From Oscillospiraceae bacterium (GTDB lineage Bacteria; Bacillota; Clostridia; Oscillospirales; Oscillospiraceae), in the NCBI GenBank assembly GCA_017409205.1, contig JAFQTF010000026.1, positions 1,275-65,274 of the forward strand: a stretch of DNA of 64,000 nt, in the 5' to 3' direction. Positions 1-64,000 of the stretch are shown piece by piece. Position numbers and translations under genes: made by a program. The notes below the pieces were generated by a model. It ran no database searches. It was not told the origin of the DNA and saw nothing but the letters and a program-made list of their open reading frames with translations. Numbering within the stretch: position 1 is the stretch's first letter; each line of letters begins with the position of its first letter.

Positions 1-936
1 TCCTTCAAAACCTCCACCCAGGGTGGCTACTCCGCCGAAATGAAGCTGGAGACCAAGGCTGGCGCTGTCTGCCGCAGCCTGGGCTACAGCGAGATCATCA
101 CCTATTCCTTCGTTTCCCCCGCCGTCTTTGACCAGATCCGTCTGCCCTCCGACTCCCCCCTGCGCAATGCACTTCGGATCCAGAATCCTCTGGGCGAAGA
201 TACCTCCATCATGCGCACCATCGCCCTGCCCTCTATGCTGGAGATCCTGAGCCGCAACAATGCCTACCACAACAAGGCCGCCAAGCTCTATGAGCTGGCC
301 AAAATCTATGTTCCCGTGGAAGGTCAGAAGCTGCCTCAGGAGCCCAAGATGCTGCTGCTGGGTGCTTACGGCGCCGGTACCTCCTTCTTCACTCTGAAGG
401 GCGAGCTGGAAGCCATCTTTGCCGGTCTGCGTGTGAAGAAGGCCTGCTACCACGCTGTGAAGAATAACCCCAGCTTCCATCCCGGCCGCTGCGCAGCTGT
501 TGTCATTGACGGTGTGGAAGTCGGTTACATCGGTCAGGTCCATCCCACCGTCGCCGGAAACTACGGCATTGATGTGGAGGTCTACTGCGCCGAAATCAAC
601 TTCACCAGCCTGAGCAGCCTGATGCTGCCCGAAGCCACCTATGTTCCCCTGCCCAAGTATCCCGGTGTCAACCGCGACCTGTCCCTGATCTGCGATGAGG
701 AGATCACCGTTGCACAGGCTGAGGAAGTGATCACCGCCTCTGCCGGCAAGTTGCTGCGGGGCGTCAAGCTCTTCGATATTTACCGCGGCACCGGCGTTCC
801 CGAGGGCAAAAAGAGCATGGCCTTCTCTCTGGAGCTGCGTGCTGACGACCGCACCCTGACCGACACCGACTCCGAAGCCGTTGTCACCAAGGTGCTTGCC
901 GCACTGAAGGAAAAGCTGAACGCCATTCTGAGATAA
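1..936 (+). CDS. pheT: Phenylalanyl-tRNA synthetase beta subunit, C-terminal part (5' truncated by window edge)
   Basis: Open in frame from base 1; B5/core motifs (NPLGED..MRT, FHPGR) and C-terminal FDX-ACB domain (RDLS...LFDIYRG...KSMAF). Confidence 0.97.
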   Translation, partial: SFKTSTQGGYSAEMKLETKAGAVCRSLGYSEIITYSFVSPAVFDQIRLPSDSPLRNALRIQNPLGEDTSIMRTIALPSMLEILSRNNAYHNKAAKLYELAKIYVPVEGQKLPQEPKMLLLGAYGAGTSFFTLKGELEAIFAGLRVKKACYHAVKNNPSFHPGRCAAVVIDGVEVGYIGQVHPTVAGNYGIDVEVYCAEINFTSLSSLMLPEATYVPLPKYPGVNRDLSLICDEEITVAQAEEVITASAGKLLRGVKLFDIYRGTGVPEGKKSMAFSLELRADDRTLTDTDSEAVVTKVLAALKEKLNAILR

Positions 937-1028
937 ACATTTTCACAAATTTTTCCGTTTTCGGTACTTTACAGAAGACTGAAATTCGGTTATAATGACC
1001 ATAATCTTTTATTAAGGAGGCTGAGACC

Positions 1029-1283
1029 ATGACGGAACAGAGCACCTTAAAGTTCACAGTAGCCAGCGACGACAAAGAGAATATGCGCCGTATTCTCCGT
1101 AGTGTGTACGAGGCCTTGACCGAAAAGGGCTACAATCCCATCAATCAGATCGTCGGCTACCTGCTGACCGAGGATCCCACTTACATCACCAATTATAACA
1201 ATGCCCGCAGTATGATCTGCAAGATCGACCGGGATGAACTGATGCAGGTTCTGGTTCGCGAATATCTGTTTGTGAAGGACTAA
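1029..1283 (+). CDS. ireB: IreB/ReoM family regulatory phosphoprotein (UPF0297)
   Basis: [29 protein letters not shown] signature; AAGGAGG RBS; TATAAT near 991. Confidence 0.93.
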
Positions 1284-1291
1284 TCATCCGC

Positions 1292-1327
1292 CAAGAGGCT
1301 TTTGCCACGGCAAAAGCCTCTTGTTTT
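1292..1327 (+). terminator. Intrinsic terminator after ireB
   Basis: caagaggcttttgcc-ac-ggcaaaagcctcttg hairpin followed by T's. Confidence 0.8.
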
Positions 1328-1429
1328 GTATCTTTCCAACTTCATACTCCCCTCCGTCTTGCAAAACCTTAAATTTTTGAACTTTTTGTAACATTTTTCC
1401 TTTTTGGCTCATCTTTGCCGATGAATCAC

Positions 1430-1468
1430 TTGACGTTTCATTTATCAACGTGTTACAATCTGATTACA
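1430..1468 (+). promoter_or_regulatory. SigmaA promoter with overlapping WalR-type box (copy 1)
   Basis: TTGACG(1430)-18-TACAAT(1454) with extended -10 TG; reverse strand of 1452-1468 reads TGTAAT-N5-TGTAAC. Confidence 0.65.
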
Positions 1469-1489
1469 TTTATTCAGGAGGTTTCCATA

Positions 1490-1780
1490 ATGGCTGAAGA
1501 AAATGCAGTTCTCATGTATAAGGGCCGCCCCCTCATGCGTAAGGACAATCTTGTTTATTACGGATCCATGGCTGACAGCCACATCGTGATGCTCCAGATT
1601 CTGGAATCCAAAAAGATTAACGATGTGGACATTGCCACCCGTGTTTCCGTTCAGCTGCAGCTGACGGATCCCGCTGCCCGCAGCCGGGATCGCATTGTTA
1701 AGAAGAGTGAAAAAGACGGTTTCTATACTGCCCTGGATCTGGGCTGTGTCTGGCTGGAGCGCGCTCTGGCAGGCAAATAA
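1490..1780 (+). CDS. Conserved hypothetical protein, 96 aa (copy 1)
   Basis: AGGAGG RBS before ATG 1490; near-identical paralog at 2998-3288. Confidence 0.85.
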   Translation: MAEENAVLMYKGRPLMRKDNLVYYGSMADSHIVMLQILESKKINDVDIATRVSVQLQLTDPAARSRDRIVKKSEKDGFYTALDLGCVWLERALAGK

Positions 1781-1813
1781 TCATTAGACAGAAATGTAAG
1801 ACGGAGGTACTGT

Positions 1814-2800
1814 ATGAATCAACTGAAGCGGATTATTTCCGTGATTCTGATAACGTTTCTGTTAGCAGGCAGTTTTACAATCACGGCTTCTGCATCCGAT
1901 GGTATTGTGCACGGTGTGGGCTATGTGATGACATCCCTCCTCAGACTTTACAGCAAGCCTTCCTCCGGCTCCGATGTCGTGGATACCGCTGCATGCGGCG
2001 AATGTGTTATCATTGAAAAGCTGGACGAGGACTGGTGTCTTGTCAGCTACAACCTGCAGGAAGGCTATATGCGGACGGATTGTCTGGATATCCGTACTGA
2101 AAGTGATGTGGAGCTGGGTCAGGGAAATATCAACGCCAGCGTTGCATATCTGCGGTCCGGCCCCGGAACGGAATACTCCATTCTCAGTTCCGGCTTTCGG
2201 GACAATGATTTTGCTATTGTGGGTATCTGTAACGGATGGTACAAAATTCTGAAGGACAATGCCTCCTGCTATATCCGCAGTGATCTGATGGATCTGAAAG
2301 AAGTCCCTGCTGAAAATGATGCATCCGAAACGGATCCCCGGTTTTTTGTGCGGGGTGAGGCCATTGCCGAACTGACCTTCACGGAGTCCGAGGCTGTGGC
2401 TATGGCTGCTCCCGGCGGCTACTACGCACCCATCAGCGGTTCCCGGATTCTGGCTGAAGCTCAGAAATACATTGGAACCCCTTATGTGTTCGGCGGCACC
2501 TCCCCCAGCGGCTTTGACTGCTCCGGTCTTGTTTATTACGTTCTGTCTTCATTCGGCTATCCTTCCAACCGCACTGCAGCCGATCAGTATCAGATGGGTT
2601 CCCCTGTTGACAGAAGCAGCCTCCAGCCCGGCGATCTGGTGTTCTTCGCCAATACATACACCAGTGGTATTTCCCATGTGGGTATTTATGCCGGCGGCGG
2701 ACAGTTCCTGCACGCCCCCAAGGAAGGCTCCACAGTCTCCTATTCCAGCCTCAGCGGCTACTGGGCAAGTCATTACCATGGCGCCCGCAGACTCGGATAA
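1814..2800 (+). CDS. Secreted SH3b-SH3b-NlpC/P60 (C40) peptidoglycan endopeptidase (copy 1)
   Basis: Signal peptide (ASA), two SH3b-like repeats, catalytic PYVFGG..FDCSG / HVGIY / FLHA. Confidence 0.92.
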   Translation: MNQLKRIISVILITFLLAGSFTITASASDGIVHGVGYVMTSLLRLYSKPSSGSDVVDTAACGECVIIEKLDEDWCLVSYNLQEGYMRTDCLDIRTESDVELGQGNINASVAYLRSGPGTEYSILSSGFRDNDFAIVGICNGWYKILKDNASCYIRSDLMDLKEVPAENDASETDPRFFVRGEAIAELTFTESEAVAMAAPGGYYAPISGSRILAEAQKYIGTPYVFGGTSPSGFDCSGLVYYVLSSFGYPSNRTAADQYQMGSPVDRSSLQPGDLVFFANTYTSGISHVGIYAGGGQFLHAPKEGSTVSYSSLSGYWASHYHGARRLG

Positions 2801-2810
2801 CTGAAAATGC

Positions 2811-2842
2811 ACACCCGGCATACGCAATGCCGGGTGTTTTTT
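2811..2842 (+). terminator. Intrinsic terminator of duplicated unit 1
   Basis: acacccggcat-acgca-atgccgggtgt followed by T run. Confidence 0.85.
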
Positions 2843-2937
2843 GTTGCTTATATTTCTTTTGTTTAAAACTTATTTACATTTCCTTCACAAAATGTTGGCA
2901 CAAAACCGACAATCCAAGACTTTTTCCAACATAATGC

Positions 2938-2975
2938 TTGACATCTATGTAACAATATGTTACAATCTGATTACA
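2938..2975 (+). promoter_or_regulatory. SigmaA promoter with overlapping WalR-type box (copy 2)
   Basis: TTGACA(2938)-17-TACAAT(2961) with extended -10; same 17-mer gttacaatctgattaca at 2959-2975. Confidence 0.7.
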
Positions 2976-2997
2976 TTTGGCTCATGAGGTATTCACA

Positions 2998-3288
2998 ATG
3001 GCTGAAAACAATGCAGTTCTTATGTATAAAGGACGTCCCCTTATGCGCAAAGACAACCTTGCATATTACGGTTCCATGACCGACAGCCACATCATCATGC
3101 TTCAGATTCTTGAAACCAAGAAGCTTGGTGACATGGATATCGCCACAAAGGTTTCTGTTCAGCTGCAGCTGACAGATCCTGCTGCAAGCAGCAGAAGCCG
3201 CATTGTCAAAAAGAGCGAAAAAGATGGTTTCTATACCGCCCTGGATCTGGGCTGTGTCTGGCTGGAGCGTGCTCTGGCCGGCAAATAA
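2998..3288 (+). CDS. Conserved hypothetical protein, 96 aa (copy 2)
   Basis: GAGGT RBS; same length as and highly similar to 1490-1780. Confidence 0.85.
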   Translation: MAENNAVLMYKGRPLMRKDNLAYYGSMTDSHIIMLQILETKKLGDMDIATKVSVQLQLTDPAASSRSRIVKKSEKDGFYTALDLGCVWLERALAGK

Positions 3289-3316
3289 CCCCAAAACAGA
3301 TAAACGGAGGCAATAC

Positions 3317-4315
3317 ATGAATTTCACCAGAAGATTATTCTCTCTCATGCTGGCAGCAGTTCTTTTTGTAAGCTGCTTTGCCGTTTCCGCATCCGCTGCC
3401 GGAACTATTATGCACGGCATCGGCTTTGTGAACACCACTTCCCTGCGACTGCGCAGTGAGGCCACCACCGGTTCCGCCATTTTGGATACGGCACACAAAA
3501 ACGACTGTGTCGTCATTATCAGCAAAGACGGCGACTGGTACAAGGTCAACTACAACCTTCAGGAAGGCTATATGCACGCCGACTATCTGGATGTTCTGAC
3601 CCGGGAAAATGCTGAGCTTGGTTACGGCAAGGTAAACGGCTCCGGCGTGAATCTCCGTTCCGGCCCCTCCACTTCTTACCGCAGCGTAGGCACCGCGGCC
3701 AAGGGCAGCAAGTGCTATATTCTGGGTCTGAACCAGGGCTGGTATAAGGTGATCTATAATACCACCATCTGCTATATCCGCAGTGATTATGTGGATCTCA
3801 CCGAAATTCCCTATGAAAACAGAGATTCTGCCAATTCCCCCAAATTCTACCGGGGCGGCAAGTCCACCGGCGTTGCTCCCTCTGCAGCTGCGCTGAACGG
3901 CAGCACCGGATCTTCCCAGTCCTCCGGAAATACCGCCGCCAATGTCACCGGCAGCCAGATCCTGGCAGAGGCAAAGAAATATCTGGGTACGCCCTATGTT
4001 TACGGCGGTGCCTCCCCTGCTGGTTTTGACTGCTCCGGCTTTGTGTACTATGTTCTGAAGCAGCTGGGCTTCTCCCCCTACCGTACGCCCGCTTCCCAGT
4101 ACAATCAGGGTACATACATCTCCAAAGATAATCTGCAGGTTGGCGACATCGTGTTCTTTGCAGGCACCTATGCCAGCGGCATTTCCCACGTGGGAATTTA
4201 CGCAGGCAACGGACAGTTCATCCACTCCCCCAACTCCCGGTCTACGGTATCCTATTCCGACCTGACCAGCGGCTACTGGGCACAGCACTACTACGGCGCC
4301 CGCCGCATGTCCTGA
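3317..4315 (+). CDS. Secreted SH3b-SH3b-NlpC/P60 (C40) peptidoglycan endopeptidase (copy 2)
   Basis: GGAGG RBS before ATG 3317; signal peptide; SH3b repeats (LRLRS, VNLRSGPST..GWYKV); FDCSG/HVGIY/FIHS. Confidence 0.93.
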   Translation: MNFTRRLFSLMLAAVLFVSCFAVSASAAGTIMHGIGFVNTTSLRLRSEATTGSAILDTAHKNDCVVIISKDGDWYKVNYNLQEGYMHADYLDVLTRENAELGYGKVNGSGVNLRSGPSTSYRSVGTAAKGSKCYILGLNQGWYKVIYNTTICYIRSDYVDLTEIPYENRDSANSPKFYRGGKSTGVAPSAAALNGSTGSSQSSGNTAANVTGSQILAEAKKYLGTPYVYGGASPAGFDCSGFVYYVLKQLGFSPYRTPASQYNQGTYISKDNLQVGDIVFFAGTYASGISHVGIYAGNGQFIHSPNSRSTVSYSDLTSGYWAQHYYGARRMS

Positions 4316-4319
4316 TCTC

Positions 4320-4357
4320 AAAAAAATCACCCGGCATCACAGGATGCCGGGTGTTTT
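4320..4357. terminator. Bidirectional intrinsic terminator
   Basis: A run, cacccggcatc/gatgccgggtg stem, T run, between convergent genes; stem resembles the one at 2811. Confidence 0.8.
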
Positions 4358-4358
4358 C

Positions 4359-4850
4359 TTATTGTACAAGCAATTCGTAAGCGATCCGGGGAGAACCGTT
4401 GGCCAGATGAATGATGCCGCTGCGCTGGAAACCCAGCTTTGCCACAGCCTTCTGCATAACATGGTTGTCGTGATGTGTGTCAATGCGGATATGATCGATC
4501 TGCTCGGCACAGTATTCCACCGCTCTGCGCAGGATCCCGCCGCTTCCATCGGAGGCGATGCGGTGAATGGTTCCATAGGGAGTGCTGTAACGCCACCGGC
4601 CATCCTCGATCTCGCCGTATGTGGGATCATCGCCGATATAAAAGTAAAAAACGCCGTGAATACCGTTTTCATCCTCCACCACATGCAGAAGCTTGCGGCG
4701 GATGTCATCCACCAGCCATTCATGGGGCGGATTGGTCTTTCCCCATTGGTTCGGATTTCCGGTTTTCTCCATAAAATCCCGGGCAAAAGCATAAATCTCT
4801 TCAATTCTGGACAGATCGCCGGGGAGCGCATCTCTGACAGTATACTGCAT
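4359..4850 (-). CDS. GNAT family N-acetyltransferase
   Basis: IHRIAS...IRIDTHHDNHVMQ...KLGF GNAT motifs. Confidence 0.85.
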   Translation of the reverse strand: MQYTVRDALPGDLSRIEEIYAFARDFMEKTGNPNQWGKTNPPHEWLVDDIRRKLLHVVEDENGIHGVFYFYIGDDPTYGEIEDGRWRYSTPYGTIHRIASDGSGGILRRAVEYCAEQIDHIRIDTHHDNHVMQKAVAKLGFQRSGIIHLANGSPRIAYELLVQ

Positions 4851-4895
4851 AAGACATAGTTACCCTTTCGTATTTTTGCTTATTATACAGAAACC

Positions 4896-4925
4896 GCATC
4901 AGAAAAGCAATCAACGGACATACTA
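4896..4925 (+). promoter_or_regulatory. SigmaG-type forespore promoter for spoVAD
   Basis: GCATC-18-CATACTA, close to the sigmaG consensus, upstream of a gene that is sigmaG-dependent in Bacillus. Confidence 0.6.
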
Positions 4926-4953
4926 AGAAAAATCTTCAAAAAGGAGTCTTTTT

Positions 4954-5973
4954 ATGGCAGAATACCGACAGGGGCGCCAAAGTTTTGTCCTGCCGCAGCC
5001 CCCTGTGATCACAGCCTGGGCAAGCACCGCAGGAAAGAAAGAATCGGAAGGTCCCCATGCGCATACATTTGACATCACCAGTCAGGACACTATGTTCGGA
5101 CAGCGCACATGGGAACAGGCAGAAAAACAGATGCAGCGGCTGACTCTGGGAAAACTGGCGGAAAAGGCAAATATGCGGATGACTGACTTCAAGCTGGTTT
5201 TTTCCGGAGATCTGCTGAATCAATGCATTGGCTCCTCCTTTTCCCTGAGAAATACAGGAATCCCCCATCTTGGACTCTACGGAGCCTGTTCCACTATGGC
5301 GGAAAGCCTGCTGCTGGCCTCCATGGCTGTCGGCGGGGGTTTTCTGGACCACGCGGTAGCCATGACCTCTTCTCACTTTGCCTCCTCCGAGCGGCAGTAC
5401 CGGTTTCCTCTGGGCTATGGCGGACAGCGTACGCCCACCTCCCAATGGACCGTTACCGGTTCCGGCGCCGCGCTGGTCTGCCGGGATGGAAGCGGCCCCC
5501 GAATTACCGGCTGCACCATCGGCACCGTCACGGATCTGGGGGTCAGGGATGCAAACAACATGGGAAGCGCCATGGCTCCCGCCGCCTATGCCACCATTAC
5601 CGCCCATTTACGGGACTTCGGCAAAAGTCCCGTGGATTACGATCTTATCGTAACCGGTGATCTGGGCCAGATGGGTAAGGAGATGCTGCTGGAACTGGCA
5701 AAGCGGGACGGTCTTTCCCTTGGTGGCAGACTGGAAGACTGTGGTGCCCTGATCTTCGACCGGGAGAATCAGGATGTCCACGCCGGAGGCTCCGGATGCG
5801 GCTGCAGCGCCGTTATGCTCTGCGGCTACCTTTTGGACAGACTCAATACCGGAAAGCTGAAATCCATCCTTTTCTGCGGCACCGGCGCGCTCCTGTCCCC
5901 CACCTCCACACAGCAGGGGCTGCCCATTCCCGGTGTGTGCCATGCAGTCATTGTGGAAGGAGGCAGAAACTGA
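4954..5973 (+). CDS. spoVAD: Stage V sporulation protein AD
   Basis: GDLLNQ, GLYGACST, ERQYRFPLGYGGQR, GGSGCGCS motifs. Confidence 0.96.
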   Translation: MAEYRQGRQSFVLPQPPVITAWASTAGKKESEGPHAHTFDITSQDTMFGQRTWEQAEKQMQRLTLGKLAEKANMRMTDFKLVFSGDLLNQCIGSSFSLRNTGIPHLGLYGACSTMAESLLLASMAVGGGFLDHAVAMTSSHFASSERQYRFPLGYGGQRTPTSQWTVTGSGAALVCRDGSGPRITGCTIGTVTDLGVRDANNMGSAMAPAAYATITAHLRDFGKSPVDYDLIVTGDLGQMGKEMLLELAKRDGLSLGGRLEDCGALIFDRENQDVHAGGSGCGCSAVMLCGYLLDRLNTGKLKSILFCGTGALLSPTSTQQGLPIPGVCHAVIVEGGRN

Positions 5974-6329
5974 TGGATTATTACAAGGCCTTCCTGGTGG
6001 GAGGCGCCATCTGCCTGGTCAGCCAGATCCTTATCGACAAAACAAAACTGACGCCTGCACGGATCCTGGTGGGATATGTGATCCTTGGGGTGATCCTTGG
6101 CGGCATCGGCGTGTATGCGCCCTTTGCGGAATTTGCCGGAGCCGGTGCTACAGTCCCTCTGACAGGATTCGGAAATACCCTGGCAAAGGGTGTGCGGGAG
6201 GCCGTGGACAATGACGGGTTTACGGGTATTTTTACCGGCGGACTGAAAGCTGCCGCCGGCGGAATCACCGCTGCAATCTTCGCCGGGCTTCTGGCCAGTC
6301 TGATTTTCAGGGCAAAGGATAAATCCTGA
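5973..6329 (+). CDS. spoVAE: Stage V sporulation protein AE (SpoVAC/AEb family)
   Basis: TGATG coupling to spoVAD; AFLVGGAIC, AGAGATVPLTGFG motifs. Confidence 0.93.
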   Translation: MDYYKAFLVGGAICLVSQILIDKTKLTPARILVGYVILGVILGGIGVYAPFAEFAGAGATVPLTGFGNTLAKGVREAVDNDGFTGIFTGGLKAAAGGITAAIFAGLLASLIFRAKDKS

Positions 6330-6345
6330 AAACCGGGGCATACTG
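6317..6345 (+). promoter_or_regulatory. Putative sigmaG-type promoter for the N/Q-rich micropeptide
   Basis: GGATA(6317)-17-CATACTG(6339). Confidence 0.45.
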
Positions 6346-6388
6346 GAATTGCGGAACCACCGCAGGAAAGATTCAGGAGGATTTGACA

Positions 6389-6502
6389 ATGAACAACCAG
6401 AATAAGAATCAGAACAACCAGAACCGCAGCAGCAATCAGAACACCAACGAGAAGACCAATCAGAACAGCAATCAGAACCAGAACTACCGCAACGGCCGCT
6501 GA
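6389..6502 (+). CDS. 37-aa Asn/Gln-rich micropeptide MNNQNKNQNNQNRSSNQNTNEKTNQNSNQNQNYRNGR (not in ORF track)
   Basis: AGGAGG RBS with normal spacing; 23 of 37 residues N or Q; terminator immediately downstream. Confidence 0.75.
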   Translation: MNNQNKNQNNQNRSSNQNTNEKTNQNSNQNQNYRNGR

Positions 6503-6513
6503 TTCCAGAGCGT

Positions 6514-6546
6514 AAAAGGACGCCTCCCGCCGGAGGCGTCCTTTTT
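6514..6546. terminator. Bidirectional intrinsic terminator
   Basis: aaaaggacgcctcc-cgcc-ggaggcgtcctttt between the micropeptide and addA. Confidence 0.85.
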
Positions 6547-6547
6547 C

Positions 6548-9500
6548 TTACAATTCCACCAATCGGTTCAAACGGAACAGATACAGATATCTGGCCTTTA
6601 CCGGCATTTCATAGATTCGCTGCAGCGCCTCTGCATAGGTCTCCACCTGGGGCGCATATTTTGCCACTGCAGCCGGAATCGATTCTTCCGTTACCCGGTC
6701 AGTCTTGAAATCCACGATGGTAATGCCGTCCGGTTCCAGCAGTGCGCAGTCCACAACACCCTGCAGCAGAACCTGCTCGCCTTCCAGCCCATCCCCATAA
6801 TGGCTGCCCGCATCCAGAATGGAGAATTTGAACTCCCGCAGGTAAGGAACCCCCATCCGGAGCTTTTCTCCGATTTCTGTCCGGAAAAAAGCGGCGATCA
6901 TAGCGCTGTTTACCAGTTTTCCCTGTTCCTCGCTGAGGAAGCCTTCCGCCGTCAGTCTGCGGATTTCCTGCTGCACAGCCTCCTCGCTGCCGCAGTTTTC
7001 ATACCGGATGTACTGCATGGCTGCATGGATGGCATTGCCATAGGTCTTTCCCTCCACCGTTGCCGTTACAAAGGAAGGCGTTCTCCAGTTTCGCATCACG
7101 CCTCTGGGTTCCTCAGTGTGTTCCGCAGCCTCCGCATCCTTCCATCTGCCCTTACGGTCTGTTGCCGTCTGTTTGGAAGGCGCTTTTGTTGCTGCCGCAT
7201 GCGGATAGCAGAATGAGAGGGCCTGCTTCAGAGCCTGCTCTGCAAATTCCGGTATCTCTGTGGTTCCGGCATGGGATACCACACCGGCTGCCGCATTATC
7301 CGGCGCAGAACCGACACAAATTTTCCAGGGACAGTCTCCCAGCTTCAGCTGTGCCGGCCTGCCGCCAGCAGCATGGAGCGCACCGGCTTCCATACGCTGC
7401 ACCGCTGCCAGCAATACCCATTCACCGGGACAAACCACATCCCGGCACAGCAGAGCACCACCGTCAAAATCCATTCGCAGTGTGATCTCCTGCAGGTCGG
7501 ATTTCAGATTTTTGGCTGTGTAGGTCATGATCAGCCGGTCCCTGGCACGGGTCATGGCCACATACAGCACCCGCATTTCTTCAGACAGACTTTCGCGGGC
7601 AGCCTTGACCATGATGGCCCGTTTGGCAACCGAGGCATAGCGAATTCGGTTTTCGGTATCTGCCACAGACAGTCCCAGGCCCAGTTCCCTGTCGCAAAGG
7701 ATCTGCGCCTGCAGGCTTTCCCGGTTAAAGATCCGGGAAAGGCCGCAAAGGAATACCACCGGAAATTCCAGGCCCTTGGATTTGTGAATACTCATAATGG
7801 TAACACAGCCGGAAGGTGCTGTACCGGCGGTGATGATGCCGCGTCCATCCAGCGACTCCAGATGCTGCAGAAACCGGCTCAGATCCTTTGCATGCCCCTG
7901 CTCAAAATCGGATGCCAGCCGGAAAAAGGTCTGAAGATTCTCTCTGCGGATATCCCCATTCTCCATGGCAGCATATATGCTGTCCAGCCGTGTCATAGAA
8001 AAGCATTTTTCCAGCAGCTGCGTCAGAGGACTCATTCTGGCCTCCCGCCGCAGCGCCAGCAAGACGGAAAGGAAACTCTCCGCCTTGGGATGGCCGCACT
8101 CCAGCAGGGCATCATAAAAGCTCTCCTTCTTTCGCCCGGCCCGGATCTGGGCCAGATCATCTGCAGTAAACCCGAAAACAGGACTTGCCAATGTGCTGAT
8201 CAGCGGAATATCCTGCCTGGGATTGACAATGATCTGCAAAAAGGAACGCAAGGTGGCAATTTCCTCCGTAGCCAGAAGATCGGTTCCGCCGCCGGAGGAG
8301 CAGCGGATCCCCCTTGCCTCCAGCGCCCGGCGGAACTGTGCACCCACACTGCCGGGAGACCGCAGAAGGATCACGATATCCTCCGGGCTGACCCGCTGCA
8401 GCGTGCCGTCCTTTCGGATCCGGCTGCCACTGCTGAGCATACGGTGTATCTGATCTGCCACATAGGCGGCTTCCTCGGCATAGGTATCCTCCCGGATCTC
8501 AATGGCGTGCAGCTCCACCGCAGGCTCCGGCAGTTTTTCCCGGGGAATTCCCTCCCGGAGCGCCTCGGCTTCACCATAATGCAGCCCACCAACGCCGGGA
8601 CTCATGCAGCAGCTGAACACATCATTTACCGCGGAGATCACCTCCGGGCCGGAGCGGAAATTATGACTGAGGAATACTTTCCTTCCCATGCCGTTCTGCG
8701 CATCCTCTGCCGGTACGTAGCCGCGGTATTTTTCCAGAAAAATGCCGGGGTCTGCCAGTCGGAACTGATAAATGGACTGCTTCACATCGCCGACCATAAA
8801 ACAGTTCTGTTTCTGCGCTGTCAGCGCGCTGAAGATTGCATCCTGAACGCCGTTGGAATCCTGATATTCATCCACCATGACCTCCCGGAACCGGCTCCCG
8901 ATCTCGCGGGCTGCAGCAGTAACAGCGGTTCTGGATTTTCCTGTCAGCAGATCCAGTGTCTTGTGTTCAAGATCGCTGAAATCCAGTATTCGCCGCATCT
9001 TTTTGGCCCGGGTAAACGCCTGGTCAAACCGGCGGACGAAAGACACGATACCCCGAACCGCGCCGGAACAGTCTTCCAGATCCTGCAAAAGCTGTCCGGA
9101 TCCATCCGTAAAGGACAGCAATTTCTTATCCAGACCCTTTTTACAGGCATTTCTGGCGGCCTTGATCCGATCTGCCAGTTCCGGATCGCCGTTTTTCTTT
9201 GGAAAAACCAGCCGCCCATAATCTATGCTGTTATGTCTCACGACATCATCCCAGGAACTGAAGGCTTCCAGCTCCTGAAGCTGAACCAGTGTCCTGCGCA
9301 GATTCTCCGCCGGTTTTTCAAATCCGGCGCACTGGTCTGCCAGCCGGACACACTGCTCCATCACCCGGATCTGGTGACGAAGATAGTCCTTCAGATCCTC
9401 CATCAGGTAGTTTCCCCAGACGGTTTGGGAAACGTCCTGCATCGATTCCACACTGCTGTCCTGAACGCATTTTTCCAGCCACCCATCCGGATCCAGATGG

Positions 9501-10057
9501 CATCTTGCGCTGTCATAGATTTTCAGGATCAGCTCCGGCACCAGGCGGTCATCCCGCCCCAGCCCCTGACTATCCACAAAGGCCTGAAAATCCCCATCCA
9601 TCCGGTCGGACAGATATGCCTGATCCAGCAGCTCAGTCAGCACCTGCTGCCGCAGTTCCAGACATTCGTTTTCATCTGCCACACGAAAATCTGCAGCCAA
9701 ATCCAGATGATAGGCATATTCCCGCAAAAGCTCCGTGCAGAAGCCGTGAACTGTGGATATTTTTGTCAGAAACAGTCGCTGCATCTGCTTCTGCAGATGT
9801 TTGTTCTCCGGATCAGCGGCAATGCGTTCTGTCAGCTTGGATGCGATTTTTCCCCGCAGCTCCGAAGCCGCCGCCTTTGTATAGGTAATGATGAGAAACT
9901 CATCCAGATTGGCAGGCGAAACCGGGTCCGTCAGATATCCCATCAGCCGGTCCACAAGAACTTTCGTCTTACCGGAACCGGCTGCGGCACTGACCAGCAG
10001 TTTTCCGCCCCGGTTTTCCACTGCCTGCCGCTGCTGGGGAGTCAGTTTATCTGCCAT
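6548..10057 (-). CDS. addA: ATP-dependent helicase/nuclease subunit A
   Basis: SAAAGSGKT Walker A, VDEYQD, HKSKGLEF, YVAMTRA, C-terminal nuclease (QGVVD..IVDFKT). Confidence 0.97.
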   Translation of the reverse strand: MADKLTPQQRQAVENRGGKLLVSAAAGSGKTKVLVDRLMGYLTDPVSPANLDEFLIITYTKAAASELRGKIASKLTERIAADPENKHLQKQMQRLFLTKISTVHGFCTELLREYAYHLDLAADFRVADENECLELRQQVLTELLDQAYLSDRMDGDFQAFVDSQGLGRDDRLVPELILKIYDSARCHLDPDGWLEKCVQDSSVESMQDVSQTVWGNYLMEDLKDYLRHQIRVMEQCVRLADQCAGFEKPAENLRRTLVQLQELEAFSSWDDVVRHNSIDYGRLVFPKKNGDPELADRIKAARNACKKGLDKKLLSFTDGSGQLLQDLEDCSGAVRGIVSFVRRFDQAFTRAKKMRRILDFSDLEHKTLDLLTGKSRTAVTAAAREIGSRFREVMVDEYQDSNGVQDAIFSALTAQKQNCFMVGDVKQSIYQFRLADPGIFLEKYRGYVPAEDAQNGMGRKVFLSHNFRSGPEVISAVNDVFSCCMSPGVGGLHYGEAEALREGIPREKLPEPAVELHAIEIREDTYAEEAAYVADQIHRMLSSGSRIRKDGTLQRVSPEDIVILLRSPGSVGAQFRRALEARGIRCSSGGGTDLLATEEIATLRSFLQIIVNPRQDIPLISTLASPVFGFTADDLAQIRAGRKKESFYDALLECGHPKAESFLSVLLALRREARMSPLTQLLEKCFSMTRLDSIYAAMENGDIRRENLQTFFRLASDFEQGHAKDLSRFLQHLESLDGRGIITAGTAPSGCVTIMSIHKSKGLEFPVVFLCGLSRIFNRESLQAQILCDRELGLGLSVADTENRIRYASVAKRAIMVKAARESLSEEMRVLYVAMTRARDRLIMTYTAKNLKSDLQEITLRMDFDGGALLCRDVVCPGEWVLLAAVQRMEAGALHAAGGRPAQLKLGDCPWKICVGSAPDNAAAGVVSHAGTTEIPEFAEQALKQALSFCYPHAAATKAPSKQTATDRKGRWKDAEAAEHTEEPRGVMRNWRTPSFVTATVEGKTYGNAIHAAMQYIRYENCGSEEAVQQEIRRLTAEGFLSEEQGKLVNSAMIAAFFRTEIGEKLRMGVPYLREFKFSILDAGSHYGDGLEGEQVLLQGVVDCALLEPDGITIVDFKTDRVTEESIPAAVAKYAPQVETYAEALQRIYEMPVKARYLYLFRLNRLVEL

Positions 10058-13000
10058 GGCCTGCCATCTCCTTCTCGATTTCCTCCCAGAACCGCTGCGC
10101 GGTCATGGTTTTGTAATTGCGCCTGCCCTGCACCGTTTTTTCATGGCAGATCGTGCCATAGGGACAAAAATCGCAGGCGCTGTGACTGGAGCCCCGGGTA
10201 TAGGGATTGGGCTCCACGGTTCCGGAGACGATCTCCTCCACCATGCGGGCAAGAACCCGGAACACATAGCCTTCCAGCAGCTTCAGCTGATCCCGGTCTG
10301 CCAGATCGCCGGTGAGGGATCCGTCCTTGCGGACGGTATAGCTCATTCGGCTGGGACTGTCCCCGGGTTCCATAGCCTGCAGAATCTCTTCATCGCTAAG
10401 CAGCAGGCCTTTGCGCTTCCACTGACTGCGGCGGAGCTTTTCCGCCTCTTCGGGACTCAGTTTGCCGTCAGCAGGCAAATAGGGTGCACGGGCCGGAAAA
10501 TACTGAACTCCCACCGGCACCGGATTCCCGCCCAGAAGATCCTCGCCGCTATTTTTCAGGGCAAAGAGATACAGCAGCATCTGCAGTCCAACACCGTTGA
10601 ACACATCACAATAGTCAAAATCCTTGCGTCCGGTCTTGTAGTCCACCACCCGGTAATAGTCCGTGCCCTGCCGGTGCCAGGTATCCACCCGGTCCACAAA
10701 TCCCCGCAGGACAGCATTCATACCTCTGTTGGGGATGGCAATGGAGGGCTGTCCCCCGGGACTGCCGAAATTGACTTCAAATTCTCTGGGTTCAAACAGA
10801 GACTCCCGCAGTTCTTCCCAAAGCTCCTGCACCACCATATCCAGTTCCTGAATATTCCGCCGGAAAAGATATGTAAGTCTGTCGGATGTGATCTGACTGA
10901 AGCGTTCACGGGTGTACGCATCACTGTAACCATGAGCAATTTCCAGAGTCTCCTCCAGCGATACATTCCGGAAGCCGCCTCTGTCCCGGATACACCTGGC
11001 CGTATTCTCCAGAACTGCATGAACATAGGTACCGAACTCCGCCGGATCCACGGAAGCTTCCTTCCGTTCCTTTGCTCGCAGACCATATTTCAGGAAATAG
11101 GACATCCGGCACTCTGCCTGACGGTCGATCTGGGATGCGGAAAGATTCAGGGTCCTGCCGTAAAGGGCCTGGATGTTCTCAAGCCTGACCTTTCCGATAT
11201 GATAATTTCTCCGGAAGTCTGCACTGCGGTATTCCTTCATCAGATCCAGCCGTTTCGCCTGATCTTCCGCCTGCCATCCTGCCAGCCATGCGGCCGCCTC
11301 TGTTTTATCGGCCGGTGCAAATCCCAGTTCGTCCCGGACCGGTTCCTGTCCGCCGGCCATTTCTGCAAGCCGCCTGAATACAAAGGACGGCTGTTCCCCG
11401 GAGCAGAAAACCCAGATTCCCTGGGTCGCTCCGCAGAAAACCCCATAAATTTCCGCAAATTCCGCCTGAATACCCTCCATGGCGCCGCCGGTCAGCGGCA
11501 CGCCCAGCTCCCGCAGGGTTACACGCTCCTGGTCTGTCAGAATACCGGAAGAGCCGGAATACCCCGGCAGACTGCCTTCCTGAACACCCAGGACGATCAG
11601 GTATTTCTGCTGATGGCAGCGCATGGCCGAAACCGCGCCCATCTGCACTGCATCCAGAACCGGAGGGATAGTGCCCACATCATACTGGCTCAGCAGAAGA
11701 CGGAACAGCCGGGTAAAATGTTCTGCTTCCCAGTGGGTCTGTCCCAGAACGTCATACATCTGTTCCAGGGCAGAGATCAGAATCTCCCACAGCTGATTCA
11801 GGATCTGCGCGCTGCGGTTATCGCCGGCGGCATCCATCTCCCGGGCCATCCGGTCCAACGTCTCTGCAAGGCGGATTTCCTCCAGGAAACGATACAGTGC
11901 CTTTACCTGCTGATGCAGCGCCGTAGCCTCACGAAAGCCCTGCTGCAGCCTCACCAGAGGCCCAATAACCGCCTCCCGGGCAGAATTCAGCAGACGAAGC
12001 CGCTCATGGGAACGTTCGTCCCAGGGCTCTCCCAGTCCATCGGGATGAAAATCCCAGGGTGCAGACCATTTGCTTCCGCGGATACCCCAGAGAATGGCGT
12101 AATTCTCCACCATATCGCAGGTATCCGGATCCAGCGGAGACAGACCGGAGCGAAGATACGCCATAATCTCCCTCTGGTCAAATCCACCGATGGCTGCATC
12201 CAGCGCTGTAATAACGGTATTGATAACACTTTTGTGGAGGATCTCTTCTGTTCCGGAACGGTATACCGGAATTTGAAACCGGTGAAACACCAGATCCACA
12301 AGCGGCTGATACACCCCAATATCTCCGCAGACCAGAGTAATATCCCGGTAACGGCAGCCGGAGGACACCAGTTCCCGGATGATCCGGGCAGCACCCATGC
12401 ACTCTTGCCAGGGATCCTCTCCGTGAAAGGTATGCAGTACCTCCCTGGCACTGCCGGATGCCACCGGTCCCTGGAACAGGCGGTTGCGAACCGGCTTCAT
12501 CCCGGGATGCTTTTCGGGAACCGTTTCGATCTGAACCTCCACACCGGATTGGGTCGCAAGACGGATCAGTTCCTTTGCCGTCTGGCCGGCCTTTTCAAAT
12601 GCCAGCAAACCGGAATCCGGCTGATCGCAGTTGATGCTCACCGTGACATGGGGCGATACCTGGATCAGATGGCGGATAATTGCCATATTCTGCCGGGTGA
12701 AATCCGGAAATCCATCTATGTAAAACACGTGTTCCTGTCCGAAACTGCCCTCTTCCAGCTGCTCCAGCAGCCAGGTCATCTGGTCACGGGGATCTCTCTT
12801 GCCCCGGCTGCACAGGGCGTCATACGTCTCCATCAGCAGCGCCAGTTCTTCCAGTTTCTGGGACAGACTTCCCTCGGTTTTCGCAGCCGCCCGCATCAGA
12901 TCCGCCGGAGAGATACAGCAGCGTTTGAATTCGTCCACCGCATCGATCAGGCCGGTCAAAAACTCCGGCTTTGTTTCCACGGAGGCATAGGCCTTCAGAC

Positions 13001-13307
13001 GGCTGCTGAGCTGGCGCGCCGCCGAGGCCATGGCAACCACCCGTCCGCCATTGTCCAGGCAGGCCATGGCGGCGCTTCCCATGGAATCGGATACCCGGCG
13101 TGCCAGACGGGTAAAGGACAGCACCTCTGCATAGCGGCTTGCCATATCGCCCGCCCAGGCGCATAATCTGCGCTCCATGTCATGGCTGATAAGCTCCGGA
13201 ACGATGAGGATCCGTCCGGAATCTCTGTGTCTGACATCATCTGCGATTCGCTCCAATACGGCATCCCGGTTGGCTGTCCAGTCACGGCCCAGCAAAAGAT
13301 GCAGCAT
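10047..13307 (-). CDS. addB: ATP-dependent helicase/nuclease subunit B
   Basis: Directly upstream of addA; RGFVDRVD..VVDYKTG nuclease motif; Fe-S Cys (CDFCPYGTIC). Confidence 0.93.
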   Translation of the reverse strand: MLHLLLGRDWTANRDAVLERIADDVRHRDSGRILIVPELISHDMERRLCAWAGDMASRYAEVLSFTRLARRVSDSMGSAAMACLDNGGRVVAMASAARQLSSRLKAYASVETKPEFLTGLIDAVDEFKRCCISPADLMRAAAKTEGSLSQKLEELALLMETYDALCSRGKRDPRDQMTWLLEQLEEGSFGQEHVFYIDGFPDFTRQNMAIIRHLIQVSPHVTVSINCDQPDSGLLAFEKAGQTAKELIRLATQSGVEVQIETVPEKHPGMKPVRNRLFQGPVASGSAREVLHTFHGEDPWQECMGAARIIRELVSSGCRYRDITLVCGDIGVYQPLVDLVFHRFQIPVYRSGTEEILHKSVINTVITALDAAIGGFDQREIMAYLRSGLSPLDPDTCDMVENYAILWGIRGSKWSAPWDFHPDGLGEPWDERSHERLRLLNSAREAVIGPLVRLQQGFREATALHQQVKALYRFLEEIRLAETLDRMAREMDAAGDNRSAQILNQLWEILISALEQMYDVLGQTHWEAEHFTRLFRLLLSQYDVGTIPPVLDAVQMGAVSAMRCHQQKYLIVLGVQEGSLPGYSGSSGILTDQERVTLRELGVPLTGGAMEGIQAEFAEIYGVFCGATQGIWVFCSGEQPSFVFRRLAEMAGGQEPVRDELGFAPADKTEAAAWLAGWQAEDQAKRLDLMKEYRSADFRRNYHIGKVRLENIQALYGRTLNLSASQIDRQAECRMSYFLKYGLRAKERKEASVDPAEFGTYVHAVLENTARCIRDRGGFRNVSLEETLEIAHGYSDAYTRERFSQITSDRLTYLFRRNIQELDMVVQELWEELRESLFEPREFEVNFGSPGGQPSIAIPNRGMNAVLRGFVDRVDTWHRQGTDYYRVVDYKTGRKDFDYCDVFNGVGLQMLLYLFALKNSGEDLLGGNPVPVGVQYFPARAPYLPADGKLSPEEAEKLRRSQWKRKGLLLSDEEILQAMEPGDSPSRMSYTVRKDGSLTGDLADRDQLKLLEGYVFRVLARMVEEIVSGTVEPNPYTRGSSHSACDFCPYGTICHEKTVQGRRNYKTMTAQRFWEEIEKEMAGHGR

Positions 13308-13369
13308 ACCATCACCCTTTCTTTTTTATTTCTACATGATACCACAAATTCTGTCCAATGAACAGGGCA

Positions 13370-13990
13370 TTATTCCCCGAAGAATGAATTTTCCAGCCTT
13401 CCCAGCACATCCAGGACCCCGAAGCGGAGCTGATACCCTGTTTCCCCTGTCAGGCTGTCACAAAGCGCATCCGGAAATCCTGCGCCTGTGGCAACATCTG
13501 CCATACCATCGGAAGCTGCCGGCAGACACAAAGACGGAAACACCACACACCACCAGTTTTTTCCGCCTCCCTGCCCTATGATGATCCGCAGGGATTCATA
13601 AACACCTGCCGGCAGGGAAAATGTGTCATAAACTCTGGTATCAAAGGCCTCCCGGCACAGCTTCACGGAAACATCATAGTCGCAGCCAAATCGCCGCAAG
13701 GTATCTGCAGCCACCTGCTGAATATATGGAAGTTTGTCTGCAAGATACCGTTTTGCCTGTTGTATGTCCGTCAGATTCTGCAGATCCAGCCGCAGGCTTT
13801 CCGTGACGGCATCCCGCACCTGCAGCTTCAGAAGCTGGTCTGCTTCACTGTCGGAGGCGGCTACCACATGGAGCCGGATCAGCTCGTTGCGGAGCCGCTG
13901 CCGGTCCGCCAGGACCGTTCCGCACCAGAAGAAAACCGCTGCCAGCATACAAATACACAGTCGTTTCATCATTCTTTTCAATAAAAACAC
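13370..13990 (-). CDS. spoIIR: Stage II sporulation protein R (start codon uncertain)
   Basis: IRLHVVAASDS..DQ.LKL.VRD, LPAGVY, NWWCVVFP motifs; GTATA-18-CATACT forespore-type promoter at 14012-14040. Confidence 0.93.
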   Translation of the reverse strand: MFLLKRMMKRLCICMLAAVFFWCGTVLADRQRLRNELIRLHVVAASDSEADQLLKLQVRDAVTESLRLDLQNLTDIQQAKRYLADKLPYIQQVAADTLRRFGCDYDVSVKLCREAFDTRVYDTFSLPAGVYESLRIIIGQGGGKNWWCVVFPSLCLPAASDGMADVATGAGFPDALCDSLTGETGYQLRFGVLDVLGRLENSFFGE

Positions 13991-14034
13991 CGCCCATACG
14001 GAAATACTTCCAGTATGGACGGTAATATGCAGCT

Positions 14035-14892
14035 TTATACAGGTTCCGCAAGAAATACCCGGGAATAGGTCTCTTTCAGCTGTGCCATCGCTTTTTCCGC
14101 AGATTCCATATCCGGCATGATAGCAAACACCACGGAACCGGAGCCGGTCATCTGGGATGCCAGCGCACCACAGGCATTGCAGACCGTCTTGATATGGCTG
14201 ATCTCCGGATGGTCGGCACTGACCACGGGATCGAATACATTGCAGATCCTTTCCGCAACCATATTCAGATCGCCGGAAGCGAGGGCTTTTTCCATGCCAT
14301 CGTTGTCGGGATGATGGCAGATATCCACGGAATCGATTTTTCTGAACAGGACGGGCGTGGATACGGAAAATTCCGGCTTACAGCCCAGAATAATGCACTT
14401 TGGCATTTCCGGCACCCGTCTCATGATTTCACCGCGGCCCTCGCACATGACGGTACCGCCCAGAACACAGAATGGCACATCACTTCCGATGGTCCCGCCA
14501 AGTGCAGCCAGTTCTTCCGGGGTCAGACTATTGCCGTAATGCCGGTTCAGCATCCGCAGGACTGCTGCGGCATCGGCGCTTCCGCCGCCCATTCCGGCAC
14601 CGGATGGAATATTTTTTTGAATACGGATGGTAATTCCGCCGGGATCCCGATCCACGTATGCAAAGAAAGCGGCAGCGGCCTTCCATGCCAGATTCCGGGC
14701 ATCACAGGGAATATCCTCCCGGTCACAAATCATTTTCCATGGTTCTCCCGTTCCCAGATCCAGTTCCACCGGATCATGCAGAGACACGGTTTGCATCACG
14801 CTTTTCAGATCATGGAAACCATCCGCCCGCTTTCCCAGCACATCCAGGGTCAGATTCAGTTTGGCATAAGCCTTTTCATGCAGTGTAATCAT
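14035..14892 (-). CDS. ispE: 4-diphosphocytidyl-2-C-methyl-D-erythritol kinase
   Basis: AKLNLTL, KNIPSGAGMGGGSADAA, GSDVPF, MTGSGS motifs. Confidence 0.96.
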   Translation of the reverse strand: MITLHEKAYAKLNLTLDVLGKRADGFHDLKSVMQTVSLHDPVELDLGTGEPWKMICDREDIPCDARNLAWKAAAAFFAYVDRDPGGITIRIQKNIPSGAGMGGGSADAAAVLRMLNRHYGNSLTPEELAALGGTIGSDVPFCVLGGTVMCEGRGEIMRRVPEMPKCIILGCKPEFSVSTPVLFRKIDSVDICHHPDNDGMEKALASGDLNMVAERICNVFDPVVSADHPEISHIKTVCNACGALASQMTGSGSVVFAIMPDMESAEKAMAQLKETYSRVFLAEPV

Positions 14893-15020
14893 GGCTTTTC
14901 CTCCGTTCCTTTTGTTTTATTATAGCGAATCCGCAGCGGAATTTCAATTCCACAGGAAAAAATCATATTTCTCAAAATTCGGGGCAACCTATCCACACCA
15001 GAAGAAAAGGAGGTTGCGTC

Positions 15021-15224
15021 ATGGATACCATTGCACTGATCCTATCAGTAGTCGGATGTCTGAACTGGGGACTGATCGGTCTGTTCCAGTTTGACCTGGT
15101 CGCCTGGCTTTTCGGCGGACAGGGTGCGCTGTTCAGCCGGCTGGTCTACACCATCGTCGGACTTGCGGGCATATGGTGCGCCACGTTCCTGTTTCGCAGG
15201 CATGCCATGGTTGAGGGTGAATAA
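15021..15224 (+). CDS. DUF378 family small membrane protein
   Basis: VGCLNWGLIGLFQFDLVA...SRLVY.IVG pattern; AGGAGG RBS. Confidence 0.88.
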   Translation: MDTIALILSVVGCLNWGLIGLFQFDLVAWLFGGQGALFSRLVYTIVGLAGIWCATFLFRRHAMVEGE

Positions 15225-15263
15225 AAAAACGGCAGTTCCTTTCGGAACTGCCGCTATCCATTA

Positions 15264-16364
15264 TCAGAAAGAGCAACGGACGATACATTCCACACGCTGG
15301 TCGCCATAATCACCGTAAATTCTGGTGATGCCGGATCCCGTTGCGGTAATCACGCCGTCATGAACAATGGCAACCGTGGAGTCCATGGTGAACCATGTCA
15401 GATCCGTAAGCTCCAGATCACAGTCCAGTTCCAGAGTTACGCTGGTATACCGGGCGAAGATGGAAATATCAGACTTCTTCAGCTTCACCACCAGCTCACC
15501 GAATTCGGTGGCATCGGTGCTTTCCTGAGGCTGGGTCTCTCCGGCAGCTTCCGTGGCCTCTGTGGCTTCGGTGGTACCGTCTGTGGTTTCACCGGTTTCT
15601 TCCGTCTCTTCGGTATCCACTTCCAGTGCAGGAATGGTCTCCGTAGCGATGGTTTCCACGCCGGCAGAATAGTCAACCACCACATTGGTGCTGATCTTCT
15701 TATCGCCGCAGGTAACAATGATCTGTGCCGTGCCTTCTCCAACGGCTGTGACTGTACCGCTCTCATTGACCGTCACAACGGATTCGTCACTGGAAGAATA
15801 GGTCAGGGTGTCTGTGGTATCCTTGGGGAATACCTGAACGTTCATCAGCCACTTTCCGCCTTCTCCCAGTTCGATCTTGCCGCCGGGCACAGAGAGATTC
15901 ACACAGGGAATGGTCAGTTCCGTTGTCTGAACAGGCACCGTCTCCGTCGGCAGGGTGGTAACCACGGGGGTCGTCTCCTCAGGCTGGGTCATATTGGGCA
16001 GGAAATACCGGACAAAGAAGAAACCGGCCGTTGCCAGCAGCAGTACGATCAGAATCAGCAGAACCACCACCAGGCCCACATTGGTCCGGGACTGGTCTTC
16101 GTCCTCCTCTTCCTCCTCTTCATCGTAGTCATCTTCCTCCGGCTGATTCCTGGAACGCGTCACATCGTTGACCTCATCGAAGTCAAATACCTTACTCTTC
16201 TTCCGGGGCTCGGTGGTCATCACCGCTTCCTCCAGGATTCCCTCTGTCAGAAATTCTTCTTCCATATTGTCCAATCCAAAGTCTCTGGAGCATCCGCAGG
16301 TGGGACACTTGTCCTCAGAATCCGGATAAATGGTTCCGCAAATATCGCAAACTACCTTTTCCAT
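15264..16364 (-). CDS. Membrane protein: N-terminal zinc ribbon, acidic linker, single TM helix, extracellular Ig-like (Big_2) domains
   Basis: CDICG..CPTCG; hydrophobic stretch; YSSSDESVVTV..GTVTAVGEGTAQI Big_2 pattern; AGGAGG RBS. Confidence 0.8.
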   Translation of the reverse strand: MEKVVCDICGTIYPDSEDKCPTCGCSRDFGLDNMEEEFLTEGILEEAVMTTEPRKKSKVFDFDEVNDVTRSRNQPEEDDYDEEEEEEDEDQSRTNVGLVVVLLILIVLLLATAGFFFVRYFLPNMTQPEETTPVVTTLPTETVPVQTTELTIPCVNLSVPGGKIELGEGGKWLMNVQVFPKDTTDTLTYSSSDESVVTVNESGTVTAVGEGTAQIIVTCGDKKISTNVVVDYSAGVETIATETIPALEVDTEETEETGETTDGTTEATEATEAAGETQPQESTDATEFGELVVKLKKSDISIFARYTSVTLELDCDLELTDLTWFTMDSTVAIVHDGVITATGSGITRIYGDYGDQRVECIVRCSF

Positions 16365-16506
16365 TTCGGCTTCCTCCTGTCAAAAATATACTATAAGCCA
16401 TTATTGCGACATATTATACCACCCTTCGACAAAGAAAACAAGTACAAAGCTGTTGCATTTTTCGTATTTTTATTTTATGATAGAGTGGTATAAGGAGGCG
16501 ATATCA

Positions 16507-19305
16507 TTGTCTGAACTGAAACTTGTCTCTCCTTTGCTGGACGGTTTTGTCATGGGCAACCCCATGAGTGATCACGACGGCATTCGCTGCTGTCCCGCCA
16601 TGAAGGAAAATACTGACGAGAAATATATTGTAAAAATCATCTCTGTGCCTGCATCTCAGGTACAGCTGGACGCGCTGCTGCTGACCGGAGCCTATAAGGA
16701 TCCTGCCGATGCCATGGATTATTTCAAGGATGTGGCAGACAGCATCGTTGCCGAAGTGGAACAGCTGAACACCCTTTCCAGGTTGGAAGGCTTCCTGCCC
16801 TATGAAGGCTGCCAGGTGGTTCCCATGGAGGACGGCAAGCTGGGCTACGAAGTCTATCTGCTGAGCCGGTACAGACGTTCCCTGCTGCGCTATATGCGCA
16901 AAAATCCTGTGACCCATCTGGAAGCTGTAAATCTGGGTCTTGATCTGTGTGCATCCCTTGCCATTGCACGGCGGGCAGGTTATCTCTATGTAGATCTGAA
17001 GCCGGCCAACATTTTCCTGACCAGGGACAAACAATACCGGATCGGTGATCTGGGCCTTATTCCCCTGGATTCTCTGACCTACACCTCCCTGCCCGGAAAA
17101 TTCCGCAGTCCCTACTCTCCCCCGGAGGCACTGGACGATCTGAAGACCCTGAACAAAACCGCAGATACTTATGCGGCAGGCATGATCCTCTATCAGATTT
17201 ACAATGAGGGCAGTCTTCCCGCTCCGCCGCTGGAACCGACGGATCCTTTCCCCCATCCTTCCAACGCCGATTACGAAATTTCTTCCATCATCATGAAGGC
17301 TCTGGATCCGGATCCCGGCAAACGCTGGGCGGACCCCATGGAGATGGGTCAGGCGCTGGTCGGCTATATGCAGCGCAATACCGTAAACAATACGCCTATC
17401 GTTCCCCCTTCCGGGATCCTGATCGCAGAGGATGCACCTGCCGCCTCTGCCCCGGGTACCATTCAGAATGCTGACAGCAATACAGAATCTGCGCCAACCG
17501 ATGCCGAAGCAGAAACCACTGTGGAAGCAGATACCATCGTCGAAGCAGAAGCTGCTGAAGCAGATGTTTCCGTGGAAGCTGAAGCTGAGACTGCTGCAGC
17601 AGAAGAAACGCAGAAGCCGCTCGTCCCCGCTGAACAGCCGGAGGATGAGGACGAAGATCTGGATTTCAGCATTGCCTTTACCGGCATTTCCGAGTCCGAA
17701 GAGGAAACTGTCGACGAGACACCGGAAATCCCTGCGACCAGACCTCTGCCTGTCCGCCGCAAGCCCAGAAGAGGCAAAGGCCTTCTGGGTCTGGCAGCTG
17801 CGCTGATGGTTCTGGCCTGCATCGGCTGCGGTGCTTTCTGGTTCTATCAGACCCAGTACCTGCAGACCATTGACAATCTGATCCTGGACGGTACACAGCA
17901 TGAGCTGACCGTTACAGTCGAGACGGATATGGATACCTCCCTGCTGCAGGTCACCTGTACCGATACATACGGCAACAGCACCTCCAGTCCTCTGGTAAAC
18001 GGACAGGCCGTTTTTACCGACCTGCTGCCTGACTCCCTGTACCGCATCGAGGTCACCGTGGATGGTTTCCATGCACTGGAAGGCAGAACGGCTGAGATCT
18101 TCACCACCGATGCTCTGAGCAATGTGGTCAGCATTTCTGCTGTCACCGGCCCCGAGGATGGCTCTGTCATGGTGAATTTCACGGTGGATGGTTCTGATCC
18201 CGAGGAATGGGTCATCACCTGCTCCGCCCCCGGAGAAGAGGACATCGTGCAGACCTTTACCGGTCACTCCGTCACCATCAAGGGACTGAGCGTGGGCAAG
18301 ATCTACACCTTGACCCTGGGTGCTTCCAACGGCGATCCCATTCTGGGTACCAATTCCGTGGAATTTTCTGCAACACAGCTGGTCATGGCCAAAAATCTGA
18401 CCATTTCCGACTATGTCGACGGTATGCTGACCGTTCGCTGGGATGCACCGGAAGATACTACTGTGGAACGCTGGACCGTTCGCTGCTACAATGATGACGG
18501 CCACGAGGAAACTCTGGAGATCAGTGATACGGAAATCACCTTCACCGGCATCGATGCAACCAAGGCTTACACTGTGGATGTTACGGCCCTTGGCATGACA
18601 GAACCCAGCCGGGTCAGCATCACGGCAAATCCCATTACTGTCACCACCTTCAATGTGGATGATTCGGATCTGGATCAGCTCACTGTCACCTGGGAGTTCG
18701 AAGGCTCCGCCCCCGAAGGCGGCTGGCTGCTGATGTACACAGTGGATGGTCTGGAGGAACAGACCAGTGTTGTGAAATGTCAGGAACCCTCTGCCGTCAT
18801 TGAAACCCGCATCCCCAGTGCAGCCTACCGCTTCACACTGCAGGCTGCGGACTCCACCTCCATTTTCAATCATGTGCATACCTACATCTGCCCCAAGGCC
18901 GAGGTCTTCAACAACCAGGGACTTTCCGCCAACAATGTATCTGCCTACCTTCTGAAGACACCGGAAGAAGAGGCATGGACCATTGACAGTGTGGGCGAGG
19001 ATGCCATCACCGATACCTTCCGGCCCGGCGACAGCATTTCCATGGTGCTGAAGGCCACCGACAATTTCTACCTCCCGGAGATGGATATCGAAGTCATGTA
19101 TGTCATCCGCAATGGCGATGGAAATGTTCTGACCAGATACATTTCCAGAGATACCATTGACTGGAAGCAGCTTTGGTATGACGATGATTACCACAACGGC
19201 GAACTGACCATCCCCAGTGTTCCTACCGAGCCCGGCAACTATTCTGTCAGTGTGTATTTTGACAATCTTGCCGTTACCGCCATCAATTTCTCCATTGTGG
19301 AATAG
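16507..19305 (+). CDS. Atypical Hanks-type Ser/Thr kinase-like membrane protein with extracellular FN3-like repeats
   Basis: TTG start after AAGGAGG; YIVK, YVDLKPANI, DLG, SPPE, D.YAAG kinase subdomains; TM helix; LTVRW..P / YTVDV FN3-like repeats. Confidence 0.8.
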   Translation: MSELKLVSPLLDGFVMGNPMSDHDGIRCCPAMKENTDEKYIVKIISVPASQVQLDALLLTGAYKDPADAMDYFKDVADSIVAEVEQLNTLSRLEGFLPYEGCQVVPMEDGKLGYEVYLLSRYRRSLLRYMRKNPVTHLEAVNLGLDLCASLAIARRAGYLYVDLKPANIFLTRDKQYRIGDLGLIPLDSLTYTSLPGKFRSPYSPPEALDDLKTLNKTADTYAAGMILYQIYNEGSLPAPPLEPTDPFPHPSNADYEISSIIMKALDPDPGKRWADPMEMGQALVGYMQRNTVNNTPIVPPSGILIAEDAPAASAPGTIQNADSNTESAPTDAEAETTVEADTIVEAEAAEADVSVEAEAETAAAEETQKPLVPAEQPEDEDEDLDFSIAFTGISESEEETVDETPEIPATRPLPVRRKPRRGKGLLGLAAALMVLACIGCGAFWFYQTQYLQTIDNLILDGTQHELTVTVETDMDTSLLQVTCTDTYGNSTSSPLVNGQAVFTDLLPDSLYRIEVTVDGFHALEGRTAEIFTTDALSNVVSISAVTGPEDGSVMVNFTVDGSDPEEWVITCSAPGEEDIVQTFTGHSVTIKGLSVGKIYTLTLGASNGDPILGTNSVEFSATQLVMAKNLTISDYVDGMLTVRWDAPEDTTVERWTVRCYNDDGHEETLEISDTEITFTGIDATKAYTVDVTALGMTEPSRVSITANPITVTTFNVDDSDLDQLTVTWEFEGSAPEGGWLLMYTVDGLEEQTSVVKCQEPSAVIETRIPSAAYRFTLQAADSTSIFNHVHTYICPKAEVFNNQGLSANNVSAYLLKTPEEEAWTIDSVGEDAITDTFRPGDSISMVLKATDNFYLPEMDIEVMYVIRNGDGNVLTRYISRDTIDWKQLWYDDDYHNGELTIPSVPTEPGNYSVSVYFDNLAVTAINFSIVE

Positions 19306-19310
19306 TTTTC

Positions 19311-19340
19311 AGCAGCTCCGCTCCAGCGGAGCTGCTTTTC
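19311..19340 (+). terminator. Intrinsic terminator
   Basis: agcagctccg/cggagctgct stem followed by T's. Confidence 0.75.
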
Positions 19341-19451
19341 TTAATTTCCATTATTTGTTTCTTAGTTTTTTCTTAATTTTCAGTTCTGTTCACAACTTTT
19401 TCAGGGATTATGATATAATCAGGACATCTACGGAAAACAAGGAGGAACCCT

Positions 19452-20003
19452 ATGCGCGGGAAAAGTCATATCTGTCTGGGACAATACCTGATAAAGCACT
19501 ACATGCCGGATCTGCCCCGGAAACATGAACAGGCCTTTCTGCTGGGCTGTATCGAACCGGACAGAAACCCGGCTACATACCTGAAAGGTTCTCTGCGATG
19601 CCAGTGGCTCCGCGGCCACAATTACCGGAACGCCCGCAGATTTATCCGGCGGATCTCCCTTCGGCTGGAAGGAAAGAGGCGGCTGAACACACTGGATTAT
19701 TACACCCTCGGCAAGCTGATCCATTATACAGCAGATGCCTTTACCTATGCCCACAATGCCGATTTTCCGGAAAGCCTGTCTGACCACCGGGAATATGAGG
19801 CTGCGCTGCAAACCTACTTTCTCCGGTTTATGCAGGATGATCCCCAGGTGGACATTGCCCTGACGGGCAGCATTATGGAAGGCATCTCCCGGTATCACCG
19901 GGAATACAGCCAGGAAGCAGGCAACATTCGCCGGGACTGCCGCTATGCCCTCCGGGCATGCTGCTGCGTGCTGGCATTGCTGATGACACCCAGGATCATT
20001 TAA
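19452..20003 (+). CDS. Zinc-dependent phospholipase C family protein
   Basis: N-terminal His, GCIEPD, H, HYTADAF..H, H..YE metal-ligand pattern. Confidence 0.78.
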   Translation: MRGKSHICLGQYLIKHYMPDLPRKHEQAFLLGCIEPDRNPATYLKGSLRCQWLRGHNYRNARRFIRRISLRLEGKRRLNTLDYYTLGKLIHYTADAFTYAHNADFPESLSDHREYEAALQTYFLRFMQDDPQVDIALTGSIMEGISRYHREYSQEAGNIRRDCRYALRACCCVLALLMTPRII

Positions 20004-20014
20004 GGGGGAACAAT

Positions 20015-20605
20015 ATGTATCGTCTGTTTCTCGCCGGGCTCGACGCAGCCGTTGCATCTATCCTTGTGATTCCTGTTTTTCTGATCCTGAACCGGTTTTA
20101 TTTTCACAACCGGAAGAAAACTGTTTTCTATACTGTCTTCGCCGTATATCTGGCAGGCGTATATCTGGTGGTGGGACTGCCCAGCGTGATCTACATTCGT
20201 TTTGAGCCCAATGTCAATCTCATTCCGTTTCTGGATATTTTCTCCAACCTGTCTGAAACGCTGCTTAATGTGATTCTGTTCCTTCCCCTCGGATTCCTTA
20301 CGACAGTACTGTGGAAACCCTTTCGCAATGCAAAGCAAAACATTCTGTTCGGTTTCTGCGTTTCCCTGGCGATTGAGATCCTTCAGATGTTCACCTTCCG
20401 TGCCACAGATGTTAACGATCTGATCACCAATACGCTGGGCAGCCTCATTGGCTGGTGCATAGGCAGTGTATTTTTAAAGCGCTTTCCCGGGACGTTATGT
20501 GATGGCAGAAAAGCAGATACCGCCATTGTTTTCAGTGCGGTTTTTGGCATCATGTTTTTCATCCATCCTTTTATCGCCCCACTGATCTGGGATCTATTTT
20601 ATTAA
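20015..20605 (+). CDS. VanZ family membrane protein
   Basis: NLIPF..NVILFLPLG..IEILQ..RATDVNDLITNTLG. Confidence 0.88.
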   Translation: MYRLFLAGLDAAVASILVIPVFLILNRFYFHNRKKTVFYTVFAVYLAGVYLVVGLPSVIYIRFEPNVNLIPFLDIFSNLSETLLNVILFLPLGFLTTVLWKPFRNAKQNILFGFCVSLAIEILQMFTFRATDVNDLITNTLGSLIGWCIGSVFLKRFPGTLCDGRKADTAIVFSAVFGIMFFIHPFIAPLIWDLFY

Positions 20606-20639
20606 AAACAAGCGGTATCTAATGATACCGCTTGTTTTT
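20604..20639. terminator. Bidirectional intrinsic terminator
   Basis: aaaaacaagcggtatc-taat-gataccgcttgttttt. Confidence 0.85.
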
Positions 20640-22779
20640 ATGTCAGATAGGTGATTTTTGCCGCGGAGCCGAAGGTCCTGGGGGTGTGGATGCTGTCAAA
20701 CTGAACGATGATCCCATCGCAGCCTCTGGGGATACCGATGACACTGCCCTCGCCGAACACAGGATGCAGGATTCGCTTTCCTACAGCCTCATTGGGACGG
20801 GCTGCAGACGCATCCATGGTTTCCGTTTTCCGGATCTGCTCCATGGCCCGTTCTTCCAGCTCCGGATCCAGAGGCACGGCATATTCCACATTTTCCTTTT
20901 CCGCGTTGAACAGAAACCGGCTGGGATACCGAAAAGAACCGTCATAATTGCTGCCCGCCGCATCGGAAAGAAACAGCCGGTCCTGCGCACGGGTAAAGGC
21001 CACATAGCAGAGCCTGCGTTCCTCCTCCAGCTTTTCCCGGGTATTGGCCCGTTTCCCGGGGAATATGCCTTCAGAAAGCCCGCAGAGAAATACGGTGGGG
21101 AACTCCAGACCCTTGGCCGCATGAACGGTCATCAGTTTCACCGCCTCTGCTCTGGCGGTCTGGTCCATATTGGTAAACAGGGCCGCATGATCCAGATAAT
21201 TGCCCAGAGTAACCTCTTCTCCGGCTTTCCGCTGAAAATCATAGATGGCCTGCTTCAGCTCCGCCAGGTTGTCCAGCCGCTCCTCCTCGCCGCAGCTGCG
21301 GAGCATTTCCTCGTAGCCGCTCTCGCTGAGCACCCCGGCCAGCAGATCCGTCAGATCCATTCCATCGAAAATGGCCCGGTATTTTTCGATAAGCCGGACA
21401 TACTCCTTCGCACGGCTCCTCTGAAACAGTCTGGTGTCCAGACTGGCAGCCAGTGCGTCATACAAACTGCACCGGTGCAGCGCAGCATATTCCTTCAGCG
21501 CCGCAATCCGGGTACGTCCCACCCCCCGGCGGGGTTCATTCACTGTCCGCAGAAAGCTGATGTCATCTCCGGCGTAGATCATCCGCAGATAGCACAGAAC
21601 ATCCTTGATTTCCTTCCGTTTATAAAACTCCACACCGGAATACAGCACATAGGGGATCCTGTTCCGGATCAGAGACTCCTCCACCGTACGGGAAACATAA
21701 TGCGCCCGGTACAAAACTGCCATGGAAGACCAGCTTCTGCCGCCATCATGGAGAGCGCGCATATTGGCTGTCATCCAGTCCGCTTCCAGCTGTCCGGTTC
21801 TGGCGTGGAAATACAGGGGCTTCCGGGCATCGGGCCGTACTGCTGTCAGCTCCTTTTTCAGCCGCTGACGGTTTTTGTCGATGAGGGCATTGGAAGCCTT
21901 CAGGATCTGGGGTGCAGAACGGTAGTTGGTATTGAGGTAAATCGTTTTCACATTTTCATGGCGGCTGTCAAATTCCAGAATAAATTTCACATCCGCACCC
22001 CGCCAGGTATAAATAGTCTGGTCAGGATCGCCAACCACAAAAAGATTTTTATGATAGCCGGACAGGATATCCGCCAGAGCATACTGGTCTTTGTCAATAT
22101 CCTGAAATTCATCCACCATTACATATTCCAGCCGCTGCTGCCATTTTTCCCGGGTGTCCCTGTCCTGCTGGAGAATATACAGTACAAAATAGACCAGATC
22201 GTCAAAATCCAGCCCATAGCACTTCCGCTGCTCATAGAAATAACGGTACATCACCTTGTCCTTCAGCGTTGTAGCCTCTTCGGACAGCCGCAGCAGCTTT
22301 TCCGGCGCCCCGATCAGGTTCTTGACATACCCCCGGCCACCCTTGCGCCAGCCGATATGATCCACTGCATCCTTCACCGTCATATCCCGGCTGGTGATGC
22401 CCAGATCCTCAAATACCGTGCGCAGCATGGCTTCCTTATCCTCTTCATCCAGGACGATAAAAGTGGAGGGATACTGCACAACATGGCAGTCCTCTTTCAG
22501 CAGTCCCACGCAAAAGCCATGAAATGTGGTGATGCGGCCCAGATCCTGATCCGGCAGAGAACTGCGGATCCGTTTCTTCATCTCTGCCGCTGCTTTGTTG
22601 GTAAAGGTGACACAGAGGATATTGGCAGTGGAAATCCCCAGCTGCTCCACAAGATACAGATACCGGGCTGTCAGTGTTTTCGTTTTTCCGGAGCCGGCCC
22701 CGGCCACCACACGAACATACCCTTCTGTAGTGGTGGCCGCCTCCCGCTGCTGTGTATTCAGCTGCTGCAAATACTCCAT
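20638..22779 (-). CDS. UvrD/PcrA-family ATP-dependent DNA helicase
   Basis: AGAGSGKT, TFTNKAA, VDEFQD, GDPDQ, NYRS, HAAKGLEF, EERRL.YVA.TRA; GGAGG RBS before ATG 22779. Confidence 0.93.
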   Translation of the reverse strand: MEYLQQLNTQQREAATTTEGYVRVVAGAGSGKTKTLTARYLYLVEQLGISTANILCVTFTNKAAAEMKKRIRSSLPDQDLGRITTFHGFCVGLLKEDCHVVQYPSTFIVLDEEDKEAMLRTVFEDLGITSRDMTVKDAVDHIGWRKGGRGYVKNLIGAPEKLLRLSEEATTLKDKVMYRYFYEQRKCYGLDFDDLVYFVLYILQQDRDTREKWQQRLEYVMVDEFQDIDKDQYALADILSGYHKNLFVVGDPDQTIYTWRGADVKFILEFDSRHENVKTIYLNTNYRSAPQILKASNALIDKNRQRLKKELTAVRPDARKPLYFHARTGQLEADWMTANMRALHDGGRSWSSMAVLYRAHYVSRTVEESLIRNRIPYVLYSGVEFYKRKEIKDVLCYLRMIYAGDDISFLRTVNEPRRGVGRTRIAALKEYAALHRCSLYDALAASLDTRLFQRSRAKEYVRLIEKYRAIFDGMDLTDLLAGVLSESGYEEMLRSCGEEERLDNLAELKQAIYDFQRKAGEEVTLGNYLDHAALFTNMDQTARAEAVKLMTVHAAKGLEFPTVFLCGLSEGIFPGKRANTREKLEEERRLCYVAFTRAQDRLFLSDAAGSNYDGSFRYPSRFLFNAEKENVEYAVPLDPELEERAMEQIRKTETMDASAARPNEAVGKRILHPVFGEGSVIGIPRGCDGIIVQFDSIHTPRTFGSAAKITYLT

Positions 22780-22908
22780 AACCAAACCTCCCGTTTGAGA
22801 TATCCGAATCATATCAACTATTACGTCCAATAAACCGGGTATAAACTATTTGCGCATATTGTTTTTCTGTAGTAATATAACAAAAACCGTTTACAAGGAG
22901 GCTATGCC

Positions 22909-23682
22909 ATGTTTGACCAGCTGATTCACGAGCTTTCTGCTGTTCCGGAAATCGAAGCCATTGCTCTCGGCGGCTCCCGTGCGTCTTCCACTCACGACGC
23001 CAGATCTGACTATGATGTATATCTCTACTGCACCGGGCCAATCCACAGGGATGTTCGCCAAAAAATTCTGGAGAAATATTGCTGTTATATGGAGATCGGA
23101 AACCATTTCTGGGAACCGGAAGATGATTGTACACTGAAAAACGGAATCGACATTGACATCCTCTACCGCGATCTGGAGGGTTTTGTCCGGGATGTGGCAT
23201 CTGTCGTGGAGGAATTTCAGGCCAGAACCGGATACACCACCTGTATGTGGCATAACCTGAAAACCTGCAAAATCCTGTATGACCGCAATGGCAGACTACA
23301 GACTGCAAAGCAGCGCTTTGACATCCCCTATCCCCCCGCCCTGAAAGATTCCATCATTTCCAAAAACACAAAGCTTCTTCATGGAATGCTCCCCTCCTAT
23401 GACGGTCAGATCCGCAAAGCCGCCCAGCGGCAGGATCTTGTCAGCGTCAATCACCGGGTAGCCGCCTTTCTGGAATCCTACTTTGATGTTTTGTTTGCCC
23501 TGAACGAAGTGACACATCCCGGTGAAAAACGGCTGATGAAGCTTTGCCGTCAGATGTGCCCGATCCTGCCGGAACACTTCGAAGAGAATCTCCAGCAGCT
23601 GTTTTCCCACATGTTCCGGGATTCGGACGCTCTTTCCGAGGATTTGTCTGCCATTCTCGTAGAGCTGGAAAAAATTCTCTGA
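22909..23682 (+). CDS. Nucleotidyltransferase-fold protein (DUF4037-like)
   Basis: LGGSRA...SDYD nucleotidyltransferase motif; HPGEKR C-terminal pattern. Confidence 0.75.
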   Translation: MFDQLIHELSAVPEIEAIALGGSRASSTHDARSDYDVYLYCTGPIHRDVRQKILEKYCCYMEIGNHFWEPEDDCTLKNGIDIDILYRDLEGFVRDVASVVEEFQARTGYTTCMWHNLKTCKILYDRNGRLQTAKQRFDIPYPPALKDSIISKNTKLLHGMLPSYDGQIRKAAQRQDLVSVNHRVAAFLESYFDVLFALNEVTHPGEKRLMKLCRQMCPILPEHFEENLQQLFSHMFRDSDALSEDLSAILVELEKIL

Positions 23683-23697
23683 TTTTTGCCTTCCCTC

Positions 23698-23726
23698 TTG
23701 CAATATTCCACCCCACGTGGTATAAT
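23698..23726 (+). promoter_or_regulatory. SigmaA promoter of the aro operon leader
   Basis: TTGCAA-17-TATAAT with extended -10 TG. Confidence 0.8.
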
Positions 23727-23757
23727 GTCCGCAGCTACCGAACAAGGAGTCTTTCTC

Positions 23758-23826
23758 ATGACCAAGATGAGCACTGCTGCACAGTTCTACTTTGGCTACT
23801 ATTACTTTTTTAACCACAAAAAGTAA
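23758..23826 (+). CDS. Phe/Tyr-rich attenuator leader peptide MTKMSTAAQFYFGYYYFFNHKK (not in ORF track)
   Basis: AAGGAG RBS; 8 of 9 consecutive codons are Phe/Tyr; lies between the promoter and a terminator upstream of Phe/Tyr biosynthesis genes. Confidence 0.85.
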   Translation: MTKMSTAAQFYFGYYYFFNHKK

Positions 23827-23875
23827 TAGCAATTTGTGCTGCAGCCAGATTCGAAAGCTACAAAAGCATTTTCAG

Positions 23876-23910
23876 ACGCCGCACGAATTGACCGTGCGGC
23901 GTTATTTTTT
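23876..23910 (+). terminator. Attenuator terminator upstream of aroF
   Basis: acgccgcacg-aattgac-cgtgcggcgt followed by tatttttt, just before the aroF RBS. Confidence 0.85.
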
Positions 23911-23924
23911 CAGGAGATGATGTT

Positions 23925-24926
23925 ATGATCGCAGTATTGAAGCAGGGCACTACCACCGCCCAGACCCAGCACCTTGTGGCATGGCTGAAGAATATGAACC
24001 TGGACGTCCATATTTCCGAAGGCCAGCATGTTACCGTCCTCGGCCTCATCGGTGACACCAGCCGGGTGGATATGGATCTGCTGAAAAGCCTGGATATGGT
24101 AGAGACTGTCAAACGGGTCTCTGAGCCCTTCAAGCAGGCAAACCGGAAATTCCACCCCAAGGATACCATCATCGAGATCGGTGACATCCGTATTGGCGGC
24201 GGTTATTTTACCATCATTGCAGGCCCCTGCTCCGTGGAATCCGAAGAGCAGATCATCGAAGTGGCCCAGGCTGTCAAGGCCTCCGGCGCACACATCCTCC
24301 GGGGCGGCGCCTTCAAGCCCCGTACCTCCCCCTATGCCTTCCAGGGCATGAAGGGCGCCGGTATCGAACTGCTGCTGAAGGCCAGAGCCGCCACGGGCCT
24401 TCCCATCGTGACGGAGATCATGAACATCTCCACCCTGGATCTGTTTGCGGATGTGGATATCATTCAGGTGGGCGCCCGGAATATGCAGAACTTTGACCTG
24501 CTGAAGGAGCTGGGCAAGACTCAAAAGCCCATCCTTCTGAAGCGGGGACTTGCCAATACGCTGCAGGAACTGCTGATGAGCGCAGAATACATCATGAGCG
24601 AAGGCAATGAAAACATCATCCTCTGCGAGCGGGGTATTCGCACCTTTGAAACCTACACCCGGAACACCCTTGATCTTTCCGCTGTCACAGCGCTGCATGA
24701 GCTGTCCCATCTGCCTGTTGTGGTGGATCCCAGCCATGCCACCGGCAAGGCAAAGATGGTCTCCCCCATGGCCTGTGCCGCCACCGCCGCCGGTGCCGAT
24801 GGCATCATGATCGAAGTTCACAACAATCCTTCCTGCGCCCTCTGCGACGGCGCCCAGTCTCTGACGCCTCAGCAGTTTGATGAGGTCTGCCACAGAGTCA
24901 GAAAGATCCGTGAGGCCATCGTATGA
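23925..24926 (+). CDS. aroF: DAHP synthase (class I beta, N-terminal regulatory domain)
   Basis: IAGPCSVES, GGAFKPRTSPY, IQVGARNMQN, LKRG, DPSH. Confidence 0.96.
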   Translation: MIAVLKQGTTTAQTQHLVAWLKNMNLDVHISEGQHVTVLGLIGDTSRVDMDLLKSLDMVETVKRVSEPFKQANRKFHPKDTIIEIGDIRIGGGYFTIIAGPCSVESEEQIIEVAQAVKASGAHILRGGAFKPRTSPYAFQGMKGAGIELLLKARAATGLPIVTEIMNISTLDLFADVDIIQVGARNMQNFDLLKELGKTQKPILLKRGLANTLQELLMSAEYIMSEGNENIILCERGIRTFETYTRNTLDLSAVTALHELSHLPVVVDPSHATGKAKMVSPMACAATAAGADGIMIEVHNNPSCALCDGAQSLTPQQFDEVCHRVRKIREAIV

Positions 24927-25753
24927 CAGTTGGTATTCTCGGTCTCGGCCTCATCGGCGGTTCTCTTGCCAGAGCTTATGCCCTGGAGGGTCACACCGTA
25001 TATGCAGCAGAAAAAGATGACAGCATGCTGTCCTTTGCCATTCTGGCAGGTGCCGTCCACGGAAAGCTGGATGCAGATACCATCCCCGGATGTGACCTGA
25101 TCCTGCTGGCCATTTATCCCGACGGCAGCGCCTCCTGGCTGGAAGAAAATGCACCGCTGGTTTCCCCTTCTGCTCTGGTGCTGGACTGCTGCGGCATCAA
25201 ACAGGAGATCTGCCACCGGTGTTTCCCACTGGCGGAACACTACGGTTTTACCTTCGTTGGCGGCCATCCCATGGCCGGTTCTCAATTCTCCGGCTTCAAG
25301 TACAGCCGGGCAAACCTCTTTGACGGCGCCCCCATGGTGCTGGTGCCCCCGGTATTTGACAACATCGATCTTCTGGAGCGGGTGAAGCAAGCCATGGTGC
25401 CCTGTCACTTCGGCTCCTTCTCCGTGACCACTGCAGAGGATCACGACAAGAAAATCGCCTTTACCTCCCAGATGGCCCATATCGTCAGCAATGCCTACGT
25501 CAAATCCCCCACTGCGCTGGAACACAAGGGTTTCTCCGCCGGCAGCTACCGGGATTTGACCAGAGTTGCCTGGCTGAATCCTCAGATGTGGGCAGAGCTG
25601 TTTCTGGAGAACAGGGAAAATGTTTTGTTTGAACTGGAGCATTTCATCGGCAGCCTCACCGCTTATCGGGATGCCGTAGCCGCCGGCGATATGGCGGAGC
25701 TGGTTTCCCTGCTGGAAGAAGGCAAACAACGCAAGGAGGCGATAGACGGATGA
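24923..25753 (+). CDS. tyrA: Prephenate dehydrogenase
   Basis: GLGLIGGS Rossmann motif, GGHPMAG, HD, S.RDLTRVA. Confidence 0.93.
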   Translation: MTVGILGLGLIGGSLARAYALEGHTVYAAEKDDSMLSFAILAGAVHGKLDADTIPGCDLILLAIYPDGSASWLEENAPLVSPSALVLDCCGIKQEICHRCFPLAEHYGFTFVGGHPMAGSQFSGFKYSRANLFDGAPMVLVPPVFDNIDLLERVKQAMVPCHFGSFSVTTAEDHDKKIAFTSQMAHIVSNAYVKSPTALEHKGFSAGSYRDLTRVAWLNPQMWAELFLENRENVLFELEHFIGSLTAYRDAVAAGDMAELVSLLEEGKQRKEAIDG

Positions 25754-26784
25754 AAACCGTCACAGTCCGCGCATCCAAAACCTATGATATTCTCATCGGA
25801 AGCAATCTTCTGGCTTCCCTGGGCGTGGAGGCAAAAAAACTGGGAAAGGCCAAAAAGGTCTGCATCGTCTCAGAAACCAACGTCTGGCCCCTGTACGGCA
25901 TAGCTGCACAGGAAAGTCTGGAGGCAGCCGGCTTCGATACCGTCACTTTCGTTTTTCCCGCAGGGGAAGCCTCCAAAAACGGTATTACCTATCTGGAACT
26001 GCTGAATTTTCTTGCGGAAAGCCAGCTGACCCGCAGCGATCTCATCGTTGCTCTGGGTGGCGGCGTTGTGGGCGATCTGGCAGGCTTTGCCGCTGCCAGC
26101 TATCTGCGGGGCATCCGGTTTATTCAGGTTCCCACCACCCTGCTGGCCGCTGTGGATTCTTCCGTGGGTGGTAAAACTGCCATTGATCTTCCTGCCGGCA
26201 AAAACCTGGCTGGCGCCTTCTGCCAGCCCAGCCTGGTGCTGTGCGACACCGATACCCTCAACACCCTTTCCCGGGATGTTTTCCGGGACGGCTGTGCAGA
26301 GGTCATCAAATACGGTATCCTCTATGATCCCGACCTCTTCCGTCATCTGGAAGTCCGGGGTCCGGACTTCCACCGGGAGGCTGTTATAACCCGGTGCGTG
26401 GAGCTGAAGCGGGATGTGGTGATGGAAGATGAATTTGACACCGGTGCAAGAATGAAGCTGAACCTTGGCCACACCATCGGTCACGGCGTCGAAGCTAAAA
26501 GTAATTTCTCTGTCTCCCATGGCAAGGCTGTTGCCATCGGTACCGCCATCGTCAGCCGGGCATCCGGCTGTTGCGATGCAGAACGGATCCTGTCTGTTCT
26601 GCGGCAGTTCGATCTTCCCACGGACACGGAATATTCTGCTTCCGACCTGTATCGCTATACACTCTCTGACAAAAAACGCTCCGGCGGCACTGTTTCTCTG
26701 ATTATCCCCGAAAAAATCGGTCTTTGCCACATTGTCCCCACACCTGTGGAGCAGCTTTTATTCTTTATCGAGGCAGGTCTTTGA
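25750..26784 (+). CDS. aroB: 3-dehydroquinate synthase
   Basis: ALGGGVVGDLAGF, PTTLLA.VDSSVGGKT, LNLGHTIGH. Confidence 0.96.
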   Translation: MKTVTVRASKTYDILIGSNLLASLGVEAKKLGKAKKVCIVSETNVWPLYGIAAQESLEAAGFDTVTFVFPAGEASKNGITYLELLNFLAESQLTRSDLIVALGGGVVGDLAGFAAASYLRGIRFIQVPTTLLAAVDSSVGGKTAIDLPAGKNLAGAFCQPSLVLCDTDTLNTLSRDVFRDGCAEVIKYGILYDPDLFRHLEVRGPDFHREAVITRCVELKRDVVMEDEFDTGARMKLNLGHTIGHGVEAKSNFSVSHGKAVAIGTAIVSRASGCCDAERILSVLRQFDLPTDTEYSASDLYRYTLSDKKRSGGTVSLIIPEKIGLCHIVPTPVEQLLFFIEAGL

Positions 26785-26785
26785 T

Positions 26786-27982
26786 ATGGACATTACCATT
26801 CAGCCCCGAACTCTTCGGGGTGATATCGCCATCATTCCCTCCAAATCCCAGGCTCACCGGCTGCTGATCTGCGCTGCATTTTCAGACAAACCTACCCAGC
26901 TTCGGTGCTGTGAAACCAGTCGCGACATGGATGCCACAGCGGACTGCCTCCGGGCTCTGGGCGCGGAGATCCTCCGGACGGAAACCGGATACACAGTTCT
27001 CCCCACAACAGCTATCCCCAAGAAAGCAGTGCTGAACTGCTGTGAAAGCGGGTCTACCCTGCGGTTTATGCTTCCCGTTGCGGGCGCTCTTGGTGTGGAT
27101 GCAACCTTTCTGATGGAGGGCAGGCTTCCCCAACGCCCTCTTTCCCCACTGTGGGAAGAAATGGAGCGGATGGGCTGTACCCTGACCCGTCCCACAGAGT
27201 CTATACTCCAATGCCGCGGCAAGCTTCAGCAGGGTGCCTATTTTATCGACGGCAGTGTTTCCAGTCAGTTCATTACAGGTCTTCTGCTGGCGCTTTCCCT
27301 TATGGATGGGGAAAGCAGTCTGAATATCACAGGCAAAGTGGAATCCAGACCCTATATTGATCTGACCCGGCAGGTAATTGTCCTGTTTGGTGCCGATCCG
27401 GATCACCCCGGAACTGCCAGATTCCGATCTCCCGGCTATATTACCGTGGAAGGCGACTGGAGCAATGGTGCCTTCTTTCTGGCCGCCGATTATCTGGATA
27501 TTGACCCCGGACTGACCATTCACGGCCTGAATGAAAAGTCTGTTCAGGGTGACCGGGCAGCAGCCCACTGGATTCCACGGTTATGCAACGAAAACTGCAC
27601 CATCGATGCTGCGGATATTCCGGATTTGGTGCCCATTTTGTCGGTTACCGCCGCTGCAAAGCAGGGTGCAGTCTTTACCAATATCCGGCGTCTGCGGATC
27701 AAGGAATCCGACCGGGTTGCTTCCACCATCGCCATGATTCAAAATCTGGGCGGCAGAGCGGAAGCCACAGAGGATACCCTGACCATCTACGGAACCGGTC
27801 TTGTCGGCGGTACTGTGGATGCCGTGAATGACCACCGGATTGCCATGTCTGCTGCCATCGCATCTACCGTTTGCAGGAAACCTGTTACCATACTGGGCGC
27901 AGAATGCGTCAAAAAATCCTACCCCAAGTTCTGGGAAGAATTTTCCCGGTTAGGAGGAACCTATGAGCAGTACCTACGGTGA
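26786..27982 (+). CDS. aroA: 3-phosphoshikimate 1-carboxyvinyltransferase
   Basis: SKSQAHR, ESGSTLRF, SSQFITG, LRIKESDR, DHRIAM, KSYP. Confidence 0.95.
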   Translation: MDITIQPRTLRGDIAIIPSKSQAHRLLICAAFSDKPTQLRCCETSRDMDATADCLRALGAEILRTETGYTVLPTTAIPKKAVLNCCESGSTLRFMLPVAGALGVDATFLMEGRLPQRPLSPLWEEMERMGCTLTRPTESILQCRGKLQQGAYFIDGSVSSQFITGLLLALSLMDGESSLNITGKVESRPYIDLTRQVIVLFGADPDHPGTARFRSPGYITVEGDWSNGAFFLAADYLDIDPGLTIHGLNEKSVQGDRAAAHWIPRLCNENCTIDAADIPDLVPILSVTAAAKQGAVFTNIRRLRIKESDRVASTIAMIQNLGGRAEATEDTLTIYGTGLVGGTVDAVNDHRIAMSAAIASTVCRKPVTILGAECVKKSYPKFWEEFSRLGGTYEQYLR

Positions 27983-29054
27983 AAATTTAAAACTCTCTAT
28001 TTTTGGCCAGTCCCATGGCCCCGCCATCGGTATGGTCCTGGACGGTATTCCCGCAGGCCTGCCTGTAGATCCTGACAAGCTTCAGGAATTTCTGAACCGC
28101 CGGGCACCTGGTCAGAACAACTGGTCCACCCCCCGCCGGGAAGAGGACCGGCCCGAATTTTTAGGGGGTATTCTGGACGGCTACACCTGCGGCGCCCCCA
28201 TCGCCGCCATGATCCGCAACAAAAATACCCGTTCCGGAGACTATGAGAATCTCAAAGACTGTCCCCGGCCCGGACACGCCGACTATACCGCACAGGTCAA
28301 ATACGGTGGTTTTCAGGATGCCGCCGGCGGCGGTCACTTCTCCGGCCGGCTGACGGCTCCCCTGTGCATCGCAGGCGGACTGTGCAAACAGTGGCTCGAA
28401 GAATCAGGTATCCGCATCGGTGCAAAACTCCATTCTATCGGTACCGTAGGGGATGATGAATTTGATATGGTCCGTCCTCAACTGGATCAGCTGGATCCTG
28501 CCTTCCCGGTGCTGAATCAGAAAGCCGGGGAACAGATGAAAGATGTGATTCAATATGCAAAGGATCAGGGAGACAGTGTAGGCGGTATGATCACCTGTGC
28601 AATTACCGGACTGCCTGCAGGTCTGGGCGAACCCATGTTTGGCGGCGTGGAGAGTAAAATCGCACAGATCGTCTATGGTATTCCGGCTGTAAAAGAAGTC
28701 TCCTTTGGCTCCGGTTCCTATTGCTCGTTGATGTACGGAAGCCAAATCAACGACTGCTTTACCATGGAAAACGGAGAAATCCGTACACTGACAAATCACT
28801 GCGGCGGTATTCAGGGCGGCATCACCAATGGCATGCCCGTGGTCTTTACCGTAGCATTCAAGCCCACCCCCTCTGTTTCCCTTCCCCAGCAGAGCGTATC
28901 CCTTTCCAGGGGTGAGAACGCAACGCTGGAGATCAGAGGACGACACGATCCCTGCATCGTTCCCAGGGCCGTTCCCGTGGTGGAGGCAGCCGCAGCCATC
29001 GCCATCTACGACCTGATCCTCGGCAATACCCAGACTGACAGGAGGAAGCCATAA
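27963..29054 (+). CDS. aroC: Chorismate synthase
   Basis: FGQSHG, RPGHAD, GGITNGMP, KPTPS, GRHDPC. Confidence 0.96.
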   Translation: MSSTYGENLKLSIFGQSHGPAIGMVLDGIPAGLPVDPDKLQEFLNRRAPGQNNWSTPRREEDRPEFLGGILDGYTCGAPIAAMIRNKNTRSGDYENLKDCPRPGHADYTAQVKYGGFQDAAGGGHFSGRLTAPLCIAGGLCKQWLEESGIRIGAKLHSIGTVGDDEFDMVRPQLDQLDPAFPVLNQKAGEQMKDVIQYAKDQGDSVGGMITCAITGLPAGLGEPMFGGVESKIAQIVYGIPAVKEVSFGSGSYCSLMYGSQINDCFTMENGEIRTLTNHCGGIQGGITNGMPVVFTVAFKPTPSVSLPQQSVSLSRGENATLEIRGRHDPCIVPRAVPVVEAAAAIAIYDLILGNTQTDRRKP

Positions 29055-30196
29055 TGGATTTGACCCAGATCCGCAATGAGATTGACAGCATCGACGATCA
29101 GCTGGTTCAGCTGTTCTGCAAGCGAATGGAGCTGTCATCTCAGGTAGCTCAGTATAAAAAAGCCAATAATCTGCCCATCTTCGTTCCTGCCCGGGAGCGG
29201 GCTATTCTGCAGAAGGTGGCTGAAAATGCCGGCCCCGAAATGGCAAACTACACCCGGGTGCTTTACTCCATGCTGTTTGAGCTGAGCCGCAGCTATCAAA
29301 GCAAGCTGAACGATGCGCCCAGCCACCTGTATCAGGAGATCTCCGAGGCCATTGAGAACACCCCCAGACTGTTTCCCCAGGCGCCAATGGTGGCCTGCCA
29401 GGGTGTGGAGGGTGCTTACTCCCAGATCGCCTGCGAAAAGATCTTCAAGAATCCCTTTATCCTGTATTTCAAGAATTTTGAGGGTGTTTTCACCGCTATT
29501 GAGCAAGGCATGTGTCAGTATGGCATCCTGCCCATTGAAAACTCCACTGCCGGTTCCGTGAACAAGGTCTATGACCTGATGATCAGCCATAATTTTTCCA
29601 TCGTCCGGACCTTCCGGCTGAAGGTGGATCACAATCTTCTGGCCAAACCCGGCACAAAACTCAGTGATATCAAAACCATTTATTCCCATGAACAGGCCAT
29701 CAACCAGTGTGCCGGCTTTCTGCACACCCTTACCGGCGTCAATGTGATCCCCGTTGCCAATACCGCGCTGGCATCGGAAATGGTGTCCAAATCCGAAAGC
29801 AGGGATGTGGCCGCCCTTTCCAGCCGGTTCTGTGCTGATCTTTACGGCCTGCAGTGTCTGGCTTCCTCGGTTCAGGATGCCGGCAACAACCACACCCGGT
29901 TCATCTGCATCAGCCGGAAGCTGGAGATTTATCCCGGCTCTGACAAAACCAGCATCATGATGATCCTGCCCCACAAGCCCGGCGCCCTGTATAAGGTGCT
30001 GGCCCGGATGTATACCCTGGGAATCAACGTGATCAAGCTGGAATCCCGTCCCCTGCCCGACCGGGATTTTGAATTCATGTTCTATTTCGATCTGGAGACC
30101 TCCATCTATTCCGAGGAATTCATTCAGCTGATGTGCGAGCTGGAGGATCTTTGCGAAGAATTCAAATATCTGGGCAGCTACACCGAGGTGGTCTGA
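29054..30196 (+). CDS. pheA: Bifunctional chorismate mutase / prephenate dehydratase
   Basis: N-terminal CM (R.EIDSID), PIENST, NHTRF, C-terminal ACT domain (KLESRP). Confidence 0.93.
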   Translation: MDLTQIRNEIDSIDDQLVQLFCKRMELSSQVAQYKKANNLPIFVPARERAILQKVAENAGPEMANYTRVLYSMLFELSRSYQSKLNDAPSHLYQEISEAIENTPRLFPQAPMVACQGVEGAYSQIACEKIFKNPFILYFKNFEGVFTAIEQGMCQYGILPIENSTAGSVNKVYDLMISHNFSIVRTFRLKVDHNLLAKPGTKLSDIKTIYSHEQAINQCAGFLHTLTGVNVIPVANTALASEMVSKSESRDVAALSSRFCADLYGLQCLASSVQDAGNNHTRFICISRKLEIYPGSDKTSIMMILPHKPGALYKVLARMYTLGINVIKLESRPLPDRDFEFMFYFDLETSIYSEEFIQLMCELEDLCEEFKYLGSYTEVV

Positions 30197-31422
30197 TGAA
30201 ATGCGGTTTACTGGGCAGAAAACTGGGCCACAGCTATTCCCCCCAGATCCATGCCTGCCTTGGATCATACGACTATACCCTCTTTGAGAAGGAGCCGGAG
30301 GAACTGGAAGCATTCCTGAAAGACGGGGATTTCACCGGCATCAATGTGACCATCCCCTACAAAAAGGCGGTTATCCCCTATTTGTCTGAACTGTCGCGCC
30401 GTGCAAGAGCGCTGGGCGCAGTCAATACCATCGTCCGCAGGCCGGACGGCAGCCTCATCGGCCACAACACTGACTTTTTTGGCTTTGAAATGATGATTCG
30501 CCGCAGTGGCATCTCCGCCGCAGGAAAAAAAGCGTTGGTGCTGGGAAGCGGCGGCGCATCCAATACTGCGGCAGCTGTTCTGGAAGAACTGGGCGCGAGG
30601 ACAGTCGTTGTCTCCCGCAGTGGAGAAAATAACTATGAAAATATCCATCTCCACAGTGATGCCGCCCTGATCGTCAATGCCACACCGCTGGGAATGTTCC
30701 CGGATACCGGTGTCAGTCCGGTGGATCTGCGTCTTTTCCCCCATCTGGAAGGGGTGCTGGATCTGATCTACAATCCCGCCCGGACGAAGCTGCTGCAGGA
30801 TGCGCAAAGCCGCGGCATCACCGCCATGAACGGCCTTCTGATGCTGGTAGCCCAGGCAAAGGAAGCTGCAGAATGGTTTACAGGCGGATCCATTTCTGAT
30901 TCCGTCATTGACACCATTCACCAGCGTCTTTCCGGACAGATGCAGAATATTGTACTGATTGGTATGCCGGGCTGCGGAAAAAGCACCATTGGCGCCCTGC
31001 TGGCAGAGAAAACCGGCAGAAGATTTGTGGATGCAGACGAGACCATCGTTTCCCTGGCAGGGATGTCCATTCCGGAGATCTTCGCCAAAGACGGTGAGGA
31101 AACTTTTCGCCGATGGGAAACAGAGGCTCTGAAGCAGTTGGGCAACCGCTCCGGTCTGGTGATTGCCACTGGCGGCGGCTGCATTACCCGGGAATGGAAC
31201 TACCCGCTGCTGCATCAGAACGGTATCATTTTCTGGCTGAAGCGGGAACTGTCCTGCCTGCCTACAGACGGCCGTCCGCTGTCCCAGACCAATTCACTCA
31301 CTGACCTTTATGCCGCACGGCAGCCGCTGTATCTTGCTTTTTCCGACCATGTCATCGACAACAACGGCAGCTGTCCGGATACTGTACAGTCCATTCTTTC
31401 TATTCTGGAGGGAACAAAATGA
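30196..31422 (+). CDS. aroE: Shikimate dehydrogenase - shikimate kinase fusion
   Basis: HSYSP, NVTIPYK, AVNT, NTD, GSGGA, followed by AroK domain (GMPGCGKST, ATGGG, RPL). Confidence 0.92.
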   Translation: MKCGLLGRKLGHSYSPQIHACLGSYDYTLFEKEPEELEAFLKDGDFTGINVTIPYKKAVIPYLSELSRRARALGAVNTIVRRPDGSLIGHNTDFFGFEMMIRRSGISAAGKKALVLGSGGASNTAAAVLEELGARTVVVSRSGENNYENIHLHSDAALIVNATPLGMFPDTGVSPVDLRLFPHLEGVLDLIYNPARTKLLQDAQSRGITAMNGLLMLVAQAKEAAEWFTGGSISDSVIDTIHQRLSGQMQNIVLIGMPGCGKSTIGALLAEKTGRRFVDADETIVSLAGMSIPEIFAKDGEETFRRWETEALKQLGNRSGLVIATGGGCITREWNYPLLHQNGIIFWLKRELSCLPTDGRPLSQTNSLTDLYAARQPLYLAFSDHVIDNNGSCPDTVQSILSILEGTK

Positions 31423-31859
31423 AAATTCTGGTGATCAACGGTCCCAATATCAATATGCTGGGCATCCGGGAGCCGGGTATTTACGGAAAAAACACCTTTG
31501 CGGATCTGCTGCAGCTGCTGCAGGACACCGCAAAGGCGCTGAATATTGAAGTGGAACAGTACCAGAGCAATCACGAAGGCGACATCGTGGACAAGATCCA
31601 GTGGGCCTACGGCAAAGTGGATGGCATCGTCATCAATCCTGCTGCCTACACCCACACCAGTGTGGCCATTCTGGATGCACTGAAATCCGTATCCATCCCT
31701 GCTGTGGAGGTCCATATTTCCGATGTGGACAGCCGAGAGGCCTTCCGGCAGATCTCCTATGCCGGCCTCGCCTGCTGTAAGACCATCAAGGGCCATGGCC
31801 TTGACGGCTACCGGGAGGCCATTGTGTACCTGGATCAGCTTCTGAATCACAAAATCTGA
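31419..31859 (+). CDS. aroQ: Type II 3-dehydroquinate dehydratase
   Basis: NGPNINMLG.REP..YG, QSNHEG, NPAAYTHTS, EVHIS. Confidence 0.96.
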   Translation: MKILVINGPNINMLGIREPGIYGKNTFADLLQLLQDTAKALNIEVEQYQSNHEGDIVDKIQWAYGKVDGIVINPAAYTHTSVAILDALKSVSIPAVEVHISDVDSREAFRQISYAGLACCKTIKGHGLDGYREAIVYLDQLLNHKI

Positions 31860-31860
31860 T

Positions 31861-31897
31861 AAAAAACGAGGGTTACGGATGTAACCCTCGTTTTTTT
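31861..31897. terminator. Bidirectional intrinsic terminator
   Basis: aaaaaacgagggttac-ggat-gtaaccctcgtttttt. Confidence 0.88.
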
Positions 31898-31900
31898 CGG

Positions 31901-34900
31901 TTATTCCACGGATTTCAGCGCTTCCGCCATGTTGATCTTCTGCAGCTTGAAGTAGAAAATGAAGTCCACCACCACCGCAGCCAGAATGGTCAGAACAATG
32001 GCATAAACGTAGGACAGCGGCATGACCATGGTCTTGAACCAGACCATATCGATCTTGATCTGGCTCATGACGAACACCAGAAGCAGATATCCCAAACCAA
32101 GACCCAGTCCGGAGCCTACCACCGTCAGCGCCATATTCTCCTTGAACACATAGGACGCGGTTTCCGAGGCATTGAATCCCAAAACCTTAATGGTGGCGAT
32201 TTCCCGGATTCGCTCGTTGATGTTGATATTTGTCAGATTATACAGCACGGTAACCGCAAGCAGACCCGCACAGAAGACGATGACGATAATGACAAGATCC
32301 AGTGCATCCATCATGTTGCGCACCATGCCTGCCAGATCTTCACTGACGGACACATTCATAACATCCTTCAGTTCCGAAATTTCTGCACCTGTGGCGTGAA
32401 CGTCCATGCCTTCCGGCAGCTTAACAAAGGCCATCTGATTCTGGGGCCTTTCACCCCACTGTTCCAGGATGGTGTCCGGCGAAACGATGGAATAGTTGTA
32501 AACATGGTTGTCGTAAATTCCGGAAACCGTAAGTTCCAGTGCCTCCATATCCGGATTCCGCATGGAAATCCTGTCACCCACATTGATTCCCATTGCCTCG
32601 GATACACCAACGGACAAAACCACCTCATGCAGTCCCGGAAGCGGAACCGGGTCGGAATTGCTGTGCAGATCGATGAAGCTGCTCAGCTCGTCTTCAGCAG
32701 AGATCATATAGATATCCTTGACCCGGTTATCAAATTCCAGTTCCATGCTGGTCTGGTGATAGAACATGGTTTCAATGCCCGGCTCGAAAATCTCCAAAAA
32801 TTCCTCCCGAATGTCCTCCGTTACCTCATCCCGGAAATAAACCTCCAGATCATACTGCGTCACATCCTCAAACTGGAAATCCACCACGTTGACAATAGAA
32901 TCCCGGAGTCCGAAGCCGGTGACCAGCAGGGCTGTACAGCCGCCGATACCCACCAGCATCATGGCAAGCCGCTGCCGGTAGCGGAAAATATTACGGATCA
33001 TCACCTTATTCAGGAAGCCGATCCGGTGCCAGAAGGGCAGTTTTTCCACCCACAGAGCCTTGCCGGCATCAGGCGCCTTGGGCCGGATCAGTTCCGCAGG
33101 CACTTCCTGCAGCGCCTTGCGGCAGCAGTACCAGGTGACCAGCAGCAGTGCGGCTGTATAGACCACAAGAACCGCGATGCAAAGGGGCCAGTTGACTGTA
33201 AGTACAAGTCCGGGGGTGATGAACAGCATGATCTTATAGGCCTCCCACAGGATCATGGGGAAGATGGTGCTGCCGATCAGAATACCCACAACGCAGCCGA
33301 TGACCGCGCCGCTGCCGGAATAGAACATGTATTTGCTGATGATGGCGCGGTTGCTGTAGCCCAGCGCCTTCAGGGTGCCGATCTGTGTACGTTCCTCGTC
33401 GATCATGCGGGTCATGGTGGTAATGCACACAAGGGATGCCACCAATATGAAGAACACTGGGAACACGCGGGACACGCCCTGAACGATATCCGAAGCACTG
33501 TCCAGATTGTTGTAGCCCACATTGCTGTTGCGGTCCAGAATGATGATATCATTTTCCGTCATTTCATCGATCTGAATCCGGGCATCCGCCAATTCCGCCT
33601 TGGCATCGGTCAGTTCCCGCCAGGCATCATAGAATTCCTTCTCAGCTTCCTGTCTGCCTTCCTCATATTCCTTCCAGCCGTCGGCCAGCTCCTGCTTTCC
33701 CTTCTCCAGCTCCTCCCAGGCTTCCGGAATTTCCTGCTCCCGCAGTTCCAGTTCTGCAAGACCGGCTTCCAGCTGAGCTTCTCCGGCTTCGATCTGGGCT
33801 TCCGCGGCAGCAAACTGGTTTTCCATCATGATCTGGGCTGCTGCAAGCTCCAGAAGGCCTGCCGCCATCTGGGCTGTGCTTTCATCCAGCAGAGCTTTCT
33901 GAGATTCCAAAGAAGCCTTCTGTGCTTCCAGTTCGGCTTTTTGGCTGTTCAGTTCATCCATCTGCTGCTGCAGCGGCTGCTTCTCTGCCCGAACCGCTTC
34001 CAGCTGGGCTTCATACTCTGTCCGCTGTGCTTTCAGTTCGGCCAGACGGGCTTCCAGCTCGGCCCGCTGTGCGTCATCAGTATCCCCCGGTGCTTCGGGC
34101 TGCTCAGGCGTTTCCGGTTCTGCATCACCGGGAGTGTCAGGATCCTCCGGCTCCTCCGCCAGCAGAGAAACAGTACCCACGCCGGGCAGAGTGACACGCA
34201 GGCTATCCATGCTCTGAAGCATATCCAGTGCACTCTGGGTGGCTTCGATGCTGGTGTCCAGAATACCGATCATGGATTCAATCTGCTGGATCTCAGTATC
34301 CAGAGGAATCATCTGTGTCTCGACCTGCAGTATCTCCGCTTCCAGACCCATCAGCTCGGTATTGATGCCGAGGATCTGGTTGTCGATAGTCTGACGCTCT
34401 TCCGTCATAGACTGATAGTTTATAAACAGCTCCATGGTGGAGTTGTTGATTTGCTGATATGCCTCTGCCTTGGCCCCGGCAAAGGTACGCTTGGATTCTT
34501 CCAGGGTGATCTTCGCCTCAGAGAGGGTCTTCTTTCCTTCGGCCAGCTGCTCTTCACCATCGATCAGCAGCTGCTCGCTGTCTGCGATCTGCTCCTCGGC
34601 ATCCACCAGTTCCTGATAGGCATCGCGAAGCTCCTGCTTCGCTTCGGCCTTCTTTTCGTGATATTCATCCAGGCCGTCCTGGTATTCCTCCATGCCGTCC
34701 TGCCAGGCTTCTTCGGCATCTGCCCGGGCTTCTGTCATCCGGCGGTCGGCCAATTTCTGCAGCTGCGGTTCCAGTGTATCTGCGGCTTCCTCCAGCGCAT
34801 CATTGTACACATCGGAATAAATGGCATAATCGCCGGGGATGGATACATTGATTTCCGGGATATAGTCCATATCCAGAACACCGGCCGGCACGTAGAAGTA

Positions 34901-35488
34901 ACTGCTGAGACTACCGCTGCCTACAGAAGTGGTACCCCGGTTCATATCCATGTACAGCGGCGTTGCCACATAACCCACAATGGTCAGGGTCTTCCGCTTA
35001 ACGTATTCCAGGGAGTCCTCGTCATTGGAGGACTGGATAACCACCTTCTGGCCGAGAATGCTGTCGTCCGCATGGAAACCGTCCACCAGACACTCATCCT
35101 TGTTCTGAGGCATTCTGCCGCCCCGGAGACTCACCAGATTCAGGGTTTCCGGAATGGTGATGAAGCGATATACTTCGTCTTCCTGAGAATCTCCCACTCT
35201 GGCGATCAGGTCCAGATAGCGCACGGCATCCACCTGCTCCACACCGTCCAGTGCAGCGATTTCTTCCAGATATTCCTCCGTCCAGCCGTAACTGTTCATC
35301 AGCCGCAGATCAAACATATTCCGGTCATCCATGAACGCCTGACCCGTGGCGACCATATCCGACTTGGTCATCAGCAAACCGATGAACAGACTGGCACCCA
35401 GCGCTATGATCATCACGATGGCAATATAGCGGCCAAGGGATTTCAGTATGGATTGGCGCAAATTCCTGCGCATGGCATTTCTTTTCAT
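31901..35488 (-). CDS. FtsX/MacB-like ABC transporter permease with long extracytoplasmic coiled coil
   Basis: Two FtsX domains (EERTQIGTLKALGY; ERIREIATIKVLGF); ATG overlaps the ATPase stop codon. Confidence 0.92.
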   Translation of the reverse strand: MKRNAMRRNLRQSILKSLGRYIAIVMIIALGASLFIGLLMTKSDMVATGQAFMDDRNMFDLRLMNSYGWTEEYLEEIAALDGVEQVDAVRYLDLIARVGDSQEDEVYRFITIPETLNLVSLRGGRMPQNKDECLVDGFHADDSILGQKVVIQSSNDEDSLEYVKRKTLTIVGYVATPLYMDMNRGTTSVGSGSLSSYFYVPAGVLDMDYIPEINVSIPGDYAIYSDVYNDALEEAADTLEPQLQKLADRRMTEARADAEEAWQDGMEEYQDGLDEYHEKKAEAKQELRDAYQELVDAEEQIADSEQLLIDGEEQLAEGKKTLSEAKITLEESKRTFAGAKAEAYQQINNSTMELFINYQSMTEERQTIDNQILGINTELMGLEAEILQVETQMIPLDTEIQQIESMIGILDTSIEATQSALDMLQSMDSLRVTLPGVGTVSLLAEEPEDPDTPGDAEPETPEQPEAPGDTDDAQRAELEARLAELKAQRTEYEAQLEAVRAEKQPLQQQMDELNSQKAELEAQKASLESQKALLDESTAQMAAGLLELAAAQIMMENQFAAAEAQIEAGEAQLEAGLAELELREQEIPEAWEELEKGKQELADGWKEYEEGRQEAEKEFYDAWRELTDAKAELADARIQIDEMTENDIIILDRNSNVGYNNLDSASDIVQGVSRVFPVFFILVASLVCITTMTRMIDEERTQIGTLKALGYSNRAIISKYMFYSGSGAVIGCVVGILIGSTIFPMILWEAYKIMLFITPGLVLTVNWPLCIAVLVVYTAALLLVTWYCCRKALQEVPAELIRPKAPDAGKALWVEKLPFWHRIGFLNKVMIRNIFRYRQRLAMMLVGIGGCTALLVTGFGLRDSIVNVVDFQFEDVTQYDLEVYFRDEVTEDIREEFLEIFEPGIETMFYHQTSMELEFDNRVKDIYMISAEDELSSFIDLHSNSDPVPLPGLHEVVLSVGVSEAMGINVGDRISMRNPDMEALELTVSGIYDNHVYNYSIVSPDTILEQWGERPQNQMAFVKLPEGMDVHATGAEISELKDVMNVSVSEDLAGMVRNMMDALDLVIIVIVFCAGLLAVTVLYNLTNININERIREIATIKVLGFNASETASYVFKENMALTVVGSGLGLGLGYLLLVFVMSQIKIDMVWFKTMVMPLSYVYAIVLTILAAVVVDFIFYFKLQKINMAEALKSVE

Positions 35489-36189
35489 TACCATTCGATC
35501 TCCGCAATATCCTGAGGCTTTTCGTTGATCTCAACAGATGTCACCGTTCCGCTTTTTACCCGGATCACCCGGTCGGCCATGGCTGTCAGGGCGCTGTTAT
35601 GGGTGATGATGATGACAGTCATACCGGTTTCCCGTCCGGTGGTCTGCAGCAGCTGCAGAATGGACTTGCCTGTCTGGTAGTCCAGCGCGCCGGTGGGCTC
35701 GTCGCAAAGCAGCAGTTTGGGGTTCTTGGCCAGAGCCCGGGCAATGGCAACACGCTGCTGCTCACCGCCGGAGAGCTGACTGGGGAAGTTCTTTGTTCTT
35801 GCGCCCAGTCCCACATCCTGCAGGATCTGTTTTGCATCCAGAGGATCTCTGCAGATCTGATTGGCCAGCTCCACATTTTCCAGTGCGGTCAGATTGCCGA
35901 TCAGATTGTAGAACTGAAACACGAAGCCCACATCATGACGACGGTATTCCGTCAGCTGCTTCCGGTTCAGGGCAGAGATCTCCTGACCATCCAGATACAC
36001 CTTGCCGGTAGACAGGGTATCCATACCGCCAAGGATGTTCAGCAATGTGGTTTTACCTGCGCCGGAAGGACCGACGATCACCACAAGCTCCCCTTTCTCC
36101 ACGGTAAAGGAAGTATCGTGCAGCGCATTGATTTCTATTTCGCCCATGTGATAGGTCTTTCCAACATTATGAAATTCAATAAAGGACAT
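35488..36189 (-). CDS. ABC transporter ATP-binding protein (LolD/MacB-like)
   Basis: [30 protein letters not shown]. Confidence 0.95.
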
Positions 36190-36309
36190 ATCTGCCACTC
36201 CATAATACATATTTTTGTTATTATATCACAGTGACTGTAAAATGTCGAAACTTTTTATAAACTCTTAAGTAAAAAAGCATCCATCAACCGGTGATGAATG
36301 CTTTTTTGA

Positions 36310-36726
36310 CTATTTTTTCCGGAACACCAGCAGCTTGCTGCCAATGTAATTGAGTACCACCACCATGACCTGTGTGAACAGCTTCCAGATGTTTCCGTTC
36401 CACCCCATCAGATCCACGGTAAGCAGCAGGATCACAGTTTCTGCTGCTCCGGAGCCGATCCGGCAGCCTACAAATCTGGTCAGTTCGGGAATCACGGTTT
36501 TTGCAGACCAGTCGTTGCTTCTGAATACAAAAGGTTTGTTGGTCAGGTAAGCAAACGCCACCGCCACCACCCAGGCGATCATATTGCTGACGGTGGCAGA
36601 GAGCCCCCACAGGTTATAGCAGGGAATGTAAATCAGATAATTGACAATGGTGGTGCAGACACCAAAAAACAGATAGGAAATGATATCCCAATGCTTTTCC
36701 ATCAGTTTTTTTATGGTTTGAATCAT
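36310..36726 (-). CDS. GtrA family membrane protein
   Basis: YLFFGV.TT.VN, FAYLTNKPFVF, NYIGSK..VF. Confidence 0.9.
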   Translation of the reverse strand: MIQTIKKLMEKHWDIISYLFFGVCTTIVNYLIYIPCYNLWGLSATVSNMIAWVVAVAFAYLTNKPFVFRSNDWSAKTVIPELTRFVGCRIGSGAAETVILLLTVDLMGWNGNIWKLFTQVMVVVLNYIGSKLLVFRKK

Positions 36727-37364
36727 CAGAAGCCCAGTTCCTCTCCTACCAGAATGAATTTAATGCGGCCTGCGGGACGGCAGTTCCGGGTGATCAGGAT
36801 CTGATTGCAGATGCAGCCCTCGCTTTTGCAGTCGGCACAGACACCGGTAACACCACAGGGAGTATCCTGGCCAAAGCGCTGCTTGTTGATGGGTGCCGCC
36901 ACCGTGCGTGCACGGGTCACGGCATCCTCCAGTGTATCAGTCACCTTATTCATGCCGGCGATCACGATCACAGAATCCGGGCCATAAACAATAGCTGCCA
37001 CACGGTTGCCCATACCGTCAATATTCACCATCTCGCCATCCATACTGATGGCATTTGCACCGGTAAGGAACACATCGGCAGTCAGGCATTTTTTCATCAT
37101 CCTGACCCGTTCCTCCGGTGAAGAGCAGGTATCCCGGTCATAGGTATTGTAGCCGCCGGATTTCAGGGCGTCCATCAGGCCGATCTGCTGGGCAGAAATG
37201 GCACCTCCCCAGCCAATGGAAGCATCCCGGGGGATCAGATCCAGAGCTTTTTCCAGAGCCGTTGCCCGGTCAGGGCAATAATAGGCTTCAAAATGACGGC
37301 TGCGCAGATTCTTCAGCAGAAGCTCCGCCCGTTTTTCAAAATACTGTTTCCGAAAGTTATCCAT
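36726..37364 (-). CDS. LUD-domain (lactate utilization-like) protein
   Basis: ADVFLTGANA..DGE.VNIDG.GNRVAA, Cys-rich C-terminus. Confidence 0.85.
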   Translation of the reverse strand: MDNFRKQYFEKRAELLLKNLRSRHFEAYYCPDRATALEKALDLIPRDASIGWGGAISAQQIGLMDALKSGGYNTYDRDTCSSPEERVRMMKKCLTADVFLTGANAISMDGEMVNIDGMGNRVAAIVYGPDSVIVIAGMNKVTDTLEDAVTRARTVAAPINKQRFGQDTPCGVTGVCADCKSEGCICNQILITRNCRPAGRIKFILVGEELGF

Positions 37365-37474
37365 GAGTCATTCCTCCTTTTGCATATCATAGCGAAAAAT
37401 GGCACAAAAGTAAAGTGCTTTACAAATGAGAAAAAAACGGATATAATGCACCCAAATGAAAGGAAGGTGCTTCC

Positions 37475-38347
37475 ATGCAGTCCACAAAGCTTCAAAACCG
37501 CGGCAGCCTGATTCTTTCTATGTGCATCTTCGGCACCATTGGAATTCTGCGGCGGTATATTCCCCTGTCCTCCAGCCTGGTGGCCCTGGTGCGGGGCATC
37601 ATTGGTTCTGTATTCCTGATCCTGGTTCTTCTGCTCAGCCGGAAAAAACCGGATCTCGGTGCAATCCGGAAAAACTGGATTCTGCTTGCCCTGTCCGGTG
37701 CGGCCATCGGATTCAACTGGATATTGCTGTTTGAGGCATATAATTATACCTCCGTTGCTACCGCCACACTGTGCTATTATCTGGCTCCCATTCTGGTGAT
37801 TCTGGCCTCTCCTGTTGTGCTGGGTGAGACCATGACAGCCAAAAAGCTCATGTGCACCATGACAGCCCTTGCAGGCATGGTGCTGGTATCCGGTGTGCTG
37901 GATGCGGATTTTTCCGGTATGGCTGAACTGAAGGGTATCCTGTTCGGCATCGGCGCTGCTGTACTTTACGCCAGTGTGATCCTGATGAACAAGAAAATGA
38001 CCCCAGTCCCCGCTTACGACAAAACCATTCTTCAGCTGTCCATGGCAGCGGTTGCCCTGCTGCCCTATGTACTGCTGACGGAAGACTGGGCCGCTGTCTC
38101 TGTGACCCCTCTGGCTGTGATGCTTCTGTGCGTGGCAGGCATCGTCCATACCGGCATCGCCTACTGGCTGTACTTCGGTTCCATGGGAAGCCTGCCTTCC
38201 CATACCGTGGCGCTGCTGAGCTATATCGATCCCATTCTGGCAATCGTACTTTCCATGGTACTGCTGAAGGAACCCATGTCTCTCCCCGCCGGCATCGGCG
38301 CCGTTATGGTGCTGGGCGCCGCCTATATCAGCGAAAAACAGGAATAA
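37475..38347 (+). CDS. EamA/DMT family transporter
   Basis: About 10 hydrophobic helices in two EamA repeats. Confidence 0.88.
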   Translation: MQSTKLQNRGSLILSMCIFGTIGILRRYIPLSSSLVALVRGIIGSVFLILVLLLSRKKPDLGAIRKNWILLALSGAAIGFNWILLFEAYNYTSVATATLCYYLAPILVILASPVVLGETMTAKKLMCTMTALAGMVLVSGVLDADFSGMAELKGILFGIGAAVLYASVILMNKKMTPVPAYDKTILQLSMAAVALLPYVLLTEDWAAVSVTPLAVMLLCVAGIVHTGIAYWLYFGSMGSLPSHTVALLSYIDPILAIVLSMVLLKEPMSLPAGIGAVMVLGAAYISEKQE

Positions 38348-38362
38348 CGCTCCCTGCGGCAT

Positions 38363-38398
38363 AGCACCTCCGGAGAAAGAACTCCGGAGGTGCTTTTT
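38363..38398 (+). terminator. Intrinsic terminator
   Basis: agcacctccggag/ctccggaggtgct stem followed by T's. Confidence 0.8.
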
Positions 38399-38399
38399 G

Positions 38400-38771
38400 T
38401 TATTCGGTTCGGATCAGATGGAAGGCGCCGCGGTCATTCTCCAGCCTCAGGCTGTCACCTGTAAGGGTCATCGTAAACTGGATGGGATGGTCTTCCTGTT
38501 TGAAGGTCAGCGTGAGCACATCCTCCTCCAGTGAATAGGAAAATTCCCGGACAGCTTCCGGATGGCTGCCGTCCGCGAAGGCCGTCACCCAGGAGCCGCT
38601 GCCGTTTTCCCGGAAAAGAAACCGGGTCACAGCTGCCGCCTCTGCATCGGACTGGCCAATACCCAGCACACTGATGGTGATCTCCTCTTCCCAGGAACCT
38701 ACAATGGGTTCTAACGCAGCGCAGCCGGTCAGCAACAGCATCATCAGAATCAGGCAGAAAAATCTTCTCAC
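38400..38771 (-). CDS. Small lipoprotein (lipocalin-like beta domain)
   Basis: LLTGC lipobox; IVGSW start of beta domain; AAGGAGG RBS. Confidence 0.7.
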   Translation of the reverse strand: MRRFFCLILMMLLLTGCAALEPIVGSWEEEITISVLGIGQSDAEAAAVTRFLFRENGSGSWVTAFADGSHPEAVREFSYSLEEDVLTLTFKQEDHPIQFTMTLTGDSLRLENDRGAFHLIRTE

Positions 38772-38783
38772 AGCAATACCTCC

Positions 38784-40037
38784 TTAGCCATACAGTGGGT
38801 ACCGACTGCACAATCCACGAACTGTGGAAAGCACTTCCTCCCGGGTGTTTTCAAAGTCCTTTGCCGTCAGGGCGATGCAGTGGGCTATGGTCTTCATGTC
38901 TTCTTCCTGCAATCCCCTGGTTGTAACTGCAGCGGTACCGATCCGGACGCCGCTGGTAACGGTGAATTTTTCCGGATCGCCGGGAATGGAATTTTTATTG
39001 AGCGTGATCCGGTTCTCGTCACAACGGCGCTGCAACTCCTTTCCGGTAATTCCCATAGGCCGCAGATCCGCCAGCATCAGGTGGTTGTCCGTGCCGCCGG
39101 TGACCAGATCAAAACCTTCCGCCATCAGAGCATCTGCCAAAACTGCAGCATTGTTCACCACATTTCGGGCGTAAACTGCAAATTCCGGCGCCATGGCTTC
39201 CTTCAGACAAACAGCCTTTGCTGCGATCACATGCTCCAGCGGACCACCCTGCGTACCGGGGAATACAGCAGAATTTACCTTCTTCGCAAATTCCGCCCTG
39301 CCCAGGATCAGGCCGCCCCGCGGACCCCGGAGCGTCTTGTGCGTAGTGGTGGTGACGATGTCCGCATAGGGCACAGGGCTCATGTGGGCGCCGCCGGCCA
39401 CAAGACCGGCAATGTGGGCCATATCCACCATGAATACAGCCCCAACCTCCCGGGCAATATCCGCAAAAATGGAAAAATCAATGGTTCTGGGATAAGCAGA
39501 TGCACCGGCGATCAGCAGCTTGGGCTGATGCTTCCGGGCAAGATCCCTGACCTGATCATAGTCGATCCGTCCGGTGTTATGATCCACGTCATAGGACACC
39601 GCATGAAAATATTTGCCGGAAATATTGGCAGGGCTGCCATGGGACAGATGTCCGCCGTTGGCAAGGCTCATGCCCAGGAAAGTATCCCCCGGCTGCAGGA
39701 ATGCCAGCTGCACCGCCATATTGGCCTGCGCGCCGGAATGGGGCTGCACATTGGCAAATTCGGCACCGAAAAGCTGCTTCGCCCGCTGGATACACAATGT
39801 CTCCACTTCGTCCACAAATTCACAGCCGCCGTAATACCGCTTTCCCGGCAGACCTTCCGCATATTTGTTGGTCAGCACGGAGCCCATGGCGGCCATTACA
39901 GCCGGTGAGGCAAAATTCTCCGAGGCGATCAGCTCCAGTCCGTCCCGCTGGCGGAAGTATTCCCGGTGCATCATATCTGACAGCTCCGGATCGAAGGCGG
40001 ATAAAAAGTCTATGGCATCCATTGTCTTACCCAGCAT
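38784..40037 (-). CDS. glyA: Serine hydroxymethyltransferase
   Basis: [34 protein letters not shown]. Confidence 0.97.
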
Positions 40038-40071
40038 ATCGGAACCTTCTTTCTTTTTTGTTAGTTTTGCA

Positions 40072-40923
40072 CTACATATTGATATTGATCCCAAGTTCTT
40101 TTAGATATTTTACCATCTTACTGTTATCTTTGTCAACATAAGAAAGGGGGCCAAAAATTTTGTGGAGCCATTCCACACTGAGATCCTTCCACTGCGCGAA
40201 GGCCGCGTTCAGATACCGGGTGGAGCCGTCGCAGGTGGTCTCGTTGGCGAGGGAATAGCCATGGGGACCGTGGCCAAAAATATGTACCTCATAGGGGATC
40301 CCCAGCTGGCAGTATCTCTGGGCAATGGGCAGTGCGCCAAAGGTGGTCAACATATCCTGCGCCGTTGCCACGACGAATACAGGCGGCGCCTCCTTCGTGA
40401 TCTGGGGCACCAGATCAAACCGGGCGGCATCCTCGTCCGTCACGGTTTCCTTTCCGGTCAGCAGCTTCAGCATAAAGTCTGCACCGGGGAAATTGGGTGC
40501 AGAGGCAGCGGGATAGCCAAGGATCATGGCATTGGGCTTATTTTCCGCCAGAAGACCGGAGGACAAAGCCAGATGACCGCCGGCAGAGAAGCCGCAGGAA
40601 ACGATCTTATCCGGATCGATATTCCATTCTTCCGCATGTTCCCGGATATAGCCGATGGCCCAGGAGACCTCCTTCAGGGGCTGGAAATCCCCAGCCTCCC
40701 GGCCGGTGGAATAGCGCAGCACGAAGCTGTGGAAGCCCCGGGCCGCATAGCCCATGGCAACCGGCTCCCCTTCCGCCCGGGAACAGTAAACATAGCCGCC
40801 GCCGGGACAAACCAGAATGGCAGGCCGCTTTGTGTTCTGCCCCAGGGTCAGATTGCAGTCGAGAATATAACCATCCAGAGTCGCCATAGCGGAATCAGGA
40901 ACATTTATATGAAAAAAATGCAT
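40072..40923 (-). CDS. Alpha/beta hydrolase (esterase)
   Basis: PGGGY oxyanion motif, GFSAGG nucleophile elbow, Asp and His (GPHG). Confidence 0.88.
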
Positions 40924-40939
40924 GATATCTCTCCCCAAC

Positions 40940-41851
40940 TCATTCAGATTCGATTATTCCATATTCTTTTGATAACTTCATCCATGTTGCATTGGTGCTG
41001 ATCATTCTGGTACCATAAAACCAGTTGATTTCATCAAACTGAAGGCACATCGTGTCGTTTTCAAAAAACAAGGTTACATCGGCAGGAATCCAAAGCTCCC
41101 GTCCATACTGCGTTTTTGCCAGATTATTCAGGGAAACAAGCTGATCGCCTTCAAAGACCAGCTGATTCCAGTATGCCTCACCCTGGTAAAACCGGTATTT
41201 TTTTGCGTTTGGATCTGTTTGAATGATGGTTCCCATGCACTGGGCGTCATCATCCGAAACATACAGATCCACTCTCGTTTTCACTTCATCATCGCTGCTC
41301 TGTATTTCCCACGTGCCTTTCAAGAATGCCTTGGTTCTTGTTTTCCCATGATCCTGGCTGTAGGCCTTCAGCAGGGTTTTCAGGCTGCCTGGCTTTACTT
41401 CCTCCGTCACCTGATCCAGAAACAAGAACATGTCATAATCGTAATTATCGCACTGACGGATGATACTGTCTAATGCAACTTCTGCCGGTGCATAGTCCAT
41501 TTCAGCATATTTTAAAAAGATATCCGTATCATACGCTTCTGCAGAACCCTTGAATACCTTTTCCCAGGATTCCATCAGGATTTGTTCGTTATTATAGGAT
41601 TTATCCTTCCCCAAAAGGTCTACAACCCTTTGATAGTCTTCATTTTCGTAGGAAATATATGCCTCTGAAATTGCCTGGATCCGTATCACTTCCGTATCTT
41701 TTACCGTTATTCCGTCCAGTGCTTCCACAACATCTTCATAACGCTTCTGTGCAAACGCTTCTTTTGCGTCTTTTATGTGTTTTGCCGAACAGCCGCACAG
41801 CAATGTGCAGATACTGACCAATACTGCTAGTATTGAAATCCTCCGTTTCAT
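40940..41851 (-). CDS. Hypothetical lipoprotein
   Basis: MKRR...LLCGC lipobox at ATG 41851; no family recognised. Confidence 0.7.
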   Translation of the reverse strand: MKRRISILAVLVSICTLLCGCSAKHIKDAKEAFAQKRYEDVVEALDGITVKDTEVIRIQAISEAYISYENEDYQRVVDLLGKDKSYNNEQILMESWEKVFKGSAEAYDTDIFLKYAEMDYAPAEVALDSIIRQCDNYDYDMFLFLDQVTEEVKPGSLKTLLKAYSQDHGKTRTKAFLKGTWEIQSSDDEVKTRVDLYVSDDDAQCMGTIIQTDPNAKKYRFYQGEAYWNQLVFEGDQLVSLNNLAKTQYGRELWIPADVTLFFENDTMCLQFDEINWFYGTRMISTNATWMKLSKEYGIIESE

Positions 41852-41921
41852 ATTTCCCGTACCGTCCTGTTGTAATTTAGAAAAAGGGCCGCTGAAATCC
41901 AGCAGCCCTTTCCTGTTTTGT

Positions 41922-42773
41922 TTAGCCGCCCAGATTACGCAGGAATTCCTGCTTCTTCTCAGCGCCGTACGCGGCGTACTCGCCGGCCTGGAGTTTGCCG
42001 AAGCCAACGGCAATCGCCTCGTCCCAGCTTTCCTTCTCGTGGTTAACCAGGATGGGGTAATAATGGACACCGTTCTTTTCAGCGGCATCGCAGTCGCCGG
42101 GGGCATCGCCCACCATGACCACCTTGTTCACATCATAGCCGAACTTCAGCATTTCCGCAATGCAGGCAGCCTTGGCGCCCACATCCTGAGCCAGAACGAT
42201 GTCGGTATGCTCCAGCAGACCGAACTTGCCCCACTCTTCCTCAACGGCATCCCGGTTGGCGGAGGAAACCATGGCGACATCTGCAAACTGATGGGCAGCT
42301 GCCAGACCTTCCTTGGCGCCATTGTAGGGCACCTTCAGGCTCTCGTCCAGCTCCACGATGGCAGCATTGACAGCCTTGGACCAGCTCAGCGCCTTCTCCA
42401 GCACCAGTTTGGCATCAGCATCAGTGGCAGCGGCAGCAGCCTTGGCAACGCCGTCATTGCTGAGGGCAGGAGCAGTCTCAGCCCAGTTCACCAGGGCATC
42501 CACACCGGTGATCTTGGTATACTTGCCATCGATCTCCTTCAGCGCCATGGCAAGACCCTTGAAACGGTTGATGCCGCGGGTCATGGAGAACAGATTGATG
42601 ACATTCCAGCGGTCCAGAATCTCATCCTTCCACTCTTCCAGACCCCATTCGGTAACCATGCAGGGGCCGAAGCAATGGAAATGCTTGCAGTTCATGGTGT
42701 CCATGACGCAGCCATCGGAGTCCACACAGACCAGATAATCGTGCTTCCTGACAAAAGTATCAAAAATAGACAT
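41922..42773 (-). CDS. HAD family hydrolase
   Basis: DSDGC motif I, VSS motif II, K, MVGDAPGD motif IV. Confidence 0.9.
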   Translation of the reverse strand: MSIFDTFVRKHDYLVCVDSDGCVMDTMNCKHFHCFGPCMVTEWGLEEWKDEILDRWNVINLFSMTRGINRFKGLAMALKEIDGKYTKITGVDALVNWAETAPALSNDGVAKAAAAATDADAKLVLEKALSWSKAVNAAIVELDESLKVPYNGAKEGLAAAHQFADVAMVSSANRDAVEEEWGKFGLLEHTDIVLAQDVGAKAACIAEMLKFGYDVNKVVMVGDAPGDCDAAEKNGVHYYPILVNHEKESWDEAIAVGFGKLQAGEYAAYGAEKKQEFLRNLGG

Positions 42774-42795
42774 TCTTATTCGTCCTTTACAAAAA

Positions 42796-44580
42796 TTACA
42801 TGTGGGTATCGAACATGCCGCAGTAGGAATCAATGGGATCCTGACCCTTGAAAGCCTCAGGACCGGCCACCAGAGCATCCACCAGAGCTTCCAGAGTATC
42901 ATCATGGGCGTCGTAGGTGTTGATATAGGTGCGCAGCATGGGAGCATCTGCCAGCATGGTGGGCTTGTTCACAGAGATACCGACAACAGGCAGCTCATGA
43001 ACGTACCAGGGGATCTCACCGCCGCCCTTGCTCAGACCGAAGGCAGGATGGCCGTTGGCAACATTGAACAGGGAAATGACCAGATCCATGCCGGAAACGA
43101 AGTCAGCAATGGCATTCTTGCCGGCAAAGTACAGATTCAGGCTGGGCTTCTCACCGGCAGCAATCTGCTTCTTGATCTTGTCCAGGGGGCTTTCATAGAT
43201 GAAGGCCTCGAAGCCCTTGGCGTTCAGCAGGTCAACCAGCTTCTCAGCGGGAGACTTGCGGGATGCGCCGCCGCCCATTGCCATGGCAGCCAGAGCGGCC
43301 ATGGGGCCGTCAGCACCCTTAATATTAACGATCATGATCCGCTTGGTCTTTTCGGGGCTCAGGGGCAGAACGCCTTCATCCTTATACTTGACCAGAGTCA
43401 GAGCATCCTTGGAAATAGCAGCAGAGTAAGATCTGTACTCGGGATTTGCCAGAACAGCAGCCAGCTCCTCATCGGTGGCAGTCAGTTCTTCCACGCTCTT
43501 CTTGTGCATGCCCTTGGCAGCCTTCAGGCCCAGAATACGGGTCAGGGCTTCCACAATACGCTCCTCGCTGATGATACCGGTCTTGTAGGCATTCAGCATG
43601 GTGGCAAAGTCTTCATCGGGATCATTGAAGAACAGGAACATGTCACAGCCGGCGTTGATGGCGGCAGGCAGCATGTCCTTGCGCTTCATACGGTTGGTCA
43701 TACCGACCATGTGGGAAGCATCGGTGACTACCATGCCGTTGAAGCCCAGCTTATTGCGCAGCAGATCGGTCATGATCTCGGGGCACAGAGTTGCGGGCAT
43801 AATGGTATCGGCAGTGATGTCAGGATTGATCTCAGCCATGTACTCGGGCATCAGAATGTGGCCGCCCATGATGGCATCCAGGCCACCGTCGATCAGAGTC
43901 TTGTAGACATGACCGTAGGTTTCCATCCACTTTTCGTAGCCGAAATGGTTGACATTGTTGGACAGATGGGCATCGCGGTAGTCCTGGCCGTTGCCGGGGA
44001 AATGCTTGGCGCAGCAGTAAACGCCTTCAGTCTCATGCAGGCCGTCCATGTAGGCCTTACCCATGGCGGCAACACGGTTGTGATCGTTGCCGAAGGCACG
44101 GGCCAGAGTCTCTTCGCATTCCCAGTTGTAAGTGATATCCACAACGGGAGCAAAGGCCATGTTGCAGCCGGTGGCTGCGATGGTGGCGCCGGAGACCTTA
44201 CCCATGGCTCTTGCATATTCCAGATTGCCGGTAGCGCCGACCTTCAGGCCGACGCCCACATGTGCGCCATCGGGGCAGACACCGTCGCCGCCCTGCTCAG
44301 GATTGCAGGCCACGAAGGCAGGGATCTTGGAATGCTTCTGGATGGCTCTGTTCTGATTCAGAACACGCTGACCGGGCATACCATTGTAACGGCAGCCGCC
44401 CAGATGATAGGTACCCAGAAGATGACCCAGATATTCATCAGAGTCAGACAGGCACAGCTGCCAGAACAGCTGACCCACTTTCTCCTCATCCGTCATGGAT
44501 GCGATGGTGCTTTCCACCCATGCGATGTCCTCATCACCGAGGTTATAGGGCTTTGCTCGTAAATTGACCATTTTGCTCAC
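42796..44580 (-). CDS. Glycoside hydrolase family 3 (NagZ/Nag3-like; possible glycoside phosphorylase)
   Basis: APVVDI, KHFPGNG..D.H, LLRNKLGFNGMVVTDA nucleophile motif; GTG start after AAAGGA; no signal peptide. Confidence 0.9.
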   Translation of the reverse strand: MSKMVNLRAKPYNLGDEDIAWVESTIASMTDEEKVGQLFWQLCLSDSDEYLGHLLGTYHLGGCRYNGMPGQRVLNQNRAIQKHSKIPAFVACNPEQGGDGVCPDGAHVGVGLKVGATGNLEYARAMGKVSGATIAATGCNMAFAPVVDITYNWECEETLARAFGNDHNRVAAMGKAYMDGLHETEGVYCCAKHFPGNGQDYRDAHLSNNVNHFGYEKWMETYGHVYKTLIDGGLDAIMGGHILMPEYMAEINPDITADTIMPATLCPEIMTDLLRNKLGFNGMVVTDASHMVGMTNRMKRKDMLPAAINAGCDMFLFFNDPDEDFATMLNAYKTGIISEERIVEALTRILGLKAAKGMHKKSVEELTATDEELAAVLANPEYRSYSAAISKDALTLVKYKDEGVLPLSPEKTKRIMIVNIKGADGPMAALAAMAMGGGASRKSPAEKLVDLLNAKGFEAFIYESPLDKIKKQIAAGEKPSLNLYFAGKNAIADFVSGMDLVISLFNVANGHPAFGLSKGGGEIPWYVHELPVVGISVNKPTMLADAPMLRTYINTYDAHDDTLEALVDALVAGPEAFKGQDPIDSYCGMFDTHM

Positions 44581-44774
44581 GTTTCCTTTCAAAAATGATA
44601 TATTACTCGATTCACATCATGTGAAGAAAATAATCATAGATACTATAACAGATATTCTCTCCTTTTGCAACACAAAATCGTTCAATTTTAAACATTATTT
44701 GTAAAGCTTGACCAAAGTATTGCGAAAAAACAGATTCTGTGATAATCTGTAGAAAATAAAAAAAGGAGAACGTT

Positions 44775-45416
44775 ATGAGCAGAAAAGCTATTTTATTCGA
44801 TCTGGACGGAACGCTGACCGATTCCGGAGAGGGCATCATCAACTGTGCCATTCTGGCTCTGGAGCATTTTGGTCTGCCCATCCCCTCCCGGGAAGATCTG
44901 CGGGTCTTTGTAGGCCCTCCCCTGCGGGATTCCTTTATTAACCACGGTGTACCGGCCGACAAAGCCGAGGAAGCCATTGCCGTCTACCGCAGCCGGTACA
45001 TTCCCATCGGCAAATTTGAAAATACGCCCTATCCCGGTATTCGGGAACTGCTGGATACCCTTCAGAAAGAAGGGCACAAGCTCTATATCGCCACCTCCAA
45101 GCCGGAAGGTATGTCCAAAGACATTCTGGAACATTTTGGTCTTGCGCAGTATTTCACCCTGATCTGCGGCGCAACTATGGACGCTTCCCGCAGCACCAAG
45201 GAGGATGTGATCGCCTATCTTCTGGAAGCCTCCGGCGAAAGGGAGAATATGATCATGGTGGGCGATACCAAATTTGACATTCTGGGCGCAAAGCATCACG
45301 GCATCCCTGCCATTGGCGTCAGCTGGGGTTACGGAGCGGTTGCGGATATGGTGGAGGCCGGTGCCGCAGCCATCGCCCACAGTGCAGAAGAACTTTTACA
45401 GCTTCTGCGGAAATAA
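44775..45416 (+). CDS. HAD family phosphatase (phosphoglycolate phosphatase-like)
   Basis: FDLDGTLTDS, ATSK, MVGDTKFD. Confidence 0.9.
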   Translation: MSRKAILFDLDGTLTDSGEGIINCAILALEHFGLPIPSREDLRVFVGPPLRDSFINHGVPADKAEEAIAVYRSRYIPIGKFENTPYPGIRELLDTLQKEGHKLYIATSKPEGMSKDILEHFGLAQYFTLICGATMDASRSTKEDVIAYLLEASGERENMIMVGDTKFDILGAKHHGIPAIGVSWGYGAVADMVEAGAAAIAHSAEELLQLLRK

Positions 45417-45472
45417 GTTTGTTTTCCGGAAAGCGGCGTGGATTTTCCCGCCGCTTTTTTCCTGTTTTCGTG

Positions 45473-45501
45473 TTGACAGGGTAATCGGTTTTTGATACTA
45501 T
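45473..45501 (+). promoter_or_regulatory. SigmaA promoter of the pepV operon
   Basis: TTGACA-17-TACTAT with extended -10 TG. Confidence 0.7.
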
Positions 45502-45581
45502 TTTAATGGAATTTTATGCAACTCAAAATTAATTTACTGCTTCCAAATTCAAGGGAACGCAGGTAAATCAGGAGGAAAATT

Positions 45582-46949
45582 ATGGATCTGAATCAGCTCG
45601 TACTGGCAAAGCAGCAGGAGCTTCTGGCCTGTTTGCAGGAAAACCTGCGGATCCCCAGTGTGGAAGGTCCTGCTGAAGAGGGCGCCCCCTACGGCATTCA
45701 TGTCCGGCGCAGTCTGGATCATGTACTGGCAGCTGCCCATCAGCTGGGCTTCAAGACCTGCAATGTTGCGGGTCACATCGGCTGGTGTGAATACGGCGAA
45801 GGCGAAGAAATGGTGGCAGTCCTGGGCCATCTGGATGTGGTTCCCGCCGGTGACGGATGGAGCTTTGATCCCTGGGGCGGCGAAATCAAAGACGATCTGA
45901 TCTTCGGCCGCGGCACCATGGACGACAAAGGGCCCTCCATTGCGGCGCTCTTTGCTCTGGCAGCCCTGCGTGACAGCGGTCTGCCCATCCGCCGCCGGAT
46001 CCGTCTGATCTTCGGCTGCAATGAGGAGACCGGCGCCCAGGATGTGAAGTATTATCTGGATCACGGCGGTGAGATCCCGGTGATGGGCTTTACCCCCGAT
46101 GCAGAATACCCCATCATCAACGGCGAAAAGGGCATCATCAACGCCCATATTTCCCGGGAATACACCCAGAGCGGCCAGCTGAAGCTGAAGTCCATACAGG
46201 GCGGTACCGCCTCCAATGTGGTCCCCGCCTACGCCCGGGCAGAACTGGTCTGCGATCACGCTATGGCTGACGCCATTGCCGCTGCAAAATTTGAAAAAGT
46301 CACCTTCACCCGGACCGATGACGGCGTTCTGGCCGAAGCCGAAGGTATGAATGCCCACGGCAGCATCCCCTGGGTAGGCGAGAATGCCATCGGCCGTCTG
46401 GTGATCGCCCTGAGCCAGCTGCCCTTCGAGGGAGAATTGGGTGAAATCTTCCGGTTCCTGGCAGAAAAGCTGGGTATGGATACCGTGGGCAAGGCTTCCG
46501 GCATCCATCTTTATGATGATGTTTCCGGCGATCTCAGCCTGAACTGGGGTACCCTGCGGGGCGACTCCCATCAGATGGAGCTGGTGGTGAACTACCGCTA
46601 TCCTGTCACCTTTGACTTTGCAGACTGCGGCCCCGCTTTCCAGTCTCTGTTTGAAGATGCCGGCTTTGCCGTACAGCAGTCCCACAAGGAAAAGCTGTAC
46701 ATTCCTGCAGACAGCGAGCTGGTAAAGATCCTGCTGAAGGTCTACCGGGATCATACCGGTCTGGAGGGAAAACCCAAGTCCATCGGTGGCGGTACCTATG
46801 CCAAGTGTCTGCCCAATATTCTGGCCTTCGGCCCCATCTTCCCCGGAGATGTGGCCCGGGAGCACCAGCCGGATGAATTCTTTGAGATCCCCAAGCTTAT
46901 GAAAAATGCCCAGATCATCGCTTCTGCGATGTATGAACTTGCAAAATAA
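45582..46949 (+). CDS. pepV: M20 family dipeptidase PepV
   Basis: GHLDVVP, GRGTMDDKGP, NEE, IGGGTYA, HQPDE. Confidence 0.9.
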   Translation: MDLNQLVLAKQQELLACLQENLRIPSVEGPAEEGAPYGIHVRRSLDHVLAAAHQLGFKTCNVAGHIGWCEYGEGEEMVAVLGHLDVVPAGDGWSFDPWGGEIKDDLIFGRGTMDDKGPSIAALFALAALRDSGLPIRRRIRLIFGCNEETGAQDVKYYLDHGGEIPVMGFTPDAEYPIINGEKGIINAHISREYTQSGQLKLKSIQGGTASNVVPAYARAELVCDHAMADAIAAAKFEKVTFTRTDDGVLAEAEGMNAHGSIPWVGENAIGRLVIALSQLPFEGELGEIFRFLAEKLGMDTVGKASGIHLYDDVSGDLSLNWGTLRGDSHQMELVVNYRYPVTFDFADCGPAFQSLFEDAGFAVQQSHKEKLYIPADSELVKILLKVYRDHTGLEGKPKSIGGGTYAKCLPNILAFGPIFPGDVAREHQPDEFFEIPKLMKNAQIIASAMYELAK

Positions 46950-46964
46950 AAGAAGGTTCGTTTT

Positions 46965-48062
46965 ATGAAAATCACACAAGTGCGTCTGGGCCGGATCTCC
47001 GTGCCTCTGCGCACCCCCTTTAAAACCGCCCTGCGAACAGTCAGCAGTGTGGAAGACGTGATCGTGGAGATCCACACGGATGACGGACGTATCGGCTATG
47101 GCGAAGCACCTCCCACCGGCCCCATCACCGGTGATACAACGCTTGCCATCATCGGCGCCATTCAGGATCACATCGGAAAATCCATCATTGGCATGGATGT
47201 GGACGATTTTGAAGATGTGATGCAGCAGGTGCAGAAATCCATCGTGGGAAATACCAGCGCCAAGGCTGCTGTGGATATGGCCCTGTGGGATCTATACGGT
47301 CAGAAATATGGGATCCCGGTCTATAAGCTGATGGGCGGCGCCCGGAAGAATATCACCACCGACATCACCATTTCCGTCAATGATCCCGAAACCATGGTGA
47401 AAGATTCCCTGATCGCTCTGCAGCGGGGCTATGACTGCCTGAAAATGAAGGTAGGCATCAACCCGGAAATGGATGTGGCCCGGCTGAAGGCTGTCCGGGA
47501 AGCCGTTGGCAACGACATCACAATCCGTATCGACGCCAACCAGGCATGGAATCCCAAACAGGCCGTTAGGATCCTGAACGCCATGCAGGAACAGGGGCTT
47601 CAGATCGAGCTGGTGGAGCAGCCTGTTCCCGCCCACGATCTCGACGGCATGAAATATGTCACCGACCGCAGCTATGTTCCCGTATTGGCAGACGAGAGTC
47701 TCTACTCCCCTGCCGACGCCGCCACCATCCTGCGTATGGGTGCTGCGGATCTGCTGAATATCAAGCTGATGAAGTGCGGCGGACTGTATAATGCCCTGAA
47801 GATCTGCACCATGGCTGAGGTCTATGGTGTGGAATGTATGATCGGCTGTATGCTGGAGGCCAAGATCTCCGTCAATGCCGCCGTCCATCTGGCCTGCGCC
47901 CGAAAGGTCATCACCAAAGTAGACCTGGACGGCCCTGTGCTGTGCAGCGAGGATCCCATCCTTGGCGGCGCAGTCTTCAACGAAAAGGATATTACCGTAT
48001 CCGATGCTCCGGGACTTGGTATTCTGGGCATCGAAAACGGACGGATCACCTATATCAACTAA
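46965..48062 (+). CDS. Dipeptide (L-Ala-D/L-Glu) epimerase, enolase superfamily
   Basis: KMK, RIDANQ, EQP, ADES, NIKLMK, and the DLD motif typical of dipeptide epimerases. Confidence 0.9.
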   Translation: MKITQVRLGRISVPLRTPFKTALRTVSSVEDVIVEIHTDDGRIGYGEAPPTGPITGDTTLAIIGAIQDHIGKSIIGMDVDDFEDVMQQVQKSIVGNTSAKAAVDMALWDLYGQKYGIPVYKLMGGARKNITTDITISVNDPETMVKDSLIALQRGYDCLKMKVGINPEMDVARLKAVREAVGNDITIRIDANQAWNPKQAVRILNAMQEQGLQIELVEQPVPAHDLDGMKYVTDRSYVPVLADESLYSPADAATILRMGAADLLNIKLMKCGGLYNALKICTMAEVYGVECMIGCMLEAKISVNAAVHLACARKVITKVDLDGPVLCSEDPILGGAVFNEKDITVSDAPGLGILGIENGRITYIN

Positions 48063-48082
48063 ATACAGAAAGAAGTAATTTT

Positions 48083-49456
48083 ATGAACATCCATGACACC
48101 ATTCCCTTCATGACAGTGGGCCTGCCCGATGATATCCGCCGCCATCAGCTGGCCGGCAACTTTGCCGAAGCCCTCCGCCTCATCGATCTGCGGCTGAGCC
48201 AGAACAATCTGCCTGACTGCCTGCGCAACTCCCTCATCGCCCACCGGGAAATGATCGACCGTCTGGCCGTGGAATTCCCCTACACCAGAGAAGAAGCTCT
48301 GGCCATCGTTCAGAAGAAGATCCCCGAATTCACTATGGAAGAGCTGCAGGAGCAGATGGATCTGCGGAACGTTCATTACATCTACATGAACGGCGAGATC
48401 CGGATCTTCGGCCGCTTTGACGAAACGCTGTTCTCTGTGGTGGATGAGGTCTACAACCGGGTACCTCCCAAGGATCCCAATGCCCCTGCCCCCATCAATT
48501 ATACTGACCATGCCATGGCCATCATGAAGGAAAAGGGCTCCATGACCAACCGGATCACCGTCCGCCAGACCCTGAAGCTGAAGGATGAGCTGTTCACCCC
48601 CGGTATGTTCCTGCGGGCACACCTGCCTGTGGCTGCCGCTGCAAACCAGCAGTGGGACATTAAGGTGGAAAAGATCTTCCCCGAAGGCGGCATCGTTGCC
48701 TCCGAAAATGCAGAGCAGCGCAATGTCTGCTGGGAGCTCCATCCCCAGGAAAACCCTGAGTTTACTGTGGAATACTCCTACTTCCACAAGGAAGTGTACA
48801 AGGATGCCTACAACGGCAAGGGTATCCCCGGCATCTATGACTTTGATCTGGAAGAGCAGGCTCCCCACATCGTTTTCACCCCCTTCATCCGTATGCTCTG
48901 CGCAGAGCTGACCGCAGGTATCACCGATCCTCTGATGAAAGCACGTGCCTTCTACGACTTCATCACCAAGAACATGAAGTATACCCATGTTCCTGAATAT
49001 TTCGAGCTGGAGACCATCCCTGAGTCCTGCGCCCGGAACTACAATGGCGACTGCGGCGTTTTTGCCCTGCTGTTCATCACCCTGTGCCGCTGCGCCGGTA
49101 TCCCCGCCCGCTGGCAGAGCGGTATGTCCGCCAATCCCAAGTGGGTGCTGTGCCACGACTGGGTAGAGTTCTATGTGGAGCCCTACGGCTGGATGTATGT
49201 GGACGCCTCCTACGGCACCACGGCAAACCGTCTTGGCAAGGAAGAGCGCCGTCAGTTCCTGTTCGGCAATCTGGATCCCTACCGTATGGTGGCCAACCGG
49301 AAGTTCCAGGTGAATTTCGAGATCCCCAAGCAGCACTGGCGCGCCGACCCCTATGACAATCAGACCGGCGAACTGGAGACCACCGACCGTGGTTTCCGCC
49401 CCAACGAACTGATCCGCACCCACATTCCTCTGGCCTGTGAGGAAGTTGAAGCATAA
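48083..49456 (+). CDS. Transglutaminase-like cysteine protease domain protein
   Basis: GDCGVFA (Cys), GIPAR, HDWVEFY (His), W.YVDAS (Asp); no signal peptide. Confidence 0.85.
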   Translation: MNIHDTIPFMTVGLPDDIRRHQLAGNFAEALRLIDLRLSQNNLPDCLRNSLIAHREMIDRLAVEFPYTREEALAIVQKKIPEFTMEELQEQMDLRNVHYIYMNGEIRIFGRFDETLFSVVDEVYNRVPPKDPNAPAPINYTDHAMAIMKEKGSMTNRITVRQTLKLKDELFTPGMFLRAHLPVAAAANQQWDIKVEKIFPEGGIVASENAEQRNVCWELHPQENPEFTVEYSYFHKEVYKDAYNGKGIPGIYDFDLEEQAPHIVFTPFIRMLCAELTAGITDPLMKARAFYDFITKNMKYTHVPEYFELETIPESCARNYNGDCGVFALLFITLCRCAGIPARWQSGMSANPKWVLCHDWVEFYVEPYGWMYVDASYGTTANRLGKEERRQFLFGNLDPYRMVANRKFQVNFEIPKQHWRADPYDNQTGELETTDRGFRPNELIRTHIPLACEEVEA

Positions 49457-49466
49457 TCCCGAACAT

Positions 49467-49502
49467 AAAAAAGAGTGGAACCAAAGGATTCCACTCTTTT
49501 TT
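49467..49502. terminator. Bidirectional intrinsic terminator
   Basis: aaaaaagagtggaa/ttccactctttttt. Confidence 0.82.
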
Positions 49503-49503
49503 C

Positions 49504-50004
49504 TTATGCCATCAGGCTGCTGCGAATATACTGCCGCGCCTGTTCCGGCTCCAGCTCCATGACGACGGACACTTCTCCGGTCAGAAGCTTCTCCGCATCC
49601 CGGAGGAAATTATCATCACACAGATGCACCTTTCTTCCAAGGGCAGCCTGCTGCTTTTTGTGCTGATACAGGGTGTATACCATTGCCGTCAGCTTTTCCG
49701 GATCGCCGCCGGCGATCAGCTCCCGATAGGTCTGCTTCCGGAGATTTTCATCCCGGATCCAGCAATCCTGCCGGATATTTTCCGATTGCAAAAGCGCCTG
49801 CAGTTCCGCTTGGGAAAGCATTTTTCGCAGCTTTCCCACGGCAGCAGGATTATGGGCAGGCACCAGATACCGGGAACCGGGATGCCCAACAGGTTCCAGC
49901 ACCAGATAGGAAATCCGCTTTCCGTCTATCACCTTTTCTTCCAGATCCGTTACATCGCAAACGCCGTGAATTCCGTACACAACACTGTCTCCTGCCTGAT
50001 ACAT
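49504..50004 (-). CDS. CarD family transcriptional regulator
   Basis: GDSVVYGIHGVC.V N-terminal CarD/TRCF pattern. Confidence 0.87.
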   Translation of the reverse strand: MYQAGDSVVYGIHGVCDVTDLEEKVIDGKRISYLVLEPVGHPGSRYLVPAHNPAAVGKLRKMLSQAELQALLQSENIRQDCWIRDENLRKQTYRELIAGGDPEKLTAMVYTLYQHKKQQAALGRKVHLCDDNFLRDAEKLLTGEVSVVMELEPEQARQYIRSSLMA

Positions 50005-50138
50005 AACATTCTCCCCTATGAAATATAGTATTTTCCGAAATATCGTTATGATTATATCACAAATCAAGCCATATTTCATGTAGGAAAAATGCCGAAAAAA
50101 GCCCTTGTTTCATGGCTGTTCCTGCGCAGACACTGCTT

Positions 50139-51956
50139 TTAGAACAAGCAGTCCACCCGGTAGTGCTCCAGCCAGAAATTCACCTGCAGCAGCCATGCCA
50201 TGACCTGGGGACGGCGCATCAGCTGACCATACCAGGGCCATGAATGATCCCCTTCCAGATAGGCTGTCACGCTGCTGCGGCGTACCAGATGAAACAGCGG
50301 CACCTGTTTCTGCGCCAGCAGCCCGGCAAGTTTCTGCTCCATCAGCTTCTCGTACCGGGGATCATGGGTTTTGGGATAGGGACTCTTTTTGCGGAAGAGC
50401 ACCTGTTCCGGCAAAACGTCCTCCATGGCCCGCCGCAGGAGGCCCTTTTCCCGGCCCCCCAGATCCTTGAACTGCCAGGGAACACCATACAGATACTCCG
50501 CGATCCGATAATCACAAAAGGGCACCCGTACCTCCAGAGAGGCGTACATGCTCATCCGGTCTTTCCTGTCCAGCAGCGTCTGCATGAACCACCGGAAATT
50601 CAGGTTCACCATTTCTTTCATTCGCCGCTCCAGCGGTGTATTCTCCGGAAGAATATCACTCTCCCGGCAGGTTTTGTAATAGGCATCCATGACGAAGGCC
50701 ACAGGATCCTGCTTCAGATCGGGACCCAGCATGGCTGCTCTGTCCTGAGTATTTTGCGCCCAGGGAAACCCTTCCAGAGAGCGGACTTCCGGGTCCCGGT
50801 ACCAGGGATATCCGCCGAATATTTCATCGGCACATTCTCCGGAAAGCGCCACCTTCACACTGCTGCGGATCTCCCGGCAGAAGGCCAGCAGGGAAAAATC
50901 CACATCCGCCATTCCGGGCATGTCCCTGGCCAGAGTCGCCTCCTCCAGGGCTGCCGCCAGCTGCTCCGGGGTCAGTACCGTCCAGTGGTGTCTGGAACCC
51001 ATCTCCTGCTGCATGAGCCGGATATAACCGTCATCGGAATCGGGCTGGAATTTGCTGGTTCTGAAATACAGCTCGTTATTCAGATAATCCAGAGAGAAGG
51101 TTTCCAGTTTCTTCCCCTCCCGGTCCATCTGCTGTGCGCAGACGGCACTGATAATGCTGGAATCCAGACCACCGGACAAAAACGTGCCGATGGGCACATC
51201 CGAGACCATCTGCCGCCGGATGGCATCCATTACCAGTGTGCGTACTATGTCGATGGTTTCCGTCAGAGAATCCCGGTGCTCCCGGTCACGAAGCTGCCAA
51301 TAGCGATTTACCGTCAGTCTGCCGGCTTCATAAACCGCCATGCACCCCGGTTCCAGTTCGAAAATGTCATGGAACACACCACTTCCGGGAAGGCGTCCCG
51401 GCCCCAGCATCACGATCTGCATGGCTCCGGCTTCATCCAGACAGGCCTTCATGGTCGGATAACACAAGATGGTTTTCATTTCCGATGCAAAGATCAGACC
51501 ACCTGCATGAAGGGTATAAAACAGAGGCTTCACACCGATCCGGTCCCGGGCGAGAAACAGCCGCCTTCCCCTTTCTTCCCAGACCGCAAAGGCAAAAATA
51601 CCGTTGAACCGTTCCAGACATCCACTGCCCCACTGGGCATAGCTGTGGAGCACCACCTCCGTATCGGAATGGCCGCAAAAGCTATGACCGAGGGCGAGCA
51701 GCTCCCGGCGCAGTTCCTCTGTATTATACAGCTCCCCGTTGTAGACCAGAGTATAGTTCTCCCCTGGCCAGCAAAGCTCCATGGGCTGCTGTCCGCCCTC
51801 CGGGTCAATGACCGCCAGACGGCTGTGCAGCAGGGTGCATCCGGGAAAACGTCGGATCCCCCGGCCATCGGGGCCTCTTCTCTCCATGGTTTTCAGCATT
51901 TTATCCAGTGTCTGCTGCTCCGCTTCAAGATCCAGCAGTCCGGCAATGGCGCACAT
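50139..51956 (-). CDS. asnB: Asparagine synthase (glutamine-hydrolysing), AsnO-like
   Basis: N-terminal MCAIAG, RGPD, NGELYN, LSGGLDSS, SGECADE, EVRVPF. Confidence 0.94.
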   Translation of the reverse strand: MCAIAGLLDLEAEQQTLDKMLKTMERRGPDGRGIRRFPGCTLLHSRLAVIDPEGGQQPMELCWPGENYTLVYNGELYNTEELRRELLALGHSFCGHSDTEVVLHSYAQWGSGCLERFNGIFAFAVWEERGRRLFLARDRIGVKPLFYTLHAGGLIFASEMKTILCYPTMKACLDEAGAMQIVMLGPGRLPGSGVFHDIFELEPGCMAVYEAGRLTVNRYWQLRDREHRDSLTETIDIVRTLVMDAIRRQMVSDVPIGTFLSGGLDSSIISAVCAQQMDREGKKLETFSLDYLNNELYFRTSKFQPDSDDGYIRLMQQEMGSRHHWTVLTPEQLAAALEEATLARDMPGMADVDFSLLAFCREIRSSVKVALSGECADEIFGGYPWYRDPEVRSLEGFPWAQNTQDRAAMLGPDLKQDPVAFVMDAYYKTCRESDILPENTPLERRMKEMVNLNFRWFMQTLLDRKDRMSMYASLEVRVPFCDYRIAEYLYGVPWQFKDLGGREKGLLRRAMEDVLPEQVLFRKKSPYPKTHDPRYEKLMEQKLAGLLAQKQVPLFHLVRRSSVTAYLEGDHSWPWYGQLMRRPQVMAWLLQVNFWLEHYRVDCLF

Positions 51957-52009
51957 GATCCACCACATCCTTTCCATCCCCATATCCTATGCGGCGGTTT
52001 TCCGGATTT

Positions 52010-52037
52010 GCATATTATTTTTCCTTCCGGGTATGCT
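52010..52037 (+). promoter_or_regulatory. Putative sigmaF/G-type promoter
   Basis: GCATA-15-GGTATGCT. Confidence 0.5.
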
Positions 52038-52053
52038 ATGGACGGTGATGAAA

Positions 52054-52482
52054 ATGAAAACAGGGAAAGAAATCTTATCCTCCGTACTGAAAACCACCCA
52101 GATGGGTCAGGTGGGTATCCGCAGCGTGCTGGATGCCAGTGTGCGCCCCGGCCTTCGGGCTGCACTGGAAGATCAACTGAAGGAATATGACAGCATCGAA
52201 ACCGAAGCCCATACCATTGCCGGCCAGCGTGGCTGGGAGCTTCGGGAGCTGGAACCTGCCGCCCGGTTTCTGGCTGACCGATGGAGCCGCATGAAGCTGA
52301 ACAGGGGCGACTGCGATTCCAGAATTGCAGATATGATGATCCAGGGAAACACCAAAGGCATGGTAAAGGGTCTGCGAAATCTGCATCAGTATCCCAATGG
52401 GGATGACCGGATCGCCACCATTTCCCAGAAGCTCATCGACTGTGAAACTGCCAATATCCGTCAGATGCGGCAGTTTCTATAA
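52054..52482 (+). CDS. Conserved helical hypothetical protein, probably sporulation-related (ferritin-like)
   Basis: Amphipathic helices (QMG..GI; IADMMIQGNTKG); forespore-type promoter upstream; start 52048 or 52054. Confidence 0.7.
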   Translation: MKTGKEILSSVLKTTQMGQVGIRSVLDASVRPGLRAALEDQLKEYDSIETEAHTIAGQRGWELRELEPAARFLADRWSRMKLNRGDCDSRIADMMIQGNTKGMVKGLRNLHQYPNGDDRIATISQKLIDCETANIRQMRQFL

Positions 52483-52572
52483 GAACAGGTGTCATGCGCC
52501 GGGATACGGGTATCTTTCTGTGATGACAGGATCCCGGCGCTGCCGCTGCGCGTACGCCATGCCACGGAATTG

Positions 52573-52601
52573 TCACAAAGTCTGCCTCTGCTGCATAGAC
52601 T
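52573..52601 (+). promoter_or_regulatory. Putative sigmaK/sigmaE mother-cell promoter for the sleC-like operon
   Basis: TCACA-16-CATAGACT. Confidence 0.5.
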
Positions 52602-52628
52602 ACCCGAGAACCCGAAAGGAGGGATTCT

Positions 52629-53009
52629 ATGAGCGCCACGGGCTACATACAGGTTCGTGCCTACGAAAGCTACGCCCAGATCCCACTGGAGGATGTGGCC
52701 ATCGCCATCACAGCTGCCGACGGCACCGCCATTGCCATGGGACTGACCAACCGGAACGGCAGAATAGAACCGGTGGAAATTCCGGTTCCGGATCTGGCGG
52801 ACAGTCAGACACCGGATCCGCCGGAACGGCCCTATGCCACGGTGAATCTTTATGCCCATTTACGTGGCTATGAACAGGTGGAGGCCGAAGATCTGCAGGT
52901 ATTTCCGGGCATCACAACGCTTCAGGAGCTGCAGATGATCCCCCTGTCAGAGCTACCCGGAGCATGGAATCAGAGCGCGTTCTTTGATACGCCGCCCCAG
53001 AATCTATAG
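52629..53009 (+). CDS. Stand-alone SleC N-terminal pre/pro-like domain
   Basis: G.IQV..IP..V.I..TN.NG...P....SQ.P..RPY....GY......QVFPG.T..Q...MIP pattern resembling the SleC N-terminus (recalled, not searched); AAGGAGG RBS. Confidence 0.75.
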   Translation: MSATGYIQVRAYESYAQIPLEDVAIAITAADGTAIAMGLTNRNGRIEPVEIPVPDLADSQTPDPPERPYATVNLYAHLRGYEQVEAEDLQVFPGITTLQELQMIPLSELPGAWNQSAFFDTPPQNL

Positions 53010-53019
53010 GAGGTATGCC

Positions 53020-54246
53020 ATGCCGCCAGTCATTCCCACCATTCCCCAGCGGATCACGGTGCATCTTGGGCCGCCCAATTCCGATGCGGAAAATGTCACT
53101 GTGGATTTTGTCGATTACGTAAAAAATGTTGCATCCAGCGAAATATATCCCACATGGGAGGAAAGCGCCCTGCGGGCCAATATCTACGCCATTGTCTCCT
53201 TCGCCCTGAACCGGGTATACACCGAGTGGTACCGCAGCCGGGGATACGACTTTGATATTACCAATTCCACTGCATACGACCAATATTTTGTCAAAGGCCG
53301 GAGTTATTTTGACAGCATCGTCCGGATCGCAGATGCGCTGTTCAACGATTATCTCCGGCGGCCTGGTTTTGTGGAACCTCTGGCAGCCAAATTCTGCAAC
53401 GGCACCACCGCAACCTGCGAAGGCCTGAGCCAGTGGGGCAGTCAGAATCTGGCACTGCAAGGCTACAACACCACCCAGATCATCCGCAGCTACTACGGGA
53501 ATGTGGAGATCGTCAGCAATGCGCCCGTAGCAGGCATTACCAGCTCCTATCCCGGTAGACTGCTGCGCCGGGGCACCACAGGCCCCGGCGTGGTGACCAT
53601 CCAGACAGAGCTGAACCGCATCTCCCAGAGCTATCCCGCCATCCCCAAAGTCAATCCGGTGGATGGGATCTTCGGAGCCAAAACAGAAGCCTCCGTCCGG
53701 AAATTTCAGGAGATATTCGGGCTTGAAACAGACGGCATCGTAGGGCCCGCCACCTGGTATGCCCTGGTGCGGCTGTATGTGGCAGTCAATTCCCTGGCAG
53801 AGCTGCGCAGTCAGGGCCAGCGATTCTATGCCAACTCCTGGGCAACCAGCGATCCCATCGAATTCGGCGACCGGGGTATCAAGGTGGAGCATCTGCAGTA
53901 TATGCTGTCTGTACTGGCTGCCTACATTCCCCAGATCCCCAGGCTGCAGGTGGATGGTATTTTCGGGCCTGCCACCAGAAGCGCCGTCATTGCAGCGCAG
54001 CAACGGTTTGGCCTGCCTGAGACCGGTATTGTCAATTACGATACCTGGGACGAAATATACGACCAGTTTTCCGGCATCGAAACAAGTGCCTGGCGTGATC
54101 CGCAGGATTTCCCCTATACCAATGCCATTCTGACCGGAACGCCCCCCAGAGCCCGGTATGCCGGAACCACGACCATGACCCAGTTCCCCGGAAGCGACCT
54201 GTCCGCGGGTAATCAGGACCCTGTTCGTCAGGAGGTGGTGCGATGA
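53020..54246 (+). CDS. sleC: SleC-like spore cortex-lytic enzyme (SpoIID/LytB catalytic domain plus peptidoglycan-binding domains)
   Basis: YVKNVASSEIYPTW, ALNRVYTEWYR, TNSTAYDQ, LSQWGS; two PG_binding_1 repeats (DGIFG..T). Confidence 0.88.
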   Translation: MPPVIPTIPQRITVHLGPPNSDAENVTVDFVDYVKNVASSEIYPTWEESALRANIYAIVSFALNRVYTEWYRSRGYDFDITNSTAYDQYFVKGRSYFDSIVRIADALFNDYLRRPGFVEPLAAKFCNGTTATCEGLSQWGSQNLALQGYNTTQIIRSYYGNVEIVSNAPVAGITSSYPGRLLRRGTTGPGVVTIQTELNRISQSYPAIPKVNPVDGIFGAKTEASVRKFQEIFGLETDGIVGPATWYALVRLYVAVNSLAELRSQGQRFYANSWATSDPIEFGDRGIKVEHLQYMLSVLAAYIPQIPRLQVDGIFGPATRSAVIAAQQRFGLPETGIVNYDTWDEIYDQFSGIETSAWRDPQDFPYTNAILTGTPPRARYAGTTTMTQFPGSDLSAGNQDPVRQEVVR

Positions 54247-54776
54247 GGCCCCAGGAGTCCTTTATCGGTCAGCCCATCCGCAGTCTGCAGACCATGCTGC
54301 GGGCCATCGCAGAGGAAGATCCGGGTTACCGGCAGATTGTTCCTGACGGCATTTACGGCCCGGAAACCGTTTCCGCTGTCACGGTCTTCCAGAAGCGGCA
54401 CGGTCTGCCTGCCACAGGCATAACAGACCAGGCCACCTGGGAGGCTGTTGCCGCCCGGTATGAACCTGCAAGGATCAGCCGGGCGCATGCCCATCCCCTG
54501 CATATCCTGCTGAATCCCGGTCAGATCCTGCGACGGGGAGAACGGCATCCACACCTGTATCTTGTGCAGGGTATGCTGACTGCCCTGGCAGAGGCTTACG
54601 GCAGCATCCCATCGCCGGCGGCTACCGGTATTCTGGATGATGCAACTGCCGACGCACTGGCGGCTTTTCAGCAGCTGAGCCGTCTTCCCATGACCGGCCA
54701 TCTGGATAAAGTGACGTGGAAACACCTGGCACTGCAATATCCGCTGGCAGCAGAGGTATTGATATCCATCGGATAA
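54243..54776 (+). CDS. Peptidoglycan-binding domain protein
   Basis: Two PG_binding_1 repeats (DGIYGPET..AV..FQ...GLP.TG). Confidence 0.85.
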   Translation: MRPQESFIGQPIRSLQTMLRAIAEEDPGYRQIVPDGIYGPETVSAVTVFQKRHGLPATGITDQATWEAVAARYEPARISRAHAHPLHILLNPGQILRRGERHPHLYLVQGMLTALAEAYGSIPSPAATGILDDATADALAAFQQLSRLPMTGHLDKVTWKHLALQYPLAAEVLISIG

Positions 54777-54900
54777 AAGTATGTACAATCCGTTAACTTT
54801 TCAGGATATGGCAGTTCATCCCTTGAATAAACAGGCAAAAGTGTCTATAATATAGCCACTGCGGTATCGAATACCGTGATACCATCGGAGGATACGACCC

Positions 54901-55482
54901 ATGTTTATCAAAAACTGGAAAACGGAGATCCTGACCATTCCCAATCTGCTGAGTCTGTTCCGTCTGGTTCTGATTCCCGTTTATGTATATATTTATCTTA
55001 ACGCTGTGGAGCGCCATCAGTTTTACCTTGCCGGCATGATCATGGCTGTTTCCTGTCTGACCGATGCAGTGGACGGAAAAATTGCGCGGCACTTCAACAT
55101 GGTCTCCACCGTGGGAAAGATCCTGGATCCGCTTGCCGACAAGGTCACACAGTTTACCCTGACGCTGTGCCTGAGCCTGAAATATCCGGTGCTGAATCCG
55201 GTTCTGGTGCTGTTCGTCATTAAGGAAGCTTTCCAGGCAGTGGTCGGACTTGTATATCTGCGGCGGGGACGTATGCTGCCCGGTGCGCTGATGGCCGGCA
55301 AGATCTGTACCACCGTTCTCTTTGTCAGTCTCATCACGCTGGTCCTGTTCCCTGACATGAATCCTGCTCTGGTGGATGCCATTGCCATGACTGACGGTTT
55401 ATTTCTGATGATCTCCTTTATCAGCTATATTCTGGCCTATTACGGAAAAAACGCAAAGGTTCAGGATGTGAATATGGAATAA
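54901..55482 (+). CDS. CDP-alcohol phosphatidyltransferase (PgsA-like)
   Basis: TIPNLLS..R, D..DG..AR......GKILDPLADK. Confidence 0.92.
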   Translation: MFIKNWKTEILTIPNLLSLFRLVLIPVYVYIYLNAVERHQFYLAGMIMAVSCLTDAVDGKIARHFNMVSTVGKILDPLADKVTQFTLTLCLSLKYPVLNPVLVLFVIKEAFQAVVGLVYLRRGRMLPGALMAGKICTTVLFVSLITLVLFPDMNPALVDAIAMTDGLFLMISFISYILAYYGKNAKVQDVNME

Positions 55483-55485
55483 CCG

Positions 55486-55515
55486 AAGCCGCTGTCCCGG
55501 GACAGCGGCTTTTTT
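55486..55515 (+). terminator. Intrinsic terminator
   Basis: aagccgctgtcc/ggacagcggctt followed by T run. Confidence 0.82.
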
Positions 55516-55519
55516 CACG

Positions 55520-55665
55520 AAAAAAATGCAGCGGCTCAAAACGAACCGCTGCAAAGATCATCATTTTTTCCATTTCCTGCAGATCTGATGTCACACAGGG
55601 TTTACCGTCGGGTTATCCGCAGATATTTCCGCGGCATCGGCTCCCTCATCAGGATCTTGTTTGTA
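55520..55665 (-). ncRNA. Candidate structured non-coding RNA (about 145 nt), family unassigned
   Basis: Extended -10 TGGTATAAT at 55671-55679 (minus strand); nested stems; own terminator at 55520-55553; no RBS-preceded ORF inside. Confidence 0.5.
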
Positions 55666-55776
55666 TCCTTATTATACCAGATACATCCGGCGATTGATGA
55701 AGAATTCTTGAACGCCGCGAAAAGAAATTATGTACAAAAAGAAAACACCGCCCCAGGCGGTGTTTGTTTCTTTTGA

Positions 55777-56214
55777 CTAGGCAGGATAGAGATTGCTGAT
55801 AAGCAGCAGCACAGGCAGGATCAGGGTAAAGATGCTGACCGCCCAGGGATACAGCGCCTTGCGGGAGGTAAACATCAGCACAAGGCAGGCTGCTGTCACC
55901 GCGAGGGGGGCCGTAACTGCCAGCTCCCGGCTGATCATCACAGCAAACTCACCGTTGGACAGCAAATTCAATCCCACCTGCTCCGGCAGGTGCTTTCCAT
56001 TATATGCTGCCAGCTTCAGGGCATAATAGGCCACCGGAATGGCAAGAAATACAGAACGCAGACGATACACACACATCACCAAAATACCGATGACGCGCTT
56101 GATCCTGGAATATACGGAGCCTTCGGACTGAATGCCCTCCTGCAGGTCGGCATTCACTTTTTTCCATCCGGCAGTCATTTCAGCCAATTTTCCCATATTG
56201 AACCTCCGGGACAT
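55777..56214 (-). CDS. Hypothetical membrane protein
   Basis: Several hydrophobic segments; GGAGG precedes the second Met (56196), the probable start. Confidence 0.7.
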   Translation of the reverse strand: MSRRFNMGKLAEMTAGWKKVNADLQEGIQSEGSVYSRIKRVIGILVMCVYRLRSVFLAIPVAYYALKLAAYNGKHLPEQVGLNLLSNGEFAVMISRELAVTAPLAVTAACLVLMFTSRKALYPWAVSIFTLILPVLLLISNLYPA

Positions 56215-56373
56215 GGATTTTTGCTATCATAGCACATTTTTAAGACTGTTGCAAGCAGAGATGACAGACGCAAGAAAGAATTATGACTTTTCCGAACAAA
56301 CATTCAACAGTCCGTTTTATTGTACAGATCCTGTTGTAAACTGTCCTTACAGAAAACAAAGGAGGACAACCAG

Positions 56374-56532
56374 ATGAAACACAGAAAAAACCGCTGCGCT
56401 ACCCGCCAGCCCATGTATCCCAACGCCGCCGATCCCCGCTATTTTCAGGAAAAATCCATGAATATCTTTGCCGCCATTCTTTCCGGAACCGGTGCACTGA
56501 CTGCCATGCTGTTTTTTGTGACCATGGCCTGA
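56374..56532 (+). CDS. 52-aa small protein with C-terminal hydrophobic helix
   Basis: AAAGGAGG RBS; stop codon abuts the convergent coaX stop. Confidence 0.6.
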   Translation: MKHRKNRCATRQPMYPNAADPRYFQEKSMNIFAAILSGTGALTAMLFFVTMA

Positions 56533-57303
56533 TCAGTTTCTGATATTCTCGGCGTAGAGTTCAGCAAGACCCTTCAGCAGCAGATCCTTGTCATACAGGA
56601 TGGGGGTACGGCACATGGGCAGAACAAATTTGGCAATGCCGCCGGTGGCGATCACGGTGGTCTTTTTACCCAGCTCTGCCTCCATCCGCTCTACCATACC
56701 ATCGATCATGCAGGCATGGGCCAGCATGATGCCGCTGCGCATACAGTCGATGGTATTGCGGCCGATGGCCTTTTTCGGGGCATCCAGCTGCAGGCCCGGC
56801 AGCAGTGCCGTGCCGTTGGTCAGGGCATCCAGAGAGATCTTCACGCCGGGACTGATACTGCCGCCGATAAACGCGCCGGTTTCATCCAGAACCATCATCG
56901 TGGTTGCTGTGCCCATATCGATGACAATCATAGGGGGGTTATGCTCCCGCAGAGCCGCCACAGCCCCCACAACCAGATCAGCGCCGGTCTGGGAGGGGTT
57001 CTCCACCTTGATATTCAGTCCGGTTTTCAGGCCCGGACCCACCACCAGAGCCGTCTTGCCGGTCAGCTTTTTGATGGCGGTCTTGATGGAGTTCAGCACC
57101 TGAGGCACAACGGAGGCCACGATGGCGCCCTCCAGAGAGGAAACCGTCACCTCATAAATATCCAGAATATTTTTCAGATCGATACAATATTCATCCGATG
57201 TCTTGGTGACATCGGTGCGGATGCGAGCCTCAAAGATAATCTCCTGTCCCTCCATGCCGCCCAGAACAATATTGGAATTACCGATATCCACTGCCAGAAT
57301 CAT
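56533..57303 (-). CDS. coaX: Type III pantothenate kinase
   Basis: VDIGNSN, ASVVP, GAD, IDMGTAT, ATGG. Confidence 0.94.
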   Translation of the reverse strand: MILAVDIGNSNIVLGGMEGQEIIFEARIRTDVTKTSDEYCIDLKNILDIYEVTVSSLEGAIVASVVPQVLNSIKTAIKKLTGKTALVVGPGLKTGLNIKVENPSQTGADLVVGAVAALREHNPPMIVIDMGTATTMMVLDETGAFIGGSISPGVKISLDALTNGTALLPGLQLDAPKKAIGRNTIDCMRSGIMLAHACMIDGMVERMEAELGKKTTVIATGGIAKFVLPMCRTPILYDKDLLLKGLAELYAENIRN

Positions 57304-57797
57304 AGCATTTCCTCCAGATCCGCCTGCCGCAAAATACGGCAGGCCTTTATTTTTCCATTTTCCACTTCCATCAGTCCGGCGCTGCCCCCGCCATAGCCGC
57401 AGGAGCCGGGATTCAGGACCCAAAGGCCGTCCTCCTCCTGCCGACAGTCAGCCACATGGGTATGCCCGTACAGCGCCGCCTGCGCCCGGCAGGCCCGGGC
57501 ATCCCGCAGAAGGGTCCCCAGATACATTTTTACATTGTGCTTATGACCGTGGGTCATGTACAGCTCCACACCGCAGACACGATGGCACAAAATCTCCGGA
57601 ACATGGGGTGGACAGCGGTAGCGGTCACAGTTTCCCGGTACCTGAAAGAAAGAGATGTGGGGATAGTCCTCTTTCAGTGCTTCACCGTCATCGTAATAGT
57701 CACCCAGATGTATGATGGCATCCGGCTTCACCGCATCCACACAGTCATACATGAACCGCAGGGCGGAATGAGAATCCGATAATACAAGAATTTTCAT
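57300..57797 (-). CDS. YfcE-type metallophosphoesterase
   Basis: SDSH, HLGD, GNCD, THGH, GHTH, NPGS. Confidence 0.92.
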   Translation of the reverse strand: MKILVLSDSHSALRFMYDCVDAVKPDAIIHLGDYYDDGEALKEDYPHISFFQVPGNCDRYRCPPHVPEILCHRVCGVELYMTHGHKHNVKMYLGTLLRDARACRAQAALYGHTHVADCRQEEDGLWVLNPGSCGYGGGSAGLMEVENGKIKACRILRQADLEEML

Positions 57798-57856
57798 GTT
57801 ATTTCGTCCCTTTAGTATTTGTATGAAAGGATTATATCATACAATACACGATATTG

Positions 57857-58735
57857 CTACTGTTCCTCCCGGTTTTCCAGAGTCACTTCCCGGAAAAATT
57901 TCCGTTTTTCCGAGGGGGTGCAGCCATAGATCTCCTTGAAATACTGGCTGAGCATCTTCTGGTCCTTAAATCCGTGGCGTTCAGCGATCTCACTGATGGG
58001 ATCCTCACTGATCTCCAGCTCCCGACAGACAGCGGTTGCCCGGACCTGATACAGATACTGCAGATAGCTGACACCCATATTCTTTTTGAACAGGCGGCAG
58101 AAATACTCCTTGTTCAGTCCCATTTCCCCACAGGCCCAGTCCAGAGAAAGCTCTTCGCTGTGGTTCAGCTGGATCTGCTCCAGAAGAGGCTCCAGACGCT
58201 GCATATCGCTGCGCTGCAGACTCCGCTCCTCCACCGGCATGGCCTGCGAAAAATATTTCACCAGAATGGCGGCGGCAGCAAAAAGCCGGGACTGCTGCTC
58301 CAGCCGGTAGGCCTGGGGATTTTCCTTCGTCTGACGGAGGATCTCCTGCATGTGCACCATCAGCTGGGCATAGGCATTGGCCTTTGTCTGATCCTCAGGA
58401 TCAAAGGCAAGAGAGAACTGCAGCTGATCAAACTCCGGTACATACAGGCACATCCGGCTGGGCAGGATGTGGACACACAGATATACCGCATCCCGGCTGC
58501 ACCGGGTCTCGTGCACCTCATGAGAGTTGATAAGATACAGATCGCCAGGCTTGGCGCGAAGGGTCGAATTTTCAAACTTGCAAGTAACCGTACCCTTGAC
58601 GAACAGCAGAAGCTCGATGGCCTGGTGCCAGTGGGGCGGCGTATAGGCGCTGAGACGGTTTTCATACTTGATTCCAAAGCCGGTCTGGTCCAGATCAGCC
58701 AGGAGCTTATGTTGGTAGTTTTGCACAATAAACAC
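57857..58735 (-). CDS. AraC family transcriptional regulator (cupin sensor plus double HTH)
   Basis: PHWH..IEL cupin domain; YFCRLFKK..G, IAERHGF...FKEIYGCTP HTH region. Confidence 0.93.
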   Translation of the reverse strand: MFIVQNYQHKLLADLDQTGFGIKYENRLSAYTPPHWHQAIELLLFVKGTVTCKFENSTLRAKPGDLYLINSHEVHETRCSRDAVYLCVHILPSRMCLYVPEFDQLQFSLAFDPEDQTKANAYAQLMVHMQEILRQTKENPQAYRLEQQSRLFAAAAILVKYFSQAMPVEERSLQRSDMQRLEPLLEQIQLNHSEELSLDWACGEMGLNKEYFCRLFKKNMGVSYLQYLYQVRATAVCRELEISEDPISEIAERHGFKDQKMLSQYFKEIYGCTPSEKRKFFREVTLENREEQ

Positions 58736-58800
58736 CCTTTTTTCGAACTTTTCAGATTCACAATTCGTTCACAAAGTCAATATCTTCCTAATCTAAGTCA

Positions 58801-58839
58801 ATTATACCACTTTTTGCCCCCAAGTCAAGGTGCTATAAT
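58801..58839. promoter_or_regulatory. Back-to-back overlapping sigmaA promoters (araC-like gene / micropeptide operon)
   Basis: Minus: TTGACT-16-TATAAT with extended -10 (58828-58801); plus: TGCTATAAT at 58831-58839 with no good -35. Confidence 0.65.
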
Positions 58840-58943
58840 ACCCCCACTTCGCAGGACAGCCCAACATGCTGCGCCATGCAAGTTCAATTTACAAAAAATT
58901 CACGAACGTTCTGTTCGCCCTATAGAAAAGGAGGTATTTGACT

Positions 58944-59039
58944 ATGTCCATGAAGGAATCCGTAAAGAACTACTTCAAAGAAGTTATGGTCGAATGCGGC
59001 CGTATCATCGAGATGGATGGCCGCATCTGCCACATGTAA
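58944..59039 (+). CDS. Micropeptide 1, 31 aa: MSMKESVKNYFKEVMVECGRIIEMDGRICHM (not in ORF track)
   Basis: AAAAGGAGGT RBS; gap-free similarity to micropeptide 3. Confidence 0.75.
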   Translation: MSMKESVKNYFKEVMVECGRIIEMDGRICHM

Positions 59040-59082
59040 TGCACCGTCCGTTCACCCCGCGCCAGTAAAGGAGGTTATCCCG

Positions 59083-59175
59083 ATGGCTAAACTGTACTAC
59101 GAAAAGCATGGCTATCCCGATGTTCTGGTGGAAATGAGCCTGATCACCGGCCTGCGCCAGTGCACCATGCTGTAA
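59083..59175 (+). CDS. Micropeptide 2, 30 aa: MAKLYYEKHGYPDVLVEMSLITGLRQCTML (not in ORF track)
   Basis: AAAGGAGGT RBS with normal spacing. Confidence 0.7.
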   Translation: MAKLYYEKHGYPDVLVEMSLITGLRQCTML

Positions 59176-59203
59176 ATTTGCTTTTGCCCTTTGGAGGTAT
59201 GAT

Positions 59204-59290
59204 ATGAATATCATCAAAAATTATTTCTCACCCGTCCGTCCCGGCAATGATGTGATCCGGGAACTGCAGGGCCGCGTTCTGTGGTTCTGA
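59204..59290 (+). CDS. Micropeptide 3, 28 aa: MNIIKNYFSPVRPGNDVIRELQGRVLWF (not in ORF track)
   Basis: GGAGGT RBS; shares KNYF...E[ML]xGR with micropeptide 1. Confidence 0.75.
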   Translation: MNIIKNYFSPVRPGNDVIRELQGRVLWF

Positions 59291-59326
59291 TAAACTCTGC
59301 AACACACATTTCAGGAGGTTATTTTT

Positions 59327-59410
59327 ATGAATAAGACTTTTATGAAGGCTTTTACTGCTATTTCCAAGGCCCAGCGTACCTGGGAACTGCACGAAAACGG
59401 CACTTTCTAA
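59327..59410 (+). CDS. Micropeptide 4, 27 aa: MNKTFMKAFTAISKAQRTWELHENGTF (not in ORF track)
   Basis: AGGAGGT RBS; followed directly by the operon terminator. Confidence 0.7.
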   Translation: MNKTFMKAFTAISKAQRTWELHENGTF

Positions 59411-59415
59411 ATTTC

Positions 59416-59449
59416 AAAAGGCTGTCCGCTCCGGCGGGCAGCTTTTTTT
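59416..59449 (+). terminator. Intrinsic terminator closing the micropeptide operon
   Basis: gctgtccgc-tccg-gcgggcagc followed by 7 T. Confidence 0.85.
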
Positions 59450-59451
59450 GC

Positions 59452-59480
59452 GCACAATCACCGGCGGCAGCACATATACT
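59452..59480 (+). promoter_or_regulatory. Putative sigmaK/sigmaE promoter
   Basis: GCACA-16-CATATACT. Confidence 0.55.
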
Positions 59481-59518
59481 GCCATGAAAGAGTTTCCACA
59501 GAAAGGAAGGCGGTAATC

Positions 59519-59749
59519 ATGTCCGACTTTGATCGTGCCTTGCAGGAGGCCCTGCGCCTCTCCGGTACGCCCGAGGGAAAGCAGCTTGTTTCCATGCTGC
59601 AGCAGCTGGGCGGCGGCGACCTTCAGCAGACCCTTGACCGGGCTTCCGCCGGGGATCTGCATCAGGCACAGCAGCTGATCTCCTCCCTGATGCGCAATCC
59701 CCAGGCACGTCAGCTTTTACAGCAGCTGGGAGGAAGCTATGGAAAATGA
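59519..59749 (+). CDS. Hypothetical Gln/Leu-rich helical protein
   Basis: First of three coupled ORFs after a mother-cell-type promoter. Confidence 0.7.
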   Translation: MSDFDRALQEALRLSGTPEGKQLVSMLQQLGGGDLQQTLDRASAGDLHQAQQLISSLMRNPQARQLLQQLGGSYGK

Positions 59750-60077
59750 ACTGGAAGAAAAGCTGAGCTCCATCCTCAGCGATCCGGAAATGATGGGAAA
59801 GATCCAGGCCATGGCCCAGTCTCTGGGACAGAATATCCCCGCTCAGCCGGAAGAAAATCAGCCCGCCATCGATACCGGCATGCTGCGTAAGCTTTCCGGC
59901 TTGGCGACGCAGTCCGGCATTGATCAGAATCAGCAGGCTCTTCTTTCTGCACTGATGCCCTACCTCAGCCGGGATCGGGTAGGCAAACTGGAAAATGCCA
60001 TGCGGGCAGCAAAATTGGCAAAGCTGGCCTCCGGATTTCTGGGCAGCGGCGCACTTCAGGCCCTGACCGGGAGGTGA
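59739..60077 (+). CDS. Hypothetical protein (probably spore-associated)
   Basis: ILSDPE.M.KI...A.SL and LLSALMPYLS..R..KL..A pattern; GGAGG RBS. Confidence 0.72.
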   Translation: MENELEEKLSSILSDPEMMGKIQAMAQSLGQNIPAQPEENQPAIDTGMLRKLSGLATQSGIDQNQQALLSALMPYLSRDRVGKLENAMRAAKLAKLASGFLGSGALQALTGR

Positions 60078-60081
60078 GATC

Positions 60082-60423
60082 ATGTATAACCGCTATGTTC
60101 CCCAGTCCGATGGTACTTATCAGCGCAGGCGGGTCCCGGAGACGATCCCGCCACCCAGACCAGCCCCAGCATCCGCTGCCCCGGAAGCTGTTCCCTACCC
60201 GGTTCCGGAACCCCCGAAGCATCCGGTCCCGCCGAGACGCCCCCGGCCCGGAAGACCCCGGCAGGAGCCGGAGAGCATCGCATCCTTTCTGCGGCAACTG
60301 CTGCCCAGAGATTTTGACACCGGTGATCTGCTGGTGGTTGTGCTTCTGCTGCTGATGTCCGGTAATGACCGGGAGGATCAGAATACAGCACTGCTGACTT
60401 TGGCGCTTTACCTGTTTATGTGA
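60082..60423 (+). CDS. Hypothetical Pro-rich protein (probably spore-associated)
   Basis: MYNRY start, Pro-rich linker, DTGDLLVVVLLLL C-terminal motif; GGAGGTG RBS. Confidence 0.7.
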   Translation: MYNRYVPQSDGTYQRRRVPETIPPPRPAPASAAPEAVPYPVPEPPKHPVPPRRPRPGRPRQEPESIASFLRQLLPRDFDTGDLLVVVLLLLMSGNDREDQNTALLTLALYLFM

Positions 60424-60542
60424 AAGCCGTATCAGACGGCCCACTTTCCGGGCTGAATTCCTGTCTGCCCTCCGGGAATGGTTATGATGATTGCAATGTT
60501 CCTGCTTTTCTGCTATAATGCAGCAAACAGGAGGGCATTGCC

Positions 60543-61175
60543 ATGGAGAAGAAAAACAGATGCTTGTCTAAATTGTGCAGTCATTGGGATACGGCAGTTA
60601 TCCTGCTGCTGACCGTATGTATGTGCGCCGGAATCATGTGGCATGCCTCCCGGTGGATGCCGCAGCGCGAACGTTCCCTGCGCAGCAGCCTTCTGCATAC
60701 TGCCCGGGTCTGGCTGGACAGCAGCGAAGCAGACGGCAGTCATCAAGCCATTATCGACCGATACAACGCATACGATCCCAGCCCCAGAGACTATAAGGTG
60801 CAATATAACGACAACTGGTGCGCCACCTTCGGCAGCGCAGCAGCCATGGAAACCGGTCTGACCCATATCATTCCCCCGGAATGCAGCTGTGAACAGCAGA
60901 TCAACCGTTTCATGGCAATGGGGCGTTGGCAGGAGGATGAACGGTATCTCCCCCGTACCGGTGATTATATCTACTATGTATGGGATGAATGGCGGCAGGG
61001 AAACTGTACCGCTTGGGCGGATCATGTGGGCATTGTGGAGGGGACCTTCGGCCCGGTGATAAAGGTTCTGGAAGGCAATAAGGAGGATACCGTGGGTTAC
61101 CGGTATATTTTCCTCAACGATATCACAATCCGCGGCTTCGGTCTGCCGGATTACGCGGCTGTATCCGCACAATAA
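60543..61175 (+). CDS. Membrane-anchored CHAP domain cell wall hydrolase
   Basis: N-terminal TM helix; WCATF (Cys), GD, DHVGIV (His), EGN. Confidence 0.85.
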   Translation: MEKKNRCLSKLCSHWDTAVILLLTVCMCAGIMWHASRWMPQRERSLRSSLLHTARVWLDSSEADGSHQAIIDRYNAYDPSPRDYKVQYNDNWCATFGSAAAMETGLTHIIPPECSCEQQINRFMAMGRWQEDERYLPRTGDYIYYVWDEWRQGNCTAWADHVGIVEGTFGPVIKVLEGNKEDTVGYRYIFLNDITIRGFGLPDYAAVSAQ

Positions 61176-61212
61176 AAATCTGCCCATGGAAATTCCATGG
61201 GCAGTCTTTTTT
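61174..61212. terminator. Bidirectional intrinsic terminator
   Basis: ctgcccatgga-aat-tccatgggcag flanked by A and T runs. Confidence 0.78.
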
Positions 61213-62233
61213 ATCTCTGGACGAAACCAACCTTCTTGTAGACCTTGCGCAGGGTCTTTTCGGCAACGTAGCTTGCCTTCTGGGCGCCGTCACGGTAGAC
61301 GCCTTCCAGATAAGCCTTGTCCTTCAGCAGACGCTGGGACTCTTCACGGATGGGACGCAGATGCTCGATGACGGCATCGCCAACCACGGGCTTGAACTTG
61401 CCGTAACCGCAGCCGGCAAACTCGGTTTCGATTTCAGCGAAGGTCTTGCCGGTGACGGCAGAATAGATGCTCATCAGATTGGCAACACCGGGCTTGTTCT
61501 CAGGATCGAAACGGACACAGTTCTCGGTATCGGAGTCGGTGATGGCACGCTTGAACTTGCGCTGGATATCCTCAGGCCGCTCCATCAGGAACACACAGCC
61601 CTCAGGCATGGATTTGCTCATCTTGCTGTCAGGTGCGTTCAGACTCATGATCCGGGCGCCGGTCTCAGGGATATATGGTTCGGGAATCTTGAACACATCG
61701 CCGTAGACGCCGTTGAAGCGCTGGGCAACGTCACGGGTCAGCTCGCAGTGCTGCTTCTGGTCATGGCCAACAGGTACCAGATCCGGCTGGTACAGCAGGA
61801 TATCTGCAGCCATCAAAGCAGGATAGGTAAACAGACCGCCGTTGACATTCTCAGCGTGCTTGGTGGACTTGTCCTTGAACTGGGTCATGCGGCTCAGCTC
61901 ACCGAACATGGTATAGCAGTTCAGCACCCAGCCAAGTTCTGCATGCTGATGGACATGGGACTGGATAAACAGCGTATTCTTCTCCGGATCCAGACCGCAG
62001 GCAATATACTGGGCCAGCTGCTCGAGAGTACGGCGGCGCAGGTCAGCAGGTGTCTGGCGGACGGTAATGGTGTGCAGGTCTGCCATGAAATAGAAGCACT
62101 CATAGAGATCGGATCTGGCGCCCCAGTTCTTGATGGCGCCCAGGTAGTTGCCCAGATGCAGGTCGCCGGAAGGCTGGATGCCGGAGAGCATCCGCTTTTT
62201 GGGTGCAGTGGTTTCAGTGATGATATCGCTCAT
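61211..62233 (-). CDS. trpS: Tryptophanyl-tRNA synthetase
   Basis: SGIQPSG.LHLGNY (HIGH), YP.LMAADIL, VPVG.DQ.QH, KMSKS. Confidence 0.97.
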   Translation of the reverse strand: MSDIITETTAPKKRMLSGIQPSGDLHLGNYLGAIKNWGARSDLYECFYFMADLHTITVRQTPADLRRRTLEQLAQYIACGLDPEKNTLFIQSHVHQHAELGWVLNCYTMFGELSRMTQFKDKSTKHAENVNGGLFTYPALMAADILLYQPDLVPVGHDQKQHCELTRDVAQRFNGVYGDVFKIPEPYIPETGARIMSLNAPDSKMSKSMPEGCVFLMERPEDIQRKFKRAITDSDTENCVRFDPENKPGVANLMSIYSAVTGKTFAEIETEFAGCGYGKFKPVVGDAVIEHLRPIREESQRLLKDKAYLEGVYRDGAQKASYVAEKTLRKVYKKVGFVQR

Positions 62234-62347
62234 GTGGATTCACGTTCCTTTTTTTGTTGATTATTAAGTTATTGTAGCACAGGAAAATGGATAAGGCAAG
62301 GGAATTTTTAAGAGCAGCGGGAGCAGGCACGGTATTGCCCTTCGCTC

Positions 62348-62376
62348 TTGATTTCCCAGCCTCTGTGTGCTATACT
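62348..62376 (+). promoter_or_regulatory. SigmaA promoter of gltX
   Basis: TTGATT-17-TATACT with extended -10 TG. Confidence 0.65.
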
Positions 62377-62414
62377 CTATGCTAGAATATTATGAGCAAA
62401 AGAGGTAGATCATC

Positions 62415-64000
62415 ATGAATTATCAGGCACTTGCCGATCTTCTGTTCCCCAATGTTACTGACACCCCGGAATCTCTGGAAGAGCGATTCCCCCTGAGAAA
62501 TGTTCCCGAAGGCGCAGTCATCACCCGTATGGCCCCCTCTCCCACCGGTTTTGTCCATCTGGGCAATCTTGTGCAGGGTCTGACTTCCGAGCGCATGGCC
62601 CACCAGAGCGGCGGTGTGCTGTTCCTGCGTGTGGAAGACACCGATGCCAAGCGGGAAGTCCCCGGCGCTGTGGAAGTCCTCATCGACACCCTGAAGCACT
62701 ACGGCATCCAGTTTGACGAAGGTGCCACCCACGACGGCGACAACGGCCTCTACGGCCCCTACCGTCAGCGCCAGAGAGCCGGCATTTATCACGTCTACGC
62801 CAAGAAGCTGGTTTCCGAGGGACAGGCCTACCCCTGCTTCTGCACCGAGGAGCAGCTCAGCGCCATGCGTGAGCAGCAGGAAGCCAACAAAGAGACCACC
62901 GGCTACTACGGCAAATACGCCATGTGGCGCAACCGTTCCATGGAAGAAATCCAGGAACAGCTGGATGCCGGCAATCCCTGGGTCCTCCGTTTCCGCAGCG
63001 CCGGCTCCATTGAGAACCAGTTCAAGTTTGACGACCTGGTAAAGGGAAAGCTGACCATCACCGAAAACGATGTTGACCACGTTCTGCTGAAATCCGATGG
63101 CATCCCCACCTATCACTTCGCCCATGCTGTGGACGACCATCTGATGCGCACCACCCACGTTGTCCGTGGTGACGAATGGCTGCCCACCCTGCCCTTCCAT
63201 ATCCAGCTGTTCAAGGCACTGGGCTTCAAGCTGCCCAAGTATGTCCACATCGGACCTCTGATGAAGATGGACGGCAATTCCAAGCGCAAGCTCAGCAAGC
63301 GTAAGGATCCCGAGCTTGCCCTGACCTATTACAAGGCTGAGGGCTTCCCTGTGGAGGCTGTGTATGAATACATCCTCACCATCCTGAACTCCAACTTTGA
63401 GGACTGGCGCCGGGCCAACCCCGATGCGCCTGCCGATTCCTTTAAGTTCAGCCCCAAGAAGCTGAATCCCGCCGGCAGCCTCTTTGACTACGCCAAGCTG
63501 ACTGACGTCTCCAAGAATGTCATCTCCCGGATGGATGCTGCCAAGGTTTATACCCTGCTGACCGAATGGGCAAAGGAATTCGACCCCGACTTCTACGAAA
63601 AGCTGGCATCTGATCCTGAATACGCCACAAAGATCCTGGCCATCGGCCGGGGCGGCAAGAAGCCCCGCAAGGATCTGGCCGTATGGAAGGACGCCAAGCC
63701 TTACATGGGCTTCTTCTATGACGAATATCTGGAAGCTCCTGTTTTCGATGAGAAATTTGACAAGGCCACTGTGCTGGATGCCCTGACCCGGTTCCTTCAG
63801 AAGTTTGAAATCGCAGACGATTCCAACACCTGGTTTGCCAAGGTGAAGGAGATCACCGAGGAAATGGGCTTTACCTCCGACATGAAGGCCTACAAGGCAG
63901 ATTCCGCTGCCTTCCCCGGTACCGTTGCGGATATTTCCACCTTCATCCGCGTGGCCGCCACCGGCAAGACCAATTCTCCTGACCTATACACCGTGATGCA
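62415..64000 (+). CDS. gltX: Glutamyl-tRNA synthetase (3' truncated by window edge; absent from ORF track)
   Basis: ATG 62415 frame reads MNYQALADLLFP..TRMAPSPTGFVHLGN, LRVEDTD, GPYRQ, AYPCFC, PTYHFAH.VDDHLM.TTHV.RG.EW, KLSKR. Confidence 0.95.
   Translation, partial: MNYQALADLLFPNVTDTPESLEERFPLRNVPEGAVITRMAPSPTGFVHLGNLVQGLTSERMAHQSGGVLFLRVEDTDAKREVPGAVEVLIDTLKHYGIQFDEGATHDGDNGLYGPYRQRQRAGIYHVYAKKLVSEGQAYPCFCTEEQLSAMREQQEANKETTGYYGKYAMWRNRSMEEIQEQLDAGNPWVLRFRSAGSIENQFKFDDLVKGKLTITENDVDHVLLKSDGIPTYHFAHAVDDHLMRTTHVVRGDEWLPTLPFHIQLFKALGFKLPKYVHIGPLMKMDGNSKRKLSKRKDPELALTYYKAEGFPVEAVYEYILTILNSNFEDWRRANPDAPADSFKFSPKKLNPAGSLFDYAKLTDVSKNVISRMDAAKVYTLLTEWAKEFDPDFYEKLASDPEYATKILAIGRGGKKPRKDLAVWKDAKPYMGFFYDEYLEAPVFDEKFDKATVLDALTRFLQKFEIADDSNTWFAKVKEITEEMGFTSDMKAYKADSAAFPGTVADISTFIRVAATGKTNSPDLYTVM

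What the first reader, a model, noticed from the sequence alone, without database searches (positions are those of the whole stretch)
23698..23924. Ribosome-dependent Phe/Tyr attenuator controlling the whole shikimate-Phe-Tyr operon in a Firmicute
Seen in sequence: a sigmaA promoter (23698-23726), an RBS, the 22-aa leader MTKMSTAAQFYFGYYYFFNHKK (4 Phe and 4 Tyr within 9 codons), a GC-rich terminator with U tract (23876-23910), then aroF. A perfect 12-bp inverted repeat (ctattacttttt 23799-23810 / aaaaagtaatag 23818-23829) overlaps the control codons. The segment ttgtgctgc (23834-23842) is partly complementary both to the leader (gctgcacag, 23776-23784) and to the terminator 5' arm (gccgcacga, 23878-23886), which gives alternative structures. 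The leader has no Trp codon, matching an operon with pheA and tyrA but no trp genes. Established: leader-peptide attenuation is classic in enterobacteria (trpL, pheL), whereas Firmicutes mostly use T-boxes or TRAP; no T-box motif is visible here. Inference: a dual Phe/Tyr-sensing attenuator.
Basis: partly seen in the sequence, partly recalled or inferred. Interest (0 to 1): 0.8.

Follow-up and report, generated by a model that had tools for sequence, protein, structure and literature searches.

The report
Phe/Tyr leader-peptide attenuator before aroF
A 22-codon mini-gene packed with phenylalanine and tyrosine codons, followed by a predicted transcription stop hairpin and a predicted competing RNA pairing, sits in front of the genes that make those two amino acids and likely switches them on when ribosomes stall for lack of them: a textbook kind of switch, in a conserved family of gut Clostridia whose sensing codons appear to track the genes it precedes.

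Summary
Observation confirmed at every coordinate. The element is real: 85 of 108 related aroF loci carry a Phe/Tyr-rich leader plus terminator, against 5 of 1,220 upstream regions in this genome. The F/Y run is in frame with the SD-linked ATG in 103 of 105 testable copies. Terminator, protector and antiterminator helices all show compensatory changes. Rfam gives no hit, although this genome has 10 T-box matches elsewhere. Best reading: a classical ribosome-mediated transcription attenuator, about 0.9; sensing both amino acids, about 0.75. No expression data. One refinement: the 12-bp repeat does not itself block the antiterminator here; an outer helix and the ribosome at the stop codon do. 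The kind is known: Corynebacterium aroR, Acholeplasma uORFC-13-1 (both before aroF), Listeria Rli60. This scan already found it in at least 22 other genomes. Added here: copies also precede tyrA, pheA, paaK-like, trpB2 and transporter genes, and Trp codons appear in 7 of 7 trpB2-linked leaders against 6 of 117 others (kin not independent). Verdict: new member of a known kind, interest 0.38.

The parts
23698..23726 (+). sigmaA-type promoter-like site, TTGCAA-17-TATAAT with extended -10 TG (start site not mapped)
   Evidence: a TTGACA-like box at like distance is visible in most relatives
23744..23749 (+). Shine-Dalgarno AAGGAG of the leader ORF, 8 nt before ATG
   Evidence: SD-linked ATG in frame in 103 of 105 testable copies
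23758..23826 (+). 22-codon leader ORF, MTKMSTAAQFYFGYYYFFNHKK
23785..23811 (+). control codons 10-18, FYFGYYYFF (4 Phe, 4 Tyr)
23774..23784 (+). 5' strand of predicted outer protector helix P1 (pairs with 23834-23844; competes with the antiterminator)
23799..23829 (+). inner protector hairpin P2, 12 bp (23799-23810 with 23818-23829), holding control codons and the stop codon
   Evidence: 88.6% of cells paired, 8 of 12 pairs with two-sided change
23830..23842 (+). 5' strand of predicted antiterminator (pairs with 23878-23890, the terminator 5' arm and loop)
23875..23910 (+). intrinsic terminator-like hairpin (stem 23875-23903) and U tract (23905-23910)
   Evidence: 97.1% paired, 8 of 9 pairs with two-sided change
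23925..24926 (+). aroF, DAHP synthase (PRK08673 and TIGR01361 above cut-off)
24923..25753 (+). tyrA-like prephenate dehydrogenase (best matches, below curated cut-offs)
25750..26784 (+). aroB, 3-dehydroquinate synthase
26732..27982 (+). aroA-like EPSP synthase (start uncertain; 258 bits against cut-off 287)
27963..29054 (+). aroC, chorismate synthase
29054..30196 (+). pheA-like chorismate mutase / prephenate dehydratase
30196..31422 (+). aroE-aroK fusion (shikimate dehydrogenase plus kinase domains)
31419..31859 (+). aroQ, type II dehydroquinate dehydratase

Best explanation
The element is most likely a classical ribosome-mediated transcription attenuator that would let the aroF-to-aroQ operon be transcribed only when charged Phe- or Tyr-tRNA runs short. 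Shown in sequence: promoter-like site, SD, 22-codon ORF with eight Phe/Tyr codons, three complementary pairings, and their conservation with compensatory changes. Inferred: with both amino acids plentiful the ribosome runs to the stop codon (23824-23826), covers the start of the antiterminator strand 6 nt further on, and the terminator forms; when either is short the ribosome stalls on codons 10-18, occupies the 5' strands of the protector and leaves 23830-23842 free to pair with 23878-23890 before the terminator's 3' arm is made, so polymerase reads through; with no ribosome the protector P1+P2 folds first and probably favours termination. Attenuation as such about 0.9; response to both amino acids about 0.75.
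For: Leader plus terminator in 85 of 108 aroF loci, against 5 of 1,220 control regions. All 82 non-duplicate leaders contain both Phe and Tyr (they were picked for at least 5 F/Y/W in 10 codons, not for holding both). Frame-blind test: 103 of 105 in frame over 11 different spacings, 21-54 nt. Antiterminator helix on an alignment not fitted to it: 76.1% of cells paired, 45 two-sided changes against 18.0 +/- 3.1 in shuffles (0 of 500), slid controls 29-54%. Alignment-free: own-partner duplex mean -15.2 kcal/mol, shuffled -9.1, foreign terminator -12.2; own beats the foreign mean in 70 of 82. Geometry: last control codon to antiterminator median 18 nt (at least 10 in 77 of 82); stop codon at most 12 nt before the strand, or beyond it, in 79 of 82. 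Masked folding: in the window P(antiterminator) 0.81-1.0 with a ribosome on codons 1-20 and 0-0.39 at the stop; over 82 copies mean paired fraction 0.24 with no ribosome, 0.61 stalled mid-run, 0.05 at the stop or over the strand. One P2 pair swaps with a Tyr-to-Phe codon change: A-U 34, U-A 16, U-G 11, unpaired 8. Cargo is always aromatic-related or a transporter.
Against: No expression, start-site or 3'-end data; the two RNA runs found were contigs of relatives and say nothing. At equilibrium the full-length leader always forms the terminator (P 0.99 under every mask), so the model needs co-transcriptional folding, which was only approximated. On the truncated window transcript the antiterminator also wins with no ribosome (P 1.0); the off-default rests on P1 forming first (P 0.83-0.96 for 3' ends 23845-23880) and on a rough direct-path barrier of about 16 kcal/mol. 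In 23 of 82 copies the stalled state did not reach 0.5, and own-partner duplexes ranked in the top tenth in only 29 of 82; some of these are mis-called terminators (L018, L086, L098). The collapse at the stop is partly built in by the mask. One antiterminator position is unpaired in 60 of 69 sequences, and 'pairs with change on both sides' did not beat shuffles (125 of 500). Related genomes are not independent.
Confidence: 0.75

Rival explanations
1. It is a ribosome-mediated attenuator, but in practice answers to only one amino acid (most likely Phe); the other codons are there because U-rich Tyr and Phe codons both suit the hairpin.
For: The Corynebacterium aroR leader holds Phe-Tyr-Phe yet transcription answers to Phe and not Tyr (review passage, PMC11802643). 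Tyr and Phe codons differ by one base and both pair with the A-rich strand.
Against: Three consecutive Tyr codons here and 308 Tyr against 281 Phe in the control windows of 82 leaders. The mix shifts with cargo: Phe share 0.71 before pheA (4 copies), 0.83 before paaK-like genes (2), 0.31 before tyrA (2), 0.47 before aroF (99), which suggests each codon type is read.
Confidence: 0.16
2. An RNA-binding protein (TRAP- or PyrR-like in logic) binds the UAY/UUY repeats and sets the terminator; the ORF is incidental.
For: The nucleotide core of P2 is strongly conserved and TAC/TTT codons dominate.
Against: The run is in frame with an SD-linked ATG in 103 of 105 copies at 11 spacings; Trp codons enter where trpB2 follows. 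Neither is expected of a protein site.
Confidence: 0.03
3. The leader senses general translation slowdown or a nascent-peptide stall (drug or metabolite) and not tRNA charging.
For: Such leaders are common in Firmicutes (search listings; not read in full). The aromatic peptide is hydrophobic.
Against: The peptide sequence outside the F/Y run is not conserved and length runs 14-37 aa; every cargo gene is aromatic-related or a transporter.
Confidence: 0.04
4. A degenerate T-box, or a chance U-rich ORF in front of a terminator that ends the upstream gene.
For: Rfam can miss diverged T-boxes (PMC5314783 passage). The upstream gene 22909-23682 has no strong terminator of its own before the promoter.
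Against: No T-box match even at E <= 10 while 10 are found elsewhere in this genome; the conserved antiterminator strand is not the T-box consensus (recalled as UGGNACC); upstream genes differ among relatives while the element stays; 1 of 1,220 control regions is as aromatic-rich.
Confidence: 0.02

Closest known systems
uORFC-13-1 motif (Brewer et al. 2021, PMC8632094; passages read; its one held supplement searched, no match; figure not seen)
   Same: Predicted uORF before aroF with -35/-10, RBS, start codon, U-rich Phe-coding run, one more helix and an intrinsic terminator; attenuation proposed, not tested in the passages read.
   Different: Reported only from Acholeplasma and unassigned environmental sequences (24 copies, only before aroF) and read as Phe-sensing. 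The present family is centred on Clostridia, carries both Phe and Tyr runs and has other cargo. Homology untested: the alignment was not held, and the 10 small-genome lineages I checked all have mraY, so are not wall-less.
Corynebacterium glutamicum aroR-aroF attenuator (Neshat et al. 2014, seen only as summarised in PMC11802643; leader noted in PMC4046766 passages)
   Same: Leader peptide with Phe and Tyr codons before the DAHP synthase gene; ribosome stalling raises transcription.
   Different: Actinobacterial; only Phe-Tyr-Phe; answers to Phe, not Tyr.
Enterobacterial pheL-pheA and trpL attenuators (PMC3082878 abstract; PMC11802643 passage; four-segment model recalled)
   Same: Same logic: control codons, protector, antiterminator, terminator.
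   Different: No Rfam match to any family; single amino acid; controls pheA alone, whereas this one precedes the whole shikimate-Phe-Tyr cluster.
Firmicute amino-acid leader attenuators: Listeria Rli60 (PMC5864092 abstract), His leaders of Bacillus cereus group, Peptostreptococcaceae and Erysipelotrichales (PMC9413887, PMC2965389 passages), Streptococcus leuA leader (PMC5314783 passages), Lactococcus leu/phe leader RF01743 (table row in PMC2864571)
   Same: Ribosome-mediated attenuation of amino-acid genes within the same phylum; Rli60 has experimental support.
   Different: Other amino acids and operons; no Rfam match of this element to RF01743 or any other model.

Membership tests
Ribosome-mediated (leader-peptide) transcription attenuator | Short ORF with ribosome-binding site in the 5' leader | tested here: met
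   in frame 103 of 105
Ribosome-mediated (leader-peptide) transcription attenuator | Tandem codons for the products of the downstream pathway | tested here: met
   4 Phe + 4 Tyr in 9 codons before aro, tyrA-like and pheA-like genes; unique among 1,220 regions
Ribosome-mediated (leader-peptide) transcription attenuator | Intrinsic terminator between leader and first gene | tested here: met
   (predicted structure with covariation; termination itself not measured)
Ribosome-mediated (leader-peptide) transcription attenuator | Antiterminator that excludes the terminator | tested here: met
Ribosome-mediated (leader-peptide) transcription attenuator | Protector that excludes the antiterminator without a stalled ribosome | tested here: inconclusive
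   P1+P2 forms first but is about equal in energy to P2+antiterminator in the window; across 82 copies the unmasked mean is 0.24 against 0.61 stalled
Ribosome-mediated (leader-peptide) transcription attenuator | Read-through depends on leader translation and amino-acid supply | not testable with these tools
   needs reporter or Term-seq; runs X1, X2 uninformative
T-box riboswitch (RF00230) | Match to the T-box model (stem I, T-box antiterminator bulge) | tested here: not met
   positive control of 10 matches elsewhere in this genome
Rfam leader families (Phe leader, Trp leader, leu/phe leader RF01743) | Match to the covariance model | tested here: not met
   no match at gathering score or at E <= 10; the names other than RF01743 and RF00513 are recalled
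uORFC-13-1 (Acholeplasma aroF) | Promoter, RBS, start, Phe-coding U run and terminator before aroF | tested here: met
   description
uORFC-13-1 (Acholeplasma aroF) | Sequence and structure match to the published consensus | not testable with these tools
   alignment and figure not held; no wall-less genome among 10 checked
Corynebacterium aroR | Sequence homology and Phe-only response | not tested
   no aroR sequence was fetched; response needs experiment

The most novel reading that the evidence does not exclude
This is one portable RNA cassette, spread through Clostridia and into other classes of the phylum, that forms an uncatalogued aromatic amino-acid regulon and is retuned to its cargo by changing a few codons: Trp before trpB2, mostly Phe before pheA and paaK-like ligases, mostly Tyr before tyrA, both before whole aro operons. 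If so the leader codons read out the substrates of unassigned genes: the TrpX-like ABC transporters behind it would carry Tyr/Phe, and the paaK-like ligases and sodium symporters would serve Phe (and Trp) salvage from phenylacetate-type acids and not their breakdown.
Probability: 0.5. Interest if true: 0.58.

Novelty: new member of a known kind. Interest (0 to 1): 0.38.

Why it matters
It fills a gap in how gut and rumen Clostridia control aromatic amino-acid supply, which feeds microbial aromatic metabolites; this genome uses T-boxes elsewhere but a leader peptide here. It gives a clean natural test of whether one leader can act as an OR gate for two amino acids, which failed in the one tested precedent (aroR). 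If codon content tracks cargo, the family becomes a tool to assign substrates to transporters and ligases. The mechanism itself would not surprise a specialist, and the scan has met this family many times.

Tried and rejected
T-box or other Rfam family: no match. Second copy in this genome: only the one site with model R1. trp genes in this genome: trpB and chorismate-binding families not found, but the assembly is 76.6% complete and 115 of 151 family genomes have a trpB-like match, so absence is not shown; the lack of Trp codons fits the operon, not necessarily the genome. RNA evidence: two metatranscriptome runs of one study held 5-7% of sampled words; laid contigs were of relatives and cannot show ends or levels. 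Equilibrium folding of the full leader never shows the antiterminator; consensus folding returned only P2 and the terminator. Test against uORFC-13-1 failed for lack of its alignment and of a wall-less genome among 10 candidates. Model R1 at phylum level: 6 of 151 genomes, of which 3 were false on inspection (L177-L179), and 1 of 30 order loci was false (L140); R1 is insensitive to distant copies. Thirteen of the 82 leaders were left out of alignment A1 as divergent or mis-bounded, so searches cover 69 of 82.

Full report
Observation. All features are present at the stated places: promoter-like site 23698-23726, SD 23744-23749, leader ORF 23758-23826 with FYFGYYYFF at 23785-23811, 12-bp repeat 23799-23810 / 23818-23829, terminator stem 23875-23903 with U tract, then aroF at 23925 and an eight-ORF cluster to aroQ at 31859. 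The leader folds at z = -4.2. Rfam has no match in the window and only a chance terminator match at E <= 10, while the T-box model finds 10 sites elsewhere in this genome, before metN-, ileS-, thrS-, metG-, leuA- and trpX-like genes among others. The nearest named aroF relatives (81-87% identity) are Oscillospiraceae and Faecousia bins, so the host is likely of that family.

Chance. Of 1,220 upstream regions in this genome, 12 pass a loose leader filter, 5 with a terminator, and only this one has 7 or more aromatic codons in 10. The same filter passes 85 of 108 aroF loci, each with a terminator. Those loci are the 30 best of the family search and the 80 best of 601; 2 were too short, 3 pairs are duplicates, one is this locus. 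Of the 23 that failed, 9 show an F/Y-rich ORF by eye. An unbiased count with model R1 gave 67 of 151 genomes in the family, 31 of 151 in the order, 25 of 151 in the class and 6 of 151 in the phylum (own genome included; 28 family hits were training rows; 3 phylum hits and 1 order hit were false). Of 20 aroF loci hand-picked from other classes for high similarity or small genome size, 18 have an F/Y-rich leader by eye (the terminator of L196 is doubtful) and 8 match R1 at E < 1e-4.

Translation. Anchoring on the hairpin core and choosing the SD-linked ATG without regard to frame, 103 of 105 testable copies are in frame, over 11 spacings from 21 to 54 nt; of 201 regions given, 92 lacked the anchor and 4 an SD-ATG. 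All 82 non-duplicate leaders hold both Phe and Tyr; 5 hold Trp.

Structure. On a MAFFT alignment of 69 of the 82, P2 is 88.6% and the terminator 97.1% paired, with two-sided changes in 16 of 21 pairs. The antiterminator (23830-23842 with 23878-23890) is 76.1% paired with 45 two-sided cells against 18.0 +/- 3.1; four of five measures beat nearly all shuffles, one did not (125 of 500), and one position is a conserved mismatch. Without alignment, own-partner duplexes average -15.2 kcal/mol against -9.1 shuffled and -12.2 with foreign terminators. The last control codon lies a median 18 nt before the antiterminator and the stop codon at most 12 nt before it, or beyond it, in 79 of 82: the spacing a stalled and a finishing ribosome would need.

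Mechanism. In the window, a transcript cut before the terminator's 3' arm forms the antiterminator with a ribosome anywhere on codons 1-20 and loses it at the stop. P2 does not overlap the antiterminator here; the outer helix P1 does, and the two states are about equal in energy (-21.2 and -23.0). P1+P2 dominates while the 3' end is at 23845-23880, with a rough barrier of 16 kcal/mol to refold, so the no-ribosome state is probably off but this is the weakest step. Over 82 copies the antiterminator fraction is 0.24 unmasked, 0.61 stalled mid-run, 0.05 at the stop; 59 of 82 exceed 0.5 when stalled. Full-length equilibrium always gives the terminator. No RNA data bear on it.

Cargo and codons. 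All 74 family hits were read: 59 precede aroF, 3 a sodium symporter, 3 a TrpX-like ABC binding protein, 2 pheA, 2 a paaK-like ligase, 2 trpB2, 2 aroB, 1 has no leader. Order and class hits add tyrA (2), TrpX-like (4), pheA (2), trpB2 (3). Trp lies in the control window in 4 of 4 trpB2-linked family copies against 2 of 69 others, and in 3 of 3 against 4 of 48 at order and class level. Two of the four have trpB2 as the last gene of a same-strand cluster 3.6-5.8 kb away. One of the two family exceptions (L026) is a wrong start choice; L005 is a true exception. For order and class hits only about 1.5 kb downstream was seen, so further trp genes were not excluded. The Trp copies look alike and may share one origin. 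Phe share is 0.47 before aroF (99), 0.71 before pheA (4), 0.83 before paaK-like (2), 0.31 before tyrA (2), 0.35 before TrpX-like (7) (groups small, compared after the fact; L156 before pheA goes against the trend at 0.375).

What is known. Six literature searches found no description of this Clostridia family, in a library that lacks most subscription papers; unseen supplements of Brewer 2021 and of attenuator surveys could hold it. They did find uORFC-13-1 before Acholeplasma aroF (PMC8632094, passages), the Corynebacterium aroR leader (PMC4046766 passages; PMC11802643 passages; original not read), His, Leu and branched-chain leaders in Firmicutes (PMC2965389, PMC9413887, PMC5314783 passages; PMC5864092 abstract and outline), the Lactococcus leu/phe leader (PMC2864571 one table row) and pheL (PMC3082878 abstract and outline). 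The scan's index lists 22 findings with these words in at least 22 genomes and 5 look-alike windows; these are unchecked notes and not support.

Verdict. Real, conserved, works most likely like trpL/pheL; files as a new member of the leader-peptide attenuator kind, not a T-box and not in Rfam; relation to uORFC-13-1 open. Interest 0.38; the retuned-regulon reading would merit about 0.58 and stands at about even odds.

Noticed in passing
L079, L084, L099, L100, L109 (upstream of aroF); L175 (upstream of pheA): The leader ATG lies 6-7 nt after a -10-like hexamer with no SD: candidate leaderless attenuator peptides in Clostridia (read by eye). Only L084 matches R1 strongly among the five aroF ones.
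   Followed up: partly
L076, L083, L096, L103, L107, L108 (between -10 box and aroF): These aroF genes, three of them from records named Ruminococcus or Ruminococcaceae-type, lack the leader and instead carry two to four tandem TAAAAGC-like repeats right after the promoter: possibly a different, protein-based regulator.
   Followed up: no
L080 (Lentisphaerae), L090 and L110 (Kiritimatiellia), upstream of aroF: F/Y-rich short ORFs with terminator-like hairpins occur outside the phylum but give no R1 match at E <= 1: same design, homology not shown.
   Followed up: partly
L057 (record labelled Alloprevotella): Leader region nearly identical to L026 from the window's own family on a 3.7-kb contig; likely a mis-binned contig.
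   Followed up: no
L200, L203, L204, L206, L208, L210: The attenuator precedes sodium:solute symporters and phenylacetate-CoA ligase-like genes (below curated cut-off), in two cases with trpB2; hints at salvage of aromatic acids into amino acids. Phenylacetate use for Phe synthesis by rumen anaerobes is recalled, from no call.
   Followed up: partly
L148 (G000:C23) against L119, L125, L161, L165, L201, L205, L207: A TrpX-like ABC binding protein sits behind a T-box in this genome but behind the Phe/Tyr leader in relatives: a swap of sensing systems, or different paralogues.
   Followed up: no
L213 (G021:C158): An R1 hit that keeps antiterminator strand and terminator but has no F/Y leader and no clear gene behind it: a decayed copy.
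   Followed up: no
window 22909-23682 (+): 257-aa nucleotidyltransferase-like ORF (weak Polbeta and DUF4037 matches) ends 16 nt before the promoter with no strong terminator, so its read-through would also meet the attenuator.
   Followed up: partly
window 16330-19305, 19452-20003, 19958-20605 (+), 20638-22830 (-): Kinase-like plus fibronectin III membrane protein, Zn-dependent phospholipase C-type domain protein, VanZ-like protein and a PcrA/UvrD-like helicase. Ordinary neighbours, unrelated to the element.
   Followed up: no
window 23803-23814: The control run ends in six T followed by A, a possible slippery stretch; frameshifting in pheL was judged incidental (PMC3082878 abstract).
   Followed up: no

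Follow-up and report, generated by a model that had tools for sequence, protein, structure and literature searches.

What are four reading frames of about thirty codons in the gap beside an AraC-family regulator gene, and do they form one system with it? The first-pass annotation of the window (the whole 64,000-nucleotide stretch of DNA that was analysed) had described them as a four-micropeptide cassette divergent from the regulator. The frames are located on the plus strand and encode peptides of 31 (ORF1, 58944-59039), 30 (ORF2, 59083-59175), 28 (ORF3, 59204-59290) and 27 residues (ORF4, 59327-59410), with a GGAGGT Shine-Dalgarno (SD) sequence ending 8, 7, 5 and 7 nt before the ATG of ORF1 to ORF4, respectively. 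Their transcript is predicted to start from an extended -10 element (TGCTATAAT, 58831-58839, plus strand) that was recognized by sequence, lacks a -35 consensus at the usual spacing and is absent from the two-hexamer promoter list of the promoter scan. It would end at an intrinsic terminator (59416-59449, plus strand), a hairpin with a U-run whose folding energy of -23.5 kcal/mol (z -5.7) was matched by 0 of 200 shuffles. Between promoter and ORF1 lies a 5' leader of ~95 nt (58845-58937, plus strand) with two hairpins that are kept in the genus; the consensus fold of 17 leaders contains 12 pairs, 6 of which show two-sided change, with a weak covariation term. The annotation had located the ORFs, SD sequences, -10 element and terminator correctly, and its remark that the promoter has no good -35 holds, as does its argument that four ribosome-binding sites ahead of such ORFs are improbable by chance. 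Dinucleotide shuffling of 58846-59449 yielded four GGAGG-led ORFs (15-50 aa) in 0 of 5,000 shuffles, with a maximum of three reached once, and a loose SD pattern yielded four such ORFs in 6 of 5,000. The cassette is also the sole cluster of more than two among the 188 GGAGG-led ATG ORFs of 18-40 aa in this genome (1.76 Mb, 76.6% complete).

The head-to-head gene (57857-58735, minus strand) encodes a protein of 292 aa with an N-terminal cupin sensor domain and a C-terminal double helix-turn-helix (HTH). Its earlier assignment to the AraC family is confirmed by Pfam, where PF12833 (70.4 bits) and PF02311 (51.2 bits) both score above cut-off and PF07883 is also matched; in NCBIfam no named family reaches cut-off for it. 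The AlphaFold model of the regulator (pLDDT 82.8) has ToxT, CsvR, Rns, AraC and BgaR as its nearest folds (10-17% identity), and no close relative was found among solved structures. The double HTH (PF12833/PF00165), the N-terminal cupin ligand domain and the ToxT, Rns and AraC folds together place it in the AraC/XylS family. Translation possibly starts at a GTG at 58726 instead of at 58735, as an SD-like AGGGTG stands 6 nt before this codon and the alignments of relatives begin there. Within the cupin domain, residues H35, W36, H37, E41, H75 and H89 do not vary among 40 homologs, which we take to be consistent with an intact pocket. Co-folding of the regulator with ORF1 gave a score of 0.01, a value that speaks neither for nor against binding. 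No relative of the regulator was found in viral contigs and the only one found on plasmids shares 26% identity, so no link to a mobile element was found.

When 61 genomes were searched at the DNA level, 28 gave matches, all of them within the genus (Faecousia, Oscillospiraceae, to which all genus counts given here refer). The regulator was detected at E<=1e-90 in 20 of 301 Faecousia genomes, and all 20 carry 1-8 divergent SD-led ORFs, mostly of 21-31 aa, a count that includes some arrays ending at contig ends and one ORF with a premature stop. Many array ORFs are tandem near-copies, and the arrays of relatives likewise end in terminator-like hairpins. The proposed cassette is thus real and linked to the AraC gene; its four members are not a fixed feature, as both their number and their sequences change between species. 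At 20 of the 22 loci without this AraC, a metallophosphoesterase gene directly adjoins the 76-aa gene that follows the array in the window (the remaining 2 lack one of the markers), which argues that AraC, promoter, ORFs and terminator came as one block. The insertion site is located between the phosphoesterase gene and a putative spore operon of three unnamed genes (76, 112 and 113 aa; 59519-60423, plus strand) that are conserved in the genus and belong to no Pfam or NCBIfam family. A promoter-like sequence ahead of these genes (59452-59479) contains a conserved ACA-N-CATA that, in our judgement, resembles a mother-cell sigma-K/E promoter; the three genes are likely a spore operon that is independent of the cassette.

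Other features of the surroundings deserve mention. Between the pantothenate kinase and phosphoesterase genes, the plus strand carries a conserved SD-led ORF of ~52-57 aa whose product has a YPNAA motif and a C-terminus of hydrophobic character (window region ~57348-57506; L001:75-233, with homologs at L005, L006, L011, L018 and L028). Farther upstream, three adjacent plus-strand genes (52629-54776), the middle one encoding peptidoglycan-binding domains (PF01471), presumably resemble a spore cortex-lytic enzyme locus. Within the Faecousia arrays there is a second peptide type, not present in the window, that carries the motif [RK]GLSTxR; its amino acids are kept and its changes are synonymous (L054, L055, L056, L057, L061, L063, L065, L066, L070, L071, L073, L077, L080, L089 and L141). 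This peptide has a strong SD at some loci (L071, L077 and L141); at others its ORF has no clear SD, spans the SD of the next ORF and ends at or just past its start, with the stop codon at L056 overlapping the next ATG. Translation of the last ORF may be coupled to, or gated by, the [RK]GLSTxR peptide. Further array peptide types are unrelated to the main family, each being conserved in several species: an MKDFA-type (L033, L034, L036 and L043), an acidic type ending in YNL (L035 and L089) and an IPTSIV-type (L049, L050 and L144).

The main peptide family of the genus has the consensus MxKxxxKxxLxxxMxxYGExL. ORF1 is a member, as it scores 21.5 bits against a family HMM built with it left out (0 of 2,000 shuffles as good); the scores of ORF2, ORF3 and ORF4 against the broad family HMM are not significant (948, 264 and 335 of 2,000 shuffles as good). 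A subfamily profile of seven sequences identifies ORF3 as a diverged member of the ORF1 subfamily (7.3 bits, 0 of 3,000 shuffles; DNA score 0 of 300 codon shuffles), and ORF2 and ORF4 again remain below significance (218 and 253 of 3,000 shuffles as good). ORF2 is therefore not placed in the family, and the tail of ORF4 is probably common to family-type peptides; on one low-depth contig, a family-type stretch is joined to a 33-nt match of this tail. The Faecousia profile gave two marginal matches in 400 genomes of the bacterial family, neither an SD-led small ORF, and a genome scan with a single peptide sequence found nothing.

The micro-ORFs of the relatives evolve as proteins under purifying selection. 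A dN/dS below 1 had been named as a check, and the ratio is 0.195 (pS 0.283, pN 0.066) over 31 disjoint nearest pairs of relatives' ORFs, which were chosen by similarity, were aligned as proteins, and include a few non-family ORFs and none of the four in the window; by side, it is 0.23 for Oscillospiraceae and 0.17 for Lachnospiraceae loci. Intact variants of ORF1 (P0189) and ORF2 (P0191 and P0193) are present in the protein collection, and among the strain differences listed from four gut metagenomes, those at 59151 in ORF2 and 59386 in ORF4 are synonymous by codon reading. An inter-ORF GGGCTGTCCACC element was considered as an RNA hairpin and discarded, as its codons are conserved and its folding energy varies from -1.3 to -16. 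ORF1 is predicted to form a single helix (residues 3-29, pLDDT 84). Averaged hydrophobicity peaks at 100 degrees in both peptide groups (68 and 39 motif-anchored rows), a family-level signal, with only 17% of 135 peptides singly exceeding their own shuffles in amphipathicity at p<0.05. The median charge of these 135 peptides is +2 and 7 of them contain a TM-like stretch; the window peptides, with a best 17-residue Kyte-Doolittle mean of 1.19, have no TM helix, as originally described.

Database searches give the peptides no name. No significant Pfam, NCBIfam or PHROGs family was found for any peptide tested, apart from one stray Rpn9_C match in 1 of 33, and no Rfam family reaches threshold, the only match being a sub-threshold one of the S15 leader. 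The ESM Atlas contains no usable match for ORF1, and the best matches of a Roseburia peptide (0.86) are unnamed clusters. A full-text literature search found nothing on this system, and the initial impression that it is not a described one stands, as no family or paper was matched; catalogues may list such peptides as unnamed families. Human-gut members may, for example, stand as unnamed families in the small-protein catalogue that Sberro and colleagues reportedly assembled in 2019.

What ties the peptides to the regulator is a predicted operator (58773-58811, plus strand) composed of the tandem half-sites AAAGTCAATATCTTC (58773-58787) and AAGTCAAT (58795-58802). The half-sites of this GTCAAT box are 21 bp apart and are positioned at about -72 to -35 relative to the predicted peptide start site. 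AraC/XylS activators bind tandem half-sites ~21 bp apart beside the -35 region of the target promoter, and the geometry predicted here follows that arrangement. The box AAWGTCAATWTYNNC and a second half-site 21 bp on are conserved in both Oscillospiraceae and Lachnospiraceae. At 76 of 90 sites the distance from the box to the following -10 element is 58 bp, and no -35 consensus lies between them; because a GTCAA pattern served to collect the sites, the core of the box is fixed by construction and its spacing is not. In this genome the box is the top PWM match (33.1 versus 14.4). The combination of box and -10 occurs once here and once in each of 5 of 5 complete genus genomes (>=90% complete), whereas a sample of 400 genomes from across the class contains none. 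The araC gene has its own sigma-A-type promoter, TTGACT-16-TG-TATAAT (58828-58801, minus strand; 11 of 12 consensus matches), which overlaps the peptide promoter and is kept in peptide-less relatives. On this promoter, 37 of 41 close loci could be anchored: the peptide-bearing ones have kept the -10 in 32 of 32 cases and the exact first box in 31 of 32, and in the peptide-less ones the first box and the -10 are both gone in 5 of 5, the araC promoter staying. These five loci fall into two clades of a quick tree and hence represent about two or more loss events, not five. Control by AraC, part of the original proposal, is thereby supported at the level of sequence, by an operator-like box that is conserved and is lost together with the peptides.

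The box is not merely the -35 of araC, a candidate explanation that was rejected because the Lachnospiraceae araC promoter lies apart from the box and the box also occurs without araC. In genome G1267 the AraC gene is unlinked and two distant boxes are each found upstream of a family-like peptide gene, so the operator also leads to further peptide genes in trans. In G1289 and G1267 the first box additionally stands before a gmd-fcl operon (GDP-fucose synthesis) whose neighbouring AraC is a different one (22% identity), and the box is thus not exclusive to the peptide module. At these loci (L238, G1289:C38; L252, G1267:C28) the operon has its own divergent, distantly related AraC, and either the motif is simply shared or surface-glycan genes are cross-regulated. 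One-mismatch copies of the box occur before sugar genes or inside genes, and the box-1-only matches inside genes (4 of 6 loci examined) are chance.

The module extends well beyond Faecousia. Scans with the AraC profile returned 80 genome and 80 metagenome loci, in which identity to the regulator is 53% in Onthomonas, 41% in an unnamed Clostridiales and 28-35% in Roseburia, Blautia, Eubacterium, Hungatella and Petralouisia. The box and a first divergent ORF of <=60 aa are present at 127 of 148 loci with enough upstream DNA, many of the 127 being near-identical Roseburia copies. After clustering of the AraC proteins at 95% identity, a micro-ORF accompanies 73 of 87 clusters by script and ~73 of 84 by hand, the correction reflecting three clusters short of upstream DNA, two peptides at L078 and a probably spurious ORF at L121. 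Regulator, box, -10, SD-led ORFs and terminator are therefore co-conserved in Oscillospiraceae and Lachnospiraceae in unrelated chromosomal neighbourhoods; among the 28 loci listed, no third gene is conserved across genera and the neighbours differ between genera. The Lachnospiraceae peptides form a family of their own (32-47 aa, a few up to 65), with one peptide at most loci, and an hhalign probability of only 13% gives no support for homology with the Faecousia family; across all loci the peptides measure 21-47 aa, with a few up to 65. A profile of the Lachnospiraceae family matched 76 proteins, 0 of which have a Pfam family or an informative name, the Roseburia hominis member being the hypothetical protein RHOM_02745. 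In a search from the peptide side of 301 Lachnospiraceae-family genomes, 12 gave matches; 9 of the 12 matches are SD-led ORFs, with a box at 9 of 9 and an adjacent AraC gene at 7 of 9, and the remaining 3 lack both box and AraC. The type of peptide follows the AraC clade.

Some relatives have kept the regulator and lost the peptides. At six metagenome loci (L135, L136, L137, L139, L142 and L143) AraC is intact (68-73% identity), and the five of them that could be anchored have also lost the first box and the -10, which suggests that AraC has other work or that the peptides are elsewhere. Peptide-less AraC relatives at L090, L126 and L263 face a GH3 gene, a CitMHS-family permease gene or GH5 and GH43 genes, a weak hint of a carbohydrate-type ligand. 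L126 retains the box and -10, and there a cytidylate-kinase-like gene comes after the first divergent gene, which encodes a CitMHS/ArsB-family permease of 452 aa; in its sister clade (L093, L094, L096, L101 and L113) a peptide precedes the same kind of kinase-like gene. As proof of a transporter target L126 fails, since a second promoter-like sequence lies between the box and the permease gene. At L210, a Roseburia-type locus, an HTH gene and two ORFs of unknown function replace the peptide and box upstream of AraC.

From these data we propose, at about even confidence, that AraC switches on amphipathic-helix micropeptides that act in trans on a membrane-associated host protein. In this self-contained cassette, AraC would likely bind the tandem operator and likely activate the short micro-ORF transcript. 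The box is very probably the binding site of this AraC. Binding there probably activates the -35-less peptide promoter and dampens the overlapping araC promoter, autorepression being suggested by the second half-site, which overlaps the araC -10. An extended -10 might function without an activator, in which case AraC could also act as a repressor. The intact cupin pocket may well bind a small metabolite as the signal, possibly a carbohydrate. The peptides stand a roughly equal chance of being, or not being, intracellular effectors that dock on a membrane-associated protein, with duplication in Faecousia setting dose and spreading target range; effectors of the AzuC/SgrT kind are the best match for short amphipathic helices that are nearly neutral and lack export genes, and the predicted target would be a transporter or membrane-bound enzyme. 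Peptide types replace one another quickly, which is hard to square with a single conserved target. In most genomes examined AraC has no predicted target besides the peptides, which are therefore likely its output, not a brake on it. The first-pass annotation had also suggested that the peptides are precursors processed in trans, which is unsupported, as the alignments contain no conserved cleavage motif and no modifying gene is conserved nearby. We suggest more tentatively, at somewhat less than even confidence, that the module represents an undescribed one-component class, an AraC regulon made entirely of micropeptides, ranging from one peptide in Roseburia and Blautia to a rapidly evolving library of <=8 helices in Faecousia, with at least five unrelated types and possible translational gating by the [RK]GLSTxR peptide; if this is true, an AraC sensor responds to a gut metabolite by directly producing small-protein effectors as a tunable set.

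Other explanations of the locus were weighed against this proposal. That the frames are decaying or chance ORFs in an intergenic gap is extremely improbable and already largely refuted: although ORF2 and ORF4 have no significant family score, the first ORF of L040 has a premature stop and the array was lost in several lineages, the shuffle test, a dN/dS of 0.2, the intact variants and, among the strain differences listed, the synonymous changes at 59151 and 59386 all argue against it. A short transcript with its own predicted promoter and terminator and two leader hairpins conserved in the genus might instead belong to a dual-function RNA, which would pair with mRNAs in addition to encoding the peptides. 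Ten such RNAs are reported in PMC12310071, and judged by the usual description (a short transcript with a translated ORF of <50 aa) the module combines coding selection in relatives with a transcript that is predicted. We nevertheless consider base-pairing very unlikely, as selection acts on amino acids, the spacers and 3' region vary freely between species, and the inter-ORF element is conserved as codons and not as a hairpin.

Several ORFs of similar size that share one transcript and each have an SD, the helical amphipathy without a signal peptide, and the duplication and rapid diversification of the peptides would also be expected of exported or surface-active helices, akin to PSMs or multi-peptide leaderless bacteriocins, whose exporter is encoded elsewhere. 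We regard this as unlikely. The window peptides have net charges of 0, 0, +2 and +2 and GRAVY values of -0.59 to +0.13, as compared to +4 to +5 and +0.53 to +0.71 for aureocin A70 as described in PMC6131525; there is no Pfam or NCBIfam bacteriocin or PSM match, and most Lachnospiraceae loci have a single peptide. No exporter or immunity gene is conserved nearby, in line with the annotation's remark that no modifying enzyme or exporter is adjacent, the flanks consisting of the phosphoesterase gene and the three unnamed small genes and varying between genera. The annotation had further raised the possibility that the peptides inhibit AraC itself, as anti-activators in an ANR-like negative feedback, and that peptide types follow AraC clades agrees with it, as does the description in PMC4038620 of ANRs of 39-80 aa, some encoded divergently beside their own AraC gene. 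As a main role this is distinctly unlikely. Both in this genome and in 5 of 5 complete genus genomes, AraC has no predicted target other than the peptides, so that a pure feedback loop would be left without output, and inhibition of one protein needs no arrays of <=8 diverged peptides. Moreover, ANRs are described with three predicted helices and a conserved cysteine (PMC4038620), and ORF1 has one predicted helix.

The proposed reading, in which AraC controls micropeptide effectors, bears on gut Firmicutes more generally, where small proteins are mostly orphans without regulator or context; here regulator, predicted operator and peptides come as one unit. Should the peptides be the output, micropeptides would make up most of this AraC regulon. 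Cultured carriers include Roseburia hominis (RHOM_02745), Blautia hansenii and Eubacterium sp. 14-2 (C805_03584), and the Faecousia arrays display small-gene birth, duplication and loss at a single locus.

Among known systems, a small peptide gene divergent from its regulator is typical of Rgg/SHP and other RRNPP pairs; unlike these, the regulator here is an AraC and not of TPR type, and the peptides show neither a signal peptide nor a conserved processed tail. The PSM-alpha operon of Staphylococcus aureus is similar in that four short amphipathic helices (20-25 aa), each with a ribosome-binding site and none with a signal peptide, are encoded on one transcript under one direct activator, but PSMs are AgrA-controlled cytolysins exported by the Pmt ABC system (PMC6428751) and have no sequence match here. 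Compared with the amphipathic helices of 20-25 or 40-45 aa that define PSMs, the peptides have the periodicity at the family level, differ in length and lack a Pfam match. Rows of three or four leaderless ~30-aa peptides are also described for aureocin A70 (four peptides, 30-31 aa), garvicin KS and the cereucins (PMC6131525), and the window contains such a row, whose number is 1-8 in relatives; leaderless bacteriocins are, however, strongly cationic and lie beside conserved genetic determinants, neither of which is true of the module. The ANR family (Aar/orf60) comprises small proteins encoded near, and sometimes divergently from, the AraC gene controlling them (PMC4038620). ANRs belong to Gram-negative genera and their AraCs have large regulons, whereas here the window ORFs measure 27-31 aa, lack an invariant cysteine, have no Pfam or NCBIfam match and are the main predicted target. 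The closest parallels to the proposed mode of action are small effectors of 28-43 aa that act on GlpD and PtsG (PMC8915982, PMC12310071). AzuC of E. coli is a 28-aa amphipathic helix made from a short transcript that binds the membrane-associated enzyme GlpD (PMC8915982); the Roseburia peptide had an AzuC cluster among its matches (rank 19, score 0.81), which is no more than a lead, and the Pfam copy searched, which may be without PF28150, gave no AzuC match. Unlike the module described here, AzuC is CRP-repressed, has a single ORF and is limited to enteric bacteria. SgrT, a small protein of 43 aa encoded on the short SgrS transcript, acts on the transporter PtsG (PMC12310071, PMC8915982), and the enterobacterial SgrR-SgrS/SgrT system likewise places a sensor regulator beside a short transcript encoding a small protein; it differs in its regulator family and has no sequence match, and the present module has <=8 ORFs, is found in Firmicutes and is not known to act by base-pairing. 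The wider AraC-micropeptide module is thus real, under selection and undescribed, and it works like known pairs of regulator and small protein while being a member of none of those tested.
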